NCBI GenBank assembly: GCA_002269645.1
Contig: NIVC01000337.1
Location: 1-64,000, forward strand
Source of the DNA: Macrostomum lignano
Lineage: Eukaryota
Direction: 5' to 3'
Length of the DNA: 64,000 nt
The notes beneath the pieces were generated by a model. The model ran no database searches. It was not told where the DNA came from and was given only the letters and a program-made list of their open reading frames with translations. The position numbers were made by a program, and so were the translations under genes. Shown in pieces: positions 1-64,000 of this stretch; position 1 is the first letter of the stretch; each line of letters begins with the position of its first letter.

Positions 1-366
1 ATCTCTCGCCACGGCTCCTCTGTCTAGGCCAGCCTGTTACACACACTGTGTTCCACTATTGTACTTCTACTACGGCTAACGCCAGCTCACTACCGTTCTG
101 CCTACTCGCGACCGCTACTCGCTGCCATTGACTCATTGCCATCCTCCATCGTCTACTCATCTGATCATTAACTCGTTGTTGCAGCCGCCAGTGCCCGTAC
201 TGTTATCGCCTCTGTAACTCTATTATTAATTTGAGAAAATATAAGAGCCAGACTACAACGAATTTCTATTCTCTATTAATAAGTGCTACCGCTACACGAA
301 ACCGCTACACCGCCATTGTTCAATTACAATTAACCTTCCTTTTGGACTACAACGACAACTCTCATT

Positions 367-392
367 AAAACGGCCCTCTTGAGGGCCATAGC
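367..392 (+). other. Histone 3' stem-loop-like hairpin (orphan)
   Basis: AAAAC-GGCCCT-CTTG-AGGGCC-ATAGC: 6-bp stem (372-377/382-387), 4-nt loop, A-rich 5' flank, as in replication-dependent histone mRNA ends. No histone ORF in 1-370. Confidence 0.45.
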
Positions 393-997
393 CACTACGC
401 CAATAACGTGACAGCAATATTTTAGCATTAGTTTTTTACTACAATTACAAAGTACGAGTTTTGCAATATGGTATTTGAAATAACGTGTAAATTTTGTTGA
501 CGAAACTTTGGACGACTAATGAGGTGAAAGAAAAAGCAGAGAGTTAAAAAGTATTGCGTGAAATTTATGTATGTGATATTGCGCAAAACAGTTTAGCCCA
601 TAGGTTATAAAAATAAGTTATTTAGATATTAATCAGATGATAACAAAATTGTATAAAATATAATATTTGAAAGAGCGTATAAGATTTTTTTGTGGTTTTT
701 ACGAAAAAAATATTAAGTAAAAGGATTGCTCATAATTTGGCAATAATTGTATATGTGTAAATATACTGTTTGGAGGCCTAAAAAGGATAAAAAAATCAGC
801 AACTTTTGACATCTAACGACTTATGGTCTAATGCTCATTAAATAGAATTTTTTCTATAGAAATAGAGACTTTTCTGCAGAAATGCGCCAAGAACCCGTAC
901 CAAGGATGTGAATCATGATGGTAGGAATAAGAAGCGGACTCAGTACTTTACTGCTATATTTGTATATAAACATGTTATATATTTCAGGTAAATAAAT

Positions 998-1345
998 TTA
1001 ACTGTATATGACATTGTAAATTTTAGCTACTCCGGAGAGCTCTTTTCTGACTCTTTTTTCATTTGTGGCATACCCTATTTTATGCATGTGTGTGGCATCT
1101 AGAAGGTATTGTGAAAAGTATTTTTTCCTAATTTCTAGTGTTTGTGGGCACTCACTTAGGTAGTGAAGAATATCAGCTCCTTTTCTTGCTCCACAGAGTC
1201 CACAGGCTTCCTGAGAGAATGCCTTGGGCATGAGCTCACATTTCAGTTTTAGAAGGGTCGTTAGGTATTTTTTGTTTCTAAATAGACTTGGAAAGTAATT
1301 TGAGAGAACAGGTCTGCAGGTTTATTTCAAAGTAATAAAAGTAAC
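998..1345 (-). mobile_element. Degraded non-LTR retrotransposon 3' fragment (target of the Gypsy insertion)
   Basis: Minus frame reads LLKLKCELMPKAFSQEACGLCGARKGADILHYLSECP, a CxxC...HxxxxC motif like the C-terminal zinc-binding region of LINE ORF2. Confidence 0.4.
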
Positions 1346-1539
1346 TGTTGTACTCTGCCCCCCCCTTTCTCGGCACGTTGATTTTAACTCCTGTGTACAT
1401 TGCATCATAGATGTACACTTACTCTAGAGCAATCGATTACAGAGCTTTGAGCTCAAATATATAATAGCACCCCACGCCCAAGTCGGGGCTGTAAGCTTTT
1501 GGTTCATCTAAACTTCTGTCTCTCGCGTCAGTCACTACA
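1346..1539 (+). repeat. 5' LTR
   Basis: TG...CA termini; direct repeat of 5711-5904; contains TATATAA. Confidence 0.95.
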
Positions 1540-1559
1540 CTGGCGTCGCAAGCTAAGCT

Positions 1560-2330
1560 ATGTCTACTGAAAACAGTGGCCAGACACGCAACGTTGTTCA
1601 ACTGCAACTGCCTCCACCTGAGCCATTCAACGTCAACCAAGAAGCACACGCACTGTCATCACGGTGGGAAGATTGGTCGTCGCGCTTTCTGTGCTTCATC
1701 CACGCCTCCGGAGTCAAGGATCCGGCCCAGCAGAGACAAGTCCTGCTCTACACAGGCGGGAGGGAGCTGGCCGAGCTATACAAACAGCTGACCAACAGCG
1801 GAAACACCGTCGAAGAACTCATCAAGGCTTTCAAGGACCACTTCACAGGCCGCAGGTGCGTGGTGTTCTCAAGATACGAGTTCCGAAACTGCACGCAGCA
1901 ACCAGGCCAGAGCATCGACGCATGGGTCAGTCAGCTATACAAGGCCGCAGAAAGCTGCGACTTCGACAATTTGCGCGACTCCCTCATCCGCGACCAGATT
2001 GTCGCCGGATGCAACACCGAGCAACTCAGAAGACGGCTACTGCAGACCGCCAACATCAACTTGCAGGATGCACTGCAGCTGTGCCGAGCCTTCGAAGCCG
2101 CTAGCTACCAGTCAGCGGCCATTGAGTCACGCCGCGACGAGACAGTCAACTCAATGAGGCGCACCACAGGTGAGCAACAAGACGGACATCGTACAAGCCT
2201 GGCAGCAAGTCCAAGTGCTACCGATGCGGAGAAACCGGGCACCGTAGCTGCGACGCGGCCAAAGGCAAAACATGCAACATCTGTAAAAAGGTGGGCCACC
2301 TGGCGAAGGCCTGTATGTCTAAGGGCAATT
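1560..2330 (+). CDS. gag: Gag (capsid-like domain; zinc knuckles in the -1 frame)
   Basis: ORF from ATG 1560 (PPPEPF...RWEDW...LIRDQIVAG). The knuckles CYRCGETGHRSC and CNICKKVGHLAKAC lie in the pol frame, which opens after TGA 2171-2173, so there is a frameshift near 2174-2210. Confidence 0.8.
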
Positions 2331-5300
2331 CCAGAGACCGCGTGCACACCATTGGCGGTCAGCATCAACACCCGGAAGAATCCAGCAAGTCACCAAGCGA
2401 CGAAGGGGAGGTCTTCTGCCTGACTGCGAACAAGCTGCCGCTGATGAGCATCTCTATCAACGGTAAGCGGGTCGAGGCGCTCATCGATAGTGGCGCCAGC
2501 TGCAATGTCATCGACCAGGCGACTTTTCAAGATCTCAAAACAGCCAAAACGCCACTGCTTCGATCAGCACGGCAGCTGTACCCGTTCGACTCGAAGACAC
2601 CACTGGCGACCGCCGGCAGAGCTGAGCTCCTTGTCAAAATCAGCGGCCTCGAGGAAGTAGTGGACTTCACAGTAGTGCAAGACCCGGGCGTCACCATTCT
2701 CGGAAGGGCAACGAGCGAGAAGTTCGGAGTACTACGAGTGGGTCCGGCGCCGAAAACTCGCATCAACAGCATCGGGAGTGCCGACAAGGCAAAGGCAATG
2801 GAGTCCTCGAGTCCGGAGGCCAACTCAGCTAACCTTCCAGCAAACCTCCAGCTTGATAACATCCTCAAAAAGCACCGGGCGCTCTTCCAAGGAGTTGGCT
2901 GCGTCAAGGACGTCGAAGTGAGCATCCGACTCAAGGACAACGCTATCCCAGTGTGCCACCCGCCTAGCCGAGTGCCAATCCACCTACGAGACGCAGCCAT
3001 CAAAGAGCTCGACGCCCAGCTCAGCGAAGGCATCATCGAGCGAGTATCTGAGCCTTCCGAATGGGTCGCTAGAATGGTAGTGGTACCAAAAAGCACTCCG
3101 AACCAGGTGCGAATCACCCAAACCTTCGAGACCTCAATCAATACGTGGTGCCGGAGAAGCAGCCGATTCCGACCTTTGAAGAGGTCACAGACGAAATGGC
3201 CGGTTCACACTTCTTCTCGGAGCTAGACATCAATAAAGCCTTTCACCAAATCAAGGTCGATCAGGAGTCACGCAAGTTTCTGACCTTCTCGACACCACTG
3301 GGCTTAATGAGGCTCACGCGCCTCTGTATGGGTTTCACGTCGGCTTCAGAAATTCTACAGCGTGTGATGTCTACAGTCAGCGGCCTGTCAGGAGTGAGAT
3401 GGGTGCACGACGACATCATTGTGTATGCCCGGGACATCCAGGAGCACAACAGTCTCCTAGTCAGCTGCCTTCAGCGTCTTCAGGGACACGGCCTGACTCT
3501 CAACCCGTCCAAGTGCAAATTTGCGGTGCCGGAGGTCAACTTCCTGGCCATGCGACTGTCGGCAAAAGGGATCCAGCCAGCTGAAGCCAAGGTGTCGGCG
3601 ATCAAAAGCTTCAAAGAGCCAACGAACGCCTCGGAAGTCCGCTCCTTCCTCGGTCTGGTTACGTTTGTCAGTCGCTTCATGCCAGGCCTGGCGGACATGA
3701 CGAAGCCGTTGCGGGACCTGACCAAGAAGAGTGCAAGCTGGCAGTGGGGCGAGCAGCAGGCCAAGGCTTTTCAAGAAGTCCGAGATCGCATCGCAGTCGA
3801 CAGCACACTGGTCTTCTTCGACAAGCACCGGCATACCGAACTCGTTGTCGACGCCAGCCCCATCGGACTCGGCGCCATTCTTTGCCAGATTCAGTCCGAC
3901 GGCTCATCCAAGCCGGTTGCATTCGCAAGCAGAGCCCTATCGGCAGTCGAGTCGAGGTACTCACAGACGGAACGGGAGGCTCTCGCAATCAAGTTCGGCT
4001 GCCTGAAATTTCGACACTATCTCAGCGGCGCCGCCAACTTTACTGTCGTCACCGACCACAAGCCGCTGACCTTCATGCTCAAGCCCGGCTCGCGCCCACC
4101 TCCACGCATCGAGCGCATGGCGCTCAGCATCCAGGACATGCAGTTCAGCGTCATCTATCGGCTAGGCCCGTTCAACCCGAGCGACATCCTCAGCCGGCAG
4201 CCAGAGCCCGCTCCGACATCGATCAACATCGGCGAGATCCTGGACACAAACTTCATCGGCAGCATCGCGCAAGCGGCGACGCCGAGAGGCCTGTCCCTGC
4301 AGCAAGTCTGGGAAGCCACGGCCCGTGATCCCATTCTACCGACTGTGCTGTCATCGTTGAGAACAGGCAATTGGGATCTGCGGGACGACAGCATCCGACG
4401 ACTGCACGCCGCCAGGCACGAGTTGACCGAGGCTTCTGGCGTTCTGCTGCGAGACCAAAGATTGGTAATCCCAAAAGCCCAGCGGCCCGTTGTCCTGCAG
4501 CTGGCTCATCAAGGACATCAAGGCGAGACCAAAACACTGCGCCGACTCAACTCCAAGGTCTGGTGGCCCGGAATGTCAGCTGAGGCCAAGCAACTGGTGG
4601 CACAGTGCCTGGAATGTGCGGCCACCAACCATCAAGCGGAAGTTTCGGCAGCCCCACTGCAACCGACTGAGCTGCCAGAGTCTGCCTGGTCCACTATCGG
4701 CATCGACTTTCTTGGACCTGCCAACGGTCGACATTTCCTGGTGATCATAGACCACTACTCGCGCTACCCCATCGTCGTGGCGATGAAATCGATCACAGCT
4801 GACCGCATCACCAGACAGTTACAGCAGGTATTCGCGACCTTCGGGATTCCCCAGCAAATCGTGACGGACAACGGTCCGACATTCACATCAGAAGCCTTCA
4901 GGAGTTTCGTCACAAGCCACGGAATCAGCCACCGGCGCATCACACCGTACCATCCCGAGGCCAATGGCATTACCGAGCGAATCAACAGGTCCCTGAACAA
5001 GCTGCTCCGCATCTCCAACGCCCAAGGAACCGACTGGAGGACGGCATTGCAGGAGTGGCTCGCCGCGTACCGCAGCACTCCGCACACGGCCACAGGAGTC
5101 GCCCCAGCCGACCTGATGTTCGGGAGACCAGTCCAAGACGGCATTCCAGGAGTCAAGCCGCAGGCTGCAGCAAAGACGGTCAGGAACAGAGACCGTCAGT
5201 ACAAAGCCGCCATGAAGCACTACGCCGACGCGACAAGATCAGCCGCATCGCATCGCATCCAAGCTGGCGATAAAGTCCTCCGCAGAAAAATCCAACCATC

Positions 5301-5628
5301 GAAAACGGACACGCCATTTGAAATTCAGCCTTGGACAGTCACGGAGGTCAAAGGCGATTCTGTCATCCTGGAGAGCACGGGCGGCAGCAACTGCATGCGC
5401 CACGCCAGCGACGTTAAGCGACTGCCAGAGCGGCCAACAGGAGACGGGCCAGACGAGACCGGCAGTCCAGAAGGCGACCCGACGGCCGCTTCGGCCCCGC
5501 GGAGCCGCCGGCCGCCGCCGGTGCGGGGGAGCTGCCAATCGCGAACCGTCCGCATCCAAGAAGCTGCAAACTACCGCATCCCAATTATAGGACCTGATTT
5601 TTTTCGTGCAAAACTGACGAACCTATAA
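2174..5628 (+). pseudogene. pol: Pol polyprotein (protease, RT, RNase H, integrase) with a 1-nt frameshift at about 3122
   Basis: Protease ALIDSGAS; RT ELDINKAFHQ and WVHDDII; RNase H VVDASPIGLGA, YSQTERE, TDHKPL; integrase HQGHQG...CLEC, GIDF, TDNGPTF, NGITER. CAAACCTTCGAGAC lacks one G relative to the expected Q-D-L-R-D-L-N. Confidence 0.88.
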
Positions 5629-5710
5629 ACCTCTTTTTGCTTTTTTTGCGCATGACATTCATTTTTTTTAAATCCGATTTTAATCCGTTAATCTCCGCGA
5701 AGGGGAAAGA

Positions 5711-5904
5711 TGTTGTACTCTGCCCCCCCCTTTCTCGGCACGTTGATTTTAACTCCTGTGTACATTGCATCATAGATGTACACTTACTCTAGAGCAATCG
5801 ATTACAGAGCTTTGAGCTCAAATATATAATAGCACCCCACGTCCAAGTCGGGGCTGTAAGCTTTTGGTTCATCTAAACTTCTGTCTCTCGCGTCAGTCAC
5901 TACA
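5711..5904 (+). repeat. 3' LTR
   Basis: Identical to the 5' LTR except GTCCAAG vs GCCCAAG. Confidence 0.95.
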
Positions 5905-8488
5905 GTAACCAAATTAACGCATGATATAATGTATCATATATATTTTAATATATCGCTATCTAGCTATAATTAACAATCTAGATATAAGTAATATAAAGCT
6001 AAGTAATCCATAAAACAAGTGTTGCATGCTCCAGATTACATGCAGGATGAAGTTGACTTAAGTCCAACTAATGTTGACACGAAACACATACTGAGTATGC
6101 TATAACTATTGAAAAGAATGGTTCTACTGTAACGATAGGAAACAGAGATTAAATAAAAATACTAACATATTAAACAATAGCATGCGAACGCGTTACACAT
6201 GCGTTGTGCACACGCATGGTGCACGCTGTTAGCTTTACTGGAGATTTAAATAATTAACGAGTTTTTTAATTTGCTTTGAGCAAAGTATCGCGTCTAAAAC
6301 GCACTAACTACACTAGCGTATAATAACGCGCGTAATACGCGTGTTTTACGCGCTGTGTATGACAATACGCTTTAAATATGCGCGTAATACGCGCGTACCT
6401 GTTGCTTGGGCCGTGACTTGATCACATTGGCCATGCAGGTACAGAGGGGACTTGTACAGGAAATTCTTGCAGTGGCGAGACTATGGGGTAGCTACATGTA
6501 CTACTACGTTGCTAAATACGAGGAATTGTACTTTTGGCCTTCAACGCGCCAACCAGCCTCTCGTAGCGCTGATGATGGACTAACTCGAACCTCAGAGACC
6601 GCATGGATTCATTACCCGAGCCGCTTGGCGAATCTAGAGTGCACAGAGTACATCGCTAGCACCGATTTTGCACTATTAGCAACTTTGCTAACTGATTTGA
6701 TAGATGGATCGACTGAGAACTGCCTTGCGATTGGTCCACTGTGACCGGCGCCTACTAGCTTAGCTACTCATCTGAGCCATGAGTCAGATTTAACCTTCTC
6801 ACTGATTCACTTCACACACCTCAGATTAAATTGGAGTTTCAGGCTACTAACAGTATTATTGAATGACTTCTGCCTCAATAACAGCACTACTGAACAAAAT
6901 GAGCAAAAGTGTGCGCCTAATCCAGCTACTGAAACAGGGGACAGATAAGGAATCACCCATTAATCTCACCCAACCAATCAGAAACTCAACAGCCGGAGAC
7001 CAGGTAATCCACAGTGACCGATTCGGCTAAGTGCTTCGCAGCTGTAGGCCCGGAGTGATGCTGTCACAGTCTTCGCAAATAGCTAGCAGGTGTTGATCTT
7101 AACCTTGCTGATCGCTGCTGTCGACCGGGGGGATTCGTCCTTGATGATGACGGGGGTAGTCGCGATCCGGGGATCAAGAGACGACGGTCGAGCTCCGGGA
7201 ACCAGAAGTTGCGTGCTGGGTCTGAGCAGGTTGAGGTCCGATCGAGCGGGCCAAAAACACCGGTTTAAATAGCCGCCAACTAGACCGCAATTTGTTAGAA
7301 TGGAGCACCTCGACGCTGATTGGCTGAGCCGATTTATTATAACTGACGTCGAATTTTCTCATTTTTCTGATTGGTTGAGCCTGTTACCACCCAAACTCAC
7401 GTGACCAGAAGATCCCATCAGTTCCCTCGGGGGCATAAAAATACGCCAGGTGTTGTCATAAATCACTCAAAATCGCTACATAATGTTTTATGAATTTTGC
7501 GTAGGAATTACGAAAGTTAATGAAAAAATAAGCATTAGAAAGAGCTCATTAAAAAGAAAGTGAAGATGGTGAAGAGAAATCGATAATCGCTAATCCCAAA
7601 GTACTTTTAGGGGTAAAACGCATTGTTGTCAAACTGTCAAACGCTTGAGTGAACACGAACAATAGGCCCTGACCTCATAAATCTGATGACCTGTCAAAAA
7701 TGATGAGATAAAAGCTACCGCCTGCATCCTCTCAGACCATCTGGCGCCAGCCTCAACACTGAGTGAGGCGCAGGTGGCTGTCAGACCAGCTCAAAAGGAA
7801 TGATTTATGACCCCAAAAGCAGCAAAAACCGCGCCTATGTTATTATAACTACAAGTATGGCAAAATCATATAGCTACAAAAATCCTACTAATATGAATTC
7901 AAGGAAAATTACATAAAAAGAAGAAAAATGCCCATAGCCTGCTGTTAGTAGGCTAGCAAGTTTGAAGCCCATGTGCGAGCGTGAAATTTGGAAAAAAGTG
8001 CGTCCTTATCATATAAAATAACTTAGTGTGTACGTCAAAATTTCATGCTAATAAGTTTCAATTACTTAGTGTGTGTGTGTGTAAATTAAAATAGTAAAAA
8101 TTTTCATCTTAATAACATAATTCAATGAAGCAAGCTATTGAAAATCCAAAAGTAGTCACAGGAGCGCCATCCTCTAGCAAACAACTAGTCGAAAGCTTAT
8201 TGGTTGCAGTAATTGTCTCGGCATCCGAACGGTTACAATTTTACAATGCAGGGCGCGAAAAAATTGTCGAAATAGCTCCACTACGTCCATTCTACATTCG
8301 ATTCTATATTTCCCCAGACATTCATGTCAGAGTGGATTCGAGGTGATTCAGAACAGGTCTTACAGTGCTTTGAAACATGGACGATCGCGGACTTGACCTG
8401 CACTGCCGAGCTGGACTGCTGAGAACTACACTGCTGAGGGCCCGCCTGCCGTGGACTGAAACTGCCATTCTCGGTGAGATTTGGAACG

Positions 8489-10039
<1,551 letters not shown>

Positions 10040-10134
10040 CAGATAGGTAGGGCCAGCATGAACGAGTATTTCATTCTATTGAGTTTTCTAGATCTAACGG
10101 ATAACTCAGTTCATTAGAATGAAGTGGAGCATGT

Positions 10135-10394
10135 CAACAACAACAATAACAACAAAATACGCGGCCCCGCATGCACAGTCACAGTTAGAGCAGGGCGCGT
10201 CAGATGGCGCGCCGCAGAGCCTGGGAGCGAACAAAGTCCGTTCCGTGGGCAGTGTCGGGCGCTCCAGCGTCGCACAGCAGGCAGTCCACGCAGCCTGACC
10301 CCGCCTGAATGGACCCTGCAAAGTGAGCAGCAGGACGTCCTGAACAGGTTGGGGGCAGCAGCCCTCGGCCCGGATCACGTGGCCCGCCAGTTGA
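10135..10394 (-). mobile_element. 5'-truncated RTE-like LINE fragment
   Basis: Minus frame LQLAGHVIRAEG...VLLLTLQGPFRRGQ resembles the C-terminus of the RT ORF at 25562-27649 (LLGHCLRS...VLLHQPTERLCRGQ). It has a (TTG/TTA)n tail and a 7-bp TSD AGCATGT at 10128-10134 and 10395-10401. Confidence 0.65.
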
Positions 10395-11334
10395 AGCATG
10401 TAGAGTTAATTAAAGTGCTGTTAATAAGCTGAAAATTAGACCAGCCTGTGTCTGGCGCAGGCAATCTGCGTGCAGGGCTCTGAAAACCGATTCCTGATAG
10501 AGCGATCATCGCTGCATCGCCCCCCCCCCCGTTACGCGGCGGTGCCAGTTGTTGCCGCTCGGAATTCGGTGGTTGCGCCCTGTTGTTTGAAAACAACCGA
10601 ATGGGAGAAAAATCGAAGCGCGAATCGCAGCTGATGATGAGGATTCAAAGAATTCCCACCGAGGAGGACAGATGCGAGAGCCGCTTCAGTTGGAGCTGGG
10701 CCAGGATTCGGGAATTCCAGCGGCGATCGCCGAGATCTGATGATGAGGCAGCTGCGGCTTTGATGGCGGAGCCCACGGTAGAGATACGGTAGCTGTGGGG
10801 GGGGGGAGAGCCAGTGGGCAGCTCGGGACGCGGCAAGCAGCGGCACAGTTGGCCTTTCAGTCAGGAGGCGGTGGGGGCGTGGGTGCCTCAGGCGACAGGC
10901 GGCAGTGAGCGATGCAAGCAGCGAAGTGGAAGGTAGCCGCATGTAGCCGCATGTAGCCGACGGCCGCCCCCCACCACACAGCACAAATTTCTCCCCAAAT
11001 TCGCCGAAAAAATGGGGATCATTGACCGGGAGATTGACGGCGCTAAGAGTTGCGTGGGAATTACAGAATTTAGGGGAAGCGCTATCGGTGGCCGCTAAGA
11101 TGCCTGCAATCCCGTGCCGATCTTGTCACCGGAGTGTCGGGCCTGCGACACATGCTGCTGGGACTCTATTAGCCAGAAATTTTCACCAAAGTGACAGCTT
11201 TAGTTTAGCAGGGTTCAGTTAATTGAAGGGGACAAATTCTAACGGGGATAAACCATTCAAGTACGAGATGTTCCTCCTTGCTTTTTGTTTAATCCCGCAA
11301 CTATTAAGATTTTAAATTTTCATTGCTTACGCAG

Positions 11335-12879
11335 CGGATGGCCCGAAACTGCAGCTGACCAACCAGCTGCACAACCTGCCGCTCCTGCGACCGCCGCTGC
11401 CGCTCTACAGTCTGTCTCAGCTGCCGCCGCTGACCAACCAGGCTGCGGCTGCCAGGGCAGCGGTGGCCGCCTCCGCAGCGGCAGCGGCAGCGGCGGCAGC
11501 GACAGCCTTGGCCAGACTGGCCAGTTGGCCGCAGCTCCCGCCGCTGCCACCGCCGCCTCCACCGACGCTTCAGCGAGTTTGCGCACCCTCCGCGGCGCCG
11601 AGATCCAGCGTTGTCAAAGCGCGGCTGAGCAGCGGCAGGAGCCACCAGCAGCCGCAGCAGCAGGCCGGCTGCGTGTGCAACTACTGCGGCAAGCGGTTCA
11701 GCCGGCCCTGGCTGCTACAAGGTGACAAAAACGCTCGGAGGGGGGGGTTAATGGATTTGCATCTATATGGCATCTTCTCACGCCCCATTTTGGCTGCAGT
11801 TGGTCTCCTGTTCTGTCATTGCATCATCTGGCTTTCAACGCAACTGTCCCATTATTTGATCCGCTGCTTGTTTAACTTTGGTTGGCACTTCAACACAGGG
11901 TGGCACATCAGAGCATCACATCAAATGGTAGGCCCTGGTGACTCTTTGTTGGGAGTCCCTCGGCCTGCAGCAGCTAGTCAATGCTCGCTCAGCACAAACA
12001 TTTGGCCAGCCGAATATTGAATTAAAAAACTCAGCCTCAGTTCTAGCTTGAATGTCCTGTTGAGGTGGCTGAAATATTGCAAAATTGGTCAATTTGCAGC
12101 ATACCGAAAGGATCAACTTGCAGCCACTTTAAGGACCCGGTTGGCAGTGCTGTGATGCAGTCGATTCCAGTGAATAGATAGCGGAATAGGCGACACTGGC
12201 CTCCCCGCTGTGTCTACGGACCACCCTGCAGCTAAGTTAAGCAAGAATGGAGGAAATCATAGTCGTCATAGGATCTAGGAGGGAGATCGATAACCAGCAG
12301 AGGTCGCAAAGCCACGGAGATCGGTGGCCCTGACAACCGGCCTCCAGCATCTTTCTCAGAAAGTCGAGTTTAGCGTCTTTCTACTTACCTTTGTGCATGC
12401 GCATACCCATGAAGGCTGACCTCCAAGGCACGGAGAGTGTACATGCCTGACGATTATAAGTTCAGGGCCGCTGTACACCCTGTGTGAGTGCGTGTCTGCT
12501 TACAGTACTCGTATTGATGCGCTTGTACCCATGGTTTAGCGGAATGGTCGGACTGAAATGGTAATTTTTATGAAGAGACAAACTGTCCCGTTAACTCCTC
12601 GGTGCACCCAAATCCGCAGGTCACCTGCGCACGCACACGGGAGAGCGGCCCTTCCCCTGCCAGCTGTGCGGCAAGTCCTTCGCTGACAAGTCCAACCTGC
12701 GGGCTCATGTGCAGACGCACTCCAAGGAGAAGCCGCACCAGTGCGGCCGCTGCGGCAAGCGGTTCGCCCTCAAGAGCTACCTCAGCAAGCACGCCGACAG
12801 CTCCTGCATGCGGCGGGAGAGATTCACGGCCGCTGCCGCCGCTGCTGCCGCTGCTGCCACAGGCGAAAGAATTCAGTAG
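11335..12879 (+). CDS. scrt: Scratch-type (Snail superfamily) C2H2 zinc-finger transcription factor; 5' exon not located
   Basis: Exons 11335-11721 and 12620-12879 (GT 11722, AG 12619) join as [16 protein letters not shown]|[69 protein letters not shown] in the last finger is diagnostic of Scratch. Stop TAG at 12877-12879. Confidence 0.88.
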
Positions 12880-12889
12880 AACCAAGGAC

Positions 12890-13575
12890 CACTGTTGATG
12901 AGGAGTGTTCACCTCATGTCCAAGGACCACGCACTGCTTAGTGAGAGGAGTGTACACCTTATCCAAGGACCACTGTTAGTGAGGGAAGTGTACACCCAAT
13001 TCAAGGACCACTATTAGTGAGGAGTGTAACACCCAATCCAAGGACCACTGTTAGTGAGGAGTGTAACACCCAATCCAAGGACCACTGTTAGTGAGGAGTG
13101 TAACACCCAATCCAAGGACCACTGTTAGTGAGGAGTGTAACACCCAATCCAAGGACCACTGTTAGTGAGGAGTGTAACACCCAATCCAAGGACCACTGTT
13201 AGTGAGGAGTGTAACACCCAATCCAAGGACCACTGTTAGTGAGGAGTGTAACACCCAATCCAAGGACCGCTGTTAGTGAGGAGTGTAACACCCAATCCAA
13301 GGACCGCTGTTAGTGAGGAGTGTAACACCCAATCCAAGGACCACTGTTAGTGAGGAGTGTAACACTCAATCCAAGGACCACTGTTAGTGAGGAGTGTAAC
13401 ACCCAATCCAAGGACCGCTGTTAGTGAGGAGTGTAACACCCAATCCAAGGACCGCTGTTAGTGAGGAGTGTAACACCCAATCCAAGGACCGCTGTTAGTG
13501 AGGAGTGTAACACCCAATCCAAGGACCGCTGTTAGTGAGGAGTGTAACACCCAATCCAGGACCACTGCTAGTGAG
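12890..13575. repeat. 37-bp minisatellite in the scratch 3' region
   Basis: Unit AAGGACCACTGTTAGTGAGGAGTGTAACACCCAATCC, roughly 17 copies, starting just after the stop codon and upstream of AATAAA near 13703. Confidence 0.95.
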
Positions 13576-14029
13576 AGGAGTGTACAGCGGCCCTAGTGGG
13601 GGAGGCAACAAAGAAACAACAAAACCCAACTGATCATAACCTAGCTTAGTAATATCATTTCTCTCGTGGACTTTCATGCCTGTCATTGTTTTTACTTAAT
13701 TCAATAAATAAATAAATTGAAGATGCAAACCGTTATTGTTGACAATGGAACAATTTTTTTTTTTTGTTTGCAATTTCCTTTTCAAAGCGAGTTTTGCAGC
13801 CGCAAGCTTTTAAACGGTCGGGGAGTTTACAGTATATATTTATATTCATAACATATCATAGCTTATGCATGAATTTGTATATATAATATTATTAATTCAG
13901 ATAAAACTGCGACAGAAAATGAGTGAGGCACAGAACTGTACACAACAAAGAGACAAAGTTGACAGGGTAATAAATAGTTAATGTATTGCTTCTTTACTGA
14001 ACCACAGGGCTCCCTGTTCTAGAGGGCTA

Positions 14030-14945
14030 GAGACAGCGGGGACAGGAGGGGAAGAGGGCAGAAGGGATGGGATTAGACAGCGGGGGAAGAGGGCAGAAGG
14101 GAGGGGATTAGACAGGGGGGGAAGAGGGCAGAAGGGATGGGATTAGACAGCGGGGGGAAGAGGGCAGAAGGGAGGGGATTAGACAGCGGGGGAAGAGGGC
14201 AGAAGGGAGGGGATTAGACAGGGGGGAAGAGGGCAGAAGGGATGGGATTAGACAGCGGGGGGAAGAGGGCAGAAGGGAGGGTATTAGACAGGGGGGAAGA
14301 GGGCAGAAGGGAGGGGATTAGACAGCGGGGGAAGAGGGCAGAAGGGAGGGGATTAGACAGCGGGGGAAGAGGGCAGAAGGGAGGGGATTAGACAGCGGGG
14401 GAAGAGGGCAGAAGGGAGGGGATTAGACAGCGGGGACAGGGGGGGGAAGAGGGCAGAAGGGAGGGGATTAGACAGCGGGGGAAGAGGGCAGAAGGGAGGG
14501 GATTAGACAGCGGGGGAAGAGGGCAGAAGGGAGGGGATTAGACAGCGGGGAAGAGGGCAGAAGGGAGGGGATTAGACAGCGGGGGAAGAGGGCAGAAGGG
14601 AGGGGATTAGACAGCGGGGGAAGAGGGCAGAAGGGAGGGGATTAGACAGCGGGGACAGGGGGGAAGAGGGCAGAAGGGAGGGGATTAGACAGCGGGGGAA
14701 GAGGGCAGAAGGGAGGGGATTAGACAGCGGGGGAAGAGGGCAGAAGGGAGGGGATTAGACAGCGGGGGAAGAGGGCAGAAGGGAGGGGATTAGACAGCGG
14801 GGGAAGAGGGCAGAAGGGAGGGGATTAGACAGCGGGGGAAGAGGGCAGAAGGGAGGGGATTAGACAGGGGGGAAGAGGGCAGAAGGGAGGGGATTAGACA
14901 GCGGGGGAAGAGGGCAGAAGGGAGGGGATTAGACAGCGGGGACAG
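14030..14945. repeat. 35-bp G-rich polypurine minisatellite
   Basis: Unit GACAGCGGGGGAAGAGGGCAGAAGGGAGGGGATTA, about 25 copies. Confidence 0.95.
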
Positions 14946-16300
14946 AGAGAGAGCAGACAGAAATCTATTAAAAAGCCTGTTTGAACACGCGCAAGGCAAT
15001 AAAAAATGATAATGATATCGTTGTCAAAAACTCGGCAGAATATTAGCTAAGTAAAGTTGAATCCCAGCGCGCCTATTACTAAGCCTGGTTTCTATGCGGG
15101 TACATTGATCCACAGAGTTGGCTGCAGAGAGTTTCAATTTCAACAAAGGACACATAAAGTAATTAGCGCTACTGATGATTGACCTCGCGTTCAGGACTGC
15201 TTTGGACATTTAATTAGAGGCATATAATACATAAAATTGGGCCTGTAATGCACATTATTCTCGAATTAAAATAGACCCAAATCAGACTACTGGCGAGTAG
15301 AAATAAAAGAAAAAATAGGATTAAATTCCGCTGCGAACAGCAACTGCCCGACTTGAATAAGTTTTTTGTGTTAAAATTCCAATTTGCTGCCAAAAAAAAC
15401 GCTGTTTTGTAGACAGAGCAGGAGCCCCTTTGCCAGACATCGCCTTAAAGGAAGCTGATGATACAAGGAGAATAAAAAACATAAAAATAGCAAACACTTT
15501 TCTTTAAAAAATATATCATTCAGCAAAGATACAGGGCGCTGCTTAAAATTGTTGTTAATACAATCCAATACGGTTTATGACCCTGAACAGGGCAATGGCT
15601 GATCAAGTATTGAATCCGCATCAATAAGTATTTATGCACATAATTTAGCAGGTAACATTGTTCAGCTCGAGCAAAACACAAATCTACGGGCGCAGTCGAC
15701 AAAACAAACAGAATATTTAAAGAGAAAAAACACGCTAGCGCACACATTGAGAGTTTACTCTGAGTTCAGTCTGAGCACGATGCACGCCAAGTATATATAT
15801 ATATGCATGCTATGTGTGTGTATGCAAATGTATAAATATGTGTAATAAAAAAATAACAAATTGCACACTGTATAGATTGCTATGACAGTATTTATTATCA
15901 TAGTAGAGTTATTGCACACGCACTAACAGCTGAGGCCAGTTAAAACAATAATAAAATTGACAAAAAAGTTGTATAAACAGAAAATCAAGTTAAGAGTCAA
16001 GCTGCTTCCTATTGCACGCGCAGGGACAAATCCGTATGCACACAAGAACAAAGAGCAATGGAACCGCCGCAGACTGCGGCAGACATCAAAACTATTACTA
16101 AACCAAGACTAGTGCTCAAAGACTCTGCTAAAAAAAGGATTTCAATCAGCGAATCAAAACGTCGGTCTGCTGGGATAAAAAGTGCTGCGGCCGCCGTATT
16201 GGTAAGAAATTATTTAAAATTTGGGGAGGGGAGATGATGCTATGTACACAGCTGTGAGGCACCTCGGACACCTCACAGCTCAGTGGGGGAAGAGGCGGCT

Positions 16301-16353
16301 GAGACAGACAGACAGGCAGGCAGACAGACAGACAGACGGACAGGCAGGCAGGC

Positions 16354-16390
<37 letters not shown>

Positions 16391-16490
16391 GGCAGACGGA
16401 CAGGCAGGCAGACAGACAGACACACACGCAGACAGACAGACAGACAGACAGACAGGCAGGCAGGCAGACAGACAGACAGACAGACAGACA

Positions 16491-16527
<37 letters not shown>

Positions 16528-16540
16528 ACAGACAGACCAG
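16301..16540. repeat. (GACA)n/(GGCA)n compound microsatellite
   Basis: Directly visible. Confidence 0.95.
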
Positions 16541-17397
16541 AGACAGGACCAAGTGCAAAGCAGCAGAGTACAAGAGTGAGCAATGCTAAAAGCAAGACAG
16601 ACAGACAGCGGGGCTGAGATTTCAGTAGCATAACTGCGTCAGCAAGCAAATCAGTCTGCTGAAAAAATCTATTGCCGGCACGCGAACCAGTAGAAGAGTG
16701 CAATCGCGAGCGGAGAGCTCTAAAAAGGCTAAACATCCCCCAAAGCAACTGCGACTTTCCGGGAAGGAAGTGAAGATAAAATAAAGTCTAAGCAAACAGT
16801 TGTTAAAAACGGGACAGTGAATAAAATTTAAAACACAAGAAGAAAAGATTAACGCGAGGCAGGAGACTCAGTTAAACAAAAAAACAAACACAAAAGGGAG
16901 TCGCCATTGACTGTAAGCAGTCAATCAATAAAACAAGAATAAAATCCGACACTAAATATAGACAGATTTTACGTACAATAACAATAAGCTATTGACCCTA
17001 TTCGCCTAGATGCGCCAATTCCAAGGATTTGAAACAATTCTGATGGAAAAAGCGGGAAAACCAGATAGTCAGTAGACTTAACCCACTCTACTGGCCTCAA
17101 ACATGTACATGATCTCTGTCCCATGCTTTTCTCTATCTGTCCTTCCGCGGAGAAACTCATGGTAAAGCCTCGGAAAACCCATGGTAAAGCCATGGAAAAC
17201 CCACGGCTAAGCCATGGAAAACCCATGGTAAAGCCACGGAAAATCCATGGTAAAGCCACGGAAAACCGTTGCCCCGGCGAACCCAGTGGAAAACCCAAAA
17301 AGCTTATTGCTACTGCCACACATCACGGAGTCAAGCAGCTTAAGTGACAGACGAAAAAAATATTACAAAAGATGATACAGCGCAGTATTTCGGCCGT

Positions 17398-20881
<3,484 letters not shown>

Positions 20882-23800
20882 GCTGGAGCTTCTAGCGGGC
20901 CTGAGACTCAATGCGTGCTTGCTGCGGCCACTGTGCCCAGTAGTGATGGTGCCCAGCTGGGCATTGGGAATAGCAGTTATTTTAGCCCTTTAAAATCTCT
21001 ATTGTAATAAGTGTTTGAAAAGCTGTCTGCCCCCTGCCTATATACATTTGATGCTTTGTACATCTTGCATATTAATCTTTATCAAAAATATTGCTTTTAT
21101 ATTTGCAACAAAAAATAGCCACCAAAATGTAACTCGATGAACATACCAATTAACTCAATATGGCCTTTGGTCTTCTATGCTTTTGATTGATTTAGAACTT
21201 AGAACTAACCAATTATATAGTTATGATTGATTAGGCAAATTAGGCAAAAATTAAATAGCTTTTACCATGTTTTGAGTCAATAACAAGACTAAGTTGAAAT
21301 TGCATTTTCAGTAAAAAATTAAGTTGCATAACAAATATAATTTCAGTAGTTGCATATGTATGACTTAAAAACATCATCTTATTTATAGAATAAGCTAATT
21401 AAAAATTGTGATACCATTGGAAAATTAGTGCCTTTATCTTCTAAGTTTGAACAAGAATGGTAAGTTCTAAAATAACAGGTAATATTAAAATATAGAACTA
21501 ATATAATAAACTATTTTTTCATTCTTATTCTTAACTCACCTTTTTCATTAGATAAATCAAATTTTAACAGTATTTGAACTGTCTTTATTATTTTAATAGG
21601 TTAGCTTTGTTGTCTTAATCAGGAAACAAATTTTTATATACTCAATATGTTTATTACAAGAGAAAAAAGTTAATTTTATTAACTACAAAAATATATAAAC
21701 TACAAAAGTATTATTTTGCAGTTCTATCATGCATTTTAGGCCTAATGCTAACTTTCATAGCTATTGTTAGAAAGTTTTTACTATTCTAACTATATTAGAT
21801 ATAATATTACCAGTAGAAAAAAGGATAAAAGATAAAAGAGCAAAGAAATAATAAATAACAGAGTTAAATAAAAAATAAATAGTATTTATTTGTAAAAAAT
21901 TATAAACTGATTTCTACTATCTTAAATTTTCCAAAAATATTTTGGGTAAAATGGTCAACAAACCCTAATGGGCAAAATAAATTACAAAAACATTAAAAAT
22001 TTAAGATAAAAAAGTTGCACCAATTCAAAACATTACAGAACATTAATTCAAAACAAAACAATTCAAATTCAAAACATATGCTTATACACTAATAAAACTA
22101 GCTACAACCTAGCTAGCCAATCTGGCTAGGCCAGCTAGCAAGAAGCCCACCCAAGGTAAGTTGCAAAATTCCCATCCAAAAAATCTGCATATTATAGTAC
22201 TAATTAGATGATAAGGCATATAGCTTTAATAATATAATCATAATTACTTAAGTAAACAGTGTTGGGCACTAGTCTATTGAGAAGCATTAATCTGTTATAA
22301 AGTATTAAGATTTTTCATTAATGTTAATGGACTGCCATTAAGACTTTTTGCTTTAACTTTAAAATTCTTTTTAAGTTAAAATTCTTAATAATAATGCTTA
22401 ACACTAAAACTAAATAAAAAAGAAATAAATTGTAAATGTGATAAAGGAAGGGATGTTAAAAAGAATAGGAATTAAAACCCAATAGGTTAATATAGATTGG
22501 CTATGCTATTGCTTCTATTTATACTTCTACAATTATATCTTTAAATATTATGTCTATGTGCTAAAGTATTCCTATAATTAAAAGTAATTAAGTTAGAAGA
22601 CAAGTATTTAAAGCAATGGTTTTGGCTTTATAGAAATCTTTTGGTATTCTGGAGTTATTCTTGGCCTTATTGCATGCAACTACTTCAAACAAGTCATCAT
22701 ATGGGCCTCTTATAGATAGCCTGCACCTGCATTGGCATGGTCATGGGGTGACAACAATAATGCAAATTTATTTTAACTGTTTAACTAAAAAACTAACTTT
22801 AAAATCCTAAGAGAAATATATTCTATGAGTACTAATAGAATAACTATTAACTAGGCCTAACTTTTTCTAATTATAATAAGGGTAGTAACGATACTATAGT
22901 TTAGATTGTGTATTAGTGTATATTGGGTCTAATAGGGAAAAATCCAATACTTTGTATATTGGGACTAAAAAGGTGCATCACTAACACAATGTTTCTACTG
23001 TTTCATATATGCCAGGATATATACTAATATACATACATGTGCAACCTCCCTGATTTACACTGGCCATGCAACTTACTTTCTGACCAAAAATACAATTTAC
23101 CTAAGAAAAAAACCCTAAAGCTAAAATTAACACAACTTTGGATAAATGGCAGGGCAGGAATAACTTGACTATCTTATAAAGACTAAATACCTCATTATCT
23201 AATTAGTACTCTGTATGTCTATATTCTTTTGGGTGGGCATTTTTGTAACTTAACCCTGGTCTACCACAATTTACAGTAGCTGGATTGGCCAGGTTGGCTA
23301 GCAGTTGCAAATGTATGCTAATATTAGTGTTCTGCTGTAGTTGTAGGCAAATATGGTAAAATGGGTGCCTATGGCAACTACAGATGCCTATGGTGGATAA
23401 CTGCTCTTACAGTTACAACTATAGAAATATGGTAGTTTTTGTCATATTCCATAGATTCCCATAAGCCATAGTTATTAATTAAAAAATAAATAAATATTAG
23501 AAACAGGTAGAGTAAAACAAATATACTTTGGTAAACTGTATTATAGACTTTCTACTTTAATTTGCAATTGTTTAAGCACCAGGTTATTTTTTAATTCAAA
23601 ATATTTCATTTCCTAGACTTTTTGTTAAAACTATGGCTACCGCTATAAGAACTATGGGAATATGGTAATACTGGGATCCCTACGGCTACAGAATATAGAG
23701 AATTGGAATAAGCCATAGTTTTGCTTATGGCTATGGCTATAGCAGATGAACCCCTCTTATGGCAAAACACTAGCTAATATACACAAAAAATGACAAATAC

Positions 23801-25221
23801 CCTTGTTATACACTAGGAAATCCCAGCGCCCCTATTGCAGCCAATGGCCATTTTCGTGGACGGCATCCGGCGCGGATTGGCCTAGCGGCGGCGCGGCGCG
23901 CGGCGGCGGCGCGGCGCGTGGCGGCGGCGCGCGGTGGCGTGGCGTGTGGTGGCGGCGCGCGGCGGCGTGGCGCAGGGGCATGGGAAAATTGAACCAAATC
24001 ACTGATCCTGGGGACTGGCCCTGGCGCAGTATGGGTAGATGTCTGGCGCGGGAAAGGGGGGCGTCCGGCGCGGTTCAGACCTTGGCTGCAATAGGGCCCA
24101 GCGCATATATTTACCTTTCAAACTATAGTAGACTAATAGACTGGGTTTTTTGGGCCATATAGGATTTTTGGTATCAAAGGCTAATTTTACAACTTTTTTT
24201 CTAGTACCAATTGCCAATTTAAAAAATGATTTTGTTAGTGTAGTCTAAAAAAATGCTATATAAATCAATATAATAAAATTGTTGGGCCTAGTTTGTTATT
24301 GTTTGCAGCATAGATAGCAATCTAAAGAGTTGAGAGAACAAATTTCTGCTTTTAAAATGCAGCTTTGGAAATATCCATCCTTGAGAGTTTGGCTAGTTGC
24401 CAATGGGCAACCAAAAATAACCATTAGAAACTAGATTTTAAGCCCTAAGGGCAAGCTGGCAACTGGATTTCCAACCTTAAATTTGGGAAATGGATACCTT
24501 TTAGTCTTTTACAAAAATAGTGTAGCTATGAAGCAAAGTAAAATGTGTGAATTAGAGTTTCACAACATAATAATCCTATTAATAGCTAGTTGGGAATTCC
24601 AAATAAATATTGAAATAAGAATAGGTGTAATTGAAAAAAATTATTTAAATATTAAGTTCAAAATTGTAATTGCTTTTCAGAAACTATCTGGAAACAGAAA
24701 ATTTTAATTGTATTTGTAGTTTTGTCTTGAAAAAATTTAATGACAATGTTGCAAAACAATTTTAAAAGAAATAAGACAAAATATCAAAGAATTGCCTTTT
24801 TGATAAGATATTTTACCTTTAAGCAACCTCTTTTAAAACTAACTGCACTACATTAAAAACCCCTTTCCTAAAAAATAATCCATATAGCTAAAAACATTTT
24901 GTCAGACATTTACAATTACAATAGGCTCAATGAGAAGTGAACTGTGTAATGTAATATAGTTTGGCTCAGGCAAGTAGCCTGTTAAGCCAGTATGAGCTTT
25001 GTATTTAAAATTTAAAAAATTTAGATGCTAGAAATAATTGTTAAATTAGTTGATGTAAATTATGAAGTATTGCTTTGATTAGGAGATAAGATATGAATGA
25101 AGTCAGATTGAAAAATTGAAGAAAAAAAACATGAGAACAATTTTTTAAATTACTGCGAAAAGGCATAATGTAAGATAGTGAGGTTGTTAATAAAAATTTG
25201 TTGTTCTCAATAATTAATTGA

Positions 25222-28200
25222 ATGTCACAAAAAGGCAAACAGAAGAACAATGTTGATAAACAAGAAGCATCCCCAACAGGCATCTCCCTCCCATTGCATG
25301 CAAAATCATGGCAAGAAACTGATGAAGGTAGCTGCCTAGCCTGCAATGATGAAGTACACAAAGGCATACAATGCAAAAGTTGCCATCGCTGGTGCTACCA
25401 GTCCTGCTCCAGCCTGGCTAAATCAATCTTCATTGCCATAGCAAATGGCCCTAGTGACAATGGGCTCATTTGGACATGCCATGATTGCAAGACTCATGTG
25501 CCCACACATTTATCAACAGTGTGGAGCTGCTCAAAGACCTTTGAGTAAAGCTGACTACACTCAAAGCAGTCTGGTGGCCTGCGACACTGACTTGCGCTGG
25601 TCCAAGCTGAAGTGCCCCCCTCCTCACCCGCTATGGGCTGACCTGAGGAATCTAGCTACGCGGGCAGTCTTTCTGGACAGGCTGCGTGCTGCAACTCCCG
25701 CTTTGAATGAGTCAGCCAACTCCTTCACCAGGGCTGTCGAGGATGCAGCATCCATTCTCCCAAGACGGATGGCAAACCATCCCAAGGCGCTGTGGGACAA
25801 CGATCCTGCAATCAGTCAAGCGCGACGACACGTGCAGAGCGTCACCGCCCTCCATGGCGATGATAGCGACCAGGCCAACACTGACCGGGACCAGCTGCAA
25901 GTCATCTATGCCCAGCGAACCGAGGTGTTTGTTGAAGAGGCAGTGAGCGAGATCCAGCTAGTGACCGACAACTGCTGCCACAGCGCTGCTTGGCGGGCCA
26001 TCAACCAGCTGACTGGCAGGAAGCCCAGGCCTAGCGCAGTTGTTGGCGCGGACTCCATCGAGCATCGCAAGACTCAGCTGGTCAACCACTACTGCGATGT
26101 GCTTAATGCTCCTGCACAAAATTTACCTCTTTTACCAATCCCAGACTTTGTCCCAGCAGAACGTAGCGTCTTCAACGTTGGCCCTATCACAATGAGCGAG
26201 GTTGGCCGGGCTCTGAGGACCATGCGTGCCGACGCCGCTGCTGGGGTGGATACGATTCCTCCCAGGGTCCTGAAGCTACCAGAGCTGACCCCCGCCATCA
26301 CCGAGGTGCTGAACAAGCACTGCAGTCTTGGAGGCGACGCGGCCGCTTGCGCGCCCCCACAATGGCGCACCTCCAAGATCGTTTCCATCCCGAAGAAGGG
26401 GGCTTCTACAAGCCTGGACAACCAGCGTGGCATTGCGCTGGAATGTACCACAGCAAAGTTGCTGAATGCTGTGCTGCGCAACCGCCTCCTGCCAGGTCTC
26501 AACCCACTGCTGCTGAGTCTCCAGAGCGGTTTTCGGCCAGGCAGGTCCACCACTGAGCAGGTTGCAACCATCCGCTCAATCATTGAGGCCTGCAAGACCC
26601 GCCTGCGCTCCGTGTCGATTGTCTTTGTGGATTTCCGGAAGGCTTTTGACTCGGTGGCCAGGCTAGCGATTGCATGGCTGCTGTCCTACTACAGCGTCCC
26701 CCCTGCACTGGTGGCTGCGGTGATGGATCTGTACAGCGATTCCAGGGCATTTGTTCAGTCGAGCGACGGCCCCACTGATGAGTTCAGCACAAGCTCTGGC
26801 GTCCTTCAGGGCGACACGCTGGCTCCTCTGCTTTTCATCATGGTCGTGGACTACGTGCTGTGCCGGTCTCTCCATGATGACGACGGCTATGTGCTAGTCC
26901 CACGCCGAAGCTCCCGACACCCTGCAGTCCCGCTGCCAGCTCTTGCGTATGCAGACGACATCGCACTCCTCTGTCGCGATCCAGCTGCTGCCCAACGCGC
27001 TCTCTTAAGACTCTGCGAGGAGGGCGCTCGGGTTGGACTGATGATCAACGCACTGAAGACAGAAGTGCTGCACGTGGGCACTGATACCGCCCTGGCACTA
27101 GATCTGCCCAACGGAGACGCCATCGCGGTGTGCGAGGACTTTCGGTACCTCGGCTCCCTGGTGATGAGTCCCGACTCCATCGTCTCCGACAGAAGGAATC
27201 AGGCCTGGCGTGTGGCGCACCTTCTCAGGAACGTCTTCAACTCTGCTGCAAGAGACAGCCTGAAGGTGCGCCTCTTCCGCGCTGCCATTGAGCCTATCCT
27301 TCTGTACGGCATGGAAGCAGTGCCGATGACCGCCACGCGAGAGAAAGCCCTGGACGCGCTATACAGGTCCCTGCTGCGCCACGCCCTGGGCGTGCACTAC
27401 CCGGAGAGGCTGCCGTCCAGAGACCTGATGGTTTGCGCCGGCGTCCCAGCCCTGAGCGTCACCCTGCGCCGGCGCCGCCAGATGCTGCTGGGCCACTGTC
27501 TGAGGAGCCACGGTCACGGCGAGCGAAACCCGCTTGCGCTGGTCCTCCTGCACCAACCGACCGAGCGGCTGTGCCGCGGCCAAGGAAGAACTGTGACGCT
27601 AATTACCACTCTGTTGGCTGACTTGCAGGCTATCGGACTTGATCCCTAGTCCGCCATGGCCTGCCCCTCCCGACTGTTCTGCGAGCGTGTGCACGCAAAA
27701 GCTATCTAACTTTTTGCGTCTATATATATATATGACTACACTTGAAGAGCATATAGAAAAGGTAGAATCAATCAAGAAAAGGAAACAGACAGTCCCTTTT
27801 AACATCAGCTTTGATGAAATTGTTGAGGAAGTCAAACAGCACAGTATAAAAAACAACATTGTGGTTTTTGGACCACAAGAAGAGGCAAAGCTCAAAGACC
27901 TTATGCAAGACAGACTTAAAGTGTCACTTGCAACTGTGCCTATTGTTGCCACCAGGTGGATTGGTTGCAAACAACCTCAACTATTACAAAGGCCCTTGGT
28001 TGTTTGACTAGTAAATAAAAGCAAAAAAGCTGCCTTCTTTTGGCAACCTGCAAAACCTACGCCAAACAGGCTCTGCCTATTCCTAAATTTGGATAGATAA
28101 TGACCTAACAGAAAAGGAATGGGCGTTTAAACAGAAGATCATCAAATAACTTAAGACTTGTCAAAAATGGTGAGAAGAATATCCAAATTGGCTATAAGAG

Positions 28201-28480
28201 AGAAGTTTCTTTCATTAAAACTTACTGAACTTCTGAAACTTGTGACTTAAGTACCCCAACAGTTAATAGCCAAAATATTATTAAGGCAAATTAAAAGCAG
28301 ATTCAGTACACTAAAGAGTACCTCATCTTTATTAGAAATAACAATGCTCAAAAGATCAAAAAATTTCCTTACTATATCAAATTGAAACTCTTTAAATTTA
28401 ATCTTACCCAAAAAAATTGATAAAGAAAATTTTACTATCAGCAGCTGGAATATCACTGGACTTTATGTAATAAAAGATTC
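25222..28480 (+). mobile_element. Old, degraded CR1/L2-like LINE (PHD-finger ORF1 and start of APE), interrupted by an RTE-like element
   Basis: PHD finger CLACNDEVHKGIQCKSCHRWCYQSC...LIWTCHDC; coiled coil; KNNIVVFG; NDLTEKE near 28100; ISSWNITGL near 28435. Many stops and frameshifts. Confidence 0.65.
25562..27732 (+). mobile_element. 5'-truncated RTE-like non-LTR retrotransposon with open RT ORF
   Basis: 10-bp TSD TGACTACACT (25552-25561, 27733-27742); (TA)n tail. RT motifs QRGIAL, QSGFRPGRST, FVDFRKAFDSV, GVLQGDTLAPLLF, LAYADDI, FRYLGS; ORF open to 27649; no endonuclease domain present. Confidence 0.92.
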
Positions 28481-29241
28481 TGTGATTATTCTCAAGCTAG
28501 AATTACTAGAAACTAAATCAATTTTTAAGAATAATATTCAACAATTGTTAAGTTCCATTTGTTAAATTATTTTGACTCTAGAAAATTACTGTACAAACAA
28601 TTTTAAGTACAAACAAATACTTTTAAGAGCCTTAAGCCTGATTAAGCACTAATTATATGCTTTAATACTTGTTATAATATATCTGACACCAAAAAGCTAT
28701 AATAGTGTATGGCCAAAATGTTAATAAATGAACAAGTCCTAACATGAAACAAATAAAGTATTATTGTCTATGGTCAAACTACCAACAAACAGCAAAAGCT
28801 TTACAGGCTATAGTAGTGGGAAATTTATAATAGGATATTCCCAAATGGCTTCACTGGGTTTAGTTGACTCAACAATTCCTCTAAGTATACTTTAAATATG
28901 GCTTGTGAAGTCCCATGCATGGCGCATAGCCCATAGTCCGGATCATGTTGAGTGCATACCAGAATGCTCTGAACCAATGCATGCCAGTGCCAAGTAGATG
29001 CAGGCTAGTGCCAAGCCATAGTCAGGAAGATGGCACAGTGTGCACTGGAATCATTTTTTGGGACAATTTGTGCACTGTCTATGCGCCGTCTGTGCCATTT
29101 GTGCGCTGTCTGTGCACCGTCTGTGCGCCATTCTTCACGAGTAGAGTTTTCTAAGAAAGGCCTTTGTACAAAAAGCCTTTTTAAAATGTTATGCATATTT
29201 TCCTACAAATAGTCATGCAAAATTGACATTCTTAGTGATAA

Positions 29242-31524
29242 TCTTATATACTAAAGTTGAGTTTGTTTGTTTGTTTGTTTGCTTGTAACAGAAAATCTTG
29301 CGAATGGAATGACCGATTTTCTCCGTTTTTGCACCATTAGATGGCAAATTGTCCAGAATCGGTACACGTATTTTTAATAAGCTATCCAAATTAAAGAGGC
29401 CTCTCAATTGTCAGAAAACAGGTTTTTGCCCATCTTGCTAATGTATTTTTTCGGCAGTGAGAGCTTGCAAACGGTTTTGGCCATAGATTATAATGCTAAT
29501 AGCTGTAGGCTGCTTGGTTTTTATGTAGCCCACTGCTTCCTTTCCTTCTTTCTTTTCTTTGGTTTTTGAACCCTCTAATAGTGCTTTATCTATTTAGCCC
29601 CACTGTATGATGGTGCGCCGTGGCGCAAGCCATTTGAAGAGAAGCCGTGACGCAAAGAAAAGACGACTGGCCGAGTCTGCTGGAGAGCGCGATGCCTGTC
29701 TGGAAGAGCAGCGGCGGCGAGACGCCGAGCGCCGCGCTGTTGAAGACGAGGCTGAGCGGTTTGCCCGTCTGGAGGAACAGCGGCAGAGACAGGCTGAATG
29801 TCGCGTTGCTAAAGACGAGGCTGAGCGGATTGCCCGTCTGGAGGAACAGCGGCAGAGACAGGCTGAGTGTCGCGTTGCTGAAGACGAGGCTGAGCGGATT
29901 GCCCGTCTGGAGGAACAGCGGCAGAGACAGGCTGAGTTTCGCGCTGCTGAGGACGAGGCTGAGCAGATTACCCGTCTGGAAGAGCAGTGGCAGAGACAGG
30001 CTGATTGTCGGCGCGGTGAATCTGTCACCAGGTTACCTTGTGTCGAATCTATTGTGCCCTTTAGTCAGTTGCAGGTCAATACCACCATTGGCGATGGCAA
30101 CTGCTTTTTTCATGCCGTGTGCGACCAGCTACGTGGCACACCGCATGAAACCGATGCCGCTACCCTTTGGCATGAGTTGGCCTGTCGTGCAGTTGAACTT
30201 TTGCCACAGTTGGTCGCGAATGGCATCATCGCGCCTGATTGCGCCGATGAGATTGCGAATTCCTCCTTTCAGGAAGGGGTTTATATTTCAGACGAAGTGG
30301 CAGCTCTGTTTAGTAGCTGCTTTGACATGGACCTGGTGATTTACCAGTCCAATGGTAATGTGCTGCAATATTTCAAGTGTGACAAGCAGCCTCCCAATGC
30401 CACTGTGCGTGTGCTCTTGAGTCACGAGCACTACGAGTCGCTCAGACTTCGACCGTCTCTGCAAGCTTCTTCAGGTGCAGAGTGTCCCAGGCCAATGGCA
30501 AGCGGCTCAAAGGCAGTGCCAGTTGACATCCACAGCTCATGTGCCGACATTGGAGCATCGGGTGATCATCGGTGAGTCTTCTTCATTTGTCTTTTTGATT
30601 TGAACTGCTGTCCTCACAACATGTCTTATTCCACTGTACTCACAGACGTGCCGAGCCATTGCTGCCAGAGGCCCCGGCTCACCAGTGTGGACCAATGAAC
30701 AACGCCTGCAATGACTGTGGCGCATTGTTTTGGGCCAAAGAGACGCGCAACTTCTGCTGCGCCAAGGGCAAGGTGAAGCTGCCCACCCGTACGATGCCGC
30801 AGGTCTTGGCAGATCTTTACACGGGGCAGCACCGACTCAGTGCAGAGTTCCTGGCCCACATCAGGAGCTACAATGCGGTGCTGCACCTCACATCTCTGGG
30901 TGTGAAGCTCAGAATGGTGCCTGGCTATAGTCCCAGCTTCATCATCAGCGGCCAGCTGCATCACAATATGGGGCCGCTGCTTGCCGACCCCTCAGCCGAG
31001 CCGCATGGCTGGCAGGTGTATTTTACTGACCGCGAATTGGAGAGCCGCCTGAGCCTCAGTCAGAGAGTGAAGCCGGAGCTGCTAAAGCTGCTGCAAACTC
31101 TGCTGCATCAATCCAACGGCTACGTGCAAAGCCTTCGAGCTGCTGTTCAGCGAATCAGTGGCGACCCTGAGCTGGGAGATGCGCGAATTGTGATTCACCC
31201 GGACTGAAGACCAGCAGGGGAACACATTCGGTGAGTTTGTGGTGTCAAAATAAACTATGATGTATATATTGTATATATACATGATACAATATATAAAAAT
31301 ATAAAAATATAAAAATATGATTTTTCCTCAGGCGCTACAATCTTCCTATGGCCAATGAGGTTGGCATTCTTATCGTTGGTGGCACAGAGGACGCAACGAC
31401 AAATTATTGAGATATTGAATTATAGATACGGTGAATAAGAGAGATTATTATGAATATTAGTTAATCAATTGCGATAAATAACTGTACTAAATACTCTCCC
31501 CGAAGGGGGGTCAACTATTGCTAG
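29242..31524 (+). mobile_element. Internally deleted Helitron
   Basis: 5' A|TCTTATATACTAAAG followed by (TTTG)n; 3' hairpin CCCCGAAGGGG (31497-31507) then CTAG|T at 31521-31525; RepHel N-terminal coding sequence inside. Confidence 0.88.
29607..31412 (+). pseudogene. Helitron protein remnant: charged repeats, OTU protease and RepHel N-terminus
   Basis: Exons 29607-30571, 30646-31230 and 31332-about 31412 splice in frame. OTU motifs GDGNCFFHAV and HEHYESL; RepHel CNDCGALFWAKE...CCAKGKVKLP, IRSYN, RRYNLPMANEVG. Premature TGA at 31205; no Rep catalytic or helicase domain. Confidence 0.82.
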
Positions 31525-34440
31525 TTTATACTAATTTTATTTACTGTTAATTTTAAAGAAGCAAAAAGTTTATCATTGACTTTCTAGACAATACAAATAT
31601 CCTTTATTTTACGTAAAATTGTTAATTTGCATTACAATTTTCATGCATGTCAGGGACCTTATGCGCCACAATTATGTACCGCATGCGCCAAGGACCTCAG
31701 TGTGCGCCATGATTGTGCCCCAAGTGCGCCAAGGACCCCTTGTGTGCGCTGGAATTTTCCATGGCAAAGGCCACCTGCGTGACTATGGGTGCCAAGCAAA
31801 TGCATGCCAAACTAATATGTATAGAAAAAACATACAACTTTTTATATTTAAATAATACACTTCAGAAAATAGTCTAACATTTTTAAAAACTTTTGTAGGC
31901 CTAGTATACAACCGTGTTTCTTTTGGCACATTAACATTTACTGGTCATTTTGCAATAAAAAAAGGTATGAATTCTTGTCTTTACAAAATCATGTCTTTTT
32001 ATGAACTTTTGTCTCAACAAAACATGCCAGATCATCTAGTGCATTATTGACAGCTTATAAGTCACTAGACACTCAATCTCAATACAATGTAACTGAATCA
32101 TTCAAAAATTATAACAACTTCCTGACACTAAATTTTAAACACAAAAAGGATTAAAACAAAAGCTTCATCATAATAAACTTCTATATACCACCAATCTCTT
32201 CAAAATATTACGACTAAGAAAATTGAGAACAGTTAACAACTATCCTAGATGCACTGTGCAGTGTGCACATCACTCAGAGGGAAACATCTTCCTTATTGGA
32301 GACTTCACTGCTCCTATAAACAATACCTCTTACATAGATTTAAATACAATAAATACCACTAGAGCAAAAAATCTCACTCACTAGGCAAAGCCAAGACAAG
32401 AAAAACAAGAGTTTTCCTATCTGAACTCTCGGTTTATTTCCAAAACTAATTAAGTGCATTTTCTGCGAAATCGTTGTTCCTTTTGATTTTCTTTTTTTCT
32501 TTGAATACAGAAAATAAAATTTTAAAATATATACTTTTATTTATTACACATTTTTTAGTAATTAATACAGCTAGTATTTGCAGCTAGTAAAATTAATTTT
32601 TTAAGTACTTTAGGCTTTGTTATACTATGCATTGCTTTAGTAGGCTTTTCAACGAAGATCTGTTCTAGAACCTACCGGAATAATTCCAATTCCAGAGCCA
32701 GAATCGGTAGTAAAATGAAAAGCTTCGAACCCATTGTATGTTTTTCAGTCTTTACAGATTAATTTTGTTTTTCCTTGACTTTGTTTCCTCTTGGATATGA
32801 CAAAAAAACGGAATAATTATATACCAATAATAAAAAATTGACGATTTCAAATATATTTTACTGTTAAGGTGTAAACATGACAACGGATCGAGAAAATTTT
32901 TCAATCCAAATTCCAAAACCAGAACACGGTTCTGGAACCGATTCTGAAAACGGAACAGACAATTTGAAAAGCTTCGAACCGATTCTGGTTCTGGAATAGG
33001 TAATATGAAAAGCCTATAGAATTTATTTGAAATCACGGCGATAACTTTTAAATAGATCGATCTTGTCGTCATGCTTCCGGCAAAACCCACTAAGTCGTCC
33101 TTTTTTGCCCTTTTATAGCGAAATGTGTATTCTATCAATTCCCATCTAAACCAGAATCGATTCGAAGGACGAGAGAGGATAAAATTCATGCACAATATCT
33201 GCTTAGCTATAAGAACACTAACCATGCATATTTGTTACACCATGACTCATAGATGGCTGGATCAGAGAGCAGTGTTGAATTATTGACTAAGTTCAGCTTT
33301 TCTATCGTAACTGTCATTAACTTTCTCACCCTGGAACCCTGCACAAGAAACCCTTGTGTACAACAGTCGTGTACTTTACATTACAATTGTGCAATATGAT
33401 ACAGTACCGGTAGGGGTCACTGCGAGTACATATGCAAAGTATATTTACAGTACATGCTATTTATGTTTGCCACTATTGCAGTGCTGAAAATAATTTTATC
33501 GATTTCTTAAAATCGTAAGAAATGGAAGTAAATTCAATCAATCGAAGACGCATTAGTCCGTATATTGATGTGAAATGCAGGCAATAAAAAGCCTGCTCAC
33601 GACCCCTTTTCATGTCAAGGTCTAACAATAAGGAATTAAGAGCTAATTATCAATTCTTCATACATTCTCAGATTTATTTTGCATTCTTATACTAAGATTG
33701 CGCTTATTAGCAGGAGTTTGAATCGCTGCCACACAGCGTAGTCCAGTAGCACAGCAAAGTCCGACTAAAACAAAAAAACGAATCGCGCCGTTCACCGAAA
33801 AAAAAGAAAAGATGTCAATAGCATCAGGCATGCTTTTTTTTCTGCTATAATTTTAAAACAGCAAGTGTCATTCGATTAGTCTGATTCGAAAATTCTCAAA
33901 AAACGATTCTTATTTGTATAGATCAGCACACAAGTATGAAATAGGGGTGGATTTCATCAAACAGCCGAATTAGCACGGTTGAGTGCAGCAATCTGAGCAA
34001 GGGGTCTCATTGTTAGATTGCAAGTAATGGTACAAGTGCCAATGCTGGGGATAGGTTTTTGTTCTCACTCTTATAGTCAAGTTTTAGTAGCTCGTAATAA
34101 TCAGTGTTATTTAAGGACAACGCATATTAGGCAGAGTTTTCTTAGGTTAATGAATGTACAATACAGATACAAGATACAAGAGTACAGGTACATGAAATAG
34201 TGCTAATAAATTTCTGGATTAAATCAGGAGAGATAAAGAAATGGAAACCAGTTTTTCTTATCCGCAACTGGCTACTGACAGTAGGCAGCCAAGACTAATA
34301 ATAAGAGTGTCAATATAAGCCTACTAACAGTAGCCCAAAGCGCCTATTAACTGTATTAGCCCAGTAAATCAGTGCAGGTGACAGGATAAGAGTATTCATT
34401 GCCGGGATTCGCAATCGTAGATAGGGATAACAACTCCAGA

Positions 34441-37400
34441 TTAGGGAGAGTCGGTAGAAAGCAGGTCCTCGGGCAGCACAACCGGCAGGCTCTTCTGTGT
34501 GCGGCAGGCGGCCTCGCCGGCCAGTCGGTAGGTCAGGCTAAAGGCCAGGCTCTTCTCGGCCGGGTCCAGCACCAGTAGGCACTGGGTGATGGGGGCGGCG
34601 GCCGGCAGCATGGGGGAGCTAGCCGGCAGGCTGGTGCCGCTGGGAGCCTGGGTCAGCACCGAGTCGGGGGCGCGCCGGCAGGTCACAGTTAGGGCGACGT
34701 CTTGGCAGGCCTGCGGCGCGTGAGGCGGAGTTATAAATTTGACTGGAGTCTTGGATTTGAAGACCTTAATGCATTTGAAGAATTCTAAGTATTTGGGTCT
34801 TGAACGCGGAGTCTTGCTTTGGGATTTGAAGGCCTATTCATGAATTTGGATTTGAAGGCCTATCCATGACTTGAGATTTGAAGGACTATCCATGACTTGG
34901 GATTTGAAGGCCTATCCATGACTTGGGATTTGAAGGCCTATCATGACTTGAGATTTGAAGGCCTATCATAACTTGGGATTTGAAGGCCTATCATGACTTG
35001 GGATTTGAAGGCCTATCATGACTTGAGATTTAAAGGCCTATCCATGACTTGGGATTTGAAGGACTATCCATGACTTGAGATTTGAAGGCCTATCATGACT
35101 TGGGATTTGAAGGCCTATTCATGACTTGGGATTTGAAGGCCTATCATGACTTGAGATTTGAAGGCCTATCATAACTTGGGATTTGAAGGCCTATCATGAC
35201 TTGAGATTTGAAGGCCTATCATGACTTGAGATTTGAAGGCCTATCATGACTTGAGATTTGAAGGCCTATCATAACTTGGGATTTGAAGGCCTATCATGAC
35301 TTGAGATTTGAAGGCCTATCATGACTTGAGATTTGAAGGCCTATTCATGACTTGGGATTTGAAGGCCTATCATGACTTGGGATTTAAAGGCCTATCCATG
35401 ACTTGGGATTTGAAGGCCTATCCATGACTTGGGATTTGAAGACCTATCATAACTTGGGATTTGAAGGCCTATCATGACTTGAGATTTAAAGGCCTATCCA
35501 TGACTTGGGATTTGAAGGCCTATCCATGACTTGGGGTTTGAAGACCTATTCATGAATTTGGATTTAAAGGCCAAATCTTCCTTTTGGAATTGAATGCCTA
35601 ATCAATCATGATTTGGGGTTTGAAGGCTGAGTCTTACTTTAAGATTTAAAGGCTGGGTAATGATTTGGGATCTGAAGGGCGAGTCTTACTTTGGGATTTG
35701 AAGGCCGAATTCTGATATGAACTAGCTAGTGATGGTTTCATAAAGATTTCATAATCATAAGGATTTCGCAACTTTAAGTTTCCAAGAACACCTTAATGGA
35801 TTCGAGGGTTTTGAGTAAATTAAACAGGCTAAGCGCGTTAGTCTCCCTTACCTGTCCCAGTGTAGAAGCCACTGCGCACAGGAGCGCTGCAACGCCAGGC
35901 GCAGGCGCACAGTCTGGCTCGGCGAAGTGCAGCATGACGGTCACGTGACCGGCGCCGGGGCCAGCCGGCTCGCTTTGAATGACGGGCTGAGGCGAGTAGG
36001 ACGGGTGCGGCCGGAGGGAGGCCACAGAGACCGGGGGCAGGCTGGAGAGTCGGCTGCAGCGGAGGTGCAGGGGGGAGTGGCGAATGAGCGACGGAAATGG
36101 CATCCCTATCTCGGAAATGGCATCTCTATCTTGGAAATGGCATCCCTATCTCGGAAATGGCATCCCAATTTTGGAAATGGCATTCCTATCTCGGAAATGG
36201 CATTCCTATCTCGGAAATGGCATCTAAATCTCGGAAATGGCATCCCAATTTTGGAAATGGCATTCCTATCTCGGAAATGGCATTCCTATCTCGGAAATGG
36301 CATTCCTATCTCGGAAATGGCATTCCTATCTCGGAAATGGCATCTAAATCTCGGAAATGGCATCCCAATTTTGGAAATGGCATTCCTATCTCGGAAATGG
36401 CATCTAAAGCTCGGAAATTGCATCTAAATCTCGGAAATGGCATCTAAATCTCGGAAATGGCATCTAAACCTCGGAAATGGCATCTAAATCTAGGAAATAG
36501 CATCCTTATCTCGGAAATGGCATCCCTATCTCGGAAATGACATCCCTGTCTCGAAAATGGCATCCCTATCTCGGAAATGGCATCCCTATCTTGGAAATGG
36601 CATCCCTATCTTTGAAATGGCATCCCTATCTTCGAAATGGCATCCCTATCTTCGAAATGGCATCCCTATCTCGGAAATGGCATCCCTATCTCGGAAATGG
36701 CATCCCTATCTTGGAAATGACATCCCTATCTTCGAAATGGCATCCCTATCTCGGAAATGGCATCCCTATCTTGGAAATGACATCCCTATCTTCGAAATGG
36801 CATCCCTATCTTGGAAATCAAGCTCATCTACCTGTCAACCGCACTGGCGGGAGCGGCAGCAGCCGCAGCTTCAGGCTTCCCATTAGGCGCCGTCACGCCA
36901 GCAGCCTTCGCGGCTGAGTTGCTTGCCGATGCCAACAGAGCAACCGACGCCGAGTCAGCAGCGGCAGCGGCTGCCGGCGTCTTCTTGGGACTCTGCCGCA
37001 TCAGGAAGTCCTTGCCGAGCTGGTCCAGTCCTTTGAACACGGCGCTCTCCGCCGCCGAGGCACCGGTGGAGCCGCTGGTAGACTGCAGCTGCGTGCCAGC
37101 CGACGGCTTGCTGGGGTTCAGCGCCAGGTTCGGCACCGCGGAGGACGCGGCCGGCTTGACGGAGGCGCCGCCGCCGCCACCACCTTTCATCGGCACCATC
37201 GGGGCGATGCCAACCCGCTGAACTGGTGGAGCAACCGACGAGGCAGACGAGAACAGGTCGCTCAACAGGTCGATGTCGCCGCTGCTGCCGCCTCCGCCTG
37301 TCGACGCTGTCGCTGTTGATGCCGTAGGTGCTGTCGTATTAAAAATCGACGAAGAAATTGTTGCGGCCAACGCGGACGAGGCCGGAGTGGCCGAATAAGC

Positions 37401-40400
37401 AGGCGGAAGGTCGGGCAGGTCGAGGATGCTGCCGGCCGCGGGAGCGGCGCTGGACGCAGTGGACGACGTCGAAGGCCCGTAGCTGAGTGGGTCGAACGGG
37501 TCGAAGGCCATGTCGCCGATCAGCAGGCCGCCGCCACCGCTGGAGGAGCTTGTCGGCGAGACTGCCGATGCTGCAGGTGCAGAGCCAGCGGCAGCCGACG
37601 AAGAAAAACCGCTGCTGGGCGCCTGCGGCGCCGACGCCTCTCTGAGCTGATCCTCGCCAATGAGCTCAGTGCATCGTTTGAGTACCTCGGCGGCCAGATC
37701 GTTGACGGCCAGCACCTCCTTCATGGACTCCTCGTCCGTGTTCTCCGTCTCTCCGGCCAGCCTGTAGAGCCTCGGCCGGGCCTCCCGCAGAGTCCGGTGC
37801 AGCTCGCGGATGATCTCCACATCGCTCTGAACAGCCTCGGTAGGCCTGTAGTGGTTGAGCATCTCGCTGAGCAGTTGGGCATTGTTGCGGACCGTCTCCA
37901 GCTCCCCTAGCCGCTTGGATAGCCGGTCCATGCGCTCGTTGTCCTGCTTCACTGCGGATTTGATCAGCCGGTTGGCGGCCATCAGGTCCTCGGGCCGCTT
38001 GGACCTGGCCGGGTGGAGCAACTTTGGCTTTTAATAATGCTGCGAATGACCCGTGCCTTCATGATGCTCAATAGGATGCTCCTTCTAAATCCCTGATCCC
38101 CTCAATAGGATGCTCATTGTAAATCCCTGATCCCCTCAATAGGATGCTCCTTCTACATCCCTGATCCCCTACCTCAATGGGAGGCTCCTTCTAAATCCCT
38201 GATCCCCTCCCCTCGACAGGATGCTCCTTCTAAATCCCTGATCCCCTACCTCAATGGGATGCTCCTTCTAAATCCCTGATCCCACTAATAGGATGCTCCT
38301 TCTAAATCCCTGATCCCCCTAGAGGGAGTCTTTTTCCCCTTTTCAATTTAGTTTAAAAATCTCACTAAGCTAAAAAAGCAACAGTTTCTCACTTGAGCAG
38401 CCTGCTAATCTCTTGAGCAGTTTTCTCGTCGTTAAATATAGCAGTGTCCTTCTCGCGCTTCAACGGTAGATAGGGATTTGAGCGCAGAGTCTGGTCGATG
38501 TACACCGGGTCCCTGGAGATGATGCCCTGCTTCTTCAGCATGTCGTAGGCCTCGCGAATCTTCGGCTCCGTGTAAAGGCCGCGGGACCAGCCGTAGAGGC
38601 ACTCGATGCAGCGCTTCTTCACCGCCTCGCTGGACGTGGCGCCCAGGTACTTCGGGGACAGGATCTTGATGATCTGGGAGGGGCGGTTGAGAGACGGGCG
38701 GGTCAGATAGTGGCACTCAGTGTAGGGAAAATGGCAGTCAGTGTAGGGGAGATAGTGGCACTCAGTGCAGTGGAGATAGTGGCACTCAGTGCAGGGGAGA
38801 TAGTGGCACTCAGTGTAGTGGAGATAGTGGCACTCGTTGTAGGGAAAATGGCGGACAGTGCAGGGGAGATAGTGGCACTCAGTGTAGTGGAGATAGTGGC
38901 ACTCGGTGTAGGGAAAATGGCGGACAGTGCAGGGGAGATAGTGGCACTCAGTGTAGGGAAAATGGCACTCAGTGCAGGGGAGATAGTGGCACTCAGTGCA
39001 GTGGAGATAGTGGCACTCAGTGCAGTGGAGATAGTGGCACTCAGTGTAACAAGTAACAGTAAGCTGGCATACCTCATTAAGAAAGCGGAATTTCCCCAGC
39101 TCCTGGTGAAACACGGGGCCGCAGTTGCGCACGCAAGCCTCGGTGACAGCCAGAGCGTAGAGAGCCTCATTCTCTTGCGGGCTGTGGATCTTGTGAGCCA
39201 ATAAGCGCAGAGCAATCTGCGGGCCTTCCAGCTCTTTGCTGACTTGCTGACTAAATTTGTTCACAGCGTCCCAGTTGATTTCTCGATTAGTTGGGTCAGT
39301 GGCTCGGTCTGTGAAGGTTATTTAAATTAAATGGTATTTATATATAGTATGAAAAATGAAAGTATTTGCATTTGATAGATTTCAGACATTTTTTATTCAA
39401 GATTTGTTTCAGGTATTCAAGCAAAGAAGTACAATCGAAAAAGATAGCAAAATATAAGTCACACTTAGGGAATCCCTTATTATCCTAACAGTGTTTTGTA
39501 TACTATGATCTTATTAATTTTTGGTACAATGGTATTAGACAATGCATATTAGCATTCCTTTTCAATAAAGTTTGTTTTATTTATTATTTATCCTGTACTT
39601 TAATTCAAATATGCTTTCCAAGAAAATTTTAATCATTCTCAAAGACATGCAATGTCTATCAATTTTTTTCTATCAAAGGTCATGCAGTGGCTAGAGTTTT
39701 AAGGCACCTCTTTGCCACAGAAATCTAAATGTACATTCACATGTACAGTAGTAGTATCAATTGATAGTACTTCTATTCTGATGTACATTTTCTGCAGTGC
39801 ACTTAACTGACAATGCACATCTAATACTTAAGTTCAAATCATATATTATGCTGTTAAAGGGGATAGGGGTTGGTCTAATAGATGGCTTATATCTAAAGCC
39901 TTGGTTGTGATAAAAATTAGACTTAACAGGATTTGTTGTTAAATTTGCCTAGATTGTTGCCAGATTAGCTTTTGCCAAATTTGTCCATATTAAATTTCTA
40001 TTGTTGAATTTGTTTATTGCAAAATTTGCATGCATTTCATGTTCTGGATCTGAGAATTGTTGAATAAGAAAAACAATTTGTTGATATTTTTATCTCTAAA
40101 ATTTTTTAATACAATAGTTTTAGTTACACTGGTTTGAAATCAAGCCTATTATTCTTTCTGTAAAAAATATATATACATCATATAATAGTTTATTAGAGTG
40201 ATGGAACCTATAGCATTTAACCAATATTAATAGAAATGTTAACCTATAGCATTTAACCAATATTAATAGAAATGTTAACCTATAGCATTTAACCAATATT
40301 AATAGAAATGTTAACCTATAGCATTTAACCAATATTAATAGAAATGTTAACCTATAGCATTTAACCAATATTAATAGAAATGTTAACCTATAGCATTTAA

Positions 40401-43400
40401 CCAATATTAATAGAAATGTTAACCTATAGCATTTAACCAATATTAATAGAAATGTTAACCTATAGCGGGTCGTTCTCAAATTCTGGGAGGAGCGAAAATT
40501 TTAACAATTTTCGGAACATTTACTATTGTTACTGCCGTATTGAAAATAATAGGACACTTTCATCTGTGAATAAAGATAATTTTTGGGTTGAAATTTATGT
40601 TGCAAAAGTGTTTTAAGTTGTCTTGCGGTATTAGGCGATATTAGGTGATGAAAAAATTCAAATTCAATCACTTCACCGATGTCCTAATTTTTGACACTAT
40701 GATGTCTGTAGCTAAAAAAAGTTGTTGTTGAGTTGAAAACTTGCTATATTACATTTAAAATGAAAGCTTATATAAATTTAATTTAAGATTTTTTTTAAAG
40801 CTTAATAAACTGCACTATAAATGATTTTATAGACGCTTAACTGTACGCCTAGCATTTCCGGTGGGATAGCCTCTTTGCGTCTCACAAAATGTATTTTTTC
40901 AGCTGACGTCTAGAATGTGCGCTTAAAATGATACATTTTGATGCAGATAATTAGAAAAACATGTCTTATTATCTTTTTGTAAAAAAATTGTTATGAAATA
41001 GAGCACTATTGTTGATAAAAATAATTAAAAGCAACCATGCATCGCAATAAACTCCTACTTTGAAGCACAAAATAAATATCCTGTAACCACACTAGCATTC
41101 TCCATGGAGCACCTTTTGAGCTGAAATTTTACACAGATATCCAGTAAAGTAAACTGAGCAAATGATTTTTTTTGTTTTTGAAAATACTTCAATTTGGCTA
41201 TGTATCAGTTAGTTCATTGGACATATTTATTATATTTTTATTAGAATCCTTGTAACCAAGCTACAGAGAAACATGTGCAAAACTGGACCTTGAAATTTGA
41301 CCTGAATGATCAGCAAATGTGTATCTCGAAATGATTTTTTTTGTTTTCATCAAGTCATTCTATGCTAATTTTTTCTGAAGGGAAAGATACCATGTATTTA
41401 GAGTCAATAGGGGAAGCATTTAGACTTATTCAATAGTCATTAAAATTGCAACTATATTATTATAATATAGTAATAATATTATACATGTATTATATAATAA
41501 TATTAACTTCTAAGATGCCCTTATAAATTTAAGTAAAGACAACAGGCCTTAATTAATTAATCAGCATTTTGAAGAAACTGACCTTATACAGATGGGCCCC
41601 AAGCTAAGAAATGAATGTAGAGCTTATTTCGTGTAAGGTATAAAAATCAATTTATTATAATATTAAATACTCCTAATAAATTGGTTAAATTAGTTATTTA
41701 CCTTGAATTAATTTAATTTAATAATTAAATATATAAATTTGTTTCACTTCTTACTGCATTTAAATAGAGTACCTCTCTACTATACTATAGAAGTATAGTA
41801 AAAGTATATGGTAAAAAAGTATAGTAAAAAATTTTCTTTGGTTTAATCCCAGCTTGCCTCAGTTTTTTAGTCTTAATACGAGCTAGATAGTAAGTGTTGA
41901 TTAATTTGCTCCATCACCTTTTGCCACGGAAACAGCACATGTCGGACATGCAACACTCTTCCTGATCCCTGGATTCAAGATGACTGCTTCTGCTTCTTCA
42001 ATGCTTGAAAACTGAGCTCATGGAGCTTTAGGTTATGCTGTCAGAGTGCTGCTGCCGGTGCTGTGTGTGTATGTGTGTGTCTTCTGTGGGTAGGTTCCCT
42101 GTCCCTCAGTTTAGCCACTGTTGTGGGCTAACTGGAGGAATTGCCGTTGTCGGTGCTGCAGGTGGCACTGCATGGTAGTATTGACGCTGTCAGTGACGCT
42201 GGCAAAGGCTTGGACGAAGCTAGGTGCCGTCATTGTCAGGAGGACATGCGTGTGCTGCTTAGACCAGTGCGCACATTCGACTGGACTCGTATCTGGTGCA
42301 GTCTGGTGTATTCACTGAGATTGTGTGGATCTGCCTCCTCGCATCACCTCAACCAGGCTCAATTTCTTTTGTAGAATTTTCGTGCGCTGCTTAACTGCAT
42401 CTTGTGCCTGCTGAGTGATGCCAAGAATTGTGCCACACAATAATTTGGCCCATAAACTACTCGTATATTATACATATGTATGCACAGCACACACACATGC
42501 AGTTCATTCACATTAAACGTACTAGTTAATGGAATTCTCATCTCATGAGCTCTAGTCTATGGACAAACCTGAAATTACTAGAATATCTAGACAGATCTAA
42601 ACTTCTTTGAGCAGCGCGCTGCGCTGCGAGCAAATACATGTAGATTCCTTAGCGCAACTAATTAATAGTGTAGTACAGTCTACAGCCTGAAGTAGCCTGT
42701 GTAAGATGCGGAGGGATGATTTTTGCATAGGAAGCCACTACGGTAAGGTTGATGGAACTATGGGGAGGTGAGAGATTCAAAGCGAGGGACGGAAGCCATG
42801 CATAGTTCGATCATAAGTTTGATTATTGCATGAGTCTGGGGATGCATTAACAAGAGGCAGACGAGAGCATAGAAATAAAGCGGGCTAAATATATTAATAC
42901 ACAAAATTACATGTACTAGCTAGTAATTTCAGAATGGTCAGCGACTCCTCCGATTTGTATCCGCGACCGCGTGCCCACAAATCCCCCGGCAGACCCTGTC
43001 GCAGTTGGTGGTTGTGCACAGAATACAATGTTAATTTTCGAGCTTCTCTGCAAAAAATGCGTGATGCACTCAAGATGCGTGCTATAGTCTACTTCTTTGA
43101 TTGATGGCTGGGTTTTGCCTTTTCGCTTGTGATCATCAAAAGCTTGGGCGTCATTGCTACTGGTGTTTCAGTGTGCGCATTATGTCTGGTTATCATATTA
43201 TGTGCATGTGCAGTGTCTTTTACCTACATTTTTGTTTGTCTCTGTTTCCTGCATGCTCTTTCGCATTTTTACACCTCGCACATCCTCATTTTTCTCAATT
43301 AACAAGTGAAATCTTTTCTTAAAGACTAATTGCTATTTTAGTTAAGCTAGTAGGTTTTTGGTAATTAAATAATTCAATTTTGTCTATTTTCCAAAAAGTT

Positions 43401-46400
43401 TCAAAAAATGAATTAATTAAAATAAATTTGAATTATTTTAAGTTAATTGGAGTAAAATGTCTAATAAGTAACTATGATTTTTTATTTTAAGTACATGTAG
43501 CTTTGGTATAAGTATTAATGTAATGAGTACTTAAAGTAAAATCAAGCAAGTTATAGTTTTCAGAAATTATGCTACAAATAATCAAATATATACTAGTATC
43601 TGAATTCCTTTATTAAGGAACATGCAGTCGATATTAAATCCACAATGTGCTTTTTGGTGTTCAAGGATAGTTCCCTGACTTTTTCTATTATTAGTTAGAT
43701 TTTATTATATTTAATGTAAAAATGAACAATTCTATTCAAGGTAAAAATGAACATTCTTTATTTGTCGAATCATCTTGCCTTTGAAAAGATACATAGTGAA
43801 AACTTGATTTTTAATTCAACCTTTCAAGACTTATTTAGACTTCTCAATTCAGTGATTAGTTAAACTGATCGAAGTTCTTTCGACTGCATGCTATAATAAT
43901 TTCGCACTTTTTCGCACACGATAATTTTAAATGTCAGGGATTTAGAGCAGAGTAACAAAATGCTGTGCTCAAAAACATTTCCTTTGTCAATTTCTTGTTC
44001 TTTTATTTTTGCAAAAGAAATTTAACTGCATATTTAAAATAAAAATGAAAGAAAATTTTATTTTCTCTTTAATATTTTTGTCGTTTATTTTCCGCAACAA
44101 AGAATAACAAATAGCCTTGATTTCTTCTCAATTTCAAGTTTTCTTGTGGTTTTAGTAGCAGCTTCTTACAGAAATTGTCAAAAGAATTTTTTTGTACGAT
44201 TATTGGTCGATGTATAAACTTTTTTTGCAATAACAAAAAGTTGTGACCTAGCTTTGAGAACGACCCTAGCATTTAACCAATATTAATAGAAATGTTAACC
44301 TATAGCATTTAACCAATATTAATAGAAATGTTAACCTATAGCATTTAACCAATATTAATAGAAATGTTAACCTATAGCATTTAACCAATATTAATAGAAA
44401 TGTTAACCTATAGCATTTAACCAATATTAATAGAAATGTTCACCTATAGCATTTAACCAATATTAATAGAAATGTTAAGCAGCTCCCCACCCTACTCCCT
44501 ATTTTATCCTACTCACTCCATTCTCAACCCCAATTTCCTAGCAGATAGTTTTTAAATAAACTTTTTGTCTGTTTAGTAGACAAACAAATAGAAAAAATGA
44601 ATTAGAAACCTATAAACCTGCCACTATCAGGGTGTGCAGTGTACACTAGAGTTTTGGACAAAAGATTAGGTATAGGTATATGCAAAGTACACCAAAAAAT
44701 GTCAAAGGGGTACTGTTCTATCTTTATGAATGCTCTCATAAAATGCTACAAAAGTTATAACAAGGCAAATTTTGTCCTTGTTCTCTACAAATTATTCTAA
44801 TATTGGTAGCTGCCACCAAGACTATTCTATTATTAAATTATTTTTCCTACATTAAGTCTGAGAATGTTTCTTAGAATTAATCTGAGTATATATCTGAGTA
44901 CTTTATCTTAGCATAAGTCTGAGTATTTGGTTTGTGAATTATTATTAGAATACTATTTAGCCCTTACAAGTATCATTCTTGTGTTATTCTAGTAGAGTTT
45001 ACTGTCATTCTAGTTGCCTTCACTAGTAATTTGGCCTGAGTGGTATACTGGTCTACTGTTATATGTACTTTCTGTATTCCAATCCTGGGTGTTACCAAGA
45101 TCAGAGGGTCATAGCCTCTGTAGTTTTCTATGTACTGCTAGGATCTACTTTGTCTCTTTCTACTACTTCTATTTCTCAGTAGTATGTACTGTATATGCTC
45201 TCTACCATTTCACTTCTCTTCTGCAAATGAATAACTTGGAAAACAACTTCATTTATATTTGCTTAGAATACTCCTTTCAACTTCTTAACTGTATTATATT
45301 GCTTGAACTGCGGGAGGTGAGTTGATCTTCAACTACCAAAACTCACTTCTATTAATACTATATTTTTGTATCATTTTAAACAAATAATTAAATTGTCAAA
45401 ATATTGTGCTAGGCCTATGCTCACTCTGTCTTCCTTATTGTTAGCCTTTGCCTAGTCACTTATCTTATGAGCTGCTACCAAAGTTGTCCTAGGGGTTACT
45501 TCTGTCTCTAATAATAATTTCACACTGTCACCAAAAGCTGTCACAGGGCTAATTTACTAATCTCTTAAGTGTTCTTCTTAGGTTGGTAGCAACCACCAAG
45601 ATTATTTGATTAATAAATTATGAGTTTATCAATATTAGAATAATCTGAGAAATGTTTCTTAGAATAGGTCTAAGTATAAGTCTATAAGTATCAGTCTAAG
45701 TATAAGTCTAAGAATAAGTCTAGGTATATGTCTAAGGATTAGTCTAAGTATCTACTTCTATTGGTAGCATTCTTAATATATGTATTGGTAGCATTCTTAG
45801 TATATGTATTGGTAGCATTCTTAGTATATGTATTGGTAGCATTCTTAGTATATGTATTGGTAGCATTCTTAGTATATGTATTGGTAGCATTTTTAGTATA
45901 TGTATTGGTAGCATTTTTAGTATATGTATTGGTAGCATTCTTAGTATATGTATTGGTAGCATTCTTAGTATATGTATTGGTAGCATTCTTAGTATATGTA
46001 TTGGTAGCGTTCTTAGTATATGTATTGGTAGCATTCTTAGTATATGTATTGGTAGCATTCTTAGTATATGTATTGGTAGCATTTTTAGTATATGTATTGG
46101 TAGCATTTTTAGTATATGCTGAGTGGTCTACTATTGGCCTGGAATGTATTTCTCAGAATGATCTTCCTTGTAATTCTTTTGCAGTTATTAAGTATCTGAT
46201 CGTCTAGTCCAGTCCTTTAGGCGTTCCCGAGATTAGAGGGTCACAGCCTTCTTAATACTGCATATGTATTCCTGAGATCTACTTTGTTTCACTTGAATCT
46301 CCTTGGTATTCTGCGTATCAATAGTATCTGTGGTATGATTAACTTCCACTTCACTCTTCAAATCGAAAAATTTACTAAGTCTTGAAAAGATTTCTAAGTA

Positions 46401-49400
46401 ACAGTTTAAAGCTCAACAAGTAGCAAGACTTGAGACTAATTTACAGTAGCAAGAACAGGCAATCAGCCAAGTTGGTGGCTCTCTGGCCAGATCCCGTCTA
46501 TTTATACTATTTTAAGACTTGATCAATATTAATTTTGATATATGCAGTATTAAAACAAATAGGGCTAAAATTAGTTTTCAGATTAAAAATACATACAAAT
46601 TTTACATGAATATTATTATTAAACGTTAGAAGATTAAAACAAATAATATGTGAATATTATTCTTGAGTGATTAAACTCGAAATTATTATTGACAAATTTA
46701 TTTACAAAAACTATTATTATTACTATTAGTAGCATTAAGCGCTTGCACAATATTTTGGAAAAAGTGTACAGTATAACAAAAAAGCATTTTTCTTAGATTT
46801 ATGCAGATTTGAAAATAATAGTTTTTGTAGAATAATTGTGTAAAAAAAAAGAGGCCTACCTCAAAAAGAAATATGATTTTGTCATATATGCCAAAATTTC
46901 AAAATTATGCAACTTTACTTTTGTATTATAACAAAAAAGACCTTTTCTACTGTTATGCTCAACATTTATATTTAAATTATAACAAAATAAGTGTCCTAGT
47001 TATTACTCCTTTAAAAACTTGCAATTACATAAAGTTCTAATACCTAATTTTTTTGAATGGCATGATCATGTTCAGTTAATTTTTTTATTTTTTATTTGTA
47101 GTTTTTTCACTTTTTAACTATATATCTCTTTCTTTGAAATGTTTGACTTTTGTTATAGAATCTAGAAGAGACTTGCATCTATTTTCAAGTTGCTTCTTAT
47201 AACAGGCCCTTACTTTTTGTATGCCAAATATAACTATAAGGTTCAAGCCATATTGCAGAAGGAGGGGTGTATGCCGGAAAATTCTGGAAAACTTGAGTTT
47301 TGTAGTGTATACCAACGTACATTTCTGGGCTATATACAGTGTTGCATATACAATTGGCGTACAAATTAATATAAATAATTTTTTGTACATTTTCTATGTA
47401 AAGTTATCTCAAAAACCTTTTTTTGCTACTATTTTCTCATTTACTAATCATTTTAATTACCAGAATTGTCATAACAATTGTCATGTCATTATCAATTTTT
47501 TGAAATTTAAATTTAAATTTAAATATTTTTCAATTTTTTTACTATTTTTTAAGTTGGCATACATTTAAAATTTGTTGGTGTACAGTTGAAAATTCAATTA
47601 AAATGTGTCCAGCGTACATAGAAAACCTTCCACAATATGGGGTTCAAGCATGCTAAATATATACGGCGAAATCCAAAAACATAAGATAAAACAGTAAAAC
47701 AAATCTGTGGACATTCGATAGAAAGTAATGTATCTAAAAAAGGTTTTTTGAAAGATAGATAGGTCTTTAGAAAATAGTTCTGGATAAAAACTATTGTTTT
47801 CATGCTTTATATTGTTGAATAAATAAGAAAAAACCACAAAAAAGTATTTTGAAAGTCCGAGTTGACCAATTTGCAATTTTTTGTTTTACTTTTTTTCATT
47901 ATTAAACAATTAATTTTAAGACTTGTAGGCCTTAGAGAAGGCTAATTTTTTTACTACTTACAAAACAGAAAGTAATCTATGTTTTACTTTTTATTCAATT
48001 CAAAAAGATGAAGTATTTCTAAGGATTTCAAAGTTTTTCTAAAACCATATAAACTCACAAAAATTCATACTAATATAAAGTGCAAAGTTTGCCAGCAAAC
48101 ATCTTTCTCTAAAAGTAAATATATCGCTAATTCCTTGTTGCAAAATAATCTTTAAGTTGTTTTCTTTCATTTAAATATCAACTTGCATAGTATTAGTATT
48201 TGTAATATGCCTATATTTAGACTTAAAAATTTTGGGTAAAAAAATGGTACCACAAAATGTGAACCCGGTATCCTAATCAGATGCTTACTGTATGCTCATT
48301 AAGCAATGAAGAACAATGAAATTACACTAAAACATGTATCATTGTGGCGTGTATGCAGGAAAAAGGAATTTTCCAAATTGCTTTAGTAGAAGCTGAGTAA
48401 AATGCAATTTTCCAATCCTTATGGGAATTCCAATGTGTTACCCGGCTTCCAAATCAGATGCTTACTGTATGCTTATTAAGCGACGAAGAACAATGAAATT
48501 ACACTAAAACATGTATCATTGCGGCGTGTATGCAGGAAAAAAATAATTTTCCAAATCGCTTTAGTAGAAGCTGAGTAAAATGCAATTTTCCAATCCTTGT
48601 GGAAATTCCAATGTGTTACCCGGCTTCCAAATCAGATGCTTACTGTATGCTTATTAAGCGACGAAGAATAATGAAATTACACTAAAACATGTATCATTGC
48701 AGCGTGTATGTAGTAAAAAAAGAATTTTCCAAATCGATTTAGTAGAAGCTGAGTAAAATGCAATTTTCCAATCCTTATGGGAATTCCAATGTGTTACCCG
48801 GCTTCCAAATCAGATGCTTACTGTATGCTATTAAGTGACGAAGAACAATGAAATTACATTAAAACATATATCATTGTGGCGTGTATGCAGGAAAAAAAGA
48901 ATTTTCCAAATTGCTTTAGTAGAAGCTGAGTAAAATGCAATTTTCCAATCCTTATGGGAATTCCAATGTGTTACTCGGCTTCCAAATCAGATGCTTACTG
49001 TATGCTTATTAAGTGACGAAGAACAATGAAATTACACTAAAACATGTATCATTGCGGCGTGTATGCAGGAAAAAAAGAATTTTCCAAATCGCTTCAGTAG
49101 AAGCTGAGTAAAATACAATTTTCCAATCCTTATGGGAATTTGCATGTTTAAATAATAAACTTACGTTGAATACAATTTATTGCAAATGAACTCTACAAAA
49201 TACACGTTGTCAAGAGTAACGAAAGTGATAAACAAATAAACCCTTGAAAATAATGTTAATAATGTTGTAGAATAATAAAGTGTAACATTATAAGATAGTT
49301 AAAGTTAATAAAATACATTATTATAGCTTTTCTATCATTTTCATTAGACTCATTTTAGGTTGTAATTAAACTTACCATTTTAACAAATCATTTTATTAAA

Positions 49401-51239
49401 AATAAACAGTGTTGGGCACTTCCGTTACCGAGTAACTTGTAAATGGTAACGCAAGTTACTTTTTCGTAAAGCGTTCCTTACGCAAGTTACTTTCCTATTT
49501 TGGTAACGGAGTAACGGTAAGTTACTCAAATTTCGGAAGTCCGTTACAGTTACTTTGCAACAATCGCAATATTTAAATTTAAAACTGATATGCTTAGCTA
49601 TTACGCCAGTTGTCACATTTTTAGCATTTTTCATTCTTAAATTCAAAACTAAGTGAATAATATCATACGGTATTACGCTGTAATTAATAAAGAAATACTT
49701 GAAACATGTTTTTACTTTGTTATTTTCGGTAAAATATTTTTGCTTTTCGTTTTTAAGTTAATAAAAATATTTTGTTTAGTTCTTAGAAACAAACAACCAA
49801 AGAAAGAAATTCATCTGTAGTCTCCACAAATCCACTCAGTGATCGACGTAGCCAGGAATTTTAATTGGGGGGGGGGGGGGCGGGTTGGCCTGGCTGGCCA
49901 TGCCTCATGCACCCGCCACGCCCAACCCCACCCCCCTGGTGGGGTGTCTTGCAGGTGGGGTGAAGTTGCCGCCCCAACGATTGTTAAGGCGGCCTCCCTG
50001 GCTACACCACTAAAGTCCACTGGCACTGCACTGCACTGCACAATAATTTAATATTAATGAATTGAAAAATAATTGAAAAAATTGAAAAAAATTTCAAATA
50101 ATTGAAAATAAAAAGACTAGTAAAGCAGACTGTAGTGTGGAGTAAAGCCAGGTACTTATTACGAGCGATGTATTATCAAGGACAACTGAAGTTACGTTAA
50201 GTTGTCCTTGTGTATTATAACTTATAATGTTATTAAAAATTAAATTGCGTTTTGCCTTTAACGTTTCTGACCTTCAGCTTCTCTTCTTTTTACGGAAAGG
50301 GCCTAAAGTGATTAAAATTTAATACAGTTACTGAAATTAATTTTGTTGTATTTTTCCTTCTGGCTTTCGCGATCATTTGTGCTGTTCCAGCACATTTGCA
50401 ATGTTAAAAAAGCAGAAAATTTTGTTTATAACATAGGTAACGGAAGTAAGTAACGGAAGTAACTTAAAAGTTACCGGGTTTTTGTTCAAAGTTACTAGGC
50501 TAACGTAAGTTACTTTTTAAAAAGTGGTAACTTAAGTTACAGTAACGCAAGTTACTTTTTTTGAGTAACTTGCCCAACACTGAAAATAAAGCTATACGAA
50601 AATAATTTGTGCTTTAATAGACTTTTTTACTTTTTAAAAACTTGAATAATTTTATTTTATAGCTTTATTGCTTTCAAATTGCCAAAAAAACAAATTTTCA
50701 TAAAACTTGCCCCCGATTTTTGGATTTCCCCATACACTAATGAACTATGAAGGGCTAATGCATGCCAGAAAATTCAGGCATACAGGGCACCTTTCTGACT
50801 ATGGTAAACCTGCCCTATAAAGAATTTCTAATCAACTAATATTGAAAATGTTTTTTCTTGACTTATACATAATACAAGATACTTTTTTAAAATAAGGAAA
50901 AAATCTTTGAAATTTTAAAAATATATAAAAATACATTATAGGGCCACCTATTTTTCTATGTACACTTGCTATAATGCTATAGGCCTAATATTACTCACAC
51001 TCAATCACAATATACTAAATCTCTAAGATCTTATAATGCAAAATTTAATCCTGTAAAGCAATTTAGTGAAAAATGTTTAAAAAAATTATTATACAATAAT
51101 AAATTTACTATTAGCAAGCAAGCTAAATATTATTAGGTGGAAACAAATAAGTTTGAATTAATTGAATAATAAACTTACTAAGCCACATTTCCAGCTCTTC
51201 ATCTCCTTTACTTTTAATAGATGAGACAGCTGTAGCCAT
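34441..51239 (-). CDS. GGA: GGA clathrin adaptor (VHS-GAT-hinge-GAE)
   Basis: Coding exons 51239-51179 (MATAVSSIKSKGDEELEMWL), 39308-39073 (NRATDPTN...GKFRFLNE), 38673-38393 (IIKILSPKYLG...AYDMLKKQG), 38004-36832 (KRPEDLMAANRLIK, GAT plus hinge), 36053-35852 and 34710-34441 (GAE, PSGTSLPA...ITQCLL). All introns are GT-AG with consistent phase. Confidence 0.92.
34815..35575. repeat. 25/26-bp minisatellite, GGA intron 5
   Basis: Unit CATGACTTGGGATTTGAAGGCCTAT(C). Confidence 0.95.
36093..36817. repeat. 20-bp minisatellite, GGA intron 4
   Basis: Unit GGAAATGGCATCCCTATCTC. Confidence 0.95.
38060..38320. repeat. About 36-41-bp minisatellite, GGA intron 3
   Basis: Unit core GGATGCTCCTTCTAAATCCCTGATCCCC. 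Confidence 0.85.
38706..39050. repeat. 24-bp minisatellite, GGA intron 2
   Basis: Unit GAGATAGTGGCACTCAGTG(C/T)AG(T/G)G. Confidence 0.92.
40207..44478. repeat. 36-bp minisatellite split in two (40207-40466 and 44267-44478) by a transposon
   Basis: Unit TATAGCATTTAACCAATATTAATAGAAATGTTAACC on both sides of the insertion. Confidence 0.92.
40467..44266. mobile_element. 3.8-kb non-autonomous TIR DNA transposon (Sola2-like by termini)
   Basis: 14-bp perfect TIR GGGTCGTTCTCAAA; 4-bp TSD TAGC (40463-40466, 44267-44270). No intact transposase ORF seen. The superfamily call is inferred from GRG termini plus the 4-bp TSD. Confidence 0.8.
45763..46117. repeat. 24-bp minisatellite
   Basis: Unit TTGGTAGCATTCTTAGTATATGTA, about 15 copies. 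Confidence 0.95.
48265..49140. repeat. 177-178-bp tandem satellite, 5 copies
   Basis: CAGATGCTTACTG recurs at 48278, 48455, 48633, 48811 and 48988. Confidence 0.93.
49407..50582. mobile_element. hAT-type MITE (1176 bp)
   Basis: 12-bp TIR CAGTGTTGGGCA; 8-bp TSD AAAATAAA (49399-49406, 50583-50590); clustered subterminal GTAAC/GTTAC motifs. Confidence 0.88.
49837..50012. mobile_element. Small degenerate MITE nested in the hAT MITE
   Basis: Inverted ends CAGTG..CGTAGCCAGG / CCTGGCTACACCACTA around a GC-rich core with a poly-G run. Confidence 0.45.
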
Positions 51240-53021
51240 GACAAGAAGCTTTGGTTGACTTTAACAGAAGTTTAGGCTGTATTAATATAGTTACGTTTTT
51301 ACAGTCTACACAGGCTTTCAAACAATAGTGGTTTTTATGATCATAATCAAATATAGTTTAATTTAACTGAAATAAAGAACCTTCTTGCAAACTGAGTTTG
51401 ACAATGACAAAAAATGACGGATTAGATGTTTATTAAGACAGTTTAGTCAACTTTCACACCTTTCAAAGATAACACAAGTTAAAAATTAAAACTATAAAAT
51501 AATTTGTTTCTATTAAGTAACCGACCGAGTCTTTAATATTATCAAATAACTTTCAATTGAAAATTTAATACAACAGCCTACCCTGATGAATTACTTCTTC
51601 GGCGTTTTTCTGGAAATCATTATTTTAAACTGACACGTAGGAAGTATGCTGATAAAAACAATTTAGCTGTAGAAAGAATGGGCATTGTAATCCTACATTT
51701 ACTTGTCAGTCTGAATCCTTTTTATGCTGGTTTTCATTACAAAATTTTGATTTTCTGGTACAGAATAGCTATTATTTTTGTACACGTTTCGCGGAACAGT
51801 ATATAGCTCACTTGTTGAAGGCGTTAATCGAGGGACGGCAGCGAAAGATAATTTGCATCGAAGCTGGGTAACGGAGCATTATTGAAGACTGTGACGCCAG
51901 GAAAATGGACGGAACGGCACCACATACACTCCATGAGTGTAAATTTAATAAAACACACGACGCAATGCTTTGCACATGCATGTAGCTCGATGTAATTGGG
52001 CCTTGACGGACATGTAAGACTCGGCCCGAAAGCAGGGTTAGATGAGTACTGACCCACCAAAATTCTCCGCCCCTCGAATTTAGCTGCAGCTTTCTCCGCG
52101 GGTTTGAAGGTTAAGAAGATTGAGAACGCGTGGATAGCCAAACATGACCCACCAGAAAGTCGCAGCTCAGTGCGACAGTACGTATTGAAACATTCATCAG
52201 ATTTCCGTAGTATAATTATTCTATCATTTTTGAAGTATGATCCCTAAGGTAAATTTGGAGGACTCGCGAACTCAAAATGCTGAAGGACAATTGTCGTCAC
52301 TTTAACTCGGGAGTTTATTATATATATGCTGCTGCTGCATATAGGCCTAGTCATATGGCGATTTTTTCGGGTCCTGTAAACGCGCATGGTTTTACCAGAT
52401 TTTTTATGCATCAGATGTGCATTATGCTGGAATATTGGCTACGAAGATACTTACTCAACCAGAATTCAAAATAATGTCCCAACTCTGACATTGTCAAGCC
52501 GCAAAGTATGTATGCAAAAAGACATTAAAAGGTTCGGACGGAAACAGCTGAGGTCTCGGACGGCTAAAGGTCGTGCCGCTGAACTCTCAAATCGTAAAAA
52601 ATTCGCGAAATTCAAAAAACCGGCAAGCAAGCAAAGTTCCAGCGAAAGGTTTGCTGTTTCTGACTCCTTAAACTCTTCGAAGTTACACGTACATCGCAAA
52701 TACTGTATTTCAATTGCAATCAGTCATTTATCTTAATACCAGTCCGAGTAATAGCATTACCTCGTGCTTCTTATATAGTACGGGATTTTTTGCTGGAGGC
52801 GGTGTTCGGTGCAGTTTCAGTTCAGACTAAATTTAGCTACTCCATCATATGTCCTATTTCAAGCCGGTGACAATCATTTTACAAGTGCACTGGAAGATTT
52901 TCCAACCATATGGGCTCCTGTTCCTTTAAACAATTGAGTCCAACCATTTCTCCTGCCATAATAACAAAGTGGACTTCATATTGCTGCCTTCTGTGTTGCC
53001 TGCCTGCCAGCAGGTGAATTC

Positions 53022-53594
<573 letters not shown>

Positions 53595-54006
53595 AAACGA
53601 ACTTTTATTTAGTTACTTTTGGTGGGACAGAAGCGGATATATTTAAATAGAAAGCACCAACAGAATAGAATAAGTGATGCTGATTTCACTCCAATAAATA
53701 TGCTCATAAAAGTTTCAGTTATTACAAAACAGAATCGGAATGCAGTTTAATGTGAGATCCGAGCGTAAATAAAAGAAATCGTGTTTAAATAAAATTTCAT
53801 AAAAGTTTCTGCCAGAAACATGAAGACACAATTGTGAGAGTTGCGATTCACAGTATGATTTTTTGCCGTTTAATAAAATGTAACAACGCGAGATGAGGAC
53901 AATAGTCAGTCACTGATAATTTTGTTTTTCGCAACCGATATAAAGAATGGGATTATTAAAAAGCATCTTCAGACATTAACACTGATAATTGAACTGTGAC
54001 AAAAAT

Positions 54007-54695
54007 TCACACCCGCAGCATCATCTGCATCGTATACGGAGGGCCTTGTAGTCTCCAATGATAGTCGAGGCCTTGTAGGCGGCACCGGACGCCTGCGTGG
54101 CTGAGTGCACGCCGTTCAGGTTGGATTTCATGCAGCTTCCCCACCAGCAGCCGCCCCTGCCATACCCGGTGCTGCAGCTTGAGGAGGAATAAGCGTCGTT
54201 GTCCCTGTTGAAGGTGGAGAACTGATAGCCTCTCGAGCCCCGGCCAAGAAGTCGGAGGTGAAGGTGGAGCTGTTGCTCCCAAAGCTCTTGTTGGCGTTGA
54301 GTAAGCTGCCGCAGTTCATCCTGTAGTTCTTGCTGCAGTTCCCGACCGTGAAGCTGAGATACTCGAACGCGTAGGACTCTCCTTCGAAGGTCTGGGCCTC
54401 GATTCGCAGGTTTCTAGGGCTATTCGCACTCACATCGTGGATGTTATCGAGTCCTGCAATTGGCATGGTCAAAAACTTACATACTCGCCAAGTTGAGCAC
54501 ACACACAGACAATGTTTTACACCTAGCACTGCATGGGATGCTCACCAGCCCAGAACTCTGTGGCATTCCCGAAGCCGCGGACGTAGTCATCCCAGCTCCT
54601 GTTGAAGGCGATTTGACCCCTCTGTCTCTGCTGGAACACCCAGAATGTCCGGCCGCCGATCTGCCGCAGGTATCCGAAACTCATGGCCGAAAAAT
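54007..54695 (-). pseudogene. Fibrinogen-related domain (FReD) gene with two apparent frameshifts
   Basis: Exons 54695-54546 (WVFQQR...FNRSWDDYVRGFG..EFWAG) and 54453-54007 (LDNIH...FSTFNRDND...C...GGCWWGSCMKSNLNG...MMLRV). Frameshifts at the G-run near 54240 and near 54035. Confidence 0.8.
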
Positions 54696-55519
54696 CTGGA
54701 GTGGCTGGAGCAGTGTGCATTATTTTACTTGGGCAGCAAGAAGCAAAAGTGTTCAATCAGCAAATGAAATCGGTGAATTTTTTTCATTTTTAATTTTTAA
54801 TTTTTAATTTTTTCAGCCAACTGCATGGGCCAAATTCATGGAATTTGCGGAACTTGCAACAATTAAGTTCCTAGCAACGTAGCGACAGCCACCTCAGCAT
54901 GAGCGCCATCACTTCATACAGGCAACAATGGCTTTTCATCTATCTTCTAGAACTGACTGGTACAGGGACTGCTGTTATAATTCAAAATTCTGTAATTGCC
55001 TTTCAATCTCGACAGACAGAAAATCGATTTCAAAATTATCGATAAATAATTGATTTCGATTGCCAAATAATTGAGAAAAACTACGTACTTTGGACTGAGG
55101 TTGGTGTTTAGAAGGGTCACCGTCCCTAGTAAAGGGTTCTTATTCACAGTGAGTCATGATAAAGGCCATGATAAAGGTTGGTGCGTTACCCTCGAAGGGG
55201 CGTGGTACCCACCCTACCGCTCCACCTGACCGGGCTGGACTCTCAAGGATGGCCCGACCCAGGAAAGGAACAGCTAGCGACCCAGCTACAGTGTGAATGT
55301 AGTAAAGTTGAAAAAAGTGTTTAAAAAACACTGTATGAAAAATGTAATGTTAAAACTGCTCACAAAGTATTACTCAAAGTAACACTTCAGCTTTATTGCC
55401 TAGTCAATACAATAATGAAATTAACAAAAAGGCTCAAATTTCATTTCCTACTGTGAGAAAAAGCACAGTTCAAGGAGCAGACCACACCGAATAGCTGGAT
55501 AGCAATGAGTTCAATAACT

Positions 55520-55810
55520 TCAACCCTTTTCCTGCGGTCTCCGCCCTTCTTCTTGCTGTTTCCGCCATTGTTCCTGCGTCGTCCGCCATTGTTCGTGGGT
55601 TGTCCGCCATTGTTCCTGCGTTTTCCGCCATTGTTCCTGCGTTGTCCGCCATTGTTCCAGTGGTCTCCGCCCTTGTTCCAGTGGTCTCCGCCCTTGTTCC
55701 AGCGTTGTCCATCCGTTACTGGAGCCATCAGGCAGACTGGAAGCCGCGATGGCGCACAGAAGCACCGCAGTGGCCGCAAGAAGAAGACGCCTGGATGAGT
55801 TTGTCGCCAT
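55520..55810 (-). pseudogene. Paralogue of the GGDRWNK secreted repeat gene, frameshifted by an 11-nt deletion
   Basis: Same signal peptide (MATNSSRRLLLAATAVLLCAIAASSLP); lacks CTCCACGAAGG after the signal region. About 9 diverged 21-bp units read GGDHWNK/GGQRRNN in the original frame. Confidence 0.7.
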
Positions 55811-55885
55811 TCTGTTTGCTTGAAGCAGATTGGTTGGTCAGCTAGCAAAACGCTATTTGAGAGTTTTGGGTAATGAGGTATAGCG

Positions 55886-55905
55886 CGGTTATTTATGCGG
55901 AATTT
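55886..55905 (-). promoter_or_regulatory. Conserved TATA-like promoter element of the left paralogue
   Basis: Exact reverse complement of AAATTCCGCATAAATAACCG (62882-62901), about 80 bp upstream of the ATG. Confidence 0.5.
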
Positions 55906-55979
55906 AAAGATACAGTAGGTTGATTACGCAACCGCCGCGGAAATTCTCCGGCGATTGAAATATAAAAGTTTTCAAATGT

Positions 55980-56744
55980 GAGGGAGGTCAGTGTGAGGGA
56001 GGTCAGTGTGAGGGAGGTCAGAGTGAGGGAGGTCAGTGTGATGGAGGTCAGTGGGAGGGAGGTCAGAGGGAGGGAGGTCAGAGTGAGGGAGGTCAGTGTG
56101 ATGGAGGTCAGTGTGAGGGAGGTCAGAGTGAGGGAGGTCTGTGTGATGGAGGTCAGTGGGAGGGAGGTCAGAGGGAGGGAGGTCAGAGTGAGGGAGGTCA
56201 GTGGAAGGGAGGTCAGTGTGATGGAGGTCAGTGTGAGGGAGGTCAGTGTGAGGAAGGTCAGAGTGAGGGAGGTCAGTGTGATGGAGGTCAGTGGGAGGGA
56301 GGTCAGTGTGAGGGAGGTCAGTGTGAGGGAGGTCAGAGTGAGGGAGGTCAGTGTGAGGGAGGTCAGAGTGAGGGAGGTCAGTGTGATGGAGGTCAGTGTG
56401 AGGAAGGTCAGAGTGTGGGAGGTCAGTGTGATGGAGGTCAGTGGGAGGGAGGTCAGAGGGAGGGAGGTCAGAGTGAGGGAGGTCAGTGGGAGGGAGGTCA
56501 GTGTGATGGAGGTCAGTGTGAGGAAGGTCAGAGTGAGGGAGGTCAGTGTGATGGAGGTCAGTGGGAGGGAGGTCAGAGGGAGGGAGGTCAGAGTGAGGGA
56601 GGTCAGTGGGAGGGAGTTCAGAGTGAGGAAGGTCAGTGTGAGGGAGGTCAGTGTGATGGAGGTCAGTGGGAGGGAGGTCAGAGGGAGGGAGGTCAGTGTG
56701 ATGGAGGTCAGTGGGAGGGAGGTCAGTGGGAGGGAGGTCAGTGT
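55980..56744. repeat. 15-bp minisatellite
   Basis: Unit GAGGGAGGTCAG(A/T)G(T/G); inverted counterpart at 62152-62520. Confidence 0.95.
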
Positions 56745-58150
56745 TATTAATCCATATCATGTCAGCAATACCCATGAGTCTAGATTCCTTGGCAACGCCC
56801 TTATAAGTATTTTACTGCCACTGCTCATTTTTGTCGTATACAGTGCGAAAAACTGATTTGAGCGAGTTGTTCGCGTATATTGGAACCTACTTACATGTAG
56901 TTAATCGATGTGCAGGAAGTTTTATATCCATGTACAGACTCTTTTTTCGCTCCAAGCTTTGCATAAAATTATAAGTACGCTTTGTCAATCCGGCGAATTT
57001 CTTGTCAATGTTTTTGCCTTGATTGTATTGCAAACATTCTGACACTAGGTGGTTCCCTGACGTTTCCAAAAGTTAAAGGCTGGATGATTCACGAATAATT
57101 AAGAAATATGGAATATGCGTTTGTAACTAATTTACAGTTGAAACTCTTTCGTGTATTTTACAAGATGAATTGTGTAAATATGAATATGTACTCGTATCCA
57201 TGCAAATGGTATGCATTTTGCAAACCAAGAATCAGCACGTGAAGTTGACTGGGTTGCGAATTAGTGTTCTAATGTGCATATGAATGACAACCGATACAAT
57301 CACGATTGTCTCAACGAATCCATTCATTGTTTCTCTGAATATTCAACTTCTATAACAAAAGCATCAGAAGCATACAAAAAAGCTTTAAATTATAACAAAA
57401 CTGATGTCTGCAGTGTACAAATAGAGTGAGTTAATAATTAGTGCATTCAAATCTTATCGCAATTCAGAAATTAATGCGCAGAGAATTATGGCTCATATTA
57501 TTGATTAATTTTTTGGTCCGTCAACTACTTTTAGTAGTTTATTGGGCTATATAATCGATCAAAGGCGCTAATAGCTATCTGTATACTGTATAGGAGCTCG
57601 TTAGAGTTCATTTGGCAGAGAAAGCGCACTGCGCGGTTCAATTATCACGCGTGGTGTACCTTCCCTGCAGCCTATTTCTCGTGCAAATTCTGCACCGCAA
57701 TCGTACATGTACTTCACAGCATTCAGCTAGTACACTGCAATTCGTGCATCCAGTACAATCGCAATGCAACCGCATTGGTTCCACACACGCTGGCATCCGG
57801 TATACGCCAGCACAACAATTGGTTCCACAGGTATCACAAAGAACAGACTACTCAGAAGTGCCTCTTCTTCGGGCACATTCTCGGGTAAGCCCTGCTCACC
57901 AGATCTCCACACTGGGTCAAGGTCACATCAGGGACTACTCAATAACTAGTTTTTGAGTAGTCCCTGGGTCACTTGCCACTCTAAATAGCAAACTGCCTCT
58001 CCCTGTATCCTAAGCTGAAGTGCGAGTTCGACACAGCAGCCCGGCACTGCATTTTGCTAATCCTGCCTCACATCGGGATGCTGCAAACAGCACCATCATC
58101 ATAGCAGCAACAGGCACTCCAGCCAATCAGAGCAGGCAGCCGAATATCAG

Positions 58151-61100
58151 CTAACTGTGCACCCAGCCAAAGCTCTGTCCAACCCGGATCTTCTGTCCAG
58201 CCGTGGCAGCGAATTGAAACTGTTCGGGCGCCTCAAACACCAGCACGACGGTGCTGCCCAGGTTGAACTGGCCGAACGGCTCGCCTTTGCCGAAGCGCGG
58301 ATTCGGCTGGAGGCGTCGGTCAGCAAAGCCGGCCGGCCCGGCCTGTTTGGCGCCGCGGTTGGTTGCCAGCTCCTGTGGGAGCAGAGAAGAGAGTTCTCAG
58401 CTACATGGGACTAAGACCTGACTGAGTAGCGGATCGCGGTCTCCTAGATCGTCCCATCCGGGATGCTTGTCGAGACGATTTGCAGGGTTAATTTAACCAC
58501 CCAAAGCACCAAGTGTGCACTAAGTAACCCGTACAGCAGTCCGACGTCTAGCCGACGTATGACGTCTTTATCAGTGGATGTATAGATAATTGCTGTACGG
58601 GTAACGACCACTAGATATTACCTCCTTAATCAGAACATTCAAAGTAAAATTATTTGAGTTCACAACTTCGAAATTTACTGAAACTTTGGACCTGTTTGTA
58701 CGCGTTAAATGATAATTTTTGACAGACTTTTTCTACAAAATTTTGTCCTCAAACAAGACTTAATATCTAACAATTGATTAGCAAATGCAAATTCATTTTT
58801 TACTGTGGTATCGAAAGTCACTAGGCTACTGAAGCCTGACTGTGTAAATGGATTTTATACTGTTCTAAGGTGCTGAGAAGGTGCTGAAGTGCAGTGAGTT
58901 GTCAAGGAAGTGGTACTCAGATTCCCTGAAACAGCTAACCTACCTGATGGCATTTAGTATGTCACGTTGAAGACATCCCTCCCCGCGACTCTTACCGGAT
59001 CGCAGGCGACGCTGATGGACCCGACGCCAGTGGCTCCGACAGCCGTCATGCTGAAGAAGCCGTGGCGCCACTCGCCGACAAAAACCGCCCGCTCGTTGAC
59101 GCAGAACAGGCCGGCCACGCACGCGGCCACGGGCGGCGCCACGGACAGCAGGCGGCCGGGGAAGTGGCGCCTGGCCAGCACCAGCCAGTCGGCCGGTGAG
59201 TGAAACCGGTGATAGTCACCCGGTGCTAGGTAGATCGTGCAGTGGAACAGCTGCGTACCGGGCAGGCGGCGCAGGCCTTCCAAGTAGGGACCGTCGCTAC
59301 TCGACGCTTTATGGTTGCTAGGCAGAGTCTGGTTTTTGTCGAATTCGCCAATCGGCTGGGGACCAAGGAAACCCTGCGGTGGTTGGCAGGTGGTTGGCAG
59401 GTGGTTTTGTGGCATTTGCACTGGCGATTGGAGCTAGAAATGGTATTTCATAGCTAGTCATGTCCATTCCTACGCCACGCACTCAGACAGGGTGCACAGC
59501 GAACCCGACTTTCTAATTGTCAGACATACATACTGTCGGTGCCTTGGGGGTTGATCCTACGTACAGGTCCCACACTACCCCAATAGGCCTCTTGAAGTTG
59601 TCATTGTTAACTGAATTTCTGGCATCAGAGACCAATCCGTGATCCAAGTTTTAGCATCCGGAAAATCGAGGACGAACCACCTGTTGCACAGTATTGCTCA
59701 AACAAACATTAGTGCCACGTTCGACTACTAATTAGTAGAAATTAGTTTGATAAAGTCCCGGTTTGGCGAGCCAAAGGGGTGAAACAGTGCCGGTTAACAG
59801 CCCTCCCGACCTTCAAAGATAAGGGACTTGTAGGCGGGTAGAGAAGGATTAACGAGCACCAGAACTCTTAAAGTGTACATTGAGAACCAGGTGTTTAAAC
59901 TACAGAACAGAACGGCATTAACAGATATAACAGGCCTAATTCAGCTCACCTGTAAGCTGTAGGTGATGCCCTTCACCTGCTCCAGGTGACCGGCATAAAC
60001 CCGGCCCAGGCTGAGCACCCGGCCGTCGGCGGGGGACACCAGGTCACTCGTCGGGCACACCGGTCGAAGGCCCGGCCGGAGGCTGCGAGAGAAAAACTCG
60101 GCCAAGCTGTTGAAATCCGCCAGGCCCTGACAGTCGGCCTCGGTCAGGTCGCAGCTGCAGAGACGGCTGTACAGCCGGTAGACTGGGGCGCGGGCCAGCC
60201 GGGGCAGCGGGCGGCTGTGACAGCGGCCCCAGGCACGGGAGATGAAGTTCAGAGGCAGCGGCAGGCGGCAGTAGGCCTGAGGGTGGGCAGAGGGGCGGAC
60301 CAGCTGGCTGAGGGAGTGGCTACCCAACTGGGTGAGGGAGTGGCTACCCAACTGAGTGAGGGAGTGGCTACCCAACTGAGTGAGGGAGTGGCTACCCAAC
60401 TGAGTGAGGGAGTGGCTACCCAACTGAGTGAGGGAGTGGCTACCCAACTGAGTGAGGGAGTGGCTACCCAACTGAGTGAGGGAGTGGCTACCCAACTGAG
60501 TGAGGGAGTGGCTACCCAACTGAGTGAGGGAGTGGCTACCCAACTGAGTGAGGGAGTGGCTACCCAACTGAGTGAGGGAGTGGCTACCCAACTGAGTGAG
60601 GGAGTGGCTACCCAACTGGGTAGATGAGAGGCAGCTGACTGATCCGTTGATCCATAAAGTGCAAGGAAAGGTTGACGCAAATGAGTGAACTACTTAAAGA
60701 TCAGTGGAAATTTCTCATACAAATTGTTTGCACTAAAAAGCTGCTGATATCTCTTTGAGTTTGCAGCCCCCCATGCAGTCCTGGCTGCCCCACCCAGTCT
60801 TATCTCCTCACGATAACAGCCCGCAATTAATCGGGCAAGTTTAAAACATTTTTCAGCATTTCAAAGGTCGGTGGAAAATTACAGAGTTTCCGGAACCGGT
60901 CACGCAACCAGTTGGTGAACCAGTTGGCCGGTTGTTCAAACTGGATTGGCTCAGACAAAGCCTGCAGCTCTGGCCCCCCAGAGCAAACCAGAATTCGACA
61001 AGTCAGCTGAGGTAGATTCGAACTCCAATAGCGACTTAGCAAGGCTGAAAACACAATCTTTTTAAGGCAGGTAAAAATTTCAACATTTTTCGCTAGCAGT

Positions 61101-61788
61101 GAGAGGGGTGAGCGAAGCACCGCCTCGAAGCGAACTTTATGAGCCGAACATGCCCTCGGATTTCGGCGCTGAGACAGGCGGCAGACCGCTCGTTTCACTC
61201 GTACTGCCCCCCCCCCACTGACCCTCTCTCACTGACCCCCCTCACTGACCCCCCTCTCACTGACCCCTCTCCCCGACTCCGCCCTCGCTGACTCTCCTAG
61301 CTCGTATTTCTGACTCCAGTTCACTGACTCATCATTTATTCAATGGCATCCGTGAGATGAGCTTGGGGGAAATTGCTGAGATCTCAAAGGCGAATGAGAT
61401 TCGCTTATTGGCCGCCCCGAAGGGGGGTACCAGACTGCTGGTCTGTTTTGCTAAATCGGTAATCAATGTACGAGCTATTACATGTAGGTAACAATGCAAC
61501 TTAATAATGAGCCACGCTCCATTGTCACCTTGATTGTTAAGAATTTCAACAAGTATTTCAACAAAGATTTCCTGATATATCGATTCTGACACCGGGCTGT
61601 TGACTCACCCTGATGAGGCAGGTCCGCAGAGCCATCCAGCTGCCAACAACGGCAGCCAGGAGGTGCAGCAGGGCGAGCAGCGGCAGCAGCTGCCAGCCCG
61701 AGACCGCCGCACCGTCAGAGCAGATGGTGGCAACCACGATGGCGCTGGCAATGAGGGTTCGCTTGCGGCACTGCGACAGGCGCATCAT
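58151..61788 (-). CDS. PISD: Phosphatidylserine decarboxylase proenzyme
   Basis: Exons 61788-61609 (start tentative), 60276-59950 (ISRAWG...[12 protein letters not shown]...VSPADG...VKGITYSLQ), 59373-58996 (GFLGP...[14 protein letters not shown]...NERAV...VGATGVGSI) and 58372-58151 ([16 protein letters not shown], the LGST autocleavage site). Confidence 0.92.
60310..60620. repeat. 24-bp minisatellite just upstream of the PISD exon 2 acceptor
   Basis: Unit GAGGGAGTGGCTACCCAACTGAGT, 13 copies. Confidence 0.96.
61415..61442 (+). mobile_element. Candidate Helitron 3' terminus
   Basis: CCCCCGAAGGGGGG-N-TGCTGG|T mirrors the 3' end at 31497-31525; 5' end not found. Confidence 0.4.
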
Positions 61789-62151
61789 CCTTAGTTGTAT
61801 TAAAGTACAATGGGAACTTTCCGAATAAAAACTTTGCCGACGAAGCTTCTGAGCGACTTCAGGTCTCAGTCTCACCAGCTTGAGGTTGTGCCACTCTCAC
61901 TAATACTAGTTTTGTATGCGATTTTTGTAAACAATTCTTATCTGTTCTGCAGCTGAGCTCGAGGCTGGGGTTGCCCGAACGCCAAGAGGCTTCATATTGG
62001 CTGATCTTCGAATTTGGGTAGTGCTTCAACAGAACTGCGCAGGGACCCAGTTAGGCGCTTAATAGGAGAGTGGTTTAGCAAGTTCTGCCAAACTCAAGTT
62101 ACTGTTGCAGACCTGAGCTGGTCTTGCTGACCCCGTGAAACATTTGCAATG

Positions 62152-62520
62152 ACCTCCCTCACACTGACCTCCCTCACTCTGACCTCCCTCACTCTGACCT
62201 CCCTCACTCTGACCTCCCTCACTCTGACCTCCCTCACTCTGACCTCCCTCACTCTGACCTCCCTCACTCTGACCTCTCTCACTCTGACCTCCCTCACTCT
62301 GACCTCCCTCACTCTGACCTCCCTCACTCTGACCTCCCTCACTCTGACCTCCATCATCCTGACCTCCCTCACTCTGTACCTCCCTCACTCTGACCTCCAT
62401 CATCCTGACCTCCCTCACTCTGTACCTCCCTCACTCTGATCTCCATCATCCTGACCTCCCTCACTCTGTACCTCCCTCACTCTGATCTCCATCATCCTGA
62501 CCTCCCTCACTCTGGACCTC
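62152..62520. repeat. 15-bp minisatellite (inverted copy of 55980-56744)
   Basis: Unit ACTCTGACCTCCCTC. Confidence 0.95.
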
Positions 62521-62881
62521 CCTTAAATTTTAAACTTGAAAAAATGTAAGCTTCAATTGCTGGAAAAATCGTGTGTGATTATTAATGAAGTAAAAGAAGC
62601 TTTACACAAACCCTTTTTGTTTCCGTAGCAGATCAGATGTTTTTACTTAAAACTGGCATATCGCGGTACTAATCAAGTGCGGGCCAGACCGAAACAAATC
62701 AATAAGGTTGGCTATTAGCAGTTTGCACCTGGCAAAATGCAGCCACACCTACTGGTAAATAAGACGAAGTGGTAAATTCCAGTTAATTTGAGATTTTCTC
62801 AGCACATCTGAATGTTCACCTGGCACCAAGGCTCTGTTGCAGGTGCTCGGGGTTGCATAATCAACCTATCGTGTTCTCTTC

Positions 62882-62901
62882 AAATTCCGCATAAATAACC
62901 G
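62882..62901 (+). promoter_or_regulatory. Conserved TATA-like promoter element
   Basis: AAATTCCGCATAAATAACCG is identical in both paralogues although the flanks have diverged; about 90 bp upstream of the ATG. Confidence 0.5.
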
Positions 62902-62992
62902 GTATGCTTCATGGCTCAGAACTCTCAGAACGCCCAGAACTCTCAGATAGCGTTTTGCTAACTGCCAAAACAATTTGCTTCAAGCAAACAGA

Positions 62993-63661
62993 ATGGCGAC
63001 AAACTCATCCAGGCGTCTTCTTCTTGCGGCCACTGCGGCGCTTCTGTGCGCCATCGCGGCTTCCAGTCTGCCTGATGGCTCCAGTAACGGCTCCACGAAG
63101 GACGGACAACGCTGGAACAAGGGCGGAGACCGCTGGAAGAAGGGCGGTGACGGCTGGAACAAGGGCGGAGACCGCTGGAACAAGGGCGGAGACCGCTGGA
63201 ACAAGGGCGGAGATCGCTGGAACAAGGGCGGAGATCGCTGGAACAAGGGCGGAGACCGCTGGAACAAGGGCGGAGACCGCTGGAACAAGGGCGGAGACCG
63301 CTGGAACAAGGGCGGAGACCGTTGGAACAAGGGCGGAAACCGTTGGAACAAGGGCGGAGACCGCTGGAACAAGGGCGGAGACCGCTGGAACAAGGGCGGA
63401 GACCGTTGGAACAAGGGCGGAGACCGCTGGAACAAGGGCGGAGACCGCTGGAGCAAGGGCGGAGACCGCTGGAACAAGAGCGGAGACCGCTGGAACAAGA
63501 GCGGAGACCGCTGGAACAAGGGCGGAGACCGCTGGAACAAGGGCGGAGACCGCTGGAACAAGGGCGGAGACCGCTGGAACAAGGGCGGTGACGGCTGGAA
63601 GAAGGGCGGAGACCGCTGGAACAAGGGCGGTGACGGCCGGAAGAAGGGGGGAGATTATTGA
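62993..63661 (+). CDS. Putative secreted protein with about 26 GGDRWNK heptad repeats (222 aa, single exon)
   Basis: ATG 62993; hydrophobic signal peptide LLLAATAALLCAIAAS; 21-bp repeats; TGA 63659-63661; AATAAA near 63767 and 63813. Several unit variants are synonymous in this frame (GGA/GGT, GAC/GAT, CGC/CGT). Confidence 0.72.
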   Translation: MATNSSRRLLLAATAALLCAIAASSLPDGSSNGSTKDGQRWNKGGDRWKKGGDGWNKGGDRWNKGGDRWNKGGDRWNKGGDRWNKGGDRWNKGGDRWNKGGDRWNKGGDRWNKGGNRWNKGGDRWNKGGDRWNKGGDRWNKGGDRWNKGGDRWSKGGDRWNKSGDRWNKSGDRWNKGGDRWNKGGDRWNKGGDRWNKGGDGWKKGGDRWNKGGDGRKKGGDY

Positions 63662-63856
63662 ACCCTTTGCTATTCAATTATTTGGTGCTCTGCTCCTTGA
63701 ACTCCTTCTCCCACAATGGGAAATGAAATCTGAGCCTTTGTGTTTTCTCTTTTATTGACTTGACCAATAAATCTGCAGTGTTACTTTGGTGGTACTTTGT
63801 GAGTAGTTTTATAATAAAATTGTTCACCCTGTGTTTTCGCAAACATTCTTTCAACC

Positions 63857-64000
<144 letters not shown>

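What the first reader, a model, noticed from the sequence alone, without database searches (positions are those of the whole stretch)
62993..63661. Unassigned secreted protein built from about 26 GGDRWNK heptads
Seen: signal peptide, short linker, then a Gly/Trp/Arg/Lys/Asp heptad array. The GGT GAC variant is silent in this frame but creates TGA in the LEQGRRP frame, and other variants are also silent, which supports this frame as coding. I do not recognise the family. Inference: regularly spaced Trp/Arg/Lys with alternating charges suits cation-pi coacervating adhesive, mucus, eggshell or seminal proteins, a cationic Trp-rich antimicrobial, or a precursor cut at monobasic sites into many identical peptides.
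Basis: partly seen in the sequence, partly recalled or inferred. Interest (0 to 1): 0.75.

Follow-up and report, generated by a model that had tools for sequence, protein, structure and literature searches.

The report
Orphan secreted Gly/Trp heptad-repeat gene pair
The window holds what looks like a real, compact animal gene for a secreted, very basic, tryptophan-rich protein made of 26 GGDRWNK heptads. It has no relatives in any database searched, and a nearby inverted copy reads the same repeat in a different frame. Its function is only inferred, probably a sticky or condensing secreted material.

Summary
ORF 62993-63661 (+) encodes 222 aa: a signal-peptide-like N-terminus, a 12-aa linker, 26 heptads (17 exact GGDRWNK) and a GGDY tail. 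It rests on a 21-nt array of 26.5 copies at 93% identity.

It looks like a real intronless gene:
- A TATA-like box lies 102 nt upstream.
- The ATG has a strong Kozak context.
- AATAAA lies 105 nt after the stop.
- Codon choice fits the host only in this frame.

An inverted paralogue lies 7.2 kb away (55520-55810, -). Its first 88 coding nt are 87/88 identical to the target, against 78-86% in the flanks.

The AETAGTR frame has as many silent variants as the GGDRWNK frame.

In the paralogue, two indels (-11 and -1) bracket the array. The same signal peptide is therefore fused to the LEQGRRP/QEQWRTT frame and the original stop frame is regained. This is either a pseudogene or a re-framed protein.

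No homologue was found in Pfam, 5.8 billion proteins, 1.84 billion representatives, PDB, metagenome contigs or the literature. Hits were unrelated heptad minisatellite translations.

The source is a fast-evolving metazoan. The species could not be identified, and flatworm origin is unverified.

Function is inferred only: a disordered polycation (net +27, 12.5% Trp) that acts by multivalent binding. Interest is moderate.

The parts
62147..62534 (.). Upstream 15-nt minisatellite (TGACCTCCCTCACTC, about 25 copies). It is part of the duplicated unit.
   Evidence: TRF. blastn finds its counterpart upstream of the paralogue at 55970-56744.
62535..62850 (+). Promoter-distal segment, most of which is present only in the target copy. 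About 275 nt are absent from the paralogue.
   Evidence: Alignment A1. blastn finds no match elsewhere in the window.
62890..62899 (+). TATA-like box CATAAATAAC, 102 nt upstream of the ATG. It is identical in the paralogue.
   Evidence: Sequence and alignment A1. That it is a promoter is inferred.
62993..63661 (+). Coding sequence of 222 aa plus TGA. No intron is needed. The Kozak context is acagaATGG.
   Evidence: It is the only ATG-ORF with a signal-like N-terminus over the array.
62993..63064 (+). Predicted signal peptide (aa 1-24, MATNSSRRLLLAATAALLCAIAAS). Cleavage is likely after residue 22-25.
   Evidence: Hydropathy and the -3/-1 rule. Coding nt 1-88, which contain this segment, are 87/88 identical to the paralogue.
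63065..63100 (+). Linker SLPDGSSNGSTK, with one N-X-S sequon (NGS).
63101..63646 (+). 26 x 21-nt units encoding the heptad array. The consensus is GGC GGA GAC CGC TGG AAC AAG = GGDRWNK.
63647..63661 (+). C-terminal GGDY plus the TGA stop.
63766..63771 (+). AATAAA polyadenylation signal 105 nt after the stop. It is conserved in the paralogue.
   Evidence: Sequence and alignment A2. Function is inferred.
55520..55810 (-). Paralogue ORF of 96 aa. It has the same signal peptide, then (LEQGRRP)2 (Q/L/H EQWR T/K T/Q)5 QEEGRRP QEKG*. The array is read one frame away from the target's frame.
   Evidence: An 11-nt deletion in the linker and a 1-nt deletion at the array end bring the frame back to the ancestral stop.
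55524..55712 (-). Paralogue's degenerate 21-nt array of about 9 units, 82% matches. In the target's frame it reads DGQRWNK GGDHWNK GGDHWNN GGQRRNN GGKRRNN GGQPTNN GGRRRNN GGNSKKK GGDRRKR.
55888..55897 (-). Paralogue's TATA-like box CATAAATAAC.
55392..55397 (-). Paralogue's AATAAA.
55977..56744 (.). Paralogue's upstream 15-nt minisatellite (51 copies).

Best explanation
This is a small, intronless, lineage-restricted animal gene. It is one of an inverted pair that flanks a phosphatidylserine decarboxylase gene.

Its product enters the secretory pathway through a cleavable signal peptide. It is released as a flexible chain of about 200 aa and 22.7 kDa. That chain consists of 26 Gly-Gly-Asp-Arg-Trp-Asn-Lys heptads, with pI 10.6, net charge +27, 28% Gly, 12.5% Trp and well-mixed charges.

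The most likely way of working is as a multivalent 'sticker and spacer' polycation. The 25 evenly spaced Trp/Arg (plus Lys) stickers are separated by Gly-Gly spacers. They would make many weak cation-pi, pi-pi and electrostatic contacts with each other and with polyanionic partners such as acidic or sulfated glycans, surfaces or microbial envelopes. This would condense them into a cohesive secreted material such as glue, mucus, a coat or a seminal/egg secretion. The number of heptads would set the valency.

The array evolves by unequal exchange of 21-nt units. The paralogue shows that it can be shifted into another frame behind the same signal peptide.

Shown: the ORF, the repeat, the gene-like signals, the paralogue, the conservation of the 5' coding end, the codon fit, and the lack of homologues.

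Inferred: transcription, secretion, disorder, and the whole biophysical mechanism.

My split: about 0.7 that it is a real gene for a secreted repeat protein, and about 0.3-0.35 that the multivalent-binder/material mechanism is right. The confidence of 0.4 is my single figure for the statement as a whole.
For: - The repeat and ORF are real and far beyond chance.
- The signal-like N-terminus is in frame after the first ATG, which has a strong Kozak context. The background rate of such N-termini is 2/58 ORFs.
- A TATA-like box at -102 and AATAAA at +105 are both kept in the paralogue.
- The first 88 coding nt are 87/88 identical between the copies. Identity is 86.5% in the promoter and 78.5% in the 3' flank. 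The binomial P is about 1e-5 at 15% divergence.
- The heptad uses the host's preferred synonymous codon at 5 of its 6 degenerate codons. GC3 is 0.86, against 0.78 in 756 reference codons. The other two frames give 0.57.
- The third frame has three TGAs.
- No ATG-ORF covers the array on the minus strand.
- Composition: FCR 0.41, NCPR +0.135, kappa 0.06, GRAVY -2.3.
- Published precedents exist for basic, low-diversity, short-repeat secreted adhesives. One mussel protein (Pvfp-1) is thought to use modified Trp instead of DOPA. Tubeworm Pc-1 to Pc-5 are another example (PMC4275877).
Against: - There is no transcript, peptide or orthologue evidence of any kind. The source species is absent from the protein collections.
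- The window is crowded with minisatellites (64 TRF rows). Several lie open in frame in or beside the GGA-like and phosphatidylserine decarboxylase genes, probably within introns. An open frame by itself therefore means little.
- Within-array variants show no excess of silent changes in this frame.
- The near-identity of the 5' coding end includes all synonymous sites. About 4 differences would be expected and 0 are seen. Local gene conversion therefore explains it as well as selection does.
- The paralogue does not keep the GGDRWNK frame or its Trp.
- Well-mixed charges (kappa 0.06) do not favour self-coacervation by electrostatics alone.
- The AlphaFold single-sequence result is contradictory: one model is a long helix at pLDDT 78.7 and four models are at about 40. 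It says nothing reliable about disorder.
Confidence: 0.4

Rival explanations
1. There is no selected protein function. A 21-nt minisatellite expanded inside a recently duplicated segment. The ORF is then a young or decaying gene or a chance ORF. Under this reading the paralogue is a pseudogene and the identical 5' end is a gene-conversion tract.
For: - The minisatellite density of the window is high.
- Arrays in the GGA-like and phosphatidylserine decarboxylase genes are also open in frame.
- The paralogue array is open in all three frames, and two of three frames are open in the target.
- Silent variants are not enriched in the proposed frame.
- Zero synonymous differences in the conserved 88 nt points to conversion.
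- The paralogue is frameshifted and short, has lost Trp in the original frame, and uses rare GAA/CAA codons in its new frame.
- There is no homologue anywhere.
Against: - The coincidence of a TATA-like box, a Kozak ATG, a textbook signal peptide, codon fit in exactly that frame, a stop and AATAAA is hard to get by chance.
- The conserved block sits on the start of the coding sequence.
- The paralogue's two indels sum to a multiple of three and restore the ancestral stop frame. A pseudogene has no reason to do that, although the chance of it is about 1 in 3.
Confidence: 0.22
2. A host-defence polycation. The Trp/Arg/Lys-rich, Gly-rich chain, whole or cut into shorter pieces, binds and disrupts microbial envelopes, like Gly-rich repeat antimicrobial peptides of other invertebrates.
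For: - Net charge is +27, and Trp and Arg occur in every heptad.
- Armadillidin is a published cationic peptide with 47% Gly and a six-fold GGGF(H/N)(R/S) repeat, and it has membranolytic activity (PMC5031766).
- KK pairs sit near both ends of the array and could be processing sites.
Against: - The mature chain is about 200 aa, not 20-60.
- There is an Asp in every heptad, no hydrophobic face, and GRAVY is -2.3.
- There is no canonical furin or dibasic processing pattern through the array.
- There is no homology to any antimicrobial peptide family.
Confidence: 0.12
3. A multi-copy peptide precursor. Cleavage after the Lys of each heptad (Arg at P4) would release about 25 copies of GGDRWN(K) as signalling or pheromone peptides.
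For: There is a signal peptide followed by many identical short units. Each unit has R-x-x-K, which fits the loose monobasic rule of a basic residue at P4 (the rule is from general knowledge, not tested here).
Against: - No Gly precedes the basic residue, as amidation would need.
- There are no acidic spacers and no KR/RR pairs.
- The units abut without flanks.
- The paralogue encodes a quite different peptide.
Confidence: 0.05
4. Both paralogues are functional, and selection acts on composition (one Trp, one Arg and acidic/polar residues per heptad) rather than on sequence. Under this reading the array can be read in either frame behind the same signal peptide.
For: - The indels (-11 and -1) bracket the array and are compensating.
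- The paralogue's derived T>A removes Trp from the old frame.
- Its derived G>T creates TGG in the new frame, in 5 of 9 units.
- Among the most similar paralogue units, 2 of 4 differences are silent in the new frame and 0 in the other two frames (read).
- The signal-peptide coding part is kept.
Against: - Each observation is n=1. A Trp-creating change has about a 10% chance by accident.
- The new frame uses the host's rare GAA and CAA codons.
- Gene conversion can explain the conserved 5' end.
- The paralogue product is nearly neutral (net +3) and poor in Gly (8%), so it is not really alike in composition.
Confidence: 0.1

Closest known systems
Short-repeat basic adhesive/cement proteins of marine invertebrates (mussel foot protein Pvfp-1 of Perna viridis; tubeworm cement Pc-1, Pc-2, Pc-4, Pc-5)
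   Same: All are secreted and basic. All have highly repetitive primary structure with few amino-acid types. Gly and aromatic residues are prominent. Pvfp-1 is thought to use modified Trp (7-hydroxy, C-mannosyl) where other mussel proteins use DOPA (PMC4275877).
   Different: No sequence homology was detected. The repeat here is a heptad with an Asp in every unit and no Tyr or Pro. The W-x-x-W/C spacing that one search's C-mannosylation review (PMC8433626) gives as the acceptor motif is absent, since Trp recurs every 7 residues. Gland expression, modification and adhesive role are untested.
Glycine-rich repeat antimicrobial peptides (armadillidin, shepherin type)
   Same: Both are cationic, Gly-rich and unstructured. 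Both are built from a short repeat that combines Gly-Gly, an aromatic residue and a basic residue (GGGF(H/N)(R/S) in armadillidin; PMC5031766).
   Different: Armadillidin is 53 aa and 47% Gly with no acidic residue in the repeat. This protein is about 200 aa and 28% Gly with an Asp in every heptad. There is no homology.
Bacterial protein P0001 (368 aa, Candidatus Sericytochromatia MAG)
   Same: It contains about 5-6 heptads GGDRWSK/GGDRGSN, 60% identical to the array over 57 aa, behind a hydrophobic N-terminal leader that ends in Cys (lipoprotein-like).
   Different: It is bacterial. The stretch is short and sits inside a larger protein with a different aromatic-rich C-terminal part. It has no Pfam domain and its neighbours are uninformative. 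This is best read as convergence of a low-complexity motif.
Other heptad (21-nt) minisatellite translations in public protein sets, e.g. GGRRWVR (P0126), GGYKKNK (P0190), GGDKPGK in a fungal hydrophobin-annotated protein of Acaromyces ingoldii (P0230)
   Same: Same period, Gly-Gly start, and charged or aromatic fill. P0230 also has a signal-like N-terminus.
   Different: The units, flanks and organisms are different. Most are singletons from unannotated contigs. They share periodicity and composition, not ancestry.
Ohno-type re-framing of internally repetitious coding sequence (concept from general knowledge)
   Same: A repeat poor in T stays open in several frames, so a frameshift yields a new long ORF. 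The paralogue shows this behind an unchanged signal peptide.
   Different: There is no evidence here that the re-framed product is made or useful.

Membership tests
Any Pfam-A family | Score above the curated gathering cut-off | tested here: not met
   0 families at E<=0.01 for the target and for the paralogue product.
Any protein family detectable by sequence in public genomes or metagenomes | A homologue that shares the non-repeat N-terminus, or the repeat unit with its flanks | tested here: not met
   - 5.8 billion proteins: one bacterial low-complexity hit.
- 1.84 billion representatives: 752 hits, and the 12 I read out of the 150 listed were all unrelated heptad repeats.
- Metagenome contigs: none.
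- PDB: only designed CTPR repeats at 27 bits.
Marine-invertebrate short-repeat adhesive/cement proteins (functional class) | N-terminal signal peptide | tested here: inconclusive
   It passes a hydropathy, charge and -3/-1 heuristic. SignalP was not available.
Marine-invertebrate short-repeat adhesive/cement proteins (functional class) | Highly repetitive sequence with limited amino-acid diversity and a basic pI | tested here: met
   Six residue types make up 93% of the mature chain, and pI is 10.6.
Marine-invertebrate short-repeat adhesive/cement proteins (functional class) | Expression in an adhesive gland, presence in the secreted glue, and modified aromatic residues | not testable with these tools
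   No transcript, proteome or tissue data exist for the unidentified source species.
Glycine-rich repeat antimicrobial peptides | Short mature peptide (tens of residues), Gly around 40-50%, cationic without acidic residues in the repeat | tested here: not met
   The mature chain is about 200 aa and 28% Gly, with Asp in 24 of 26 heptads.
Glycine-rich repeat antimicrobial peptides | Antimicrobial activity | not testable with these tools
   This needs a peptide assay.
Multi-copy neuropeptide/peptide-hormone precursors | Copies flanked by dibasic sites (or monobasic with spacers) | tested here: inconclusive
   A single Lys ends every heptad, with Arg at P4. Only four dibasic sites (KK x2, RKK, and RR in the leader) exist, and there are no spacers.
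Multi-copy neuropeptide/peptide-hormone precursors | Gly immediately before the basic site, for C-terminal amidation (a common though not universal feature) | tested here: not met
   The residue before Lys is Asn (or Ser or Lys) in every unit.
RTX-type calcium-binding beta-roll repeats | Nonapeptide period GGxGxDxUx | tested here: not met
   The period is 7 rather than 9, the motif does not fit, and there is no Pfam hit.
GW/WG Argonaute-binding repeats | Intracellular protein with Trp flanked by Gly or small residues | tested here: not met
   Trp is flanked by Arg and Asn. A signal peptide points to secretion.

The most novel reading that the evidence does not exclude
The two inverted paralogues may be a natural case of one tandem repeat translated in two different frames behind the same signal peptide. 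In that case both products would be used, and selection would act on heptad composition (one Trp plus Arg per unit) rather than on sequence. That would be a compensated frameshift that created a new secreted repeat protein (QEQWRTT type) from a GGDRWNK-type ancestor.
Probability: 0.1. Interest if true: 0.7.

Novelty: new variant of a known kind. Interest (0 to 1): 0.38.

Why it matters
If it is expressed, this is one of the most Trp-dense natural secreted proteins, with 25 Trp in 200 residues and strict 7-residue spacing. It would be a simple natural sticker-and-spacer polymer for studying cation-pi driven condensation or adhesion, and it has no known relatives.

The paralogue offers a testable example of how T-poor repeats tolerate frameshifts and may yield new secreted proteins.

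There is also a practical point. Trypsin would cut the protein into GGDR and WNK, so standard shotgun proteomics would never see it. Proteins of this type may be systematically missed.

If it is not expressed, it is a useful caution about how gene-like a minisatellite locus can look.

Tried and rejected
Searches that found nothing useful:
- Exact-product look-ups for the target, the paralogue ORF and a retrotransposon ORF found nothing on record.
- The word-indexed homology search gave only a bacterial low-complexity hit. Its genomic context was uninformative.
- The exhaustive HMMER search gave 752 hits. The ones I read were unrelated heptad translations.
- A back-translated pattern scan of metagenome contigs found nothing.
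- A degenerate signal-peptide DNA pattern scan of metagenome contigs also found nothing.
- PDB gave only spurious hits to designed CTPR repeats.
- Rfam found nothing in the window.
- The bacterial promoter/terminator scan is irrelevant to a eukaryotic locus.
- Literature string searches for the heptad and its permutations gave 0 relevant papers.

Species identification failed:
- The phosphatidylserine decarboxylase exon matched best at 56-72% identity.
- The DYRK1 exon matched best at 75%.
- The sample accession of a 72% Logan hit is not in the paper library.
- A remembered Macrostomum spliced-leader sequence is absent from the window, which proves nothing.

Structure: AlphaFold without an alignment gave one long helix (pLDDT 78.7) and four models at about 40. 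I rejected this as uninformative for a chain with Gly-Gly in every heptad, and ran no fold search on it.

Readings rejected:
- The AETAGTR-frame ORF (62904-63758). Its ATG lies at or upstream of the likely transcription start, it has no signal peptide, its start is not kept in the paralogue, and its codon fit is poor.
- Minus-strand ORFs. None starts with ATG over the array.
- An intron rescuing the paralogue's frame. There is no GT...AG candidate in the linker.
Full report
**What is there**

An ATG at 62993 opens a 222-codon frame that ends at TGA 63659-63661. The product has four parts:
- a leader, MATNSSRRLLLAATAALLCAIAAS
- a short Ser/Gly/Asn linker
- 26 heptads
- a tail, GGDY

TRF reports one array at 63098-63654 with period 21, 26.5 copies, 93% matches and score 953. 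The consensus 21-mer GGCGGAGACCGCTGGAACAAG, allowing up to 3 mismatches, occurs 28 times in the window and never in 100 shuffles. In register, 13 units equal the consensus and 17 heptads read exactly GGDRWNK. The variants cluster at the two ends of the array, as is usual for arrays homogenised by unequal exchange.

**Genomic setting**

The window is animal nuclear DNA. It carries:
- a Gypsy-type pol with RT, RNase H and integrase, and a non-LTR RT
- a DYRK1/minibrain kinase exon
- a GGA-like VHS+GAT gene
- a phosphatidylserine decarboxylase (PSD) gene

It is crowded with tandem repeats, with 64 TRF rows. Several arrays whose period is a multiple of three lie open in frame in or beside real genes, probably within introns. 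An open frame across a minisatellite is therefore weak evidence here.

The species could not be named. The PSD exon finds nothing above 72% identity and the DYRK1 exon nothing above 75%. The best named hits are vertebrates, annelids and insects. That indicates a fast-evolving metazoan absent from the protein collections. The flatworm assumption is unverified.

**Is it a gene?**

Several independent features say yes.

1. The first ATG has a strong context (acagaATGG). It is followed by a leader with a basic n-region, a 15-residue uncharged hydrophobic core and small residues at -3/-1. A crude heuristic finds such N-termini in only 2 of the other 58 ATG-ORFs of 80 aa or more in the window. One of those two is a microsatellite translation.

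2. A TATA-like CATAAATAAC lies 102 nt upstream and AATAAA lies 105 nt after the stop. The upstream ATGs at 62904 and 62911 fall just after the TATA-like box. They would lie before a start site about 30 nt downstream of it.

3. I took 756 codons from the DYRK1, PSD and GGA exons as a reference (GC3 0.78). The heptad uses the preferred synonymous codon at five of its six degenerate positions: GGC, GAC, CGC, AAC and AAG. Its GC3 is 0.86. The other two frames give 0.57 and include rare codons such as GAA and CAA.

4. There is a second copy.

**The paralogue**

An inverted copy lies 7.2 kb away on the minus strand, head to head with the target. The PSD gene lies between them.

The copy shares these parts, in order:
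- the upstream 15-nt minisatellite
- the TATA-like box
- the end of the 5' UTR
- the ATG and leader
- a degenerate 21-nt array of about nine units
- the stop region
- about 200 nt of 3' flank with the AATAAA

These are shown. No third copy exists in the window.

Identity is 86.5% in the promoter and 78.5% in the 3' flank, but 87/88 in the first 88 coding nt. The binomial P is about 1e-5 at 15% divergence. The single difference is Ala>Val. No synonymous site differs, where about four differences would be expected. Selection on the peptide alone does not explain the block, and a local gene-conversion tract is an equally good reading.

**Frames**

I counted variant types within the array:
- 3 of 9 are silent in the GGDRWNK frame (GGT, GAT, CGT).
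- 4 of 9 are silent in the AETAGTR frame.
- 2 of 9 are silent in the LEQGRRP frame.

The argument therefore does not discriminate. What does discriminate for the target is the in-frame ATG and leader, the three TGAs in the LEQGRRP frame, and the codon fit.

The paralogue behaves differently. An 11-nt deletion in the linker fuses the same leader to the LEQGRRP-type frame. The result is a 96-aa ORF: MATNSS...SSNGWTT(LEQGRRP)2 LEQWRTT QEQWRKT QEQWRTT HEQWRTT QEQWRKQ QEEGRRP QEKG*.

A 1-nt deletion at the end of the array returns the reading to the ancestral stop frame. Compare ...QEKG*SY*THCYP with ...GGDY*TLCYS. A new TGA three codons earlier ends the ORF. The two indels thus bracket the array and sum to -12.

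The paralogue's array was built by amplifying a variant like the first unit (GGACAACGC). That unit is shared by both copies as DGQRWNK.

Two derived changes are notable:
- T>A removes Trp from the old frame (TGG>AGG).
- G>T creates TGG in the new frame, in five units.

Among its most similar units, two of four differences are silent in the new frame and none in the others (read).

These points hint that the paralogue may be a maintained, re-framed gene, but each is a single event. About 3% of point changes create a Trp codon in that frame, so the Trp gain has about a 10% chance over the changes seen. The compensating indel has about a 1 in 3 chance. The new frame also uses the host's rare GAA and CAA codons, and its product is nearly neutral and Gly-poor. 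I rate 'pseudogene' as more likely than 'functional re-framing'.

**Relatives**

None were found.
- Pfam gives nothing.
- The word-indexed search of 5.8 billion proteins returns one hit. It is a bacterial MAG protein with five to six GGDRWSK/GGDRGSN heptads behind a lipoprotein-like leader, best read as convergence.
- The exhaustive HMMER pass over 1.84 billion representatives returns 752 hits. The 12 I read out of the 150 listed were translations of other 21-nt repeats: GGRRWVR, GGYKKNK, GDETVKA, and GGDKPGK in a fungal hydrophobin-annotated protein.
- Metagenome scans, PDB and literature string searches add nothing.

**What it probably does**

This part is inferred. After leader removal the chain is about 200 aa and 22.7 kDa. 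Its properties are pI 10.6, net +27, 28% Gly, 12.5% Trp, fraction of charged residues 0.41, well-mixed charges (kappa 0.06) and GRAVY -2.3.

Gly-Gly in every heptad and the lack of hydrophobic residues other than Trp argue for a flexible chain. The single-sequence AlphaFold run was contradictory and is not used.

Regularly spaced Trp and Arg separated by Gly-Gly is the pattern of a multivalent sticker-and-spacer polymer. I therefore favour a role as a secreted binder or condenser of polyanionic partners or surfaces.

The closest functional precedents are the basic, low-diversity, short-repeat adhesive and cement proteins of mussels and tubeworms. Pvfp-1 among them is thought to use modified Trp (PMC4275877).

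A defence role resembling Gly-rich repeat peptides such as armadillidin (PMC5031766) is a weaker rival. The chain is long and carries an Asp in every unit.

A multi-peptide precursor is the least likely reading. There is no amidation Gly, no spacers, and only four dibasic sites, one of them the RR in the leader.

**Verdict**

I put about 0.7 on a real gene for a secreted repeat protein. I put about 0.3-0.35 on the multivalent-binder mechanism and about 0.2 on no selected function.

It is a new variant of a known kind: lineage-restricted secreted low-complexity repeat proteins. Interest is moderate. It is raised somewhat by the extreme Trp density and by the re-framed paralogue. It is lowered by the complete lack of expression evidence and by how common orphan repeat ORFs are in such genomes.

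Noticed in passing
window 62147-62534 and 55977-56744: The same 15-nt minisatellite (TGACCTCCCTCACTC) sits upstream of both gene copies, with about 25 and 51 units. It was duplicated together with the gene. Whether it affects the promoters is unknown.
   Followed up: partly
window 62535-62850: The target's promoter region carries about 275-316 nt that the paralogue lacks. This segment has no other match in the window. It is either an insertion in one copy or a deletion in the other.
   Followed up: partly
window 58954-61875 (-): A phosphatidylserine decarboxylase gene lies between the two head-to-head paralogues. A 24-nt minisatellite (60309-60618, 12.9 copies, 99% identity) is open in frame directly upstream of a PSD exon (LTQLGSHS repeats). 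It is probably intronic.
   Followed up: partly
window 36828-39264 (-): A GGA-like gene (VHS, N-GAT, GAT). The ORF 38389-39264 that carries the VHS match also runs through a 24-nt minisatellite (38705-39048) without a stop. This shows that open frames over minisatellites are common here.
   Followed up: partly
window 19187-19957 (-): A DYRK1/minibrain kinase exon. The best identity to any protein in the 5.8-billion set is only 75%, which suggests a fast-evolving lineage. A 60-nt minisatellite (17995-19245, 21 copies) overlaps the 3' end of the exon ORF.
   Followed up: partly
window 8489-10039; 53026-53595; 63856-64000: Very long microsatellites: (CAGA) about 392 copies, (ATG) about 188 copies, and (CTTA) running off the window end just after the target gene's 3' flank.
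   Followed up: no
window 1560-5628 (+); 25445-27649 (+): A Gypsy-type retroelement (a gag-like ORF, then pol with RT, RNase H and integrase) and a separate 734-aa non-LTR-type reverse transcriptase ORF. Both have long intact frames.
   Followed up: partly
window 29607-31207 (+): Two ORFs with no Pfam match. The first contains a 69-nt coding repeat (29685-30010, ERIARLEEQRQRQAECR-type, 4.7 copies). The second is Cys-rich at its start. They may belong to a mobile element.
   Followed up: no
window 40205-40466 and 44267-44478: Two arrays of the same 36-nt unit (100% and 98% internal identity) lie 3.8 kb apart in AT-rich DNA. They may be the two ends of one element.
   Followed up: no
L002 3405-4511 (protein P0001): A bacterial (Candidatus Sericytochromatia MAG) protein with a hydrophobic N-terminal leader ending in Cys (lipoprotein-like) carries GGDRWSK/GGDRGSN heptads, 60% identical to the animal array. 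It has no Pfam domain. This looks like convergent use of nearly the same heptad in a secreted bacterial protein.
   Followed up: partly
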